Source: Heterodontus francisci
Lineage: Eukaryota
Direction of reading: 5' to 3'
Assembly: GCF_036365525.1 (NCBI RefSeq)
Contig: NC_090380.1
Span: forward strand, 72,591,757 to 72,655,756
Length of the DNA stretch: 64,000 bases
Positions within the stretch are counted from its first letter, which is position 1. The number at the start of each line of letters is the position of its first letter. The notes beneath the pieces were generated by a model. It was not told the origin of the DNA, made no database searches, and saw nothing but the letters and a program-made list of their open reading frames with translations. The position numbers were made by a program, and so were the translations under genes. Of the stretch, positions 1-64,000 are shown one piece after another.

Positions 1-509
1 GCTCATCATGTTTGTATAATGTTTCTCTATATTTTAGTGGAGTTGTTGGACCGTTTAGGTTAATGGATAAACCTGTATTAAATTTGTGAACAAAAGAATG
101 TTGAATTGCTTACCAATAATATCTCATACTCAGTCTCTTGATCCAGACGTTAGTGCCATCTGTAGAATCTCATGGAATTAGAGTTTTAAATCCTGTATTT
201 ACATGCTATTTGATTTTCCTGTTATGATTAGATGTTCGTTAGCTATCAGTCAATATATATTGCTAAGAGGAACTTTTAATTTGAGTTAATATAGAAGAAG
301 TCAGGGAATCACAACTGATGATGGCTTTTTGACCCACTAATCGTGAAAGGAGGAGGTGATGATACTCAGAATGTCTGTATCTAATTGTCTCTTGTGTCAA
401 ATGAAAGTTGTCTGGATATGGATTGAATGTCCATCTTTAGTAACAATCTAATTGGGAATAATAGGGAGATACATAAATTTAAAATGTTGGCATTTTATAC
501 CTTTTTTAG

Positions 510-623
510 CAGATGACATGGGTTTGGGGAAAACTCTAACAATGATTGCACTCATCTTAGCACAGCGGTGCAAAGGGAAGAAGGAAAAAGAGAAAAAGCC
601 AGAGGAATGGATCTCAAAAACTG
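510..623 (+). CDS. TTF2: TTF2 exon (Walker [18 protein letters not shown])
   Basis: tttag|CA...ACTG|gtatga; phase 1 to 1. Confidence 0.93.
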
Positions 624-3600
624 GTATGAAATGGCCTTAGTTACAGTGATTTCAGTAACAGAATAAAAAAATGTACTTTGGAATACCATGGGTTGGTTAA
701 CCCTGAGAGCAGAAACCATGGCTTTTTGTTTTTGCTGACTTGAATTCTGGGCTGGGGCTCCTGACCAAAGTGAGAGTGCTACTGATTGAAGCAAGTTGAT
801 ACTTGACTTGATGATATCACCCACGCCTTTGAGTCAGGAGGCTGTGGGTTTAAGCCCCACACCAGAATTTGAGAACTTAATCTAGACTGCCACATTACTG
901 AGGGAGTGCTGCACTGTAGGAGCTGCTGATGAAATATTAAACTGACAATCTGTGTGCCTGATTACCGGAAAGTAAAAGACCCTATGGCATTATTGTCCTG
1001 GCCAACACGCTTGCTACAGTAGGACCTTGATGTGTGTTAATGTACCTGTATAACAAGAGATTGTCTTTCTGTAAAGGTAATTTATTGATTGTGAAGTGCT
1101 TTGGGAGATCCTGATGTATTAATAAGGTACTATATGAATGCAAGATTCTTGTGCACATATTTTGGTTGTTTCATAAATGATTTTACCATCCTGTCCATTG
1201 TTCAGGTAATTAAAGTGACAACTCTCACTAGTGAGAACAAAAACAAATCTATGACTCCAAACTCCAAATTGGTTATTAAAATTAAGCTTGTAATACTGAA
1301 AATAATACGGGGAGGGGGGGGGGGAAAGCAATTCTGAAAATTAAAAATGTAAAACTGTTCTTCACTTTATAACTGAATGTCTGTCTGTTTATATTGACCA
1401 GATGTAAGCATGTAACTTTCTCAGAAACCTGAAACAGAAAGACCACATCTCTCTCAGGGAGACTAGTGGTTGTAGTTATTTTGTTTTAACTACATGAATA
1501 ATTCTGTTCAGTGAAATGAGTTTGTCCTCTATTATAATAAATGCCGTACCAAATTCACAACTATTAAAAATGCCTTGTGCACTGTGAAATCTCAGGTCCT
1601 CTGTGAAATTGACCATTTTGCAAACTTGGTGCATTTTCCTGATTGACACAAGGCTCACCTCGCTGATTGGTAGATGAGGGAGGTCTTCCAGTGCAGTTTT
1701 GAGAGAAGCAGTCTCCAGTGTTAGCAGACAAGTGAGTGTGCTTAATGAGCAAATAAAAAATGGCCACAACTGTTACTACAGCATATTGAGTGAAAGAATC
1801 TGGAGGCTAAATTCTGCAGTCTGATGGTCGAATATTGTTCTGTACAAGCTACATGTTTCGTTGGATCACGCATGGAGGGCAATGGTTCAGCGCCATTTAA
1901 AGTCCGAAAGTTGTTGCAACAGAAAGAGAACATCTGACATCACACTGCTGGAAAACGCACATGCAAAAAAAAAGGCAACAATGTAATTTGCAAAATGGTG
2001 GTTGCTTGCCAAATGCAAATTACCTATGACAGGACTACCTACCAAAGGTTTTGCTTCACATTGTGAGGAGATGAAGTCTCAGATTAACACGTGAGTCTTT
2101 TGCAATTATTTATGATGAGTCCAACAATGAGCAAGACAACTATGTGCTGTATGTTTTGTTTTATTTTATGTCTAGTAAGGCTGAAGATGTACAGTCCAGA
2201 AAGCTAACAACAGTGCTCGCAGACTGCATCTACTTAGAAGTTGTTAATTACATCACAGTTTCCCAATCGCTCATCAAAACCATTTCAAAGTACGGTGCAG
2301 ATTTCAACAGTACAGTAGCATGCAGCTCACCTGAAATACTACTAAGACTTTGTCTCAGAAGAATTCACACTGACACAGAAAACACAGGTTTTAACAGACA
2401 TTATAAACGATGCTCAGCTTAATGAGGACATTCAGTTGTTGCCAAGCATGCTGTACGACTGATGGATTTGTCACTTGGTTTGAATCTTGACCCTTCACAA
2501 TCCACGAAGCTTTCAATAAATGCACTGTTCATGGATGAAGCACAGTTAAACGAACAACACTCTGACGCTGAATTGTGCTCAACAGGTGTTTCCTTGCATG
2601 GCAAAGAAGCTCAAACAATATTACTGCCATGGGGAAGAGTCAAGCGGTGAAGAAAAAGTGGCTTGGGTTTCAACAAGCTTCTGTGGCATCCCTGAAAGCT
2701 GTGCATATCTTTGACCCTGCACAAAATGCACCTGTTGATGGTGGATTTAAACCCGTTTGATGCTGTTCCTGGCTTTGACAAGAACTGTAGGCTGGAGGAT
2801 TCATTAAAAGCATTGCAAAAGAAACAGATTGCATTTTACTCACGCTGCAGCTTTGGAACTCTGTGTGGAGTGCAGAATCCCCCACCTTGCAAGGCTAGCA
2901 CAGCGCTGCCTGACAATTCCAACAAACTCTGTGGACGCAGAAAGAGCCGTGTCTAAATGCGGACAGATGTTCACAGTGCAGAGACAGGGAATGAAGAAAG
3001 AGACAGTTGCAGGTTGCTGCGTGTTCACTTTCAATCACTGAATCATCTGTTTATAGTCAGCTTTTTACAATAGTTTGGAGTATACAATAAGTGCCATTCG
3101 AAACCAAAAACATCCCTGTCTTTATTTTAAACAGATCATTTTCATGGTTTGTAGTAACAATATGAAATTTATGATTTAAAATATGTGAAATGAAATTCAC
3201 AATTCTTAAAACACTGTGACTGTGAAATTTGACAGTGAATTTGGTAGGGCCCTAATTATAATCTGTATGTAGGCAATTAAAAATAAAAGCTAAATACTGG
3301 TAGCTGTTTAATAGCTGCTTGATGAAAGCTGTAATTTGAACAAGATTTTTTATTTGGGAAATTACATAAAACAATTTTCTGTTTGTATTTTTAGTTAAAA
3401 CATTAATTGGGGTTAAATTGGTCTGGTTAAACCATCCCATTGCTTTAGCTGCATCTAAAATGTTACCTTTTGTAACCACGTTTCTTTCAACACTTGCTAT
3501 TGCTCAAGAATGGAAAAAAACTCAAGCATTGTGGTCAGCTTAAACCACGAACCACAACGTGGCTTTACTGAAGTGGTTTAGCTGTATATTTTGTTTGTTA

Positions 3601-6600
3601 GAATTTCTTAGAAAGCTGATGATATTAGGACATCGGAACATAGGAGCAGGAGTAGGCCATTCAGCCCATCAAGCCTGCTCCAACATTCCTTATGATCATG
3701 GCTGACCATCCACTTCAATGCCTTTTACCCATACTATCCCCATATTCCCTTATGTCATTGGTATTTGGAAATCTGTCAATCTCTGCTTTAAATATACTTA
3801 ATGACTGAGCTTCCACAGCCCTCTGGGGTAGAGAATTCCAAAGATTCACAACCCCCGAGTAAAGAAATTTCTCCTCATCTCTGTCCTACGTGGCTTCCCC
3901 CTTATTTTGAAATTGTGTCCCCTGGTTCTAGACTCCCCAACCAGGGGAAACATCTTAGCTGCATCTACCCTGTCTATCACTTTAAGTATTTTGTAGGTCC
4001 AATGAGATCACATCTCATTCTTCAAAACGCTAGAGAATACAGGCCCAGTTTCCCCAATCTCTCTTCATAGGACAGTCTGCCATCCCAGGAACAAGTCTGC
4101 TGAATCTTCGTTTCACTCCCTCTATGGCAATAATATTCTTCCTAAGGTAAGGGACCAAAACTGCACACAGTTCTCCAAGTGCAGTCTAACCAAGGTTCTA
4201 TACAATTGAAGCAAGACTTCACTACTCCTGTACTCAAATCCTCTTGCGCTAAAGGCAAACATACCATTAGCCTTCCTAATTGCTTGCTACACCTGCATGT
4301 TAGCTTTCAGTGACTTATTGACAAGGACACCCAGGTCCCCTTGCACATCTACACTTGCTAATCGCTTACATAGAAACATAGAAAATAGGAGCAGGAGTAG
4401 GCCATTCGACCCTTCGAGCCTGCTCCGCCATTCATTATGATCATGGCTGATCATCCACCTCAGTAACCTGTTCCCGCTTTTGCCCCATACCCTTTGATCC
4501 TTTCAGACCCAAGAGCTATATCTAACTCCTTGAAAATATACAATGTTTTGGCCTCAAAACCATTTAAGAAATACTCTGCACATCTGTTCCTACTACCAAA
4601 ATGGATAATCTCACATTTTTCCACATTATAGTCCATCTGCCACGTTCTTGCCCACTCTCCTAAGTCTTTCCAAATCCCCTTGAAGCTGCTTTGCATCTTC
4701 CTCACAACACACATTCCCACCTAGTTTTGTGTCAGCTGCGAGCTAGGAAATATTACATTTGGTCCCCACATCCAAATCATTGTTATATATTGTGAACAGC
4801 TGGGGCCCAAGCATTGATCTCTGCGGTACCTCACTAATCACAGCCTGCCAACGCGAGAATGACCCGTTTATTCCTACTCTCTGCTTTCTGCCTGTTGACC
4901 AATCCTTAATCCATGCCAGTATATTACTTCCTATCCCATGTGCTTTAATTTTGCTCAACATCTTCCTGTGGGGGACTTTATCAAAAGCCTTCTGAAAATC
5001 CAAGTATACCACGTCCACCGACTCCCTTTTATCAATTCTGTTAGTAACATCCTAAAAAAAACTCCCAACAGGTTCGTCGAACATGATTTCCCATTCATAA
5101 ATCCATGTTGACTATGCCCAATCAGATCATTATTATCCAAGTGTTCATTTATCACATCTTTTAGAATAGATTCCAGCATTTTCCCAATGACTGATGTAAG
5201 GCAACAGATCAGTAGTTCCCTGTTTTCTCTCTCCCTCCCTTCTTAAATAGTGGGTTGACATTTGCGACCTTCCAACCTGCAGGAACCACTCCAGAATCTA
5301 TAGAATTTTGGATGATGATCACCAATGCATCCACTATCTCCATAGCTACCTCTTTCAACACTCTTGGATGTAGAATATTAGGTCCTGGGGACTTATCAAC
5401 CTTCAGTCCATTAATTTCTCCAATACAACCTTCTTACTAATACTAATTTCCTTCAATTCCTCATTTCACCCTATCCCCTGGGATCTTTAATTCTGGGAGA
5501 TTTCTTGTATCTTCCTCAGTGAAGGCAAAGTAATCATTTAGCTTCGCTGCCATTTCTCTATTCCCCATTATAAATTCTCCTGATTCTGCCTGTAATGGAC
5601 CCACATTTGTCTTAACCAAACGTTTCCTTTTTACATACCTGTAGAAGCTTTTACAGTCCATTTATATAGGGAAGTAAAGTGATTTAAAAGACAATTCATT
5701 TTCCTGCATTTGCAATTTACAAATAAAATTATTAAAAGGTGTAATTTTCAACTTGCATGCATGTTCTGTAAAATTTTGGTCAAATAAAATACCGCCAAAA
5801 TAATTTGTGATGGGTTGCATTTTGTGTTCTTATTTGACTAAATACAATAGTTGAAAGTTGTTTATCCACCATTTACCAAAATGCTAATGTTAGGGACTAT
5901 ATTGTTCTGCTAGTCTACAGATTGTCCAGAAGGTTTCCATGACAAGTAATGGTAGAAATGTAGAGTGACGTTTTGCCCATTGCAGCTTGGTGCTGGTGTG
6001 ATATCTAGCAAAACCGATATTTGTTTCTCTTACTGCTATCTGGTCATAACATTCCAATTTTAATACATTCCAATGGCCTCTTTTCAACAGATAGCACTTT
6101 TGTGATCTCCTTTGGGACACTTATCATTTGTCCAGCATCCCTAATCCACCATTGGAAGATGGAAATTGAGCGGCATGTCTGTGCAAGGAAACTGACTATA
6201 TACATGTACCATGGGCCAAAGAGAGAGCAATCAGCAAAGGTGTGAGTACCTGGTGCTCTATGGTGTTCCTACTCTGCAAATACAGCATTTGCAGCTTTGA
6301 ATATAAAATACTATACTCACCAGTCTATATTCAATATGATATGCAACTCAACATTTAATGCAATATATAGAAAGATTTCTATAATGTGAAGTTTGTTCAT
6401 TTATTTAATTAGAGTTGCTATAATTATGTATATAAATATAGTTGCTGATCGATCTGTCTAGATTGATATGCAAATTTAACCACCTAATGATCACTAATTT
6501 TGTAGTATGGTTCAATTAACATTATCTTAAAATTAAATTTGTAAACTAGGGGCTGGCCAGACAGCTTAGGCTGCACATTTCAATCTATTCAGTCACATCA

Positions 6601-9600
6601 TGCAATAGTATAATGTAGGTTATACTTCGCAGCAACTGTGGAGTTTCTGCTCTTGGATGCTATTTGAGGAAGGCATTAAGCAAAGCCAAGTTTCTGCCAC
6701 CACCATGACCACCACCAGCCCTCATTCCCTTCCTTAGAGCAAAAAAATTAGTAAGCAATTCAGAAACCAGTTTGGTAGTAGCGTTTGAAGTGGACTGGCA
6801 CCAGGGCATTTGTCTGCCCCATCAGTCAGAGGACATCGTATAGCAGAGGTCCTAATGAACAGGAAGGAATGTCTCATATAGCTGGAGATAGTTGACATTG
6901 ATGAGCAGCTGCAACCAGGAATAGGAATTTAACCAACTAAAAATACTACTCAGTAACATTTCTGTTTATCACGATCCAAGGTATTAAATCATTTTCTTTC
7001 AGGCTATCAGAATTTGATGTTGTTGTGACGACATATAGCCTTGTTGCAAAAGAGATCCCAGTGAAAAAGGAAAATGGACAGGAGGAGGTGAATGTAAGTT
7101 GAGCATTTTGCACAGTCATGTTAGTGATCCCATTTGTAGATTTGAGTAGTATGTAATGTCTTGGCATTTTCTTGGGTACGCTGCTGCTTTTGCGTACCCA
7201 AACAATTACTACTTGTTGGAATGGTCACCCACCTGATCACCAAATCGGAATGACAGTGAGATAGCGCACTTCACTTTCTTTGGATTGGGTGGGTCAAGTA
7301 GTTTATCAGTGTGCTTTCTGATTGGCTAGTTGCAATTTCTGTGCTTCCAACAGGGACTGTGAACTTATGTTTTTGTTTCCATATCAGAAAATTTGTTAAT
7401 ACAATTAAGGTGAGAGTAAGTAGGGTATTTCATCTTTTCAATCCAACCACGATGAAAACTGCACACGTACTTTTTGTTCACCTACTGTTTTCAGGCTTTG
7501 ACTGAGGCAAAGTCTTTACATTCTCCTCTGCTGAAGATAGCATGGACTCGGATCATCCTGGATGAAGCTCACAACGTTAAAAACCCCCAAGTACAAACGT
7601 CAATGGCAGTGTGTAAACTCCACGCTAGAGCACACTGGGCAGTCACAGGAACACCCATTCAAAACAACCTTCTGGATATGTACTCTTTGCTCAAGTAAGA
7701 AGACAGACCAGAGCACCCTGGGTTAAACTTCGTTATTAAATTGTGTTCTTCAGACACTACTGTTTTTAACTGTATGATTCTCTAAATGACTAGAGTATTT
7801 AAAAATGTATCCTAACAATTATTTTCATATTCTTGATCTTGTTCACCTTTTTAAAAAAAAAACACCTAAATTATTTTAGATATTATTCCCAAGTTACGAA
7901 GTTGAGATTAATTAATTATAGTTGTTAACTGTAGAGCTAGGGCTGATTCTAAATTCTCGTAGCTCTGCTTTCTGACCTTGTTCAGGTTCCTTCACTGTTC
8001 CCCATTCGATGAGTTCAAGCTTTGGAAGAATCAAGTGGATAATGGTACAAAGAAGGGTGGTGAACGCCTTAATATTATCACCAAAAGCCTTCTGTTGCGC
8101 AGAATGAAGGACCAGCTTGACGCCAGTGGCAAACCTCTGGTAAATAAGTGTTTATATTTCAATTTTGACAAAAAGGAATCACTGTTTTATACTGCAAGTT
8201 TAGCATTGCTCAGAAGTGATTTTGGCTTTGTGCCAATGCTAAACTGCATGTAAAACTGACTTTGGGCCCAAACTGACTCCATGTAGTGGGTTTTTTGTCA
8301 AACCTTTTAAGATGTACTCTGATTGTAAACTCACCTAATCTTAATTTAAATATTTGGAATGTATGAATTTTCCCCTCTAGACCCTTATGTTTTTAACTGT
8401 TGGGAGAGGGCTCTGTTTTGCCTGTATCCAGATATGCACACATTTCAATCCTGAGAAAATAAATGAGAGCCAGCAAATGTAAACAAACTTTTACTTGGCT
8501 GGAATCTAAACTACTGCAACTAGTGTCGGATGGTAGCTACAGTGTAACTGCACTTATAAGGATCTGTAAAGGATAAAAGATGGTACTTTATCAAAACTGT
8601 TTGAAGGATGAACAACTTGAAACATTATCTCTGAGATATTGTTGGTCCTAAAAATCAAATAACTCTTGCTGGGCTTGAAACAAGAGGAGCAAATGTGAAC
8701 TATGGGACTAGTTTGGTGAACAGTGACAAATTAAATTCATTTGCCTGGGAGGAGGGGTCAGTACTAAGCGAAGCTATATGCTGCCAGTTATTCTTGAGGC
8801 AAAATGTCCTTTCCTATATTTCATAGGTGATTTAGAATCATAACCGTATAAGACAAAGGAGGGATACAACATAGGTTTTAAATTAATGGACAATCTGGTG
8901 AAGTATCAGAATGTGATGGCCTTAGAATGTTATTCCTGTTCTCTCTCTACTTGGTTCCTGTCCTTTTCTAATTTGCTCAGTTCCTGATCCTGGGCATTAT
9001 GGAGACCAAGTGAAATGAACATGACCAGTTGATAAATTCCTGTGATTTCTGGTGCCTATCCAGGAGCAGCATAGGGGAGGCCTGGGAACAGGTTGCCTGC
9101 CTTTGTTCTCAGCTACAGGAAATACATAATTCAGTAAGATGAAAAAAAGTGTGGGAAAAGTGAAGAGTACCATAACTCTTGCAATTTACTTAAAGGGTGT
9201 GTTCCTGGGCAATTTAAATTTTCTGATACTTCGCCAGTGATAGCTTGTTAAGTTTAGGGTTTGAATACAACAATGTCTTCCTCTTGCCATTCAAATTGTG
9301 CAATTTGGACAAAGGGCTGTGATCTTTGATTCCTGTCGATCATAGCAGAGCTGGAACCCAGGAGCTGCAGTAGAATTTGAGTCTCCAGGTCAAAGTCTTC
9401 ACCTCCGTAATTAGAATAGCCCTGATTTGGTTGTGAAAATAATGGTGAGGCTAGCAGCGCTCACTATTGTTTACACACTTTTTTTTTATTCATTCATAGG
9501 ATGTGGGCATCGTTGGCTAGACCAGCATTTATTGTCCATCCCTAATTGCCCTTGAGGAGGTGGTGGTGAGCTGCCTTCTTGAACCGCTGCAGTCCATGTG

Positions 9601-12600
9601 AGGTAGGTACACCAACAGTGCTGTTAGGAAGGGACTTCCAGGACTTTGACCCAGCGACAGCGAAGCAATGCCAATATAGTTCCAAGACAGGATGGTGTGT
9701 GACTTGGAGGGGAACTTGCAGGTGGCGGTGTCCCCATGCATTTGCTGCCCTTGACCTTCTAGTTGGTAGAGGTCGCAGGTTTGGAAGGTGCTGTCGAAGG
9801 AGTCTTGGTGCGTTGCTGCAGTGCATCTTGTAGATGGTACACACTGCTGCCACTGTGTGTTGGTGGAGTGAGTGAATGTTTGTGGATGGGGTGCCAATCA
9901 AGCGATGTGCTTTGTCCTGGATGGTGTTGAGCTTTTTGAGTGTTGTTGGAGCTGCACCCATCCAGACAAATGGAGAATATTCCATCACACCCCTGACTTG
10001 TGCCTTGTAGATGGTGGACAGGCTTTGGGGAGTTAGGAGGTGAATTACCCGCCGCAGGATTCCTAGCCTCTGACCTTCTTTTGTAGCTACGGTATTTATA
10101 TGGCTACTCCAGTTCAGTTTCTGGTCAATGGTAACCCCTAGGATGTTGATAGTGGGGGATTCAGCGATCATAATGCTATTGAATGTCAAGGGGAGATGGT
10201 TAGATTCTCTCTTGTTGGAGATGGTCATTGCCTGGCACTTGTGTGGCGTGAATGTTACTTGCCACTTATCAGCCCAAGCCTGGATATTGTCCAAGTCTTG
10301 CTGCATTTCTACACGGACTGCTTCAGTATCTAAGGAGTCACGAATGGTGCTGAACATTGTGCAATCATCATCGAATAACCCCACTTCCGACCTTATGATT
10401 GAAGGAAGGTCATTGATGAAGCAGCTGAAGATAGTTGGGCCTACCAACTAACTGGAAACTACCCTGAGGAACTCTTGCAGTGATGTCCTGGAGCTGAAAT
10501 GATTGACCTCCAACAACTACAACCATCTTCCTTTGCGCTAGGTATGACTCCAACCAGCAGAGAGTTTTCCCCCTGATTCCCATTGACTTCAGTTTTGCTA
10601 GGGCTCCTTGACGTCATACTCCATCAAATGCTGCCTTGATGTCAAGGGCAGTCACTCTCCCCTCACCGCTTGAGTTCAGCTCATTTTTTGTCCATGTTTG
10701 AACCAAGGCTGTAATGAGGTCAGTAGCTGAGTGGCCTCGGTGGAACCCAAATTGAATGTCACTGAGCAGTGTATTGCTAAGCAAGTGCCATTTGATAGCA
10801 TGGTCAATGACACCTTCCATCACTGATGATGGTGGGGTAATTAGCCGGGTTGGACTTGTCCTACTTTTTGTGTACAGGACAAACTTGGGCAATTTTCCAC
10901 ATTGCCAGGTAGATGCCAGTGTTGTAGCTGTACGGGAGCAGCTTGGCTAGGGGCACGGCATGTTCTGGAGCACAGGTCTTCAGTACTATTGCCGGAATAT
11001 TTTCAGGGCCCATAGCCTTTGCAGTATCCAGTGTCTTCAGTTATTTCTTGTTATGCAGAGTGAATCGAATTGAATGAAGTCTGGCGTCTGTGATGCTGGG
11101 GACCTCAGGAGGAGGCCGAGATGGATCATCAACTCGTCATCTCTGGCTGAAGATTGTTGCAAAGGCTTCAGCCTTATCTTTTGCACTGATGTGCTGGGCT
11201 CTCCCCATCATTGAGGGTGGGAATATTTGTGGAGCCACCTCCTCCAGTTAGTTGTTTAATTGTCCGCCACCATTCACGGCTGGATGTGGTAGGACTGCAG
11301 AGCTGATCCGTTGGTTATGGGATTGCTTTGCTCCGTCTATCGCATGCTGCTTACACAGCTTGACATGCGGGTAGTCCTGTGTTGTAGCTTCACCAGGTTG
11401 ACACATCACAGCAACATATGGCAAGTGGAGATAAGAACATAAGAAATAGAAGCAGGAGTAGGCCTTTCAGCCCTTCGAGCCCACTCTGCCATTCAATGAG
11501 ATCTTGGCTGATCTACTTCAACACCATTTTCCGATACTATCCCCGTAAGCCTGATGTTTTTAATATGTAGAAATCTATCAATCTCTGTTTTGAATATACT
11601 CATCAATTGAGCCTCCCCAACTTTCTGGGACAATTCCAAAGATTCCAGAGATATGCCGTTAAACTGCTCCCACAAAAAATGGTATCTTGCTGTCTGCCAC
11701 CACCCCCACCTCCACACCAGCCCTCTGCCCACCGTGTTCAATTGTATTGAATGGTGTGAATTTCCTATACTGACATCACAGATACAGACTAAACTCAGCA
11801 CAGAAAGTTAAGTCTTGTCCTTTCCAGTCTTCATAACTTTTTAAAGGCATGGTAAATCTTAGTTACTGCCATGCAACCTCTCCAGCACTGAAAGTTAGCT
11901 TTTACAAGTTTGGAGACTTATTCCTTCAGCTTTTAGTTAGTGCCAGATTTTTAAAAAATTAAATAGCTTTTTAAACTTTTTATTACTNNNNNNNNNNNNN
12001 NNNNNNNNNNNNNNNNNNNNNNNNNNNNNNNNNNNNNNNNNNNNNNNNNNNNNNNNNNNNNNNNNNNNNNNNNNNNNNNNNNNNNNNNNNNNNNNNNNNN
12101 NNNNNNNNNNNNNNNNNNNNNNNNTTTATTTCACTTTCTGTACCTGATTTGACATTGAATTCGCTATTCTAACTGACACTTCCTGTCTCAGTCTCTGAAC
12201 TGCTTATTAGCGATTCTTCAATCTGATTGGTTAAAGAGATACTGGCCGGGATTTTACGTCAGAGCGGAGGCCTGCCCACCGTCTTAAAAGTCGGGGTGAG
12301 CCCGCCTCCACCGGGCCGCAAAGCCAATCAGAGATTTTACGTGGCCCAGGCCCTTAATTGGTGTTGGGCAGGACTTCCATTCCTTTTGAGGCAAAAAGTC
12401 CCGCCTCCCGGATCTGCCAGCCAATCGGGGCTGGCAGCTCCTCAATCCTGGCAGCGCCACCAGGCGTAGTGGCCACTGTGGGACTGCACCCAGCCTCAGG
12501 AGGATTGTGGATGCTTGTGCCAAAAAGGGTAAGTGGAGTTTTGGGCCTTGTCGGGGACAAACGGCTGGTCCATGGCAAGGGTGGTGGAGGTCAATCAAAA

Positions 12601-15600
12601 GGGTGGTGGGAGGTGCGCCGCGGGAACGGCAGGAGCTGCTGGGGGGTTCTCTAAAGGGGTACAGGGCGCCCGAACAGGAGGCACCACACCCTCCTGTCCC
12701 CCACTTTGGGCCCGCAAGGAGCCCATCTGGTATTGCTGGATTGCCTCCACAGCTGGCAAAGTGCCTGCCCGTTGCTGGTAATATCCCAGTGGCAGCAGGA
12801 GAAGGCCCTTAATTGGCCACTTAAGGGCCTCAATTGGCCTGGGGCGTGCAGGCTGTTTGTTACCTCTTCTGCCACTCATTAAATTGCATTGGGGGCTGGA
12901 AGGTAATGGGAATGGCACACCCCACATTCCACACAATTTTACGCCCAGCCCACTTCCATTGCGGGGGGGGGGTTGTAGGGGGAGGGTAAAAGTCTGGCCA
13001 CGAAGTTTCATGCCCTGTTCACACAGGTTCTAGATGTCCTGTTGAGGACCCCACATTGTTTTGGATGCCCCACTGACAGCATCTTGCCATGAAAAACCCC
13101 ATAGAATGTCTATGAGCAAGTCCTGTTCATTCACCACTCTGCAAAATCTGGCCTGATGTATTTATTCTATAGACTTGTCTAAAGGCATTGGAGTGTTTTA
13201 TGCCACAGGCCAATTATAATAATTAACAATATTTGTTGCCTTTATTTATTTGTTAATTGCTTTCAGAGTGACCAGGTGTTGCCTAGGGTTGTATGTGTTT
13301 ATGGCTTTGTATTTAAAATGTAATGAAAAGTTTTACCTTTTTGAGATTAATCATGCAGAAAATAGTGCAAGATTGTTCATTAAATGCAATGGCTGTGCTT
13401 CCTTTATAGTGAAAATGATACTTTGTACTTATTTATTACAAATATATGACATCAACTTTATCATCACAGAGAAAACACCCGATTGTTTCACCAAAACTTA
13501 GACTTGAAACCTAAGCAGATTGTGGTGCTGGGAAATGAATATTTATGAAAATATCGTATTATTGTAAACATCATTGTTTTAAGTAACAGAATTACTTATG
13601 CACATGTTTTGTTTTTCCAGGTTGCCCTGCCACAGAAATTTAACCGCTCTCATCGACTAAAATTGTCAGAGGATGAGGAAGCTGTTTACAATGTCTTGTT
13701 TGCTCGTTCCAGGTATATCTCAGGAATTGTGTGCTCTGAAATGCAAGATGCCATCACTGCTTCCAGCTATGGAATGTATTTTGGATAATCCTGTTCTTTA
13801 CCAGTACAGATTTGGTGTATTTCTCTTACTAAAAAGATGATGGGGGAAGATATTCCTTCGCGTAGCAAAGCAGACTTCTGTCGATTTTGTTTTTTCCCTG
13901 GGGACCACTACCTGCCCACACGGCGTTCTTCATTGATGAAGCAATGCTATGTGAATGAATTTCTCCCCCATAGTTCCAGTATTTTTTCTTGTGGACGGGG
14001 AAGGTAGTCAAAAAGATGTCAGCTTTGTCATGATGAAATAGAGCACAAGTATATTTCAACACAATTATATTATTTCATTGTGTATTTGCAAGCTAAATTA
14101 GGAAGGGTTGCCAGACATTTTCTCTTATTTAGGATTAAGTGACTTGCATTCACTTACAACCAAAGGTTAGTGAACTCCAGTCATGCATTATCTTTGTTCA
14201 GATCCTAGTCTGAAGATTGTTACCAAGTAGAAAAGACAGTACCAGTGAATGAAGAAAAAATTGCGAGGACCAGACTTGTCTTGTTCTGTGGTTGCCAAGG
14301 AGATGCTATAAGCCAGGACCACACAGCTTTGACTTTGATGAGCCACCTTGCTACTTTGCTTTGTGGGCCAAACTGATCTCTTAATGTGGAAATAAGCCTA
14401 TTGCATTAACAGTTTTGTTTACATCTTCCCCATACATTCCGCCAATATGCTTTATCTAGGGGCTGCATTTTATTATCGCGGCGGAAGGTGTGCAAAATGG
14501 CAGCGGTGCCGCCTGTTATATCAGCAGCCATGCAGCAGGCAGCCATCCCACCAATCACGTGGCAGGAGCGGCAATAGCAATGCCATTCATGGCATCACCT
14601 GATGCTGGAGCAGGTGCTGGCGCCATCTTTAAAGGGATGCCAGCCCTGCTTTTGCATTAATGTGCTTTCATCAATATCTCCCTGAGGCTTCACTTCTGTG
14701 TTGTCTAAAAATAATTTTTTGTTCTCTGCAAGCAGTACCCCTGGGCTCCCCCCTTCCCACAGTCAATCTACTTACCGAGTTCTTCCTCCACACCCCCACC
14801 CCCTCGCCACCCCCCACTTTCACAGACAAACCAGTTGCAGAGTTCTCCCACCCATCCACTGCCTCTAGATAACACTGGTAAAGTTACTTACCCTCTCGAG
14901 GCACCAAGAACTGTATCCTTGGTGGCGCCAGCTTTTTGAAGACATGAAGCTGAAGGCACATGCTGCACATCCAACACAAAATTGCAAATGCCTGGTGAGA
15001 TTGCAATGAATGACATTCAAATGTATGCTAAATAGTATTTAACAAATGTAAATGATTATGTCATCATGTTGGGGCGGAGGTGCCGCCACAGCACTTCGCT
15101 GCCTCCAGGAGAATCGGGAAGTAGCATTACGGTGTTGGGTTCCATGGCACACGTCTCCATGTGGATTCTCCACCCCCCCCCCCCCCCCCCACCCGATATC
15201 CCAGGTTCCACAGGGACTGGGCTATTCCACTCGCCTGCCAAAGCTCCCATTCATGACAACTGCTGAAACACTGGTCTAAACCTTAAGAGGACCACTATAC
15301 AACTCCAGTGAAAACAACTTTGTAATAATCCTACTGTGTGAGCACTTGCTGTTTGCTCCACCACTGCTTCCTATTAGTGACAGTTATGTACGCTGCTCCA
15401 GAAGAGCTTCTTGGAATTGAGGTGACTCAAATCTACAGCAGATGGAATCCAAAGTACTATAGCAGACTCCACCACATCTTCCTGCGGGATGACTTGGCTC
15501 TGTGCACATTCTGGCACCAGAGTAGGAGAGTTAGGATGTGTGGCCATTCTGAGAAGCCTTACCATGGTTTGTGCACATGCAAGTCATCCCTCTGCTGCTG

Positions 15601-18600
15601 AAAACTGCACTGATTGGTGTGACAGCAGACGTAACAGCACCAAAGTGATCAGTGGACCTCTTTCATCGTTCATTCTACCTGATCTCCCAGAAATAGTCTG
15701 TTCCAACCTGGATGTGAACTATAAATGAATGAAAAAGTTGATTGATTATTCCCTTCTTAGGTATTGAAGTAGGTATTGAAATATTCCTCAAATAAAAGCT
15801 GTATTCCATTTAACAAGCTATTGCTCGGCTCCCCCTCGGATTAACCTGAGGCTATTATATCTGACTATAGTTTTTGAGACGTTTTACCTGTATGCCAACA
15901 TTATTTTTTTTAATTGGTCATAACTTAATGTGCACAAATATGCATATGTGCTGTTAATTATTTACATTCTTTTAAAATTATTTTATACAAAAAAGTGATC
16001 ATATTTTTCACACGTACTGGTTAAAACGGTTACCTTTGATACATTTTCAGTTGTCAAGTTTTATTAATTCCAATGCTGTAAATGTTATTGTAATGTGGAG
16101 AGTGAAATTTCCCCTTTAGCCTCAATTAGCTTCATCATTCCACTAAGATGTCTGTTTTGCTCCACTGAACTAGAACATATTGATGAAATGTTTTGTCAGC
16201 CCAAGCAAAAGTTATCATTCTCTACTGACAGTCACTTAAAGAGACATGCAGCCCTCGGGTTCCTAGATGCACTTTGTTTATCCATCATATGCGGAACTGT
16301 TTCATGACCTTTCCTCTCCATAGGTCAACCTTGCAGTCATATTTGAAGAGACATGAGGGCAAAGATTACAAACCAGATTCATCACAGTGTGCTGATAACC
16401 CTTTCAACAGAGGTAAAAAAAAATTAAATATTACCCACTCAGTTTAGATAAAATTCTGCATATATTAATTTGCAGTAAAATAGAAAATGTTAGAGATGCA
16501 CAGTAGATAGGTCAGAGTCTAAGGATCTGTATGTAAAAATCAGGTTAACTTTTCCCTTTGCAGACACTGGACCTATATATTTTTAGAACTTTCTGTTTTT
16601 AATTACCTTTTCATGGAATCGTAGAATAATATGGCATCGAAGGAGGCCATTCAGCTCATCACGCCTCTGCTGGCTCTTTGGAAGAACTATCCAATTAGTT
16701 CCACTCTCCTGCTTTTTCTCCATAAGCCTGAAAAGTTTTCCCCTTCAAATATTTATGCAGTTCTCTTTCAAAAGTTATGACTGAATTTGCTTCCACCACC
16801 CTTCCCCACCAGCCCCCCCCCACTCCCCCTTTCAGGCAGTGCATTCCAGATCATAACTCGTGCGTTTATATAAAAAAAAAACCCTAATCTCACCTCCTGG
16901 TTCTTTTGCTAATTACCTTAAATCTCTGTCCTCTGGTTACAGACCCGATCGCCACTAGAATCTGTTTCTCCTTATTTACTCATTCATGATTTTGAATATC
17001 TCTATTAAATCTCTTTTTATCCTTCTCTATTCTGAGAAGATCCACCCCAGTTTCTCTAGTCTGTTCTTAATGAAGTCCCTCATTCCCTGGTGCCATCCCG
17101 TAAATCTCCTCTGCACCCTCTCTAATGCCTTGACAACCTTCCTAAAGTGTGGTGCCTAGAATTGGCCTCGATACTCCAGTTGGGGCCTAACCAGTAATTT
17201 ATAAAAGGTCAGCATAACCTCCTTGCTTTTGTACTCCTGCGGGCTGGAATTTATGCACTGTTGGGAGGCGGATTTTCGGGCGGGGGTGGGTGCCGGAGGT
17301 TCGGTGCAGATTCATCCACCACGGAACCTGACGCTGTAAATCCGGATTCCAATTTTCATGGAATTTCACCGCCTTCTAGCGGGCACCTCTGCTACGAAGT
17401 GAAGGGATTGTAGTTTAAATATGTTAAATACGTTTTTACAAGCATTAGTATATAATTCGCCAAGATCCTACCAGGCGTTCGCGATCTTTCTGCATGATGT
17501 GCGACATCCACGTGCCTTTACTTTCCTGTCTTTGAAAAGCTGGTGCCACCAAGGCGGGTGTCCTCATTGCCTGCAAAGGTTAATTAAGTTATGCGTTGTA
17601 ATCTTCATGCATTTTTTCCACATTGGGCATTGCCACTAAGTTCAATCTGCAGATGTGAGGGAAGAGAGTACTGTGGGGGGCATGGAGGAAGGGGGAAGCT
17701 CTGCAAGTGGGTATTGGGGGGAGAGGGGTGGAGCTCTGCAAGTGGGTTTCTGTGGGGGTGGGTGGGGCAGGATTGAACTCTTCAATCCAACATCAGGAGA
17801 CAATGTAAATGGCATCGCCAGTGCCACCCCGCCACATGACGGCCGACAACATCACAGCGGGTCTGCCGCCATGAGCGGCGGAGGGATAACAAAATCCAGG
17901 CCTGCATCTGTTTATAAAGCCAAGGATCCAGTTGCTTTTTTATCAATCTTCTTAACTTGTCCTGCCACCTTCAAAGACTTGTGTATATACACCCTCCGAT
18001 CTCTGTTCCTACACCCCCTTTAAAATTGTACAATTTTCATTTATATTGCCTTTCCTCATTCTTCCAAATTGCATCACTTCTGTACATTCACTTGCATCTG
18101 CTCATTTCACTGATCTGTCTTTGTCTTTACTGTTCACTACCTTTCTGAGTTTGGTGCCATCTGCAAACTTAAATGCTCATTAGATTGTGTTGATGAAAAA
18201 GCCTTTGTTACTGTAGTAACATTTTGTTTCTATGGCGCTGTGTCCAAGTTTAGCTTTTGATGTGTTTTGGATGGATGAGAAATTACAAAACGCTATTGAA
18301 GGACAATTTTGATGTCGACTTGTATAATCCTTCAAGGAGTATGTGGAAATGGTCATGTGACTGATCAACTTGAAAGATTTTAGTTACATTTTTAAATTGT
18401 GTGAACTTTCCTGGATGTCATTACCTAGGTAATGAAATATTTACTATTCATCAACTTATTAGCATCCATTGTTGTTAGGTCAGATTTAGGACAGTATTTA
18501 TTAAAGATCAAATTACTCCGCATAATATTGCTACTTTAAGAAATCAATCACTTGTGCCAAAGTATTTTTATGTTTTTAGCGCATGCTATTTTTGTCATGG

Positions 18601-21600
18601 ATGCTGAGTGATACTATCAATTTGTGCAAAATTACAAGCAGTATTATACTTTTGGACCTGTGACTTCTGCGATCTGAGTTAAGACTGCCTTTGTTTTTTT
18701 TTTGTAACCTGGGGGCCCTTACATCAAAAAGAGGAAATGTCACTCTGGTGTATTCAAGTCCAAGTTCCAGAGGTGCGAATGATGTGGTGAACTATTGCAC
18801 CGCCGGTATATAATTTAAAAGTTCCCTATTAAGAACACATCCTGCTGGAATTATTGGGCTGGATTTTCCCTCAGGACACCACCATCAGGCCCAAATGAGG
18901 TCCTGAGCCCACACTTGCCTCAACATCGAGGCGCCATCGGAGAACTGTATTTAAAGCTAAAAGTATTAAGGCTAAAGTGTGGGGCCCCTCCGTGGGAATC
19001 GTTCAGGTTGTGAGTGTGACCTCTTTGGTGATTGGAGCCTCTGGCTCTGCTGGTCCCCCCTGGGCTGCTGCATGGAGATGGCAGCCTCCACATGTGGCAG
19101 GTCCTGCTCTGCTGGCAGCAAAATGCCAGCGTTCCTGCAAAATCAGACGTAATTGGGTCTGTAATCAGCTTAATTAGCTGCCTGCCACCATGATGCAGGC
19201 AGCCAATCTGAGTCTCCACCCACCCACAGGAAGCCTCCCCTGTGGTAGGAATACGTTGGGGAGCCATCCTGACATGTTTCCTATTTTCCCGCAAACCCCG
19301 CCTTCAAGTCCGCCCATTGCATAAGGTCTCTGTCAGAAAGAAGTGGATCTGGCTTTGTCCAGCTATTACTAAATCGATCTAGGATTAGTATTACTTTTAT
19401 TCTTGATGCTAATTTTGATGCTTCAAGCCTAATTTTCCTTTTATCTTTGTTGCTAACTTTATTCCTTTTGCCTGACGTTCATGGTCTAATTTGTGTAACA
19501 AACAATGTGTGTCTTTAGAAATTAAAAGTTTTATACATGTGCCAATGTGGAAATCAAATTGTAACTATTCAATCTATTTTTTTTTAAAAATAAAAAACTA
19601 TTTGAATTTTGTTTTCTGTTTTCATTCAGTAGCTCGAGAGTTTGGTATTGGGTCTGGCAGTGGTAGTCTTTCCTCTGTCCAGAAGGCTTCTCACACATCA
19701 AGCACAGTCCACATCTTATCCTTGTTGCTCAGGCTTCGACAATGCTGCTGTCACCTCTCCCTGCTGAAGACGGTAAGAAATGAAAACCATACAAAAGAAT
19801 GAGCAAATCAACAAATGCCATCTTTAAAATTACGAATATTCACAATGCAAACATTTAAGGTTGGACTGCAAAATAAAACATCGAATTTTGCAACTTTGTG
19901 ACCAGAGTGCAGGTGGGAAAATCCTAATAAAGTTTAGGCTTTACTTCGTGATACTTGGAGAGCTCTGATGGAAGATCTGAATATTGTTCCATTTGGTAAT
20001 TGAATTTTCCTTTATGTAACATACTGCTGGGAGACCAAACTTCAGACTACTTTGATCCAATGAACATCCCTTTTATGGTGACATAATGATGGTTAAAAGA
20101 TGGTCATTTTTCCCATCAGCCAATCAGGTTTGCTTAGTAGAGAAAAAAAAAGCACAGAAGCAAATACACATGGTGAAGACCATTTGGTCCACCTAGCTAG
20201 TCTCTTCCACAAAAGAAATCAGCAGCTGCAGCGACCAATTTATTTTGGTTATTTTTCTATTTTTTAAGTGACTTTTGTCTTGAATTACAGGCTCTCAGTC
20301 AAACTGAGATGGAATCTGAGGGCATCACCCTCTCACTGGAGGAGCAGCTGAGCGCATTATCATTGTCAGAGGTCACAACCTCTGACACCAAACCAACTGT
20401 TACCCTGAATGGTACCAGCTTCAAAGCAAACCTATTTGAGAAAACGAGGAAGAGCACTAAGGTATATTCAATTGTTTGAGCATTGAATTGTGAAATTATT
20501 TCATTCTAAATGGAATTTGAGCACACTATACAATTTTTAGAAACATTTTGCTGAGTTTATTACCAAAAGACAAACCAAACAAAGGAGAAAAAAAAGAGTG
20601 ACATTGCAATCGAGAGAGAGCGAAGAAATAGAAAGTAGGCAGTGATGAGTATACCAGTAAGGTTTTGATTTAATTTAATTTAATCTAAATTAATCAACTA
20701 TAAAATAAGACTTAATTTGATTCATTTAAATAAAAACTAAAGCCGATTTTATAATTTAGCATATATTAAAATAAGTGCTCAATTAATCATTCAGATATGG
20801 GGATAAAGTTTTAAAAAATAAAAGGAGATAGGAACAGTAAAGAAATCTGAATTTTTCAGTATATTATAGTCCAAGGTTTTTAGATAATAGTTAAGCAAAA
20901 ACATTTTTATTCGCCTCCCTATAAAATAAAGTGACTTAAGCACTGGAAAAGCAGCTGATTGGTGAGTCTTTTATTTAAGCAGTAAGTCTAATAGAGGCAT
21001 GACAGGGCAGACTGGACCCAGGGAGTGCACATCCTGTTCCATGTGGGAACTCTGGGATGATTCTCATGTCCTGGACAATCACGTTCAGCAAATGCTGCAG
21101 CAGCTCAAGTTCCCGGTCTTAGAGTTTCAACAGCAACTGGCGTTACTTTGGCATATCTGTGAGGCTGAGAGATTCTTGGATAGCAAGTTTGTAGATGTGG
21201 TCACCCTGCAGTTTAAGGGTATGCATGCAGAGAGAATGGTTGGCCACCAGACAGTCAAGAAAGACTAGGTAGGGAGTGCAGGAGTCCCCTGAGCGCACTT
21301 CACTCACAAACCAGTATTCCATTCTGAATACTGGTGAGAGTGATGATTCCCCTGGGGTGTGCAGCCAGAGTCTAGACCACAGCACCATGGCTGGCTCAGC
21401 TGTAACAGGGGCCAGGAGGAAGATTGGAAAAACAATGTTGATAGGGAATTCGATCGTTAGGGGAACAGACAGGCATTTCTGCGGCCTCTGACGTGAATCC
21501 AGGATGGTATGTTTCCTCCCTGGTGCCAGAGTCAAGGATGTCACTGAGCGGCTGCAGAGCACTCTGGGGCAGGGTGAGTGTTGGTCTGGGGGGTGGGTGA

Positions 21601-24600
21601 AAAGCCAGTGGTCCATTTTGATACCAATGACATAGGTAGAAAGAGGGATGAGGTCCTGCAGGCAGAGTTTAGGGAATTAGGAAAGAAACTAGTAAGCAGG
21701 ACCTCAAAGATAGTAACTTCCAGATTACTCCCAGTACTACACGCAAGTGAGTATAGAAATAGGAGGACAGTGTAGATGAATGCATGGCTGGAGAGATGAC
21801 GCAGGAGGAGGGCTTTGGATTCCTTGGACATTGGGACCAGCTCTGGGGGAGATGGGACCTGTACAGGCTGGATGGGTTGCCGCCGAACAGAATCGGCACC
21901 GTTGTCCTTGTGGGGTAATTTGCCAGTACTATCGGAGAGGGTTTAAACTAACTTAGCAGGTGGTAATATTTATTGCAGTGGAAAACCAAGGTGCACAGAG
22001 AATTGGGAGGGTCAGATGGCACTAGAATAGGAAATAGTAAGATATTAGATGGGGGTCAGAGTAAGAAGGAATGTAATATAGTCTAAAATAAGTTTACTGT
22101 GCATGAATATTAATGTGCGGAGTGTCGTAAATAAAGTTGGTGAGCTGCAGGCGCAGATAGCCATGTGGAAATATGATTTGGCTATAACAGAGACCTGGCT
22201 CAAAAAGGGCAGGGCTGGCTACTAAATATTCCTAGATACAAGGTGTTCAGGAAAGATAGGGAAGGAAGGAAAGGAGTAGCGGTAGCTTATTGATTAAGGA
22301 GAAAGAGGATTTCCTAAAGGGGTCAAGGGCAGAATCTGTTTGGTTACAGGTATGTTACTGGGTGTATTCTATAGGCCACCAACTCGGAGAAAAGATATAG
22401 TGGAACAAATTTGTAAGGAAGTTACTGAGAGGTGCAAGAATTATAGAGTAGTTATAATGGGGGACTTCAATTATCCCAATATAGACTGGGATAATAGTGT
22501 AAAGGCCGGAGAGGGGGAATAGTTTCAGGAGAACTTTCTACATCAGTATGTTTCTAGTCCGGTGAGGAAGGAGGCAATACTGGATCTGGTTCTGGGGCAT
22601 GAGGTGGGTTAGTTGAATCAAGTATCTGTAGGGGAAAATTTAGGGGGCAGTGACCATAGTATTATAAGATTTAGGTTAGCTGTGGAAAAGGACAAGGAAC
22701 AATCCAGAGTGAAGATAATTAATTGGGGAAGGGCCAACTTCAATGGAGTGAGAATGGACCTGGTCCAAGTAAATTGAAATTAAAGATTGGCAGGCAAAAC
22801 TGTAACTTTAAAGAGGAGATAGTGTGAGCGCCGACCAGGTACATTCCAACAGGGCGGAAAAGTAGGGCAAACGGATCCAGAGCTCGCTGGGTGATGAAAG
22901 ACATAGAGAGTAAGATGAAGCAGAAAAAAGGTGCATATTCACTCCCTTCACCACCAACACACAGTGGCAGCAGTGTGTACCATCTACAAGATGCACTGCA
23001 GCAATGCATCAAGGCTCCTTAGACAGCACTTTCCAAACCCACTACCTCTACCACCTAGACGGACAAGGGCAGCAGATGCATGGGACCACTGCCACCTGCA
23101 AGCTCCCCTCCAAGCCACACACCATCCTGACTTGGAACTATATCACCATTCCTTCACTGTTGCTGGGTCAAAGTCCTGGAAGTCCCTTCCTAACAGCACT
23201 ATCGGTGTATCTACCCCACGTGGACTGCAGCGGTTCAAGAAGGCGGCTCACCACCACCTTCTCAAGGGCAATTAGGGATGGACAATAAATGCTGTCCGAG
23301 CCAGCAATGCCCACATCCCAAGAACGAATTTTTTAAAATGACAAATGGCAGGTGGATAATACAATTGAGAACCTGGCTGAATATAGAAGGTTCAAAGGGG
23401 AAGTGAAAAAACAAGTAAGAGAAGCAAAGTGAGAGTATGAGAAGAGACTAGCAGCTAACATAAAAGGGATTTGAAAAGTCTTCTATAGGCATATAAATAA
23501 TAAAAAGGTGATAAAAGGAGCATTGGGGGTCAATTAGGGACCTAAAAGGGGATTTATGTATGGAGGCAGGGGGAATGGCTGAGGTACTAAATGAGTGCTT
23601 TGCAACTGTTTGTACGAAGGAAAGTGATGCTTCCCAAGTCATGGTGAAAGAGAAGGTAGTTGAGACACTGGATGGGCTAAAAAATTGATAAAGAGGAGGA
23701 ATTAAATAGGCTGCCTATAGTTGAAGTTGATAAGGTACTAAGACCGGATGAGATACAACCAGGGATACTGAGGGAAGTAAGGATGGAAATTGCGGAGGGA
23801 CTGGCCATAATCTTCCAATCCTCCCTTTATATAAAGGGATGGTGCCAGAGGACTGAAGAATTGCAAATGTTACACCCTTGTTCAAAAAAGGGTGTAAGGA
23901 CAAGCCCAACAACTACAGGCCAGTCAGTTTAACCTCAGTGGTGGGAAAGCTTTTAGAAATAATAATTCGGGACAAAATTAACAGTCACTTGGATAAATGT
24001 GGATTAATTAAGTAAAGCCACCATGGATTTGTTAAGAGCAAATCGTGTTTAACTAACGTGTTTGAGTTTTTTGATGAGATAACAGAGAGGGTTGATGGAA
24101 GTAATGCGGTTGATGTGGTACATGGACTTCCAAAAGGCATTTGATAACAGGCTTGTCAGCAAAGTTAGAGCCCATGGAATAAAAGGGACAGTGGGAGCAT
24201 GAATACGAAGTTGGCTGAGTGACCGGAAACAGTAGTTGTGAATGATTGGTTGTTTTTCGGATTGAAAAATGTTATAGAGTGGGGTTTCCTGGAGGTCGGT
24301 GTTAGGACCTCTGCTTTTCTTGATTTATAGTTATGACCTAGACTTGGGTGTACAGGGCACAATTTCAAAATTTACAGTTGATACAGAACTTGTAAGTATT
24401 GTGAACTGTGAGAAGAATAGTGATACACTTCAAAAGGACATAGGCAGGCTTGTGGTATGAGCAGACAAGTAGCAGGTGAAATTTAAAGCAGAAAAGTGTA
24501 AAGTGATTCATTTTCATAGGAAGAACGAGCAGAAGCAATATAAATTAAAGGGTACAATTCAATTCTAAAGTGGGTGCAGGAGCAGAGGAACCTTGGGGTA

Positions 24601-27600
24601 TATTGTAAGGATTTACCTCCTACTGGTACAGGATCGTATGTGACAATAAAAGTTCAGTTATGGATCAACTTTCTTGCAAGAAAGGCTGAGCAAACTTCTA
24701 CATCTAAGCTAAATTTCAGGCAGTGATTTACAGAACAACATGAGGTATATCCTGTGTTGAAGCTGGATGGAGGAGCACACTTTTCCTGTTTTAGTCTTTT
24801 GGTTCTTGTCTTTTGTCTTTGATTTCTTTTCTGCTGTACCGAGTCAGAGGTTGCCTTCTTATGCTGACTCTTTTCTAGCTGATTCCCCTAAGGTTGCCAA
24901 CTGGAATTGTTCCCATACATTCCACCATACAATCATACAGTTCTTGTCCGAATCATATACGAGTTCACATAAACAACACTCACCTGTGCATAGTGCACAT
25001 ACACTCTTCTATAATAGTTCACAACTTCTGCAGTTTACATTGATTCACCTTACTTGATATCCTGTTTTTGCAGTTGCGTTGCATTTGTGGCTTACTTGTC
25101 CTCCTGCTCGATTGTGCCTTTCTGTACATATACCTTTCACACTAGGCCACATCTTGCATGGGCATCCTTATTCTTCTGTCTCTTTTGGCATTGTGGTTTC
25201 ATTGTCTGGTCTATCAGTTATATATCATATTCACGGTTATAACCTCAATCTAGCAGTTCATTATAAGCAATGCAGCTGCTTATGCAGTTCAAAAGTTTTA
25301 ACTCGATCACGGATCACCAGTACTTCCCTAAAAATCATTAAAGTGCCAGCACAACAGGTTTTTAATAGTTTCTGCCCAGACTTGCGGTTTAAATTCTAAA
25401 ATGTCCCTCAAGCAGCTGCACTTCTAAAATCACATAGGTTAGATACTGATTAAAAAGAATCACTTGTAATCTAATTAATTATGGTAACCTTACAGATAAA
25501 CCAACAATATGTGCACAAATCATTGAAGGTTGCAGGGCAGGTTGAGAAAGCATATGTATCCTGGACTTTATAAATGGGCATAGAGTACAAGAACAAGGAA
25601 ATTATAAAACACTGGTTCGGCCTTAACTGGAATATTGTGTCCAATTCTGGGCACCACATTTTAGGAAGGATGTGAAGGCATTAGAGAAGGTGCAGAAAAA
25701 ATTCACAAGAATGGTTCCAGGAATGAGGAACTTCAGGTTGGAGAAGCTGGGGCTGTTCTACTTGGAGAGAGAAGATTGAGAGGAGATTTGATGGAGGAGT
25801 TTAAAATTATGATGGCTCTGGGCAGATTAGACAGAGAGAAACTGTTCCCATTGTAAAAGGGTCCAGAACCAGAGGACACAGTGGCGCAGTGGTTAGCACC
25901 GCAGCCTCACAGCTCCAGCGACCCGGGTTCAATTCTGGGTACTGCCTGTGTGGAGTTTGCAAGTTCTCCCTGTGTCTGCATGGGTTTCCTCCAGGTGCTC
26001 CGGTTTCCTTCCACATGCCAAAGACTTGCAGGTTGATAGGTTAATTAGCCATTATAAATTGCCCCTAGTGTAGGTAGGTGGTAGGGAAATATAGGGACAG
26101 GTGGGGATGTGGTAGGAATATGGGATTAGTGTAGGATTAGTATAAATGGGTGGTTGATGGTCAGCACAGACTCGGTTGGCCGAAGGGCCTGTTTCAGTGC
26201 TGTATCTCTAAACTAAACCAATTTAAGGTGATTGACAAAAAAAAAGCAGTGGCAACATGAAAAACGTTTTTATGCAGCGAGTGTTTCACATCGTGAATGC
26301 ACTGTCTGAGAGTGTGGTGGAGGCAGATTCAATCGAGGGGGTAATGTGCAAGAGGTTGGAATTAGAGGAATATGGAATTGTACTGCTGAAGAAGGTTACA
26401 CTGATAGAGAGGAGTGAGGCCATAATGGATTTAAATACAGAGGTGGGATGCGAATTTTAAATTTGAGGTGTTGGTTGACCAGGATCCAGTATATATCATT
26501 GAGGATGCTGGTTGGCCAGCAGCATACGGGCATCAGAGTTTAGAATGAGCTGAAGTTTCTGGAAGTTGGGAAGGTAGCCGGGAAAGCTTTGGGGTAATTG
26601 AGTCTGGAGGTGACAAAGACTTGTATGAGGGATTAAGCAGAAGATGAACTGAGGTTGGGATGAAATGGATGCTGTTAGAGGTGGGAGAAAGTGATTTTTG
26701 TGATGGAGAAAAGATGGGCTAGAAACTCACCTAGGGGTCATAGATTTTGCCAAGATTGCAGTCTGGTTCTGCCTGACATGCTGGTCAGGGAAGGGGAGGA
26801 AGTCCGTGGGAACGGTATGGAGTTAGTGGTGGGTACCAATTTGTAGCTACAGGACCTCTTGGTTCATCCAAGAGAGGATGCTGGATAAGCAGAGGTGGGG
26901 GAGAGGTAGAGAATACGTGTGGAAGGTGACCCATGTCTGCAGATGATGGCACATCACGAAGCGGCATGTACACAAGAAAGTAAATGGGAATAAGGATAGA
27001 TCCTTGGGGATACCTGAAGGTAACAGGAGTGGGAAGGCAAACTATTGCTAGAAATGCTCTGGCGACAGTTAGTAAATAAGGAACAATTTACTCTGTGCTT
27101 GTTTACAGCTCAAACGTAAAGCCTTAAAGGATGCATACTATAAATTATTTTTATCCATAAAATAATTAATGACTTGTTGAAGTTGCTAACTGTGAGCCAT
27201 AAACGTATTGGCCAAATAATCTGTTTACTTCAATTCTGCCCTGACGTTCTATTCCTTTTGTTACCAGATCACTGCACTGTTAGAGGAACTAAAAGCAATA
27301 CGAAGTAGCCTGGAACCACAAAAAAGGTACGTTCTTCAGAAAGCTTCATTTTTCAGGAAATCGTTTAGATAATGCGAAGATGTTTTCTCCAAGTAAAGTA
27401 AAAGCTATGCATCTTTTGTGTCTTTTCATAAAGCACTACTGCTGTGGAAATATTAATGAGCATAGACGATCTGAAATTACACACTGTAATTTGCATTAGT
27501 AAGTAGGAACTAATGCTTGCCAGTGCTCGGCAGACCTGAATCGCTATAAAATGCAGCGTCAGCTCATTTGAACATCTACTGGTGGTTCACGTGTAAAATC

Positions 27601-30600
27601 CCTGACTATGCTGGGGATTTTTGGAAATTAGAGTGCAGCTTTTTAAAAACCATGTCTGGCCAAAGATTGTAACAGCGGAACAAGAGGAGTATCAGTTTAG
27701 TAGGAAAGTACTTGGCTCCATGAATTCATAGTCATACAGCACAGAAACATGCCCTTCGGCCCATCGTGTCTGTGCCTGCCATCAAGCATCTACCTATTCT
27801 AATCCCATTTTCCAGCACTTGGCCTGTAGCCTTGTATGCTATGGCCTTTCAAGTGCTCATCTAAATACTTCTTAAATGTTGTGAGGTTCCTGCCTCTACT
27901 ATCTCTTCAGGCATTGGGTTCCAGATTCCAACCCCATCTGGGTGAAAAAAATGTTCCTCAAATCCCCTCTAAACCTCTTGCCCCTTACCTTAAATCTATG
28001 CCCCCTGGTTATTGACCCTTCCGCTAAGAGAAAATGTTTCTTCCTATCTAATCTATCAATGCCCCTCATAATTTTGTAAACCTCAATCATGTCCCCCCCC
28101 CTCAGCCTTCTCTGCTGTAAGGAAAACAACCCTAGCCTATCCAATCTCTCTTCATAGCTGAAATGCTGCAGCCAGGCAACATTCTGGTGAATTTCCTCTG
28201 CACCCTCTGCAATCACATCCTTCCTATAGTGTGGTGCCCAGAAGTGTACACAGTACTCTAGCTGTGGCCTAACTAGCGTTTTATACAGCTCCATCATAAC
28301 CTCCCTGCTCTTGTATCCTATGCCTCGGCTAATAAAGGCAAGTATCCCATATGCCTTCCTAACCACCTTATCTACCTGTGCTGCTGCCTTCAGTGATCTA
28401 TGGACAAGTACACCAAGGTCCCTCTGACCTTCTGTACTTCCTAGGGTCCTACCATCCATTGTATATTCCCTTGCCTTGTTAGTCCTCCCAAAATGCATCA
28501 CCTCACACTTCTCAGGATTAAATTCCATTTGCCACTGCTCCGCCCATTTTACCAGCCCATCTATATCGTCCTGTAATCTAAGTCTTTCCTCCTCACTATT
28601 TACAACACCACCAATTTTCGTGTCATCTGCGAACTTACTGATCATACCTCCTATATTCACGTCTAAATCTTTAATGTACACTATAAACAGCAAGGGTCCG
28701 AGAACCGATCCCCGCGTACGCCACTGGTCACAGGCTTCCACTCGCAGAAACAACCCTCGACCATCACCCTCTGCCTCCTGCCACTAAGTCATTTTTGGAT
28801 CCTGTTTGCCAAATTGCTCTGGATCCCCATGGGCTCTTACCTTCTTAACCAATCTCCCATGTGGGACCTTATCAAAACCTTACTGAAGTCCATGTAGACT
28901 GCATCAACTGCTTTACCCTCATCTACACATCTAGTCACCTCCTCGAAAAATTCAATCAAGTTAGTTAGACACGATCTCCCCCTGACAAAGCCATGCTGAC
29001 TATCCCTGATTAATCCCTGCCTCTCCAAGTGGAGATTAATCCTGTCACTCAGAATTTTTTCCAATGGTTTCCCAACCACTGATATTAGACTCACCGGCCT
29101 GTAATTACTTGGTTTATCCTTGCTACCCTTGAATAATGGTACCACACTCACTGTCCTCCAGTCCTCTGGTACCTCTCCCGTGGCCAGAGAGGATTTGAAA
29201 GTTTGTGTCAGAGCCCCTGCTATCTCCTCCCTTGTCTCACATAACAGCCTGGGATACATCTCATCCGGGCCTGGGGATTTATCCACTTTTAAGCCCACTT
29301 AAGCAGCTAATACTTCGTCCCTTTCAATATTAATATGTTCAAGTATATCACAATCCCCCTCCCTGATCTCTACACCTACATCGTCCTTCTCCATGGTGAA
29401 CACAGATGAAAAGTAATCATTTAAAACCTCACCTATCTCCTGCGGCTCCATTCACAGATTGCCATTTTGGTCCCTAATGGGCCCTACTCTTTCCCTGCTT
29501 ATCCTCTTGCCCTTAATATACTTATAAAATGCCTTAGGCTCTTATTTTATCTTGCCCGCCAGTGTTTTTTCATGTCCCCTCTTCGCTGTCCTAATTACTT
29601 TTTTAAGTACCCCTCTACACTTTCTATACTCCTCTAGGGCCTCCGCTGTTTTCAGCCATAAGCCTCCCTTTTTTTTCCTGATCCAGTCCTCTATATCCCT
29701 TGACATCCAGGGTTCCCTGGACTTGGTCCTACCCTTCACCTTAACGGGTACATGTTGGCTCTGACCTCTCTCACTATTTCCTCTTTGAATGACTCCCACT
29801 GGTCTGATGTAGACTTTCCTACAAGTAGATGCTCCCAGTCCACTTTGGCCAGATCCTGTTTTATCATACTGAAATTGGCCTTCTCCCAATTCAGTACCTT
29901 TATTTCCGGTTCATCTTTGCCCTTTTCCATAACTACCTTAAATCTTAGAGTTATGGTCACTATCCCCGAAATGCTCCCGCACTGACACTTCTACCACTTT
30001 TGCAGCTTCATTCCCTAGGATTAGGTCCAGTACTGCCCCTTCTCTTGTCGGACTTTCTACGTCCTGGCTCAAAAAACTCTCCTGTATGCATTTTAAGAAT
30101 TCCGGCCCCTTTAAGCCATTTACACTAAGACTGTCACAGTTGATATTAGGGAAGTTGAAATCCCCTACTATTATTACACTATTACTTTTATACCTCTCTG
30201 AGATTTACCTACGTACCTGCTCCTCTATCTCTCCCTGACTGTTGGAGGCCTGTTAGTTCACTCCCAGCCAAGTTTGCCCCATTTTTGTTTTTAAGTTCGA
30301 TCCATATGGCCTCATTTGAGGAACCTTCTAAGGTATCATCCCTCCTTACTGCAGTAATTGGTTCCTTGATCAACAGTGCAATGCCACCTCCTCTTTTATT
30401 CCCTCCCCTGTCACGCCTGAAGATTCAATACCCTGGAATATTGAGCTGCCAGTCCTGCCCCTCCCTCAATCATGTCTCTGATAGCAATAATATCATAATC
30501 CCATGTGCTAATCAATGCCCTCAATTCATCTGCTTTACTTGGTTACTCCTTGCATTAAAATAGATGCAATCCAGCCTTGCATTTTTCTTCTTCTTTGTCT

Positions 30601-33600
30601 CTCGAGACAAGGAGGCCAATGGGTAAGCGCCTCGAGATGGTCAGTGGTTTGTGGAGCAGCGCCTGGAGTGGCTATAAAGGCCAATACTAGAGTGACAGAC
30701 TCTTCCACAGGTGCTGCAGATAAAATTGGTTGTCAAGGCTGTTACGCAGTTGGCTCACCCCTTGCGCTTCTGTCTTTTTTCCTGCCAACTGCGAAGTCTC
30801 TTCAAGTCGCCACACCTTAGCCCCGCCTTTATGGCTGCCCGCCAGCTCTGGCGATCACTGGCAACAGACTCCCACGACTTGTGATCAATGTCGCAGGACT
30901 TCATGTCGCGTTTGCAGGCGTCTTTAAAGCGGAGACATGGACGGCCGGTGGGTCTGATACCAATGGCGAGCTCGCTGTACAATGTGTCCTTGTGGATCCT
31001 GCCATCTTCCATGCGTCTCACATGGCCAAGCCATCTCAAGTGCCACTGGCTCCGTAGGGTGTATATGCTGGGGATGTTGGCCGCTGCGAGGACTTCTGTG
31101 TTGGAGATACGGTCCTGCCATCTGATGCCAAGGATTCTCCAGAGGCAGTGAAGATGGAATGAATTGAAACGTCGCTCTTGGCTGACATCCGTTGTACAGG
31201 CTTCACTGCCGTTGAGCAAGGTACTGAGGACATGGTCTTGATACACTCGGACTTTTGTGTTCCGTGTCAGTGCGCCATTTTTCCACACTCTCTTGGTCGG
31301 TCTGGACATAGCAGTGGAAGCCTTTCCCATGCGCTTGTTGATTTCTGCATCGAGAGACAGGTTACTGGTGTTAGTTGAGCCTAGGTAGGTGAACTCTTGA
31401 ACCACTTCCAGAGCGTGGTCGCCGATATTGATGGATGGAGCATTTCTGATGTCCTGTCCCATGATGTTCGTTTCCTTGAGTCTGATGGTTAGGCCAAATT
31501 CGTTGCAGGCAGCCGCAAACCTGTCGATGAGTCTCTGCAGACACTCTTCAGTGTGAGATGTTAATGCAGCATCGTCAGCAAAGAGGAGTTCCCTGATGAG
31601 GACTTTCCGTACTTTGGTCTTCGCTCTTAGACAGGCAAGGTTGAACAACCTGCCCTCTGATCTTGTGTGGAGGAAAATTCCTTCTTCTGAAGACTTGAAT
31701 GCATGTGAGAGCAGCAGGGGAGAAGAAGATCCCAAACAGTGTGGGTGCGAGAACACAGCCCTGTTTCACGCCGCTCAGGATAGGAAACGGGTCTGATGAG
31801 GCACCGCTATGCTGAATTGTGCCTTTCATATTGTCATGGAATGAGGTGATGATACTTAGTAGCTTTGGTGGACATCCGATCTTTTCTAGTAGTCTGAAGA
31901 GACCACGTCTGCTGACTAGGTCAAAGGCTTTGGTGAGACTTGCATTTTTCACTTGTGCCTTAACAGGTCGATATTTGCTCTGCCTTCCAGACTGACTCTG
32001 TTTCTCTTCTATATTTGACTGTGCATCACCTCTTACTATACCTCCACTCTGTATCCCACCCCCCGGCAAATTAGTTTAAACCGCCCCCAACAGCACTAGC
32101 AAACCTCCCAGCAAGGATGTTGGTCCCGTTCCGGTTCAGGTGCAACTTGTCCAATTTGTACAGGTCCCACCTTTGCCAGAAACAGTCCCAGTGATCCAGT
32201 CAACTAAAGCCCTCCCTCCTGCACCGTCTCCTCAGCCACGTATTCATCTGCTCTATCCTCCTATTCCTATACTCACTAGCACGTGGCACTCTGAGTAATC
32301 CAGAGATTACAACCTTTTGAGGTCCTGCTTTTTAATCTGCTACATAGCTCCCTAAATTCTTGTTGCAGGACCTCATCCCTCTTTCTACCTATGTCGTTGG
32401 TACCAATGTGTACCGTGACCTCTGACTGTTCACCCTCCCCCTTCAGAATGTCCTGCAGCCGCTCCATGACATCCTTGACCCTAGCACCAGGGAGGCAATA
32501 TACCATCCTGAAGTCACGTTTGCGGCCACAGAAATGCCTATCTGTACTCCTTACAATAGAATCCCCTACCACTATAGCTCTCCCACTCCTTTTCCTCCCT
32601 TCCTGTGCAGCTGAGCCACCTGTGGTGCCACAGACTTGGCTCTTGCTGCATTCCCCTGAGAAGCTATTCCCCCCCCCCCCCCCCCCACCCCAAACAGTAT
32701 CCAAAGCAGAAAATCTGTTGGAAAGGGAGATGGACCCAGGGGACTCCTGCACTACCTACCTAGTTCTTCTACTCTGCCTGGCGGTCACTCATTCCCTTTC
32801 TGTCTGAGCAGTCTTTACCTTCGGTGTGACCACCTCTCTGTACGTGCTATCCACGATGATTTCAGACTCGCGGATGCTCCACAATGTCTCCAGCCGCCAC
32901 TCCGGATCCGAAACACAGACTTCGAGTAGCTGCAGCTGGAGACACTTCCTGCACACGTGTTCACCCTGGACACTGGAAGTGTCCCTGACCTCTCACATTG
33001 CACAGCAAGGTAGTTACATTGGGTGGGAAAGGAGAATAGAAGAGCACTCCTGACATCAAGAAACTCACCACCTACAAGGAATATGCCACAGAGTTACTAG
33101 GGAGACACTGTGCTTTAGCTATGTGAGATGGTAAGGTCAGTAGAAGCGTTGACACCAGACTGGTGGGTGCATATCTACACACTGATTTCTGTTCCACTTT
33201 TCACTAATATTTTCACGACAAAATCTGGCAAAGATGGGCAAAAAGGAATGAAACAATGGCACACGTCATTGAGATGAATCTTCAAGTCATCCTCTTCAGC
33301 AAAGAATAGAAAAGCTGCTGAGTCTCAATGGGAGGAAGAAAAAGTTGTCTTATGTGGAGAGAGGGCAACTTTCTTGCTCCCAGAACTGCAGATCAGTGTT
33401 TCAAGAAAATCAGTGGCCTGATGAGGACAGGCATGATAACATACTGAATGCTTTCTCTTTTCGTCCTTGGGTATTAGCATGCTGTTTAGGTGCAACCTTA
33501 TACACCCTTTTGCATCTTTAAACCCATGGGAGTTATGCTCATCTGACCAGACCATCAATATCTTCCTGCAGCCTACAGCTATCCTCCTTGCTATCCACCA

Positions 33601-36600
33601 CATGGCCAATCTTTGTGTCGTCCGCAACCCTCTTGATCATGTCTCCTACATTTACGTCCAAGTTGTTAATATACACCACAGAAAACAGGGGACCCAGTAC
33701 TGAGCTCTGCGGAACGCCACTGGAAACAACCCTCCAGTCACTAAAACAGCCCTGATCAATTACCCTTTGTTTCCTGCCATTGAGCCAATTTTGTATCCAC
33801 CTTGCTGCATTTCCCTGGATTCCATAGGACTTTATTTTTTAACCAGTCTGCCATGTGGGACCTTGTCAAAAGCCTTGCTAAAATCCATGTAGACCATATC
33901 AACTGCACTACCCTCATCTATCTTCCTTGTTACTTCTTTGAAACATTTGATCAAGTTGGTCAAACAAGATCTTCCCTTAACAAATCCATGCTGACTATCC
34001 TTGATTAACCTGTGCCTTTCTAAGTGACAGTTTATCCTGTCTCTCAGAATAGATTCCAATAACTTGCCCACTACTGAGGTTAGACTGACTGACCTGTAAT
34101 TATTCGGTCTATCCTTCGTTCCCTTTTTAAACAGAGGTACAATGTTAGCAATTCTCCAATCTTCTGGCACCACACCTGTTTCCAGTGAGGACTGGAAAAT
34201 GATCATCAGGCCCTCTGCAATTTCCGCTCTTGCTGCTTTTAACAGCCTGGAATACATTTCATCTGGCCCTGGTGATTTATCAACTTTCAAGAATGCTAAT
34301 CCCATTAATACTTCCTCTCTCCCTATGTTTTTCACATCCAATACTTCACACTGTTCCTCCTTAACTACAATATCTGCATCATCCTCCTCTTTTGTGAAGA
34401 CTGACGCAAAGTATTCATTCAGAACCATACCAATGTCTTCCCCTCCTACACATGGGTTACCTTTTTGGTCTTTTATGGGCCCTACTCTCTCCTTAGTTAT
34501 CCTCTTACTCTTAATCTATTGTTACGACCAACCGCTCAAGTCAAAACCCTCAATCAAAATATATAATTCTGATTGTGGTGGGAGAAACGCACTGTTGATT
34601 CAGTCCCATCCCTCCACAGATTGCCTAACAGATCATTTTAAACATTCCAAATTTAAGAAAGACCCAGCCAAATTGTACCATCTATTGATCCCCAATTGAG
34701 GCTAACAAAACCAGATGTCTTCAGATCAATAAATTAACTGTTTAATTAGAAAAACTAAATTCTTAAACACTACTAAGATATAAACATTTAAAATAGAAAG
34801 AAAATTAGTGTTCTTGTAGATTTACGCACCTGCCAAAGTGAAATCTTCCAATGTGGAACAGTCCAAGGTTGCTTGAAGTTTTCACAGCCATCCGATGGGG
34901 GGAAAAAGGTTCTTCAACAGTAGAACAGTCTGTAGTCTAATTCAGCAGTTGAATTAATGCTCTTTTCCAGCAATGAATTTAGGAATTACAGTTCAGTAGT
35001 TAAAGGAATTTGGTTATTTTCTTTTAAGAAATTAATCTGGCTTGACATCAGAATTCTGAGAGTGTAATAAATTAGGTTTAAATAAACTGAGAGCTCTTGT
35101 TTTCTTCCGCATATGCTGGCAGACAGTCCATGCGTGTCTCTGTTAACTGTCTCAAAAACCAGTTTTTCAACTAGTTTCAAATGTCAATCGGCAGCAATGC
35201 ATCTCTCGATCCTTAGTCTCTGAGTGGCTGTATCCCAGGGCAACCAGAATGCACTCTTTGAATCACAGTCCCTGGAGCTTGCTGCCTTAAAGCAGTACTG
35301 ATCCTGTTATAGCCTTAAAGGCACACTGCATACTTCCCAGAAAAGAAAAAAAAAACTACAGGATCATAACAGTATTGATAAAACATCTTTTGGGTTCACC
35401 TTGATTTTCCTTGCCAATATTCTTTCATGGCCTCTCTTTGCTTTCCTAATTTCCTTTTTGATTTGTGACTTTCATAGCCACAAACAGCTGTCAGGGCAGA
35501 TGACCATACCTGCCAGTCCTCTATGCAGCTTTCCTATTGCCCCTGTGGGTATTTGCATCCTTCAATACACATCCACTCACTAAAGTCTTCATAGGATTTG
35601 TGCTACACATATATTCTTTGTGTGGAGGGGGAGTTAATAACTTGAGGGGTGCTGCCACACTCTGCTTCCCTCCATCCTCTCTTGTTCATCTTCCTTCACA
35701 GTAATGACATACACAGATATGTTCATAGGGAATGGCAAATCTGCTCCTGAGAACCAGTCCCTGTGGAGGGAGAGGGAAACAAAATATAGTGGTCTTGTAT
35801 TCCCACAGACAGTCAGGAGCAAGTCCAAGGCTCACGGCAGGAAAATAAATTACTCAAACATTTCCAGCTGCAATAATCGTTACTGATAATCATCAGCTGC
35901 CCTCAGGCTCAAAAGCTCTTCACATTCACCAGCGCCAGCTGATCCTAGTGGCAGCTGTCCCTTTTTAAATTTGTTTTTGGGGTTGGTGCTGGTAAGGGCT
36001 CATTATTACTTATTCCTATTTTTCCTGGAAAGCTGGTGGTGGGCCTTGTCCTAGAACTGCTTGTGTGCAATTCTTGTGGTAGTGGTGTTCCCACAAAGTG
36101 TTAAAGAGGGACTTCCAGGTGTTACAAGAGTTTTGTTTTTTATTTGTAAGTTTAGAATTCTGTGTGTTTTTAAAAGACTGAGAAAAGGGATTTTCTGTGA
36201 ACATTGAATGCTGAAACTTGGTGTTTGAACTGAGTGGGACAGACTGCAAGACACCCATTCCAAACAACAGCAAGGGGAAATGACAGGTCACATGACTTGA
36301 TTGTTAGAGTATCAGTTTCACTTTTGCTTTGTGAAAGACCAGTGCTGGACAGGCAGGAGGCAGAACAAACTGGCTGGGACCTATTTTTTCTGACCAGAGA
36401 AAAAGACCTCTCCCTGAAAAAGGTTTGCCTCTCTTTTTAAAAAAAAAAAGATATTCTACATTTGAGGTGGTGGTTGTGGTCTGCATGGAGAGAGGAAAAA
36501 GAACCCTGGAAAGGAAAAGACCCTGGAAAAGAGGAGTTGCTGTTTTCTGTGGAGAAAGGCTCCCAAGCTGAGAGGAAGCCCTGCATTTTAAAAGGTGGCA

Positions 36601-39600
36601 AATTCTTATGCCTCCATTCTCTGAAAAATCTCTGCCTCAGGAGCGATTCTTGTTGCCTCTTATGTTTTGGGAGATCCTGAAAGCTCAAGAAAGCTTCTAT
36701 TGCTAGACTGCCATTTCAAAACCCAAATAGACCTATTGCTACACCCTTTATTGAAAGGTCTGTGTGGTGCCTGCTGCAAATGAAGTGCCATGAATGCCTG
36801 CCCATCACAGACTGTTCATCAACCTCTCCTGGAGAGACTTCGAGTGGTATCTGATGATTCGACTCCGGGACACCTCACCGCCCCAGAAATACCCTACCAG
36901 AAAGTGACAACCTAATTATTTTATTATTCCTATGAAACAGTTGTAATCCAAAACATCCTTTTATAACCGGATAACCGTTTTTTTTTTAATGTGTGTATAT
37001 GTGTGTATATGCATGAGGGTTCAGAAGAATAAGAAGTTCGAAAGGAATCCTTTCACGTATAGAGTTATCTCATTATTGTTTAAAACTTAGTTTATGAATA
37101 AATGGTTAATTTTGTTATTGTTCAAAGAAATCTGTGCTTTATTCTGGGGGACAAATAGTGATTAATTTGGCTATTTTCCATTGGGTGGGAAACTTTACTA
37201 ATATGTTATGACCTGTGGAGTAGTGGGACTGAATTAACAGTGCATTACTCCCGCCTTAGTTGTAGCACAGGATATTGACAGAGGGAAGATGAAGAAATAG
37301 TGATATAAGTCTAAGTCAGGATGGTGTATCAATTGGAAGGGAACTTGGAGGTGATGGCGTTTCCACCAGATTATGGCTCTTGTCCTTCTCAGTAACAGGA
37401 AATGTTGTTGGAGTCACCTTGGTGAGTTACTGCAATATATCCTATGGATTGTATATACTGTATTGTGCTGGTAGTGAAAGGGATGGATTTTAAGTCCAGC
37501 AGCTGGATCAGCAATCAAATGAACTGCTTTTGGCTGGATAGTCTCGAGCATCTTGCTGCTGTTGCCACATCCATACAGGCAAGTGGTGAATATGCTATCA
37601 CATTCCTGACTTGAGCTTTGTAAATGTTATGGGGATGTGCTACTCATCACAGCAAATTGACTGTTGTGCTTGCCCGCAATACAGGAGTGACTATAATTCA
37701 AAGATAAATCATTGGCTGTAAAGGGCTTTAGGACATCCTGAGCGTATGAGGTGCCATGTAAAATACTCTTTTCTCTTCTCTTTCAAATTCACTCACCAAT
37801 GTTTTCCATGTCTGCCAATTTGATTGTAGTGGAATCAATATCTGAATTAGACTCTACATGTAGCTATTACCTGTCATGCGCCGACCTTGAGAGGACCACC
37901 TTAAGAGTTGTAAGTAAAGATTACCAGACGAAGTGATGACGCATCACACATGACCAGGCAGTTGTGGGTGGAGCCCAGCAGAGTGAGATTTATTCAGATG
38001 TGATTCATGCAGTAACTGTGAAGTTATAATAAAACCCACATTTTCTTTGGATATTACTTGCAGTCCTGTAAATCTTACAATGGTTCCTACACCAAAGGGA
38101 CAAGTAATATTACATTATCTTGTGCTGTCTTTTACATTCCCAGTTTCAATAGTTTCTGGTACAAACAAATTGAATGTTGAGGCCATATTTGCCATTTTGT
38201 TGCATGTAACTATTATTGATCATTTCTCTCTCAGCGTAATAATTTCTCAGTGGACCAGCATGCTGCATGTGGTGGCAGGCCACTTGGATCGAATCAGTCT
38301 GAGCTATATTACTCTGGATGGCTCTGTGACTCCTAAACGTCGTATGGATTTGGTGGAGGAATTTAATACTAACCCTAAAGGACCTCAGGTACCAGCTGGT
38401 TGCCATTTTGGGTTGTCTTAAGGAAAAAGAACCATAGATTCAGAATACTAAGGGAGCTTTGTTTTCTTTCCAATTTTCTTCCCTGATGATGCTAATAAGT
38501 GGTAACGTGCAGTTGTTGATATCCCTCTAGTACCTTGCAGATTTGTAATCTTTAAGTAAGGTTAGGCTAGATTTAACTTTGGTACATGTACCTTCCTTCC
38601 CCTTATCCCTGGCAAATATCTTTCTAAATACTTACCATCTAACCTCACATATGAAGAATGGATGCTTGGATCAGGTACTAGAATGCTGGTGATACCTATG
38701 TTATCATACTCAGCATAAGTCGTCATCTTTGAGAGGTGGAAAGAAAATTGGACAATAAAATTCTTAACTTTAATGCAGCCCATTCTTGAAATTCCTGATA
38801 TGTAAACCACTGTGTAAAATGTAAACATCCTGTTATGATCCCCCAGGAGACCAACAAACCAAAAGAACCCAATAAGAAAATGCTCAGTGGACAAGATTTC
38901 ACTTTTATAACTTTTAATTTAACAATCAAACCACAATCAACATGAATTAAACATGAATTATTAGTAATTCACGGTCAAGATATTACAAATTACACATTTG
39001 GTATCAGAGACGACAACCTGGATCGCAAGGATTTACTAGGTGGTCCATTGAGCAGTTATGGTACCAAAGTACAGTCCCACAGTTCTTCAAAACCCTGAAA
39101 TTCCTCAGGTAAGTCTCTAGATCCTGTCTTCCAAAATGCCGACGCAATTCCCCACTGACAGTGGTTTTGTTTTAATCTCGAACTCCACAGGTACAGTCTT
39201 CACCAAAAGAAATATGCTGTACTTCTCCAGGACTTCCTCAGTTCTCCTTTTGACAGGCTTGATGGCATGGATTCCCAGTGTAACCTTTATTTGTGCCATT
39301 CAATGACATCCATGTGTCCTGTATGGCTGGGTCTGGTTAATCAGCTCCTCTTAAAAAAAAAACTGAAACCGCTCCTGGATCAATTCTTCTCTTTCTTCAA
39401 CCTGCCTGTTAAAAAAAAACCTTTCTGCTGTCTAAATTTGGATAACACTGTCTCACTGTTTTATCTGGTTCCAACCAACCTTCGCAACCTGAAGTATTTG
39501 TTTTCAGTTTCTGTTGGGACATTCTGTTCCCAAAACATGAAAAAAATCTTTGCAAACCAGGGTTAGTGCACCTGCCAGAGCATTCGACAAGCCATTTGTT

Positions 39601-42600
39601 CAGATAACAGTTAGTACTTGTTTCCCCATGCAGACTGCAGATACCATCACACATCCACTACTAAAAATGTATACAAGTTCAGTCTGATGACATGTTGGGA
39701 ATTCTACTGATATAGTCAAATATACTTGGTTAAATCACTCTTTCTTATGTGCACTGTTTATTTAAATATGAAGGTCCTTCACTTAAACCTGAATTTTCAG
39801 TAATGTGTTCTTTCTAAGAATTGATTATCTTGCGAACGCTTCATTTCTAAATACTTTCCCTTTTATCACAGGTCATGTTGGTTTCTCTGTGTGCTGGGGG
39901 TGTGGGTTTGAATCTCATTGGAGGCAACCACCTCTTCCTGTTAGATATGCACTGGTAAGATTAAGGATCAGCAGTACTGGAGATAGACTATATTAAAATG
40001 TGATATTGAAAGGCATGACATCTCCTTGCTGCTGGTATGTGCATGTAGATAGTTTTATACTGCTGCTTTCAAAAAATAAATATCTGATTTCAAACATTTT
40101 AGTTGTCAATGTATTAATTCTTATTAACACTTCAAATTTGTAGCTGGCAATAATGTTATGATTTACAGAAATCATTAGATCGAAGTGACCAAATAATTAG
40201 GATGTCTTGCTTCAATCTCATTAGCATCATTGATCAATGCATTCCTTTAACAAATGCTTTTTAAAGATGGGACTTAAGGAGCTGAACTTCCTCATTTGTA
40301 ATAATCATTTGGTTCTTAAATTCATGAGAACATTCTCCCTTTTATTTCATTAGTGCAACTAGTTTTCCCCTTTCTTTAGATTTTTCTCTTGACTCCTATT
40401 CCGCTTGCACCTGTATCACACACTGCTTTATGTTTGCAGGCAGATAGTAACATAACTCCAGGCCTCAACCAATGCTGCTCTAATCACAAAAGAATCCTTT
40501 GTTGACTCTCTTGGGTTTATTTGAAATGTTTTTTTCCTCACTGTTACTAGTGAAGCCATCTCTGATCAGTGCTTGTGCCCCCTCCCATAGCTGAGCTGAA
40601 ACTGGGGAGTTCTCAGGGACCTGTGTCCTACTATTTCAGAGCAGGGTAGCTGTAATTAACCAAATTCAGATAATCATATTAGCATAATTGAGACACCAAA
40701 TTATATAACTTAATCTGTTGATAATGTGGATTGTTTATGAAAACAACACTAATGGGAGGTGGTATGCCTATAATGTGAATAATGTATCTTTTTGTTCAAA
40801 CTCCCTTACATTTTATTTGTTCCATGGTAGCAACTGCATGATTGCAGGGGGTGTTCACAGATTTGCTAGTTTGTCAAAAATATCTTGATGCATCTAAAAT
40901 TTAATCTAAAATTAAAATTAATGGAGTCAACAAAATATATTGATTTATTGATAATTGTACTTTTGTACTCTAGTCAGGTCACATTCATGTATGCACCCAA
41001 TTGTGTTTTCAGGAACCCAGCACTGGAGGAGCAGGCATCTGATCGTATTTATCGTGTAGGGCAGTGCAAGAACGTCACTGTGCACAGGTAACTGAAAAGA
41101 CATCAAACTAGAGATCCTGTATTCCCTTTCTGAGCAAGTGGAAATGAATGGAAAGGATAAATACAAATCATTTATTTTAGTTTTGCATGACACCATTCAA
41201 AATAAAATACAATAATTATATTCAAACAAACATCTGCAATGTTTTTTAATAAAGCACCTGCTGGTTCATGAATCTGTCCTATTGTATATTTCAAACAGCT
41301 TCACAAATCAGGAAGAGGGGCACCTGGCAGCCACTTCCATGACTATGCAAAATCCTAAAATTTCTCTTGGAATAATTTCTCTTCGGGTTTCCTGAGTTGC
41401 TGCTTAGAATTGAAACTTAAAAATGAAAGGAACTGTGAGCCTACATATTTACTTCTTCAAATATTTTTACAAATATACTTGTTACATTGACTTTAAATTT
41501 AGAATATTGGGAATAAGCCAGATATACCAGGTGTGGGCTGAAGAGCAGCTGAGAGGGAGAAGGGCAGCAGTAAGAGAACCTTGAGAATTCAATTTAATAC
41601 TACAGTTATGATGAAAGCAGAGTTGTTTTAATGGGAGTCTTCAGTACTTTTTTATAGATTGGGGAAGAGCAGAGTAGCTCGAGTTAAAAAGCTAGTGAAT
41701 GTTTTTGAGTGCATTCAACATAGTTTTCTGAAGCAATATCTTCTGGAACTGACAAGAGGGCAGGCCACATTAGATTTAGTAACGAGCAAAACTTAGATAA
41801 ATGTTCCCTTACTTTTAGATTATTATCTAACAATGATGATAATATGATTAGATTCAATGTTTGAACACAGTAATACAGTTACTAAGATTCTAGATTTTGG
41901 TAAGGCTAACTTTAACAGGATGAGACAAATACTAACGAAAGCAAGCTGGTCAAAACTGTTAGTGGGTAAAACTACAGATGAACAGGTGGCGATCTTCAAA
42001 AAAGAACTTGGCTTAATACAGGACCAGGAAATATCCCTAAAGGGCAGAAGCTCTACTTATCAAATAAAACAGCCATGGTTGACAAAAGAGGTGGGAGATA
42101 ACAAGACTAAAGGAAAGAGCATGCAAACTACAAAGAATAGTGTAGATCCAGGGGACTGGAAGAGAGGCAAAGGAAAACAAAAAGGATAGAGCTGCAAAAA
42201 TGAATATGAAAAGTAACTTGCGAGGAATATCAAGATTAAGGCAAAGTTTTTCATTGATATTAGAGGGAAAGGGTAATGTGGGTATTTAAAAACAGATACG
42301 GGTGATATTGCAACTGAAAATAAAGGCCGGAATTTTAGATCCCCCTCCCCGCCAAAGAGCGGGTTGGTGGCAATGGCGGGCATAAAATGTAGTGGGAGGC
42401 TCGGGGGCGCCCTTCCTGACCTGCTTTTGCCTCCGCTGCCATTTTCTGCAGGGTGGCGGCGACGAAGACTGGCCCGCCTGCCCCAGACCAATTAAAGGTC
42501 TTAAGGGCCTCCACCTGCCGCCGCGGGCTTTTGATACTTGGCCGGTCAGGTCTGAGAAAAGCAGCCTGACAAAAGCAGGTGGTTTTCCGATGCCCTGGGG

Positions 42601-45600
42601 GGTGGGGGGCTCATGATCGGGCACCCTGTGCCTGCCAAGAGGGCCGCCCCCAATGCCCGAACCACACCCAACAGCACCCCACCCCATCCCCCCCGTCCCC
42701 CCAGTTGACCACCCTTACCTCGCTGGGGACCGACTGATCACCCCCTGCGAGACCCCAAAAACTTACCTTTTCCCGGGGCTGTCCTTCCACTGATTGGCCA
42801 GCAGCTCCATTAGGCGGGACTTACTGCTTCAGTGAGGTGGAAGTCCTGCCTCAGACCAGTTAAGGGCCTGGGGACCGTAAAATGCGGTCCGCAGGTCAGT
42901 CAGTGGACGGCTCCCGTCAGATGAAAGTGAAATTCCGGCCAAGGAAATGGTAATAGAGGAAGAGAATATACCTGACATTCCATGGAAACTAATAATGGCA
43001 TGAACTCACTAAAGTTAAAGTAAGCAAGAAAGCAATACCAGAAAAAGTAATGACACTAAAAACTGACCGATCCCCAGGACCTGATGATTTCCACCCCAGA
43101 GTTTTAAAAGAAGTAGGTGCGGGAATTGCAGTTGCTGTATCCATAATCTTTCAAAGCTCTTTAATTTCTGGAACTGTCCCTTTCAGATTGGAAAATTGCA
43201 AATGTAACTCCAAAATTTAAGACAAGCATCGAGAAGTAAATAAAGTAGTAGGCGAATGTCTATGCTTGTGGCTAATATGAAGACATTCAGTAAGGTTCCA
43301 CATAAGAGCCTTAGCTAAAATTAAAGCTCATGGAATTGAAGCCATTTATTGGCCTGGCTAGGAGACTAGTTAGGTGGTAGAAAAGAGAGTAGGATAATGG
43401 TATGTACTCGAATTGGAGGAAGTAAATAGTGATGTCCAATAAGGATCTGTTCTGGGGCATCAGCTATTCACAATATTTGTTAATAACTTGACTAACACCA
43501 TAAAATGCCATATATCCAAGTTTGGCGATGACATAAATATACATGACATGGTAAGTAGTGTAGACAGGAGCATAAATTTACAAAGAAACATTAATTGAGT
43601 GTGCAAAATTGTGGCAGATGGATTTCAACACAGGCAAGTGTGAGGTCATCCATTTTGGACCAAAATTGAAAAGGTCTGAGGATTTTTTAAATGGATAACA
43701 GCCTAGGAATGGTATTGATCCAAAGAGGGGGTCCATGTACTAAAATGGGTTCTGATGTAAGGTCACAGACTTGAAATGTTAGCTCTGCTTCTCTTTACAG
43801 ATGCTGCCAGACCTGCTAAGTATTCCCAGCACTTTGTTTTTATTTTGGATTTCCAGCATCTGTAGTATTTTGCTTTATTAAACTGTCAGATATGAAACAA
43901 TAATCAAAAAGGTTAATGAAATGTTAGCCTTTATATCTAGGGGAGCTAGAATATAGAGGGGAGGAGGTTTTGCTCCAGCTATTCAAAGCCCTGGTTAGAT
44001 CACATTGAGAACTGTGTACAGTTCAGGGCATCACACCTTAGGATATATTGCCCTTGGAAGAAGTGCAGTACAAATTTACCAGAATGTTACCAAGGCTCAA
44101 GGGGTTAAATTATGAGCGATTGCATACACTAGGCTTGGATTCCTGGAAAATAAAAGGTTAAGAGGAAGTTTAATTTAAGGTTTTAGGATTTTGAAAGGAA
44201 TTGATAGGGTAATGGAGAGAAACCTTTTCCACTGGTTGGGAGTCTAAGACGAGGGGAGATCAGCTTAAAATCAGAGCCAGGCCTTTCAGGGGGGAAGTTA
44301 GGAAACACATGATCACGCAAAGGGTGGCAGAATTGTGGAATTCTGTCACACAAAGCAGCAAATGCTAGAATAGTTATTTAATTATGAATTTCAGATCAAT
44401 AGATTTTTACTAGTCAAGGATATTTGGAGCCAAGGCCAGTAAATGGAGCAGGATACAGATCAACCAAGATTTCATTGCATGGCGGATTCTGCTCAAAAGG
44501 CTGAATAGCCTGTTATTGTTCCGATGTAAATCATGCTTGAAAATTAGAATACTAATTGCAACTTTTGGATCAGTTTGTGCCATAGTCATAAATCACTTTA
44601 GTATCTGCAATCTCAGTTTTTTTTTAAATGCTAATTTGAGTTCATGTACAGAAAACTGTCTGCATCAGGGTCTCAGGCCTTGTTGATCAGGACAGATAAT
44701 GTGTTTCAGGTCAGGATGATAATCTGCGTCCCTGAAAATATAGCATTCTATCTGGGTTAAAGTGTCATTGAATCAATGTCAATTTACGATAAGGTGCCAC
44801 ATAAAAGGCTATTGCACAAAATAGGAGGTCAGGGCATTGGGGGTAATGTGTTGGTGTGGATTGAGGATTGGCTAACACACAGAAGGCAGAGAGTCACGAT
44901 CGATGGGCCTTTTTCAGGTTGGAAAGCCATAACTAGTGGGGTGCCACAAGGATCGGTCCTAGAACCTCAACTATTTATTTACTATCTATATTAATGACTT
45001 GGAGGAAGGGAGGGGGTGTAGTGTATCCAAATTTGCTGACAATACAAAAATAGGTGGGAAGGCATGTTGTGATGAGGACACAAAGAATCTGCAAAGGGAT
45101 ATAGATAGGTTAAGTGAGCAGATGGTGTTCAATGTGAGAAAGTGTGAGGTAATCCACTTTGGTAGGAAGAATAAAAAGGCAGATTATTATTTAGATGGAG
45201 AAAGACTACAAAATACTGCAGTACAGAGGGATCTGGGTGTTCTTGTGCATGAAACACAAAAGATTAGCATGCAGGTGCAGCAAGTAATTAGGAAGGCAAA
45301 TGGAATTTTGGCCTTTATTGCTAGGGGGTTAGAGTTTAGAAATAGGGAAGTCTTGTTACAACTGTACAGGGTGTTGGTGAGGCCACACTTGGAGTACTGC
45401 ATACAGTTTTGGTCCCCGTATTTAAGGAAGGATATACTAGCATTGTAGGCAGTTCAGAAAAGGTTCACTTGGCTGATCCCTGGGACGAAGGAGTTGTCTT
45501 ATCAAGAACGACTAAATAGGTTAGGCCTTTATTCATTGGAGTTTAGAAGAATGAGAGGTGATCTTATTGAAACATACAAGATTCTGAGGGGGCTTGACAA

Positions 45601-46308
45601 GGTAGATGTTGAGAATATGTTTCCACTGGTGGGGGAATCTCGAACTAGGGGACATAGTTACAGAATAAGGGGTCACACATTTAAAACTGAGATGCGAAGG
45701 AATTTCTTCTCTCAGAGGGTGGTGAATCTCTGGAATTCCCTACTTCAGAGTTGTGGAGGCTAGGTCACTAAATGTATTTAAGGAGGTAGATAGATTTTTG
45801 AATTCTCGAGTCGAGGGTTATGCGGAGCAAGCCCAAAAGAGGAGTTGAGGCCTGGGACAGATCAGCCGTGATCTTATTGAATGGCGGGGCAGGCTTGACG
45901 GGCTGAACGGCCTACTCCTCCTATTTCTTATGTAATTTACATCAGTTTCAGGTGGATCTATTATTGCAGCTGAATTTGGAACTTGTTGCTTTTTCCATCT
46001 CAACAAATTGAGAATAATGCATTGCTGCAAAATGCTTAATGCAGTGAAATTTTGCAGCAAATTAGATTTCACGATAAACAGGTTATGTTGTAATCAGAAA
46101 TGGTGGTAATTTTAGTTTTAAAAACAAAACTGTTGCTATACTAAAAATTGCATTTCCCTCCAGGTTTGTGTGTGAGGGTACTATTGAGGACAAAGTCTTT
46201 GAGCTACAGGAGAAGAAAAAGGAACTAGCAAAGAAGGTGCTATCGGGAACTGGAGGATCCTTTACCAAGCTTACATTAGCTGATCTTCGGATTCTGTTTG
46301 GTGTGTGA
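510..46308 (+). CDS. TTF2: Transcription termination factor 2 (SNF2-family helicase/ATPase), last 14 coding exons (~573 aa); 5' exons lie upstream of the window
   Basis: Exons 510-623, 6091-6241, 7003-7093, 7495-7694, 7986-8139, 13621-13712, 16324-16412, 19630-19772, 20291-20461, 27268-27326, 38235-38388, 39872-39954, 41013-41087, 46164-46308. All are AG/GT bounded and phase-compatible. Motifs: ADDMGLGKT (I), CPASL (Ia), ILDEAH (II), TGTPIQN (III), SQWT (IV), [11 protein letters not shown] (V), [11 protein letters not shown] (VI). No RING insert; C-terminus [13 protein letters not shown] is TTF2-like. Confidence 0.95.
820..1152 (+). mobile_element. Old SINE, SacSINE1/DeuSINE-like, with L2-type 3' tail
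   Basis: tRNA-like head (gagtcaggaggctgtgggtttaagccccac), core ctgagggagtgctgcactgt, tail gtgaagtgctttggga...tatatgaatgcaag. Confidence 0.6.
1539..3254 (+). mobile_element. Decayed hAT DNA transposon with CGGBP1-like transposase remnants
   Basis: 8-bp TSD ATTATAAT (1531-1538 and 3255-3262); TIR ..taccaaattcac / gtgaatttggtagggcccta; [26 protein letters not shown], and [13 protein letters not shown] (hAT dimerisation motif). Confidence 0.8.
3632..5662 (-). mobile_element. CR1/HER1-type LINE fragments (two nested 3' ends plus RT)
   Basis: ORF pieces [33 protein letters not shown]; CR1 3' tails at ~3635 and ~4370. Confidence 0.85.
6091..6241 (+). CDS. TTF2: TTF2 exon ([13 protein letters not shown]...YHGP)
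   Basis: caacag|AT...AAGGT|gtgagt; phase 1 to 2. Confidence 0.93.
7003..7093 (+). CDS. TTF2: TTF2 exon ([17 protein letters not shown])
   Basis: tttcag|G...AAT|gtaagt; phase 2 to 0. Confidence 0.9.
7495..7694 (+). CDS. TTF2: TTF2 exon ([14 protein letters not shown])
   Basis: tttcag|GCT...CTCAA|gtaaga; phase 0 to 2. Confidence 0.93.
7986..8139 (+). CDS. TTF2: TTF2 exon ([14 protein letters not shown]...LLRRMK)
   Basis: gttcag|G...CTG|gtaaat; phase 2 to 0. Confidence 0.93.
9478..11402 (-). mobile_element. CR1/L2-superclade LINE, 3' part of ORF2
   Basis: 301-aa RT ORF 9542-10447 ([18 protein letters not shown]-term HHHLLKGN); ALDIKAAFD upstream; A-rich tail at ~9480. Confidence 0.85.
11433..11645 (-). 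mobile_element. CR1 3'-end fragment
   Basis: aagaacataagaaatagaagcaggagtaggcc tail; [10 protein letters not shown]. Confidence 0.7.
11988..12124. other. Assembly gap (137 N)
   Basis: Run of n. Confidence 1.
12244..12999. mobile_element. GC-rich non-autonomous TIR element (MITE), nested in a larger related element (~11660-13153)
   Basis: TIR ggccgggattttac...gtaaaagtctggcc; 3-bp flanks act/acg. Confidence 0.65.
13621..13712 (+). CDS. TTF2: TTF2 exon (VALPQK...[16 protein letters not shown])
   Basis: ttccag|GTT...TCCAG|gtatat; phase 0 to 2. Confidence 0.92.
14459..15278. mobile_element. GC-rich MITE-like element, degenerate
   Basis: Starts ggggctgcatttt; internal ggcgccatctttaaaggg and acttacc motifs typical of this family. 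Confidence 0.45.
16324..16412 (+). CDS. TTF2: TTF2 exon ([12 protein letters not shown]...DNPFNR)
   Basis: ccatag|G...AGAG|gtaaaa; phase 2 to 1. Confidence 0.9.
16615..18170 (-). mobile_element. CR1 3' fragment interrupted by a MITE
   Basis: CR1 tail at 16615; reverse-strand LVRPQLEY-like RT C-terminus resumes after 17905. Confidence 0.75.
17241..17902. mobile_element. GC-rich MITE with 3-bp TSD
   Basis: TIR gggctggaattt...aaaatccaggcc; TSD tgc at 17238-17240 and 17903-17905, inside a CR1. Confidence 0.75.
18856..19330. mobile_element. GC-rich MITE-like element
   Basis: Starts gggctggattttccc; right end degenerate. Confidence 0.45.
19630..19772 (+). CDS. TTF2: TTF2 exon ([21 protein letters not shown])
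   Basis: attcag|TA...ACG|gtaaga; phase 1 to 0. Confidence 0.92.
20291..20461 (+). CDS. TTF2: TTF2 exon ([16 protein letters not shown]...STK)
   Basis: ttacag|GCT...AAG|gtatat; phase 0 to 0. Confidence 0.92.
22939..23338 (+). mobile_element. 5'-truncated LINE 3' end (same family as 9478-11402), inserted in the CR1
   Basis: [21 protein letters not shown]...HHHLLKGN, nearly identical to the 9542-10447 ORF C-terminus. Confidence 0.85.
24604..25506. mobile_element. Solo LTR inserted in the CR1
   Basis: TG...CA ends; 4-bp TSD ATAT (24600-24603 and 25507-25510); removing it restores the CR1 sequence. Confidence 0.75.
25876..26217 (+). mobile_element. HE1-like V-SINE
   Basis: tRNA head (A box tggcgcagtgg, B box ggttcaattc), V-core tgtggagtttgcaagttctccc, CR1-derived tail ending (ctaaa)n. 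Confidence 0.85.
26345..27070 (-). mobile_element. Old L2-like LINE fragment
   Basis: Reverse strand gives degenerate PQGSIL and HxFVTSRL RT motifs. Confidence 0.5.
27268..27326 (+). CDS. TTF2: TTF2 exon ([12 protein letters not shown]...QK)
   Basis: taccag|ATC...AAAAG|gtacgt; phase 0 to 2. Confidence 0.9.
27722..33010 (-). mobile_element. Near-full-length CR1/HER1 LINE interrupted by an RTE
   Basis: ORF1 esterase-like ([15 protein letters not shown]) 32276-33003; endonuclease; RT ORFs 28837-29298 and 27899-28753 (GSVLGP, FADD); 3' tail at 27722. Confidence 0.9.
30588..31938 (-). mobile_element. RTE-clade LINE (5'-truncated)
   Basis: [29 protein letters not shown]; (GAA)n tail; 12-bp TSD CTTGCATTTTTC at 30576-30587 and 31939-31950. 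Confidence 0.9.
33535..35462 (-). mobile_element. CR1 ORF2 fragment interrupted by a solo LTR
   Basis: 198-aa ORF 33832-34428 ([31 protein letters not shown]). Confidence 0.85.
34520..35371 (-). mobile_element. Solo LTR
   Basis: TGTTACGACC...GGATCATAACA ends; 4-bp flanks ctat/gtat; terminus matches the reverse complement of the 47887-48788 LTR end. Confidence 0.7.
36120..37267 (+). mobile_element. Solo LTR inserted in an old LINE fragment (~36000-37660)
   Basis: TG...CA ends; TSD CAGG (36116-36119 and 37268-37271); internal AATAAA. Confidence 0.75.
37670..37775 (+). mobile_element. SacSINE1-like 3' tail fragment
   Basis: cattggctgtaaagggctttaggacatcctgag...ccatgtaaaatac. Confidence 0.5.
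38235..38388 (+). CDS. TTF2: TTF2 exon ([10 protein letters not shown]...LDGSV...FN)
   Basis: tctcag|C...CAG|gtacca; phase 2 to 0. Confidence 0.93.
38831..39692. mobile_element. Possible solo LTR
   Basis: TGTTATGATCC start and TGATGACA end; no clear TSD. Confidence 0.35.
39872..39954 (+). CDS. TTF2: TTF2 exon ([28 protein letters not shown])
   Basis: tcacag|GTC...CACTG|gtaaga; phase 0 to 2. Confidence 0.93.
41013..41087 (+). CDS. TTF2: TTF2 exon ([17 protein letters not shown])
   Basis: tttcag|G...CACAG|gtaact; phase 2 to 2. Confidence 0.93.
42325..42940. mobile_element. GC-rich MITE
   Basis: TIR ggccggaatttt...aaattccggcc, inserted in a CR1. Confidence 0.7.
43745..43880 (+). mobile_element. 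Short Penelope-derived element (degenerate hammerhead motif)
   Basis: ctgatgtaaggtcacagacttgaaatgtt...gatgctgccagacctgct; same family as 59850-59990. Confidence 0.65.
44788..45932 (+). mobile_element. CR1 RT C-terminal half and 3' tail
   Basis: [30 protein letters not shown]; tail ctactcctcctatttcttatg. Confidence 0.88.
46164..46308 (+). CDS. TTF2: TTF2 last coding exon ([11 protein letters not shown]...LRILFGV*)
   Basis: ctccag|G...GTG TGA; stop at 46306-46308. Confidence 0.93.
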
Positions 46309-47886
46309 GTCTTATAGGAAAAACAGTCCTGCAGTCTAATTATTGAACATTCTAACAAATCATAGTTGTGGCTTAATGCATCTGTTGATTTTAGAATTGG
46401 AACTGCTGGAAATCAAACATTTTGTCATAATATGTTCTCTTAATTATGATGTAAGTTACAAAAACTTTATAAGTTCATGGATCATTCATATATTTGGTGT
46501 GTGAGTTTCTCGGTTTCAGAAATGAAATACGCAGCAGCTTCTGCCCAGTCTGAAGCCAAATATTTGTTGCATGATTTTTTTTTTAAGCAAGAAGCGACTT
46601 GATTTGTATCACGCGAGAAAACAATTTGTAATTAAAATGAAGATTTGCTTCATCAAAGAATATATTTCATTTTGGTCTGAATGTTGCTTTCTTAACCTGG
46701 TGATTTTAAATCAACATGGACTGAATGTAAGATGGAAAATTCATCATTGAAGTAAATTATTTTGACTCCTTTCTGCAAAGTAATTTGGAAAAAATTTGGG
46801 GATCTGGTTTCTTGCAAGAAGTGATCCATTTCACACTTTGGAACATCTTTTAAGATGCAGGACAGTTCTTTAACCAAGCATGGCTTTTACATTGTATGAT
46901 TCATCAATTCTTTCTCAACAAGTTAATGTACTGTCTCTGAGCTGTGTAAGTTTGCCTAAGATTGCAATGGAAATCCCCTTTGCTTATGTCAGGGCTCTGG
47001 CTAATGATTGTCGGTGCATTGCCCAAATCCGCCAACAATTCAGTACAAATTGACACTAAATTTTAGTCTTGTTGATGAAGCTAGGTTCAAGGCATGTTGT
47101 TGGAGAAAAGCAAAGTGAGGTTTATTTTGCAACTCCAAGTTGGAATTGTTCAGGGCGACATGGGGAGGGCAAAATAATAATTTAAAAAATAAAGGTTAAT
47201 CCACAGACCTGGCGTCTTTTACTATACAAGCCGAAACAATCGCCAAAATGTAATCTAGATCACAATAATTATGATTTGATCCAACTTGCATTGAGTAAAC
47301 TGCCATGTGAGAAATGGGAGCTGTATTTATAATTTTTAAAGTTTTAAAATGAAATATGTTGTTGTGGTTCACTGCCTTCGGCTACAAGAACTGAAACGAA
47401 CAAGTATGTTACTGTAGTTTATAACTAAGATAAACTCTTAAAATGTCATTATTCAGATATAATCCAGAGTATTTCCAACCATTTGTTTCATTTGTTTACA
47501 ATTAGTGCTTTTCTAAGTGTTCTGTGTGGAGAATCACTTCCAAATCTTGCAAACATTCCACAAGACAATCAATTTGACTTAGGAAAAGGTTATCCGCTAC
47601 ACAAAGGAAACCAATGTTGTCCCGGTGGAAAACGTTTCTCGTAGTGTACAGCAAAATAAACATAAGCCAACAATAGAGAAAACTGATGAGTTTGTGCAAT
47701 CTCAGTTTTAAAACATAGTTTGAGCAAGATGTAATAGGTTGAATTAGTTGAAGTGCAAATTTTTTTAGTTTGTTGAAGAGATTTGCTTTAACTGCTGCTA
47801 TTATGTAACCTGTTGAGATCTTTGTTTTATTTGTTGATTCTATAATATACATTTCCTGCTAGTTGATAGTTAATCGATGTTTACAG

Positions 47887-48788
47887 TGTCATGCTAGACC
47901 CCCACCTGCCAAGAATGAGGCATATTAATTTTGTCATGTGAACATTGATTTTAAACTGTTGCTGGAGCGAGGAAATAACATGTTAAATAGATCAGCCGTG
48001 GCTGGAAAAAAACATTTGCATACTTAGACAGTGCCTGGAGGCACAAAAGGGGCTATTCCCTGCTCCAGTTTAACCCACCATGGACTTTCAGCACCAGGTT
48101 TTGTGCGTAAGAAAAGACATTCAAGGGTCGGCTAAGACAAGAAAATCTACAAACCGAGGTGGTTAGACCAGCTAGTCACATGACTAACCTGCTTGACAAC
48201 CTGGGTTTTTCTGAATTGTACAAAGAGTTTGAACAAAAAAAAGACTGTTTTGCACTTGGAGTGAGAAGACCTGTCCTGTCTGCTCCCATCTCTTTTTGAT
48301 AAGCCTCTGGACCCACTGAGGGCACATGAACTTCGAGAGAAAAGTCTCCCAACATCGAACAAGGTTTAGGAAGAATACTGGGTCCCAATGAAAAGCAAGA
48401 CCCACCTACAATCAAGGACTTTACAGTGAGTTCGAAAAACAGTAATCAAAACCATCTTCAGATATTGCCTCAAACGTTTCCACTTTATTTCTTCTCTTTT
48501 CTATCTCTATCTGCATGTGTGTATCACGTATGCATGCTAGCATGGGAGTGTCGCATATCTGTAGGTGTTAACTAAATTAGAGTTTAAGTTTAATAAAGTT
48601 CAACCTTTTTTCTTTACACCTAAGAAAACCTGTTTGGCTAGTTTCTTTACTTTATAATTGGAAGTTGGTGAACAACGATTCACTAAGTGGGAGCTAAAAA
48701 AAAACTGTGTTTAAAGTAAAACCGTGTTACGGTAAAACCAGCTGAAGGCTGAGAGAACCCTAGAACCTTTTCTCACCTGGTCGTAACA
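47887..48788 (+). mobile_element. Solo LTR, present only in copy 1 of the duplication
   Basis: TGTCATG...CGTAACA; TSD ACAG (47883-47886 and 48789-48792); empty site in the duplicate at ~56605. Confidence 0.85.
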
Positions 48789-48799
48789 ACAGACAAAAA

Positions 48800-49039
48800 T
48801 TATTTTATTTTACCTGTTTTACAGTGTATACGGAGTCTAAATAAACCTTTTGGAATAGCTCTATTATTTAATGAATTGCTAAGTGAAGCCTAAAATATAT
48901 TCATTTTTTATGAAGTAAGGAAATGATCATTCTAAATAATTGGCATCAAAACTGGAACTAGGAGCATAAAGTTCATTTTATACATACATCTCCCGATTAT
49001 CTTTCAGAAAGACAGGAGCTGGCAATGCCACGAGAGCTT
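48800..49039 (-). other. Probable 3'UTR exon of the VJ-C1 gene
   Basis: Acceptor tttatttctcag| at 49041-49040; candidate polyA signals ATTAAA (~48867-48872) and AATAAA (48804-48809) on the - strand. Confidence 0.45.
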
Positions 49040-49112
49040 CTGAGAAATAAAACAAGACACACTCATGCAAATATTTAATACACAAAACCATGATAATTAA
49101 TTTGCTTACCAT

Positions 49113-49207
49113 TTATTTGCAAATCTGAACACAGATCACTGCCGACAGTAACAAACTCATTCCCACAAAGATGGTGAGATAGCGTATGATGGCTGGGACA
49201 AAACCAT
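49113..49207 (-). CDS. Transmembrane/cytoplasmic exon GFVPAIIRYLTIFVGMSLLLSAVICVQICK*
   Basis: tttacag|AT phase 1; hydrophobic run with one Arg; TAA at 49115-49113, then ATG|gtaagc donor at 49110/49109. Confidence 0.85.
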
Positions 49208-52200
49208 CTGTAAATAGAGTACATAGGGTGAGATCACCCAGCTGTGATAAAAGATTGACAACCTGTTGATGCTCTCCTAAAAATACTTTTTTTAAAAAAC
49301 TGGGGCATTTACCTTAACTGGATTAATAGCTTTGTCAAAATAATGAATTTGTGTCTGTCATAGATATCTTCCCAAGTTTCAGTGGCTTCAGTCTCTTCCC
49401 GAAGTGAACTGACCATTCTTTAGTCTTGAAGTGGATCAAGCCAAAGCTTGTGAGACACGACCAGATTACAAATCATAAAGCTGTTTTATTACGGTAAGGA
49501 GAGCGTACAGAGCAACAGTGATTCCCTAATTCAAAGCATAAATCAGTTCAACTTATCTTCCCATATTAATATAAAATAACACATCAATAGGTTGTCTTAC
49601 TGACTTAAACAAGATACCTTCTTACTGCCCTCCAGTATTTCTAAACTTTCAGTCTCAGTGTAAATCCTTCCACTGTTCTGGTTAAAATCCTGACTGCCAG
49701 TGTCTCTCTGTTTTAATCGCCACCAAAAATGGTTAAAAAGGTTCAATGTGACACAGTTTGACATCTTATCGGGCAGCACAGTGGCGCAGTGGTTAGCACT
49801 GCAGCCTCACAGCTCCAGGGACCCAGGTTCGATTCCGGGTACTGCCTGTGTGGAGTTTGCAAGTTCTCCCTGTGTCTGCGTGGGTTTTCTCCGGGCGCTC
49901 CGGTTTCCACCCACAAGCCAAAAGACTTGCAGGTTGATAGGTTAATTGGCCATTATAAATTGCCCCTAGTATAGGTAGGAATATGGGATTAGTGTAGGAT
50001 TAGTATAAATGGGTGGTTGATGGTTGGCACAGACTCGCTGGGCCTGTTTCAGTGCTGTATCTCTAAACTAAACTAAACTAAACATCTAACGGGACGCTAG
50101 TCTTTGCAGGTCTTAAGCATCACAATCACCAACCAGTCAATCTGACTGTATATGATTTACTGCTCCTAAGAATCAGGTATAAGAAGATGAAAAACTTAAG
50201 ATACTGATCCAAATAAATCACTGATTTACATTTTTATGGAATAATGCTAAAAATTACATTTATCTGGCAATTCTGTATTAGCCAAAATGTTCAGCACAAC
50301 ATTGAGACATTTGAAACATTTATACATTTTTGTCATTTTAATTTAACTTCTAGATTAACAGCGTCTATCAATGTGTTGGTTCAGTTTATAGATACCAATC
50401 GCACTGCGGTACTGTATCTGTGGCTTTAAATGGAGAACCAATTTTTTTCTGTATACATAAGTCCTAGAGGGAAAAGTTTAAAGGGTCTTTATGGTTACCC
50501 ATTAATGCAGTTGTAATCCCCAAAACTGATTTGACTGACCTACACACTGATATTATATGGAATATATTTATCAACACATTACTCCAGGGCCCATTTCTCT
50601 TACTGTTTGGCTGTCTATCCAATTTTCTATTCGTTTAGTCCAGACTGCTGGCCATCTCTCTGCTCATTCCCAGTTACTGATTAGCTATCCCTGGGAGCAT
50701 ATTTCTGCCCATTTCTCCCAATGTATGCTTACCAATTTCATTATTTGTCTATCTGGTAACCAGAGTTCCATCTAAAATTTCTTTATACTGGACAGGTTAT
50801 AAACTCCTCTGGTCACTACCTTTTTTTGTCCATGTGCAATGTGCCTTTTAAAAGTCAGGACTTGTATTAGGCTGGAAATTCCTCCCAACTAACTGACAAT
50901 GTTATGAACGGCCTGTTTATTTTTAATATGAGGTGCATTCCAGATTGTTGTGTGACGATGCACCCACACATCTTTAGAAGGAGCATTGCTGGTAACTCCT
51001 CTATACATGCATCCACTTTTACTGCTAACTTGTGTCCTTATTAGCCAAAAGGTACAATATTGAAATCGTAAATATATTATCAGTTCCACATTTGCATTGT
51101 ATTCATAAACAAATGTTTTCATTATAGGTTTTGCGATGTAAAAGAAACTTAGTTTTAATTATGAGGAGTTATCCTATCTTATGAGATGTGTGACATGTTG
51201 CAGTGTAATTCAACATGTCTTTGATTAAAGTTTTTTTTTATCACATTCTAATTAATTTAAAATTAGAATAAGTCATTTTACATTGTACTCTAAATTGGCT
51301 TACAGGTAGTACTTTGGTAGCCTATGAGGTGACAGAGTTAAACGTTGATTATCATCTGGGAGGGCTTTTATCACAAGTTATAATTAATTAGATATGATGC
51401 AAGTATACCTGGGGACTGAACCTGCTCGAAATCCTATAATTGTCCTTCATACTGACTATGCAAAGCTCAGCATGAATGTTGGGAGCATTTAGATTTAAAG
51501 GGAAACGATGAAGATGGATTGGAATCTTTTTTCTGGCTATATATAAATAAACCAGGCCATGATTTTCAACTATAAATGCTCATTGCTATGATGATTAGAA
51601 TAAAACAATAGAAAATGTCCATCAGATAGTATGTTTAGCTTGTAAGTGGCTTTAAAATGTCCTATTTCTCATGTATAATTTACCGCGTTGTACTTCAGTG
51701 AGGTATGTATCAAACCCTAACTACACCCACGTGCTTGATCAAAATAAGGACTGCTTTACTCAGAATTCAAATGATAAAACTTCGGACGTTTTCATATATG
51801 CAGCGATTAGCGATCCAACTTCATATATTTTCATAGACAACATTTGCTCAACGAAATATTTGACAATATATTTCTGGTGAATAGCGACTAGAAGTACATT
51901 TTAACAAAGGCACAGTTCATTTCCGATAATTAAGATTGCTTTTAAGCAAGATTGTCTTCGGTATCTCTTTTATGTAAATATCCCAAGTATCTGGTCACTG
52001 TTAAAGATTGTCGCCCTCCGACATAACGCATTATTGTGCAGATAATTTCACTATGCTAACCCATGAATCGGATCGTAGCACCCACTTGTGTATGTCTAAT
52101 AAAACAGGTTTATCAATTTTACCTTCAGTGTGTGACCTGACTACTTGTTAAATGTTCCATACATAAATGGAAAGACACATTAGGTTTAGTATTCCACAGA

Positions 52201-54095
52201 TTGGATGTGGAGTAACTGGGGGTAGCGAACATTTATTCCCTTTCTGAACAACTTACCTTTGCTGTGAACAAAACTTTTCCTTGCTGACCTGACGACTGTA
52301 ACGTGTTGAACCTGACAGGTGACGGTGGTTCCCTGGTCCCAGTAACTGTCTGTAATCCGCAGCCGGGAGCTCAGGTTGTAAGTGCTGTCACTGTTTTCTA
52401 TCAGGGAACCCGGTTCTGTTTGATAGGAGACATCTCCCGTTACAAACCAAGACATGTTCAGATTTCTTGGGAAAAATCCCGCAGCCAAACAAGTCAGAGT
52501 CTGAATGGCAACAACTTCATTCTCGGGATCCGCAGAGAGAGATACTTCAGGTTCCGCTAAATAAACACATTAAAATAACGTAAATTATATCAAAACAAAA
52601 ATTGCTGGAAATACTCACAGGTGCGAGGGAAAGCGAAACAGAGTTAACGTTTCAGGTTAATGGCCTTTTCAGTTCTGATGGAAATTTGATACTAAATGGG
52701 GAATTACTGAATCAGTTTGACTAGATTATCAATATACAAATCACAAGATCATTCGATGATTGTATGGAGCTTTCAGTAGAGAATTGGATAGAGAACGTGA
52801 AGAGAAAAAAATTTGCAGGCTACGGGAAAAGGTAGTGGGACGAGCTGAGCTGCTGTTGTAGAGAGCTGGCACGGACACGACGGCCCGAACGGTCTCCTTC
52901 TGTGCTGTAACTATTCCATCTATGATCAGATACATAAAGTATAACACATCTACCCTAATGAAATAACTGGCCAGAATAATATCCCATGATTTTACAATAT
53001 AATTTGTTCGGGCACAAATTCACTTTGTTTTTCTTTATTTCATTGACGATATTGGTTTAAATGACAACACCTATTTCACAAAGCAGTCATGCTATTTGCA
53101 ATAAAAACAAGAAATGCTGGAACCACTCAGCAGGTCTGGCAGCATCTGTGAAAAGAGAAACAGAGTTAACGTTTCGGGTCAGTGACCCTTCTTCGCAATG
53201 CTATTTGCAATTCGTTTGCTATATAAATAACATTCCTCTGTTAGTATAGAACTGTGCAGCACAAAAGAAGGCCACTTAGCCCATATTGCTTGTGCCTTTG
53301 AAAGAGCTATTCAATTAGTCACACTCCCCTGCCTTTTTTCTCCTGCTCAAGCATTTATCCAATATCCTGTATTTGTATTAGCATTACCCAGTTTTGTCTT
53401 TTGGTTATTTTCCATCAAAACCAAGTTTTTAAAAACTATATGAAAGTACCTTCTGTTTAATAGTTATTGTGAAATGAAAGTTAAACGCTGGTTCAGTCCA
53501 GCTCCCAGTGCACTGAGCATATCAATCCAGATTAGGTGTCCGTGTGGAGCTAATTCTAGTTCCTTTGCCCCATACATTGAACTAATTCAGTTTTAGTTAA
53601 TCTAATTACCTTCGATGTTCAGTTTTGTTCCTTCTCCTGTGAAGCTTTTCCAGGGCCGAGGCTTCACTCTAAGGACCAGGCAGTGGTAAGGGTCGGAATC
53701 GTCCACAATCACCTCCCGAATGACAAGTGAACCCCGAGGCATCGATACAGACACGCGAGAGCTTTGATTGAGGAATTTCCTGGTTTCGTTGCATCCGATG
53801 CCAGGATTGTCTCTTGCCCTACACCAATAATATTTCACCGAATCCATTCGCTCCTCTCCGGGTATCAGGATGCAGTTGATCCGAGCTGTCTGTCCTCTCA
53901 GGAGGGACAGAACTGAAGGAGACTGGATCACTTCCAGACCGACAGCAGGCCCTGGGACATAAAATTACAAGAAGTAGGAACATAAAATTCAAATAATCTG
54001 AGTACAACTGGAATTACTGATAACTGGAGTCAAAGTGAAAGCTTACCTAAGACAAGGAGCCAGAGTTTGAGAACAATGTTTGTAAATGCACCCAT
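49113..54095 (-). CDS. Non-rearranging antigen-receptor-like IgSF gene (leader, VJ, C1, CP, TM), ~267 aa; VJ-C1/PRARP-like family
   Basis: Exons 54047-54095 (leader), 53610-53951 (VJ), 52257-52556 (C1), 51304-51321 (CP micro-exon), 49113-49207 (TM plus stop). All junctions are phase 1 with canonical GT/AG and the frame is open throughout. Confidence 0.88.
49771..50082 (+). mobile_element. HE1-like V-SINE in the CP-TM intron
   Basis: A/B boxes, V-core, (ctaaa)n tail; flanking acatct repeat; absent from the duplicate at ~57735. Confidence 0.88.
51304..51321 (-). CDS. Putative 18-nt connecting-peptide micro-exon, (G)YQSTT
   Basis: ctcatag|GCTACCAAAGTACTACCT|gtaagc; frame-preserving; homologous 18-mer in the duplicate. 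Confidence 0.6.
52257..52556 (-). CDS. C1-set Ig constant domain exon
   Basis: PEVSL..LTCLAAGFFPRNLNMSW..NSDSTYNLSSRL..WDQGTTVTCQVQH; 300 nt; atttag|CG and AAAG|gtaagt. Confidence 0.92.
52590..52680 (-). mobile_element. Short Penelope-derived element fragment
   Basis: tgctggaaatactca...acagagttaacgtttcaggt. Confidence 0.6.
53100..53196 (-). mobile_element. Short Penelope-derived element fragment
   Basis: tgctggaaccactcagcaggtctggcagcatctg...gttaacgtttcgggtcagtgaccc. Confidence 0.7.
53610..53951 (-). CDS. V-set Ig exon with fused J-like segment
   Basis: VIQSP..GQTARINC..YYWC..SLVIREVIVDDSDPYHC..FTGEGTKLNIE; tcccag|GG and GAAG|gtaatt. Confidence 0.92.
54047..54095 (-). CDS. Signal-peptide exon MGAFTNIVLKLWLLVL(G)
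   Basis: 49-nt exon ATG...TTAG|gtaagc followed by a 95-nt intron, as in Ig/TCR V leaders. Confidence 0.85.
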
Positions 54096-54099
54096 ATTG

Positions 54100-54250
54100 C
54101 TGATGAAGACACCCTGTCACCGGTTGGTTACACCTGTTGGTTATTCTAAAGAAAATTAAGATCGCTGAAAAATGATTGTGGTTTAGCGCACTATGCGTCA
54201 TATCACATTGGCTGCTGGTTGCATGCACACATGTATAATATATATATAAG
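54100..54250 (-). promoter_or_regulatory. Putative proximal promoter of the VJ-C1 gene
   Basis: E-box CACCTG 54131-54136, RUNX site TGTGGTT 54177-54183, CRE-like TGACGCA 54200-54194, CCAAT 54211-54207, all within ~120 nt of the ATG. Confidence 0.45.
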
Positions 54251-54371
54251 CGTCCAGTGCCCAGCTAAATATAGGGCTCCCAGTAAAACGCACCCTGACG
54301 CAGAAAAATTGCATTCAAGTATGCGATTACTTTCTTTAAACATACTTTATTGTGACATGATTTTCGGCATT

Positions 54372-54721
54372 ATTTAGATTTTTTATTTTTTTAGAGACAC
54401 AGCACTGAAACAGGCCCTTTGGCCCACCGAGTCCGTGCCGACCAACAACCACCCATTTATACTAATCCTACACTAATTCCATATTCCTACCACATCCCCA
54501 CCTGTCCCTATATTTCCCTACCACCTACCTATACTAGGGGCAATTTATAATGGCCAATTTACCTATCAACCTGCAAGTCTTTGGCATGTGGGAGGAAACC
54601 GGAGCACCCGGAGAAAACCCACGCAGACACAGAGAGAACTTGCAAACTCCACACAGGCAGTACCCAGAATTGAACCCGGGTCGCTGGAGCTGTGAGGCTG
54701 CAGTGCTAACCACTATGCCGC
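54372..54721 (-). mobile_element. HE1-like V-SINE
   Basis: Reverse complement of the 25876 and 49771 SINEs. Confidence 0.88.
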
Positions 54722-54844
54722 AGTGGAGTGTGTCAATATTCTGGACCTATTCCAGCACTTTACCATATGTTTGTGTTTGAATGGTTTGGGGAGAGGTGGG
54801 GGGGGGGGGGGGGGCGGGTGATCATTGGTAGAGAGCAGGGGAAA

Positions 54845-55185
54845 TGCTAGAATCTATTATTAGGGATATGGCACTTCAAAATCATAATATGAGTAGGCAA
54901 AGTCAACACGGACTGAGAAAGGGCAAATCATGTTTGACAAATCCGTTAGGGTTTTTTGAGATGTAACTAGCAGGGTTGATAAGGGGGAAGCCAGTGGATA
55001 TCGTGTATTTGGATTTTTTAAAAAGCGCTGGATAAGATGCCACACAAGAGGTCACTACACAAAAATAGGGAAGATGGAATTGGCAGTAATATATTAGCAT
55101 GGATTGAGGGTTAATAATGGACAAAAAACAAAGAGTAGGAATAAACTGGTCATTTTTGGGTTAGCAGGCTATAACTAGCAAGGTA
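54845..55185 (+). mobile_element. CR1 RT internal fragment at the duplication boundary
   Basis: SQHGLRKGKSCLTN, VDIVYLDF motifs. Confidence 0.75.
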
Positions 55186-55192
55186 TCATTTT

Positions 55193-58100
55193 TATATTTG
55201 ATGTATGGAGTTTCTCTACTTCAAGAATGAATTACTCAGCAACTCCAACCCAGTCTGAAGCCAGATATTGTCTACATGACTGGGAAAATGTGACCGACAT
55301 AGGGAACTGAAATTATTTGTTTGGTTCTTACAGCCTGGCAAAAAAGGTGTTTTTAAACAAGCGGCTACTTGACTTTGATCAGTTGTAGGAAAACAACTCC
55401 CAATTAAAATGACGATTTGCTATATCAAAGTATATATGATTTCAGTTTGGTCAGAACATTGCTTTCCTAACTTGGTGCTTGTTATTTTTATAGACTGAAT
55501 GTAAGATGGAAAATTCATCATTAAAGTAAATACATTTGATTACTTTCTGCAAAGTACTTTGGAAAAGTTTTTGTGATTTGGTTTCTTTCAATAACTGATC
55601 CATTTCCCACTTGCAACATCTTTTAAGATGCAGAGCAATTGTTTAACCACGAATGGTTTTAACATTGAGAAAGATTTGGTGAATCATATAATGAGTTAAT
55701 GTCCTACTGTCTCTGAAGTGTATGAATTCGACTCCAGCTCAGATTGCAACGGAAACCCTTTTTGCTAGTGATTGTTGGTGCATTGCCCAAAACCGCCAAC
55801 AATTCAACACAAATTGGCACTAAATTTCAGTCTTGTTGGATAGCGCAGATGCCAGGTTCAAGGCACATTGTTGGAGCAAAGCAGAGTAATGTTTATTCTG
55901 CAACTCCAACCTTGGAATGATTCAGTATGACATGGGGAGAGCAAAAACAAACAAGAGAAACCAAAACAAGCAGAAGCAATCGCCAAAATGTAATTTAAGT
56001 CAAAATAATTGTGATTTGATCCAACCTCCGTTGTGTGGAGGTCCATGTGAGAAATGAGAGCTTGATTTATATTCTACTTAAAAATGAAATGTGTTATTGT
56101 GGTTCACTGCCTTTGGCTACAAGGACTGAAATAAAGTTATGTTACTCTAGGTTATACCTATGATACAATCTTAGAATGTAATTATTCAGGTGTAATCCAG
56201 AGAGATTCCAACCGTTGAAAGTCTGTAATTTGTTTCAATTAGTGTTTTTCAAAGTGTTTTGTGGAGGATCCCTTCCAAATCGTGCAAACACTCCACAGGA
56301 CAATCAATCTGACTTGGGAAAAAAAGTTACCCCATCACAAAGGAAATCAATGTTGTCCTGGTAGAAAATATTTCTAGTAGTTTAAAGCAAAATGGACATA
56401 AGCCAACAATTATAGAAAGCTGATGAGTTTGTGCCAGCCCAGTTTAAAAACATGGGTTGAGCATCATGTAATAGGTTGAATTAGTTGAAGTACAGATTTT
56501 TTATTTGCTGATGAGATTTTCTTTAACTGTTGGCATTATGTAACCTGTTGAGATCTCTTTTATTGATTCTACAATATATGCATTTCTTGCAAGTTGACAG
56601 TTAATGTGTTTCTGGACAAAAAATATTTTACCTGTTTGCCATGTATACAGTTTCTAAATAAATCTTTTGGAATAGCTCTTTTATTTAATGGATTGCAAAG
56701 CGAAGCCTAAAACATTCATTTTTATGAAATAAGTAAATGAGCATTATAAATAATTATCATCAAAACTGGAACCAGTAACAAAAAGCGATTCATGTCATTA
56801 CTTATACAGATCTCCCGATTACCTTTCAGAAGGACAGGAGCTGGTAATGCCGCGAGAACTTTTGAGAAATAAAAGTAGAATCATCCAAATATTTATCACA
56901 CAAAAGCATGCTAGATAATCGCATTTCTTGCCATTTACTTGCGAATCTGAACACCGATCACTGCCATCAGTAACAAACTCAATCCCACAAAGATGGTGAG
57001 GTAGCGTATGATTACCGACAGGAATCTGTAAATGGAGTAAGTACATAGGGTGAGTTCACCCGGCTCTGATAAAAGATTGATAACGCGTTAACCTATTCTT
57101 CTGCTTCTTTAATTGAACTGAAGGATTTACTTTAACTGGGCTAATAACTTTGTCAAAATAACAAATTCAGGTCTGTCATAAATATCTTCCTGAGTTTCAG
57201 TGGCTTTAGTCTCTTCCCTAAGTGATCGGAGCATCTTTCAATGGAATTAACTCACGCTACCTTATATTTATTGTATAATAGCATAACTCAGGGTGTAACA
57301 ATAACATCCACTCCAGATCTGAATTTGATATTTATTTTACGGGTGCTTCTTTAATCTTCTCGAAGTGGATCGCGCGCCCAAACACTTATTCAGACAAGAC
57401 CACGTACGAATTACAAGGCTGCTTTGTTACAGTAACGAGACCATGCATGACAACAGTTGTGCTTTGATGCACATAATTCAATCAGATCAAATTACCTTCC
57501 CATATTAATATAAAATAACTCACCATGCTTCCCCCATCGACAGATTATCTTTTGCCTTAAACAAGATTCCTTCTCACTGCGCCCCCCCAGTATTTCTAAT
57601 CCCTGTCTGTGAAAACCCTTACACCAGTCTGTTTAAACATTTAACCGACTGCCAGTGTCTCTGTCTCTATTTTAATCTCCCTTTGTTCGGAGATCAAAAA
57701 TGGTCAATAAGTTTCCCAATGTGACACACTCCAACATCTAATAAGCCACTCTAGTCTTTGCAGGTCTTCAGTGTCGCAATCGTCAAGCGCAGTTGCACAC
57801 GTCAATCTGCATTAAGATATGTGATTTACTGCTCCTATGAATCAGGTGTAAGAAGCTGAAAAACTTAAGATACTTACCAAAATCATTTAAGCTGATTTAC
57901 ATAATATGATGAATTGTGTTTTAAATTATATTAATGTCAATTCTGTCTTAACCAAAAACACGTGGTTAAGCATATTACTGCACATGATTATTACTTAAGC
58001 AGGCTTTTGATAAGCTAACCTTGCCATTTAATTTGTGTCTTATTATGGATTAACAACATGTCAAAATGTTGGTTCAGTTTTTAGATACTGCGCAGTTTAA

Positions 58101-59850
58101 GTGTCTGAACCTGTGACTTTAAATGGAGAACAAATTGTTTTTCATGTACATGGGTCTTAAATCGAAAGTAAAATCAACAGCTCATATAATACATATGGTT
58201 AACCTTTAATACAGTTAATACATCCCCAGCATATACACCCTTCTGAGCCAGCAGGACTTGAGATGGCTTGGCCATGTGAGCCGCATGGAAGATGGCAGGA
58301 TCCGCAAGGACACATTGTACAGCGAGCTCGTCACTGGTATCAGACCCACCAGCCGTCCATTTCTCCGCTTTAAAGACGTCTGCAAACGCGACATGAAGTT
58401 CTGTGACATTGACCACAAGTCGTGGGAGATAGTTGCCAATGATCGCCAGAGCTGGCGGACAGCCATAAAAGCGGGGCTAAGGAGTGGTGAGTCGAAGAAA
58501 TTTAGCAGTTGGCAGGAAAAAATACAGAAGTGCAAGGAGAGAGCCAACTGTGTAACAGCCCCGACAACCAATTTTATCTGCAGTGCCTGTGGAAGAGTCT
58601 GTCACTCTAGAATTGGCCTTTATAGCCACTCCAGGTACTGCTCCACAAACCACTGACCACCTCTAGGCGTTTACCCATTGTCTCTCGAGACAAGGAGGCC
58701 AAAGAAAGAGAGAACCCCCAACCGTTAATGATGCTGCTTAAACTAGTTGACCTACACATGAACATTGCATGGAATATATTCCAGACCCCATTTCTGTTAC
58801 CGTGTGGTTGCCTATCCAACTCTCCATCCCCTTAGTTTTTTGTCCAGACTGCTGACCGTCTCTCTACTCAGTCCCACTTACTGCTTTATTTTATTAGTTC
58901 TGTCATTTGTACTTATGAGATACAACCATTTTCATATATATGTAAAACAAAACCTATGTAAAAGAAACTTGCTTTTAATAATAAGGAATTATCCTATTTT
59001 ATCGTGTGCAATATGCTTCAGCCCAATTTAATTAAGTAACATATAGATCTAAAAACTATTATATTAATATTCTAATTTAATTAGTTTAAAACTAGAATAT
59101 CATTTTACATTGTACTCTAAATTGACTTATCGGTAGTAGTTTGGCAGTAAATAAGGTGACTGAACTAAACGTTGATTATTAGTTGGGAGGACTTTTGTGA
59201 TAAGTTATGATTGATATGATAAAAATGATATAATTATCCTTTATATGGAATATGTAAAACTTTGCAGTAATATATTTTATGAATGCTATTAGTTAAGAGC
59301 AGTTAGATCTAAAAATGATGCAGATAGATTAGAATCATTTGTTCTCTTCTGGCTATAATAAATAAGCCAGGGTATAATTTTCAACCATAAATGTTCTCAG
59401 TGTTATAATTAGAGTAAAACAATAGACTATGTCCATCAAACAGTTTGTTTATCAGTTGTAAGCGACAGTTTAAAATGTTCTGTTCCACACTGTACCTTAA
59501 TACTGATATGTAGTGAGGTACATATCAAACACTAACTACACACACATTGCTTATCAACGTAACAACAGTTCTGCATCTAGAATTCAGATGGCATAACCTG
59601 GGGGTTTTCACAAATATGCAGCATTTAGTGATCCAATTTAATCTTTTCATAGGTCCAGTCAAATACTTCGGGGTGCAATGTTATCTACATATATTTCTAA
59701 TGAATAGCGACCAGAAGTACATTTTTACAAAGGCACAGTTAATTTCCGACAAAAAAACTCAGATTGATTTTAAGTAAGATTGTCATCTGTACTGACCTAT
59801 ATCTTTTATATAAATACCCCGAGAATCTGCTCGCTAATAGGATTGTCACT
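55193..59850 (-). pseudogene. Diverged tandem duplicate of the 3' half of the VJ-C1 gene (micro-exon, TM exon, 3' flank); possibly a pseudogene or variant paralog
   Basis: Colinear similarity to ~46490-52015. TM exon 56932-57025 (FLSVIIRYLTIFVGLSLLLMAVIGVQIRK*) with a 4-nt deletion near the acceptor and a GC donor. Micro-exon 59131-59148 has both splice sites mutated. Confidence 0.8.
58220..58712 (+). mobile_element. RTE LINE 3' fragment, present only in the duplicate
   Basis: RWLGHVSRMEDGRI...[21 protein letters not shown]; same family as 30588-31938. Confidence 0.88.
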
Positions 59851-61065
59851 AAAATAAAAGCAAAATACTGCGGATGCTGGAAATCTGAAATAAAAATGGA
59901 CAGTGCTGGAAATACTCAGCAGGTCTGGCAGCATCTGTGGAGAGAGAAGCAGAGTTAACGTTTCAGGTCAGTGACCCTTCATCAGAATTGGCAAAGGTTA
60001 GAAACGTAATAGGTTTTATGCAAGTAAAGCGGGGCTGGTGGTGGGGGTGAGGGAGAGAACAAAAGGGAAGGTGTGAGATAGGCAGAGGGCAGGAGAGATT
60101 AACTGACAAGGAGATCATAGGGCAAAGGCAAACAGAGTGTGTTAATGGTGTGGTGAAAGACAAACATTTGTGCAGAGAGAGTGTTAATGACAGAATAATG
60201 AACAGGCCTAGTCAAAAGCACAAACATGAAAACCCAGTATAAGGCAGGTACATGGTTAAAAAAAGATGAAAGAACAAACTAAAATAAAATAATAAAAGGG
60301 CCAATCATGCTCTGAAATTATTGAACACAAAGTTCACCCTGGAAGGCTATAGAGTGCCTAATCAGATGATGAAGTGCTGTTCCTTGAGCTTGCATTGATG
60401 TTCACTGGAACACTGTAGCAAGCCCAGGCCAAAGATGTGGGCATGAGAGCAGGAGGGTGTGTTGAAATGGCAAGCGACCAGAAGTTTGGGGTCATGTTTT
60501 TGGACTGAGCAGAGGTATTCCACAAAGCGGTCACCCAATCTGCGTTTGGTCTCCCCAGTGTAGAGGCGGCCGCATTGTGAGCAGCGAATTCAGTATTCTA
60601 AATTGAAAGAAGTACAAGTAAATTGTTGCTTCACCTGAAAGGAGTACTTGGGACCTTGGATGATGAGGAGAGGAGGTAAAAGGGCAGGTATTACACCATC
60701 TGCGATTGCATGGGAAGGTGCCATAGGAAGTGAACGAGGTATCGGGTAATGGAGAAATGGACCAGGGTGTCGCGGAGGGAATGATACCTTCTGAATGCTG
60801 ACGGGGGGTGGGGGGAGATGCGTTTGGTGGTGGCATCACATTGGAGGTGGCAGAAATGTCAGTGGATGACCTTTTGGATGTGGAGGCTGGTGGGGTGGAA
60901 AATGAGGACAAGGGGAACCCTGTTGCAGTTCTGGGAGGGAGGGGAAGGGGTGATGGCAGAAGTGCAGGAAATAGGTTGGACACAGTTGATGGCCCTGTCA
61001 ACCACAGTGAGGGGGAATTCTCAGTTGAAGAAAAAAGACATATCAGAAATGCTGTTGTGGACGGT
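59850..61065 (-). mobile_element. Penelope-like retroelement 3' part (GIY-YIG endonuclease and terminal region)
   Basis: PCNRRWCNTC..FTCTS..IRCSQCGRLYTGETKRRL (frameshifted); terminal region matches the short dispersed elements. Confidence 0.8.
59953..59989 (-). ncRNA. Minimal type I hammerhead ribozyme motif
   Basis: aatt CUGAUGA-A-GGGUC-ACU-GACCU-GAAA-CGUU aacu on the - strand. Confidence 0.55.
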
Positions 61066-61069
61066 TGCA

Positions 61070-61462
61070 TCACTTCACCCTTGGAAGGCCTGGGTCTAAC
61101 CTTTAGACTATGTACTCTAGTCCCTGAGTCCAAGAGTCCCCAAATAATCTCTGTCTACCTACCCTATCAATTCCCCTTAATATCTTGAAAATTTTGATCA
61201 GATCACCCCATAACTTTCTAAATTCCAGGAAATACAATCCTAGTTTCCTCATAATTTAACTCTTGGAGTTCAGTTTTCTTTCAGTAAAACTACTCTGCAC
61301 TCACTTCAAGGCTAATCTATCCTTCTTAAGGTGTACTGCCACAACTAAACTTTGAGTAGCTGAAGCATAATTTCTATCGCCTTGTATTCTGGTCCTCTAG
61401 ATACAAAGGTCAGCATTCCATTAGTCTTTTTCATTATTTTCTGTACCTGTTTATTATGATCT
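61070..61462 (-). mobile_element. CR1 fragment
   Basis: Reverse-strand RT C-terminus / 3' region. Confidence 0.6.
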
Positions 61463-61637
61463 CTTTAGGAATGGCTAACTTTTAAAAGGAGTAAGTTGAA
61501 TTCCCAGTTATTACTGAAAGAATTATGCCATAGGATTTCATATTTTGAACAAAAAACTTTACTGTACAAAGAAGTAAACAAAGCAAAACACTCATAACTT
61601 AACACTACTGTTTGTAAACACATACTTTAAACTTAAT

Positions 61638-62323
61638 GGGCTGGATTTTATTCCAGACGTCGGGTTCTATAGCGGGTGGGGCTGGCGAATCGGAGCAGCA
61701 GCGACTGCCGTGGAACCCGATGCCGGTATGGCCAGGCCCAATCTGCCCAGTGGCGGGGAAGCTCCGTGGCTGCCGCTCTGCAACGAGACCCAAGTTAGCA
61801 TATTTAAATTACATCTTTGCATGAATTAACATGTAACAGCAATCTGACCTTCAGTTTCCGATCTTCAACGCGACATGCGGCACTCATGCACCTTCACTTT
61901 CCTGTCCAGGGAAATCTGGCACCACTGAGGTGGGGAAGGGGTCAACACTGCACTCTGATGGGTATGGGGGTGGGGAAGGGATGAACTCTGCACTCTGATG
62001 GGTATGGGGGTGGGGAAGGGGTGAACTCTGCACTCTGATGGGTATGGGGGGGCGAAGGGATGAACTCTGAATGCTGATGAGTTTGGGAAGATGGGTAGGC
62101 CGTGAACTCAACTTTATGGTGTGCTGTTTACAGGGCTGGCAACCTTTTAAAAATGGCAGCAGCACCGAGGCCGCCTTGCTGCGTGATTGGGGGGAGGGGG
62201 GGCGGCCACCGTCAATATGTAAAGTAGCTGCCCGCCACATAATCATGGCGGTGTAGCGGCACGGGTCCCGTGGGGGACGGTCGCCATGTTCTGCGCCCGC
62301 CGCCGGGATACAAAGTCCAGCCA
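61638..62323. mobile_element. GC-rich MITE containing a 40-bp tandem repeat
   Basis: TIR gggctggatttta...aaagtccagcc; aat flanks. Confidence 0.65.
61929..62090. repeat. ~4 copies of a 40-bp G-rich unit
   Basis: ggggtggggaagggatgaactctgcactctgatgggtatg. Confidence 0.85.
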
Positions 62324-63139
62324 AATATCTTAACAGAACATGAAGATGAATACTTTAAACTTTAAATGTCAACAGAACACTCCTGTATGACTGTGAATTC
62401 CACTCCATGAGTTCCCCTATACATTGCAGGATCGTGGCAGTTCATTCAACTTTCCTGGGACCAATCCAAAGTGTATTATAGCTCTTAGGAATTCATTTCG
62501 CTTTTTAAAAATTTCTCAGCTGCCTTCTGAGGTATCAGATCTCCTGGGCATTCTCCCTCTAGCTTCAGCTAGGCAAACCCTCCTGTTCTCCTTCAACACC
62601 TCACAAATCTGGATTTCCCAGCTTGATCAGGGGCCTGCCGCAAAACAGAAACACCACTAATTCCTGATGGCCTCTTTGCTCCTGAGCCCAGCTGCTTTCA
62701 AAGCCTACAGCTTTCTCTGTGACCAACAGCCTGTCTGAAGCCAACAACTCTCCAAAAGCCAACAACACATCTGTCAGCACCACACAGATCAAAACATCTC
62801 CAAATAACGTGGTACCAGTGGGATGTCCAAGATAGCAATTTGAACTAATTATTTCCAACTCCATATCTTCGCTTTGTTCTGGGAAATCATATGAATAATT
62901 TAAACCCCTGATTAAGGCAGCTGCAGACTGTATCCATCAAGAAGTTCAGAGAGGATCCCATTATTTTGTGTCTTCACACTTCCCATTATGACTTTACTAA
63001 ATAAACACTGGCCACCATTTGATTTGTAACCACCCTAGGTTTGTTTGCCAGCTTCTCAAACCAGGTGTTTGCATTTGTCTTGCATAAAAAAAAATCAATT
63101 CCCAAATTTAAAGTTACCGCTAGAAAATTAATACAAACC

Positions 63140-64000
63140 ACTGTTCATGATAATTTAATGATCTATGTACATGGACCCCCAAATCTCTTTGCAACTCCAT
63201 TGTTTCTAAATTTTCACTATTTAGAAAGTACTCTGATCTATCCTTTTTTAGGTCCAAAGTGGATGACTTCACATTTTCCTATATTGAAATCCATTTGCCA
63301 CAATTTACCCACTTAGTCTATTAATTCCTCTTTGTAATTTTATGCATTTATTTAGAATCATAGAATGCTTACAGAACAGAATGAGACCATTCAGCCGATC
63401 GTGTTTATGCTGGCACTCTGCAAGAGCAACTCAGCTAGCCTCATTCCCCCAACCTTTCTCCATAGCCCTGCAATCTTTTTCCCTTCAGGTGCTTATCCAG
63501 CTCTTTTTTGAAAGCCTCAATTAAATATGCCTCCAGCACACTCTCAGGCAGTGCATTCCAGATCCTAATCACTTGCAGCATAAAAATGTTTTTTCTCATG
63601 TCACAGTTGGCCAATTACCTTAAATCGGTGTCTTCTGTTTCTCAATCCTTCCACAATGGGAACAGTTTCTATGTACTCTGTCCAGACCCCTCATTATTTT
63701 GCAAACCTCTATCAAATCTTATTTCAACCTTCTCTTCTCTAAGGAGAACAACCTGAGCTTCTCCAATCTATCCACGTAACTGAAGACCCTCATCCCTGGA
63801 ACCATTCTCATAAATCTCTTCTGCACCCTCTCTGATCCCGTCACATCTTTACTAAAGTTTGGTGTCCAGAATTGGACACAATACTCCAGTTGATGCCAAA
63901 CCATTGTTTTAAAAAGTTGATTATAACTTCCTTGCTATTGAATTGTACGCCACTATGAAGTCTAGGATCCCGTATGCCTTTTTAACCACTTTCGCAACCT
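63140..64000 (-). mobile_element. CR1 fragments (nested 3' end at ~63352)
   Basis: [22 protein letters not shown]; tagaatcataga tail. Confidence 0.8.

Follow-up and report, generated by a model that had tools for sequence, protein, structure and literature searches.

What kind of receptor is encoded by a shark gene in which a V domain already joined to a J-like strand is followed by a C1-set domain and a transmembrane (TM) segment with a single Arg? UrIg, UrIg2 and NCR3 are already known from sharks. A single-exon VJ combined with a C1 domain is the layout looked for in present-day relatives of the gene split by the RAG transposon (PMC12227049). The gene considered here lies in a 64-kb stretch of the Heterodontus francisci genome, analysed as a whole and referred to as the window, in which no Ig, TCR or MHC gene was found and the sole neighbour is a SNF2 helicase gene, with an ORF at 38.0-38.4 kb on the downstream side of the Arg-TM exon. 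Our answer is that the gene is probably the activating member of a family of paired activating and inhibitory VJ-C1 receptors of cartilaginous fish.

The four core exons (1, 2, 3 and 5; Table 1) are open, have canonical splice sites and are joined in phase 1 at every junction. Exon 1 supplies 16 codons plus one nucleotide, that is, most of the signal peptide of a split leader, and this leader is identical to that of the annotated Heterodontus protein P0036 at 16 of 17 residues. Exon 2 holds the end of the leader, a complete V-set domain and a J-like G strand, exon 3 the C1 domain, and exon 5 a short stalk, a TM helix with one Arg (PAIIRYLTIFVGMSLLLSAVICV) and the four-residue tail QICK, in agreement with the Arg-bearing TM and short tail read by the first-pass annotation; an AATAAA overlaps the TAA stop. 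Splicing of exons 1, 2, 3 and 5 to one another is predicted from their splice sites. The fifth exon of the first-pass model, an 18-nt hinge, is plausible: of 88 in-frame AG..GT segments of the 3049-nt intron, it alone combines a GTRAG donor with a convincing polypyrimidine tract. The models of all three Arg-TM homologues (P0026, P0038 and P0040) have nothing between C1 and the TM exon, the two meeting at an Asp codon, and the Heterodontus gene offers the same G|AT junction. Without or with the hinge exon, the protein would have 261 or 267 residues; what stands of the earlier five-exon model of about 267 residues is the open frame and the four core exons, the hinge exon being a candidate on which the length depends.

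Table 1. Positions of the receptor gene, its decayed copy and the neighbouring gene, in coordinates of the 64-kb window.
Feature	Position	Strand	Remarks
Exon 1 (leader)	54095..54047	minus	49 nt; ATG at 54095; donor GTAAGC
Exon 2 (V)	53951..53610	minus	342 nt; acceptor ...tcccag; donor GTAATT
Exon 3 (C1)	52556..52257	minus	300 nt; acceptor ...tatttag; donor GTAAGT
Candidate hinge micro-exon	51321..51304	minus	18 nt; adds G-YQSTT-Y; possibly alternative
Exon 5 (TM, last coding)	49207..49113	minus	95 nt with the TAA stop; acceptor ...tttacag
Decayed tandem copy covering intron 3 to the 3' flank	56624..59847	minus	blastn self-comparison, 69-80% identity
TM pseudo-exon of the decayed copy	56938-57024		4 nt shorter after the acceptor
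Hinge relic of the decayed copy	59131-59148		both splice sites lost
SNF2-domain exons	6.0-8.3 kb	plus	SNF2 helicase gene; named TTF2 in the first-pass annotation

Pfam recognises a V-set domain (1.2e-7) and a C1-set domain (3.7e-17). All within its 342 nt, the V exon carries Cys-B, Trp-C, the motif DSDPYHC and then the G strand GEGTKLNIE, and its AF2 model (pLDDT 82.9) has V-set domains as structural matches, while the model of C1, confident like the first (pLDDT 86.5), matches IgG CH3, MHC II beta2, IgNAR C1 and TCR Cbeta. A C1-set domain is marked by (F/Y)(F/Y/H)P in the BC loop, 13 residues separating Cys-B from Trp-C, and xVxH behind Cys-F (Hatherley 2009, PMC2785349), and all three are present in the C1 exon, as FFP, 13 residues (LAAGFFPRNLNMS) and C-QVQH. 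Neither within the V exon nor next to it is there a heptamer/nonamer pair; between 48 and 55.5 kb, loose RSS-like matches occur at background density and none abuts that exon. Several claims made at first pass are therefore borne out: a V domain fused to a J-type G strand (YHC and GEGTKLNIE share one exon), one C1-set domain (Pfam, hallmark residues and AF2 fold agree), the lack of an RSS, and a germline, non-rearranging gene with a fixed CDR3.

The gene has an inhibitory twin. Its V exon is 98% and its C1 exon 95% identical to the annotated Heterodontus francisci proteins P0036/P0037, which have a different, uncharged TM and the ITIM-like motifs LHYASV and SEYAVL in the tail. A tblastn search with P0037 found no ITIM-form TM or tail exon in the window, so that P0036/P0037 represent a separate gene. 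The alternative, that the Arg-TM exon is merely another 3' end of the inhibitory gene, with two isoforms from one gene and allelic differences between them, would account for an ectodomain 95-98% identical and for the several isoforms that NCBI models give per gene, for example a TM-less P0036. It is nonetheless very unlikely, since, besides the window as a whole, the 8 kb downstream of the Arg-TM exon, to the SNF2-gene ORF, are without such an exon, and since the two forms in Pristis differ in their leaders and have distant accession numbers. A receptor with TM Arg and a four-residue tail beside ITIM-bearing P0036/P0037 is the arrangement of paired receptors, and the same inhibitory/activating pair is found in Pristis.

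The pair belongs to a wider family. Searched against 1.84 billion proteins, the V exon gave 24 matches, four of them better than 1e-20, all elasmobranch V-C1 receptors; a follow-up search added members from Heterodontus, Heptranchias, Hemiscyllium, Stegostoma, Mobula and Hemitrygon, and a later one from Cetorhinus. Inhibitory forms, with one to four ITIM-like motifs each, occur in at least eight further elasmobranchs, and Arg-TM forms with a short tail are Pristis P0026 (260 residues), Mobula P0038 and Hemitrygon P0040, which share with the Heterodontus gene the TM motif P-x-I-x-R...VG-x-SLLL...VI. Most members are V-C1; C1 is duplicated in Hypanus and Mobula birostris, and such two-C1 forms, confined to some rays, stem from recent duplication. 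The automatic names given by NCBI, SIRP-like for many members, include "SIRP beta-1-like", "SHPS-1-like", "Ig kappa-like" and "TCR beta-like". The family is thus already annotated across sharks and rays, and no published description of it was found in the accessible literature. The first-pass placement in a cartilaginous-fish VJ-C1 lineage fits the germline VJ-C1-TM structure; the gene is no lone relic but one of an elasmobranch-wide family present in NCBI annotation.

In trees of both the V and the C1 domain, the closest partner of the Heterodontus gene is the inhibitory form of the same species (98/97 and 98/98); the activating and inhibitory forms of Pristis are likewise paired in the V tree (97/92), and their C1 domains are identical in the C1 tree. 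This within-species pairing indicates that ectodomains have been homogenised within species and that the TM types are old. Ectodomains that group by species, together with an Arg-TM exon common to sharks and rays, are the pattern of a paired receptor under concerted evolution, and the retention of that exon type from sharks to rays requires long-term selection on the activating forms.

A different history also has to be weighed, in which the inhibitory gene was duplicated recently within a birth-and-death cluster and the copy, non-functional or dying, happens still to be open but has no role of its own. A decayed partial copy adjoins the gene, 2.5 kb upstream (Table 1); the 4-nt loss after its acceptor puts its TM pseudo-exon out of frame, and tblastn found no second V or C1 exon further upstream in the window. 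Runs X3/X4 come from a closely related organism whose V exon has an in-frame 27-nt gap; as the aligner placed it, DSDPYHCLV is lost and with it the F-strand Cys. The C1 exon of that organism has 10 nucleotide differences, with seven residue changes against one synonymous, and the picture fits fast birth-and-death or decay. The Heterodontus protein is missing from the annotated proteins returned by the database search, and the gene may be unannotated or have been judged non-coding by annotators; the sequencing runs that hold the locus (n = 7) are all genomic DNA. Yet the four core exons keep open frames and canonical splice sites, the neighbouring 3' copy has already lost frame and splice sites where the intact gene has not, and the Arg-TM exon with its shared motif has been kept from sharks to rays, for which reasons we regard a dying duplicate as unlikely and prefer a maintained activating member of the family.

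How this family relates to known receptors bears on whether the gene should be called TCR-like, as it was at first pass. Searched singly against the PDB, the V exon matches VNAR, Ig lambda and TCR Valpha best, which could suggest that a rearranging shark antigen-receptor gene (IgL lambda-type or TCR) gave rise to this one by germline joining, the more so as NCBI has some of the family under 'Ig kappa light chain-like' or 'TCR beta chain-like' and sharks do possess germline-joined IgL genes (PMC12227049). Those V matches, however, reach just E ~1e-3 at about 22-27% identity, and no Ig or TCR chain is present among the 20 of the 24 V-exon matches (1.84 billion proteins) whose names were looked up. 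Members end in ITIM tails or carry a TM Arg and lack a light-chain C terminus, the stalk has no interchain Cys with or without the hinge exon, and a chimaera and a caecilian show the same V-C1 receptor architecture. Derivation from a rearranging gene is hence extremely improbable, and the grouping inside Ig/TCR clades that the first-pass annotation named as a refutation is, judged from the strength of the V-exon matches, not what we see. Of its "TCR-like innate receptor", the activating-type anchor and the fixed CDR3 hold good; "TCR-like" is the less apt term, since a TCR-type interchain bond would need a Cys that the stalk lacks.

UrIg2 (9dmx) has the top total score of all PDB entries against the family profile, 132 bits, of which 63 bits cover the last V strands and C1 and the remainder comes from extra C domains. 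UrIg and UrIg2 are likewise non-rearranging elasmobranch genes in which a split leader precedes a single-exon VJ and C1-set domains; their C domains number three or more (nine in nurse shark UrIg2), they are built as Fc-like dimers, and they are linked to the MHC or AgRC (PMC12227049). Unlike them, the Heterodontus gene has a single C1, and its family ends in an ITIM tail or an Arg-TM, which places it outside UrIg/UrIg2. NKp30 (NCR3) has a TM Arg and a short tail. It is like the shark gene in these features, in its non-rearranging VJ and in the predicted class of adaptor, but it is without a C1 domain and an ITIM twin and is MHC-linked; NCR3-like shark proteins with several VJ units (the P0012 group) match the V exon at 3.7e-5.

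SIRP offers a close parallel in design. Human SIRPα is the sole PDB protein that aligns co-linearly with the family profile across the whole of V-C1 (positions 23-219), in a single stretch of 73.4 bits as against the higher total of UrIg2, with similar C1 scores. Taken domain by domain, the similarity to SIRP is no stronger than to UrIg2 or Ig constant domains, and SIRP d1 is absent from the best 60 PDB matches of the V exon alone. In both systems a C1-set domain directly follows a V-set domain that has its J-like GxGTxLxV in the same exon. Both also have GTELxV-AKP at the V-C1 junction and the motif GFxPRD-I/L-x-W, and in both an ITIM-tailed form is matched by an activating one whose ectodomain is nearly identical but which ends in a TM segment with a basic residue and a very short tail. 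SIRPα has four ITIM-like tyrosines, and the shark inhibitory members have up to four. The differences are that the ectodomain of SIRP is V-C1-C1, whereas a single C1 exon lies between V and TM in the Heterodontus gene, which sets it apart from SIRP proper; that the basic TM residue is Arg near the outer leaflet in the shark form and Lys in SIRPβ1; and that the shark locus adjoins a SNF2 helicase gene (TTF2 at first pass), a neighbourhood not known for the human SIRP cluster at 20p13. A survey of 2026 places the origin of the SIRP family in Tetrapoda (PMC13262535). As a description, the activating partner of an ITIM-bearing paralogue, after the manner of SIRPβ and SIRPα, suits the gene better than "TCR-like".

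For the Arg-TM receptor, expression, cell type, ligand and adaptor use are inferred. The V domain with its fixed CDR loops would give both receptors the same ligand, and SH2 phosphatases would be recruited by the ITIMs of the inhibitory form. The Arg-TM form, giving no signal alone, would deliver an activating one by way of an ITAM adaptor whose Asp pairs with the TM Arg. This adaptor would be of the FcRγ/CD3ζ type, DAP12 being less likely.

The nearest relative outside cartilaginous fish is the caecilian protein P0009, a V-C1-TM receptor with four tyrosines, to which the shark inhibitory form can be aligned over its full length, the TM and the four tyrosine motifs among the aligned parts (27% identity, E 5e-34). 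PRARP reportedly has a non-rearranging VJ exon, a C1 domain in fish, amphibian and reptile members, a TM and an ITIM tail, and is absent from mammals; it is reported to range from bony fish to birds, cartilaginous fish not included (2019, J Immunol, cited in PMC10751288). PRARP is not known to have an Arg-TM activating partner. At the level of architecture, the shark inhibitory members and P0009 match this layout, and the Heterodontus gene is possibly the shark counterpart of PRARP.

Sharks thus also retain a SIRP-like or PRARP-like V-C1 family with inhibitory and activating members. That this elasmobranch family is the cartilaginous-fish orthologue of a tetrapod SIRP/PRARP lineage, in a 1p13-type MHC paralogous region if the SNF2 neighbour is TTF2, is a tentative and rather doubtful proposition. 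If it holds, the V-C1 paired-receptor design would be as old as jawed vertebrates, with an inhibitory/activating VJ-C1 pair at their base on a paralogon other than those of Ig/TCR, UrIg and NKp30; the family would be a further surviving relic of the pre-RAG VJ-C1 gene, the antigen-receptor ancestor may have been a paired innate receptor, and the map position could inform the proto-MHC/antigen-receptor model. The Arg-TM gene itself could enter the Heterodontus genome annotation.

The receptor gene on the minus strand of the window is probably the activating partner in a paired-receptor family of elasmobranchs resembling SIRP and PRARP. Its exon models come from reading 48.8-54.4 kb and from separate minus-strand translations of each exon (see the table), with single exons or database proteins, rather than the spliced product of the gene, serving as input for searches and structure predictions. 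In the leader, V, C1 and transmembrane (TM)/tail exons, open and bounded by canonical AG/GT borders, all junctions are in phase 1 (4/4 predicted exons). The V exon encodes the B-strand Cys, the C-strand Trp and DSDPYHC, and runs on without interruption to GEGTKLNIE, so that a J-type G strand is fused in frame to V within a single exon, and a heptamer-spacer-nonamer scan returned just loose matches, no denser than background in the window and never abutting the V exon. C1-set domains are defined by three sequence hallmarks (Hatherley et al.; PMC2785349), and the C1 exon displays all three, namely FFP opening the BC loop, exactly 13 residues separating the B-strand Cys from the C-strand Trp, and C-QVQH (xVxH) past the F-strand Cys. 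AlphaFold models of the V exon (pLDDT 82.9) and the C1 exon (pLDDT 86.5) are structurally like shark VNAR, TCR Vα, VL and SIRPα d1, and like IgG CH3, MHC class II β2, IgNAR C1 and TCR Cβ, respectively. The last exon specifies a helix with a single Arg close to its outer end, followed by the four-residue tail QICK. The first-pass annotation had proposed this fused VJ unit lacking recombination signals in or beside the V exon, the single C1-set domain, the Arg-bearing TM with its short tail and the phase-1 coding exons, all of which are borne out.

A B7-H4-type identity was also considered, B7-H4 being a protein of V-C layout with a 2-aa tail and the same neighbourhood in human. It was rejected on the J-like strand, the true C1 set and the family with ITIM-bearing twins, and in Pfam the CD80-like C2-set scores 1e-4 against 3.7e-17 for the C1-set.

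The annotated total of five exons and ~267 aa holds for four exons, the fifth, a hinge, being a candidate. Among 88 in-frame AG..GT segments of the 3049-nt intron, it alone combines an acceptable polypyrimidine tract with a GTRAG donor. In three homologues with the same Arg-TM end, P0026 (Pristis), P0038 (Mobula) and P0040 (Hemitrygon), the C1 exon runs straight into the TM exon via Asp, and their G|AT junction is present in the window gene as well; its predicted product is thus 261 or 267 residues long, depending on whether the hinge candidate or the direct C1-TM junction is used. An AATAAA hexamer at 49112-49117 overlaps the stop codon (…AAA TAA ATG gtaagc), and the message could either end just past the stop or be spliced at the GT that follows it. 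Seven sequencing runs tagged 'RNA?' cover the introns evenly at 3-10x and contain no exon-exon joints at the locus, and are therefore genomic DNA.

Features of the receptor gene, its decayed copy, the neighbouring gene and transposon-like frames
Feature	Coordinates	Strand	Basis or remark
Leader exon	54095..54047	-	exon-wise translation
V exon	53951..53610	-	exon-wise translation; Pfam V-set 1.2e-7
C1 exon	52556..52257	-	exon-wise translation; Pfam C1-set 3.7e-17
Candidate hinge exon (fifth exon of the first-pass annotation)	51321..51304	-	splice-site scan of intron
TM/tail exon	49207..49113	-	exon-wise translation
TM pseudo-exon of decayed copy	56938-57024		4 nt shorter behind acceptor, frame broken
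Hinge relic of decayed copy	59131-59148		both splice sites lost
SNF2-domain exons	6021-8253	+	Pfam SNF2-rel_dom in three ORFs
ORF resembling helicase C-terminal part	38047-38421	+	without Pfam match
LINE/reverse-transcriptase-like long ORFs	9542-10447, 27899-29298, 30755-32069, 33832-34428	-	appearance
LINE/reverse-transcriptase-like long ORF	44776-45763	+	appearance

A HMMER search of 1.84 billion representative proteins with the V exon gave four matches better than 1e-20, all from elasmobranchs and 290-436 residues long, which NCBI names "signal-regulatory protein beta-1-like", by a SIRPα-like name or "uncharacterized". A follow-up search from one of the four extended the family to Mobula, Heptranchias, Hemiscyllium, Stegostoma, Heterodontus francisci and Hemitrygon. 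Among these further members are proteins annotated "Ig kappa light chain-like", "TCR beta chain-like" or "Ig heavy chain Mem5-like". A word-seeded protein search confined to the C1 portion of P0036, an annotated inhibitory Heterodontus protein, retrieved family members only, among them one from Cetorhinus; a search of this kind with the Arg-TM end of P0026 gave no match. The non-rearranging VJ-C1 gene of the first-pass annotation stands, but as a member of an elasmobranch paired-receptor family that is already annotated and for which we found no name in the literature.

Inspection of all members reveals two receptor forms across elasmobranchs. In the inhibitory type, the TM follows the pattern …LLSLILIVPFCLWII… and the tail contains between one and four ITIM-like motifs (LHYASV, TEYAVL, VxYSTV, TxYASL). 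The activating type, found in Pristis, Mobula, Hemitrygon and the window gene, is short-tailed, and its TM carries P-x-I-x-R…VG-x-SLLL…VI. The inhibitory Heterodontus proteins P0036 and P0037 match the window exons at 98% (V) and 95% (C1) identity, which makes a Heterodontus origin of the window very probable. Their TM differs from that of the window gene and is uncharged, and their long tail contains LHYASV and SEYAVL. A tblastn search of the whole 64-kb window found no TM/tail exons of their type, which implies two genes with near-equal ectodomains and opposite signalling ends.

Maximum-likelihood trees of family members, built separately for V and C1, pair the window gene with the Heterodontus inhibitory form with support of 98/97 and 98/98, respectively. 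Likewise, the V tree unites the activating form of Pristis with the inhibitory one (97/92); between these two, the C1 domains do not differ. Since ectodomains pair within species and TM types are common to several, the TM types predate the shark-ray split. Within a species, either gene conversion or repeated duplication keeps the ectodomains alike, and such within-species likeness combined with old TM types is a pattern classically seen in paired receptors.

With the structure, domain classes, family, twin and conserved Arg-TM of the gene observed, its mode of action may be sketched from better-known pairs. By analogy with SIRPα/β, KIR, LILR and NKp30/NKp46, the ITIM form would recruit SH2 phosphatases, the TM Arg of the window-gene form would pair with an Asp-bearing ITAM adaptor, and the two forms may bind the same ligand via fixed V loops. 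Placement of the TM Arg close to the outer leaflet is usual with FcRγ/CD3ζ partners.

Taken alone, the V exon has VNAR, Igλ and TCR Vα as its top likenesses (E about 1e-3), and the C1 exon has IgG CH3, UrIg2 C1 and SIRPγ with similar scores. Among PDB proteins compared with a family profile built from twelve members, UrIg2 attains the highest total (132 bits), spread over three C domains, and human SIRPα (73.4 bits) is the only one aligned in a single co-linear stretch across the whole V-C1 unit, and shares with the family the J-C junction …GTELxV-AKP… and GFxPRD-I/L-x-W. Outside elasmobranchs, a caecilian protein aligns end to end with the shark inhibitory form (27% identity, E 5e-34), the alignment taking in V, C1, the TM and four tyrosine motifs. 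A Callorhinchus V-C1 protein aligns with the shark inhibitory form at 30% identity (E 2e-32), and a lizard "SIRP beta-2" matches it in V only (3e-6). The PRARP described by Fu and colleagues in 2019 reportedly has the layout of this caecilian V-C1-TM-tyrosine protein. The PRARP study (Fu et al., 2019) is cited in PMC10751288. According to a 2026 survey (PMC13262535), the SIRP family goes back to Tetrapoda, and SIRPs have been held to descend from, or stand close to, the antigen-receptor precursor (Hatherley et al.; PMC2785349).

The V exon (53611-53949) also gives a weak multi-domain match (3.4e-6) to P0010, a Heterodontus 'PTGFRN-like' protein. PTGFRN and CD101 adjoin TTF2 in human, and an old link between the V-C1 receptor family and EWI-type V domains is possible. 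In Scyliorhinus torazame, a cluster of catshark proteins annotated 'Ig kappa light chain-like' (P0012, P0046-P0052) combines VJ domains in tandem, two or three per protein and with a canonical FGxGTxLxV, with a TM that has hardly any tail behind it. In appearance this is a further family of non-rearranging VJ receptors, perhaps an NCR3-like one.

In a second, closely related organism (genomic runs X3/X4), the V exon has a 27-nt in-frame gap (window 53674-53701) that, as placed, would remove DSDPYHCLV including the F-strand Cys, and the C1 exon carries at least 10 substitutions, causing at least seven residue changes, with at least one synonymous. Two of these changes (N to D, K to G) yield the residue that the inhibitory paralogue P0036 has, a hint of gene conversion. 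Fast, largely non-synonymous change together with copy turnover fits pathogen-driven selection on the receptor pair, but also decay.

In a self-comparison, 48806-52012 recurs at 56624-59847 with 69-80% identity; the duplicated segment takes in the 3' flank, the TM and the hinge region but does not reach the C1 exon. Upstream of the copy, the window yielded neither a V nor a C1 exon, and a second intact tandem gene was rejected, just the 3' part being duplicated, and decayed; this partial copy is a sign of birth-and-death turnover. Its hinge relic keeps a Cys codon absent from the live gene.

The neighbouring gene, named just 'SNF2-related domain' in the protein atlas and matching nothing closer than generic SNF2 ATPases in a PDB search, may be TTF2, as the first-pass annotation calls it; any placement in the 1p13 MHC paralogous region would rest on that name and on the human map. 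The region is mostly transposon debris, as long reverse-transcriptase/LINE-like ORFs take up this helicase gene's introns and 3' flank, and 137 consecutive N at 11988-12124 mark an assembly gap or masking. A SINE whose head resembles a tRNA (GGTTCGATTCC box) lies in the C1-TM intron (49777-50056), with copies at 54401-54725 (inverted) and 25877-26221, and its summed contig depth is about 10^5-10^6 in 4/4 WGS runs versus 3-10x in the flanks. A second short interspersed repeat, also of very high WGS contig depth, occupies 53094-53194 in the V-C1 intron, with copies at 59883-59983 and 43761-43844.
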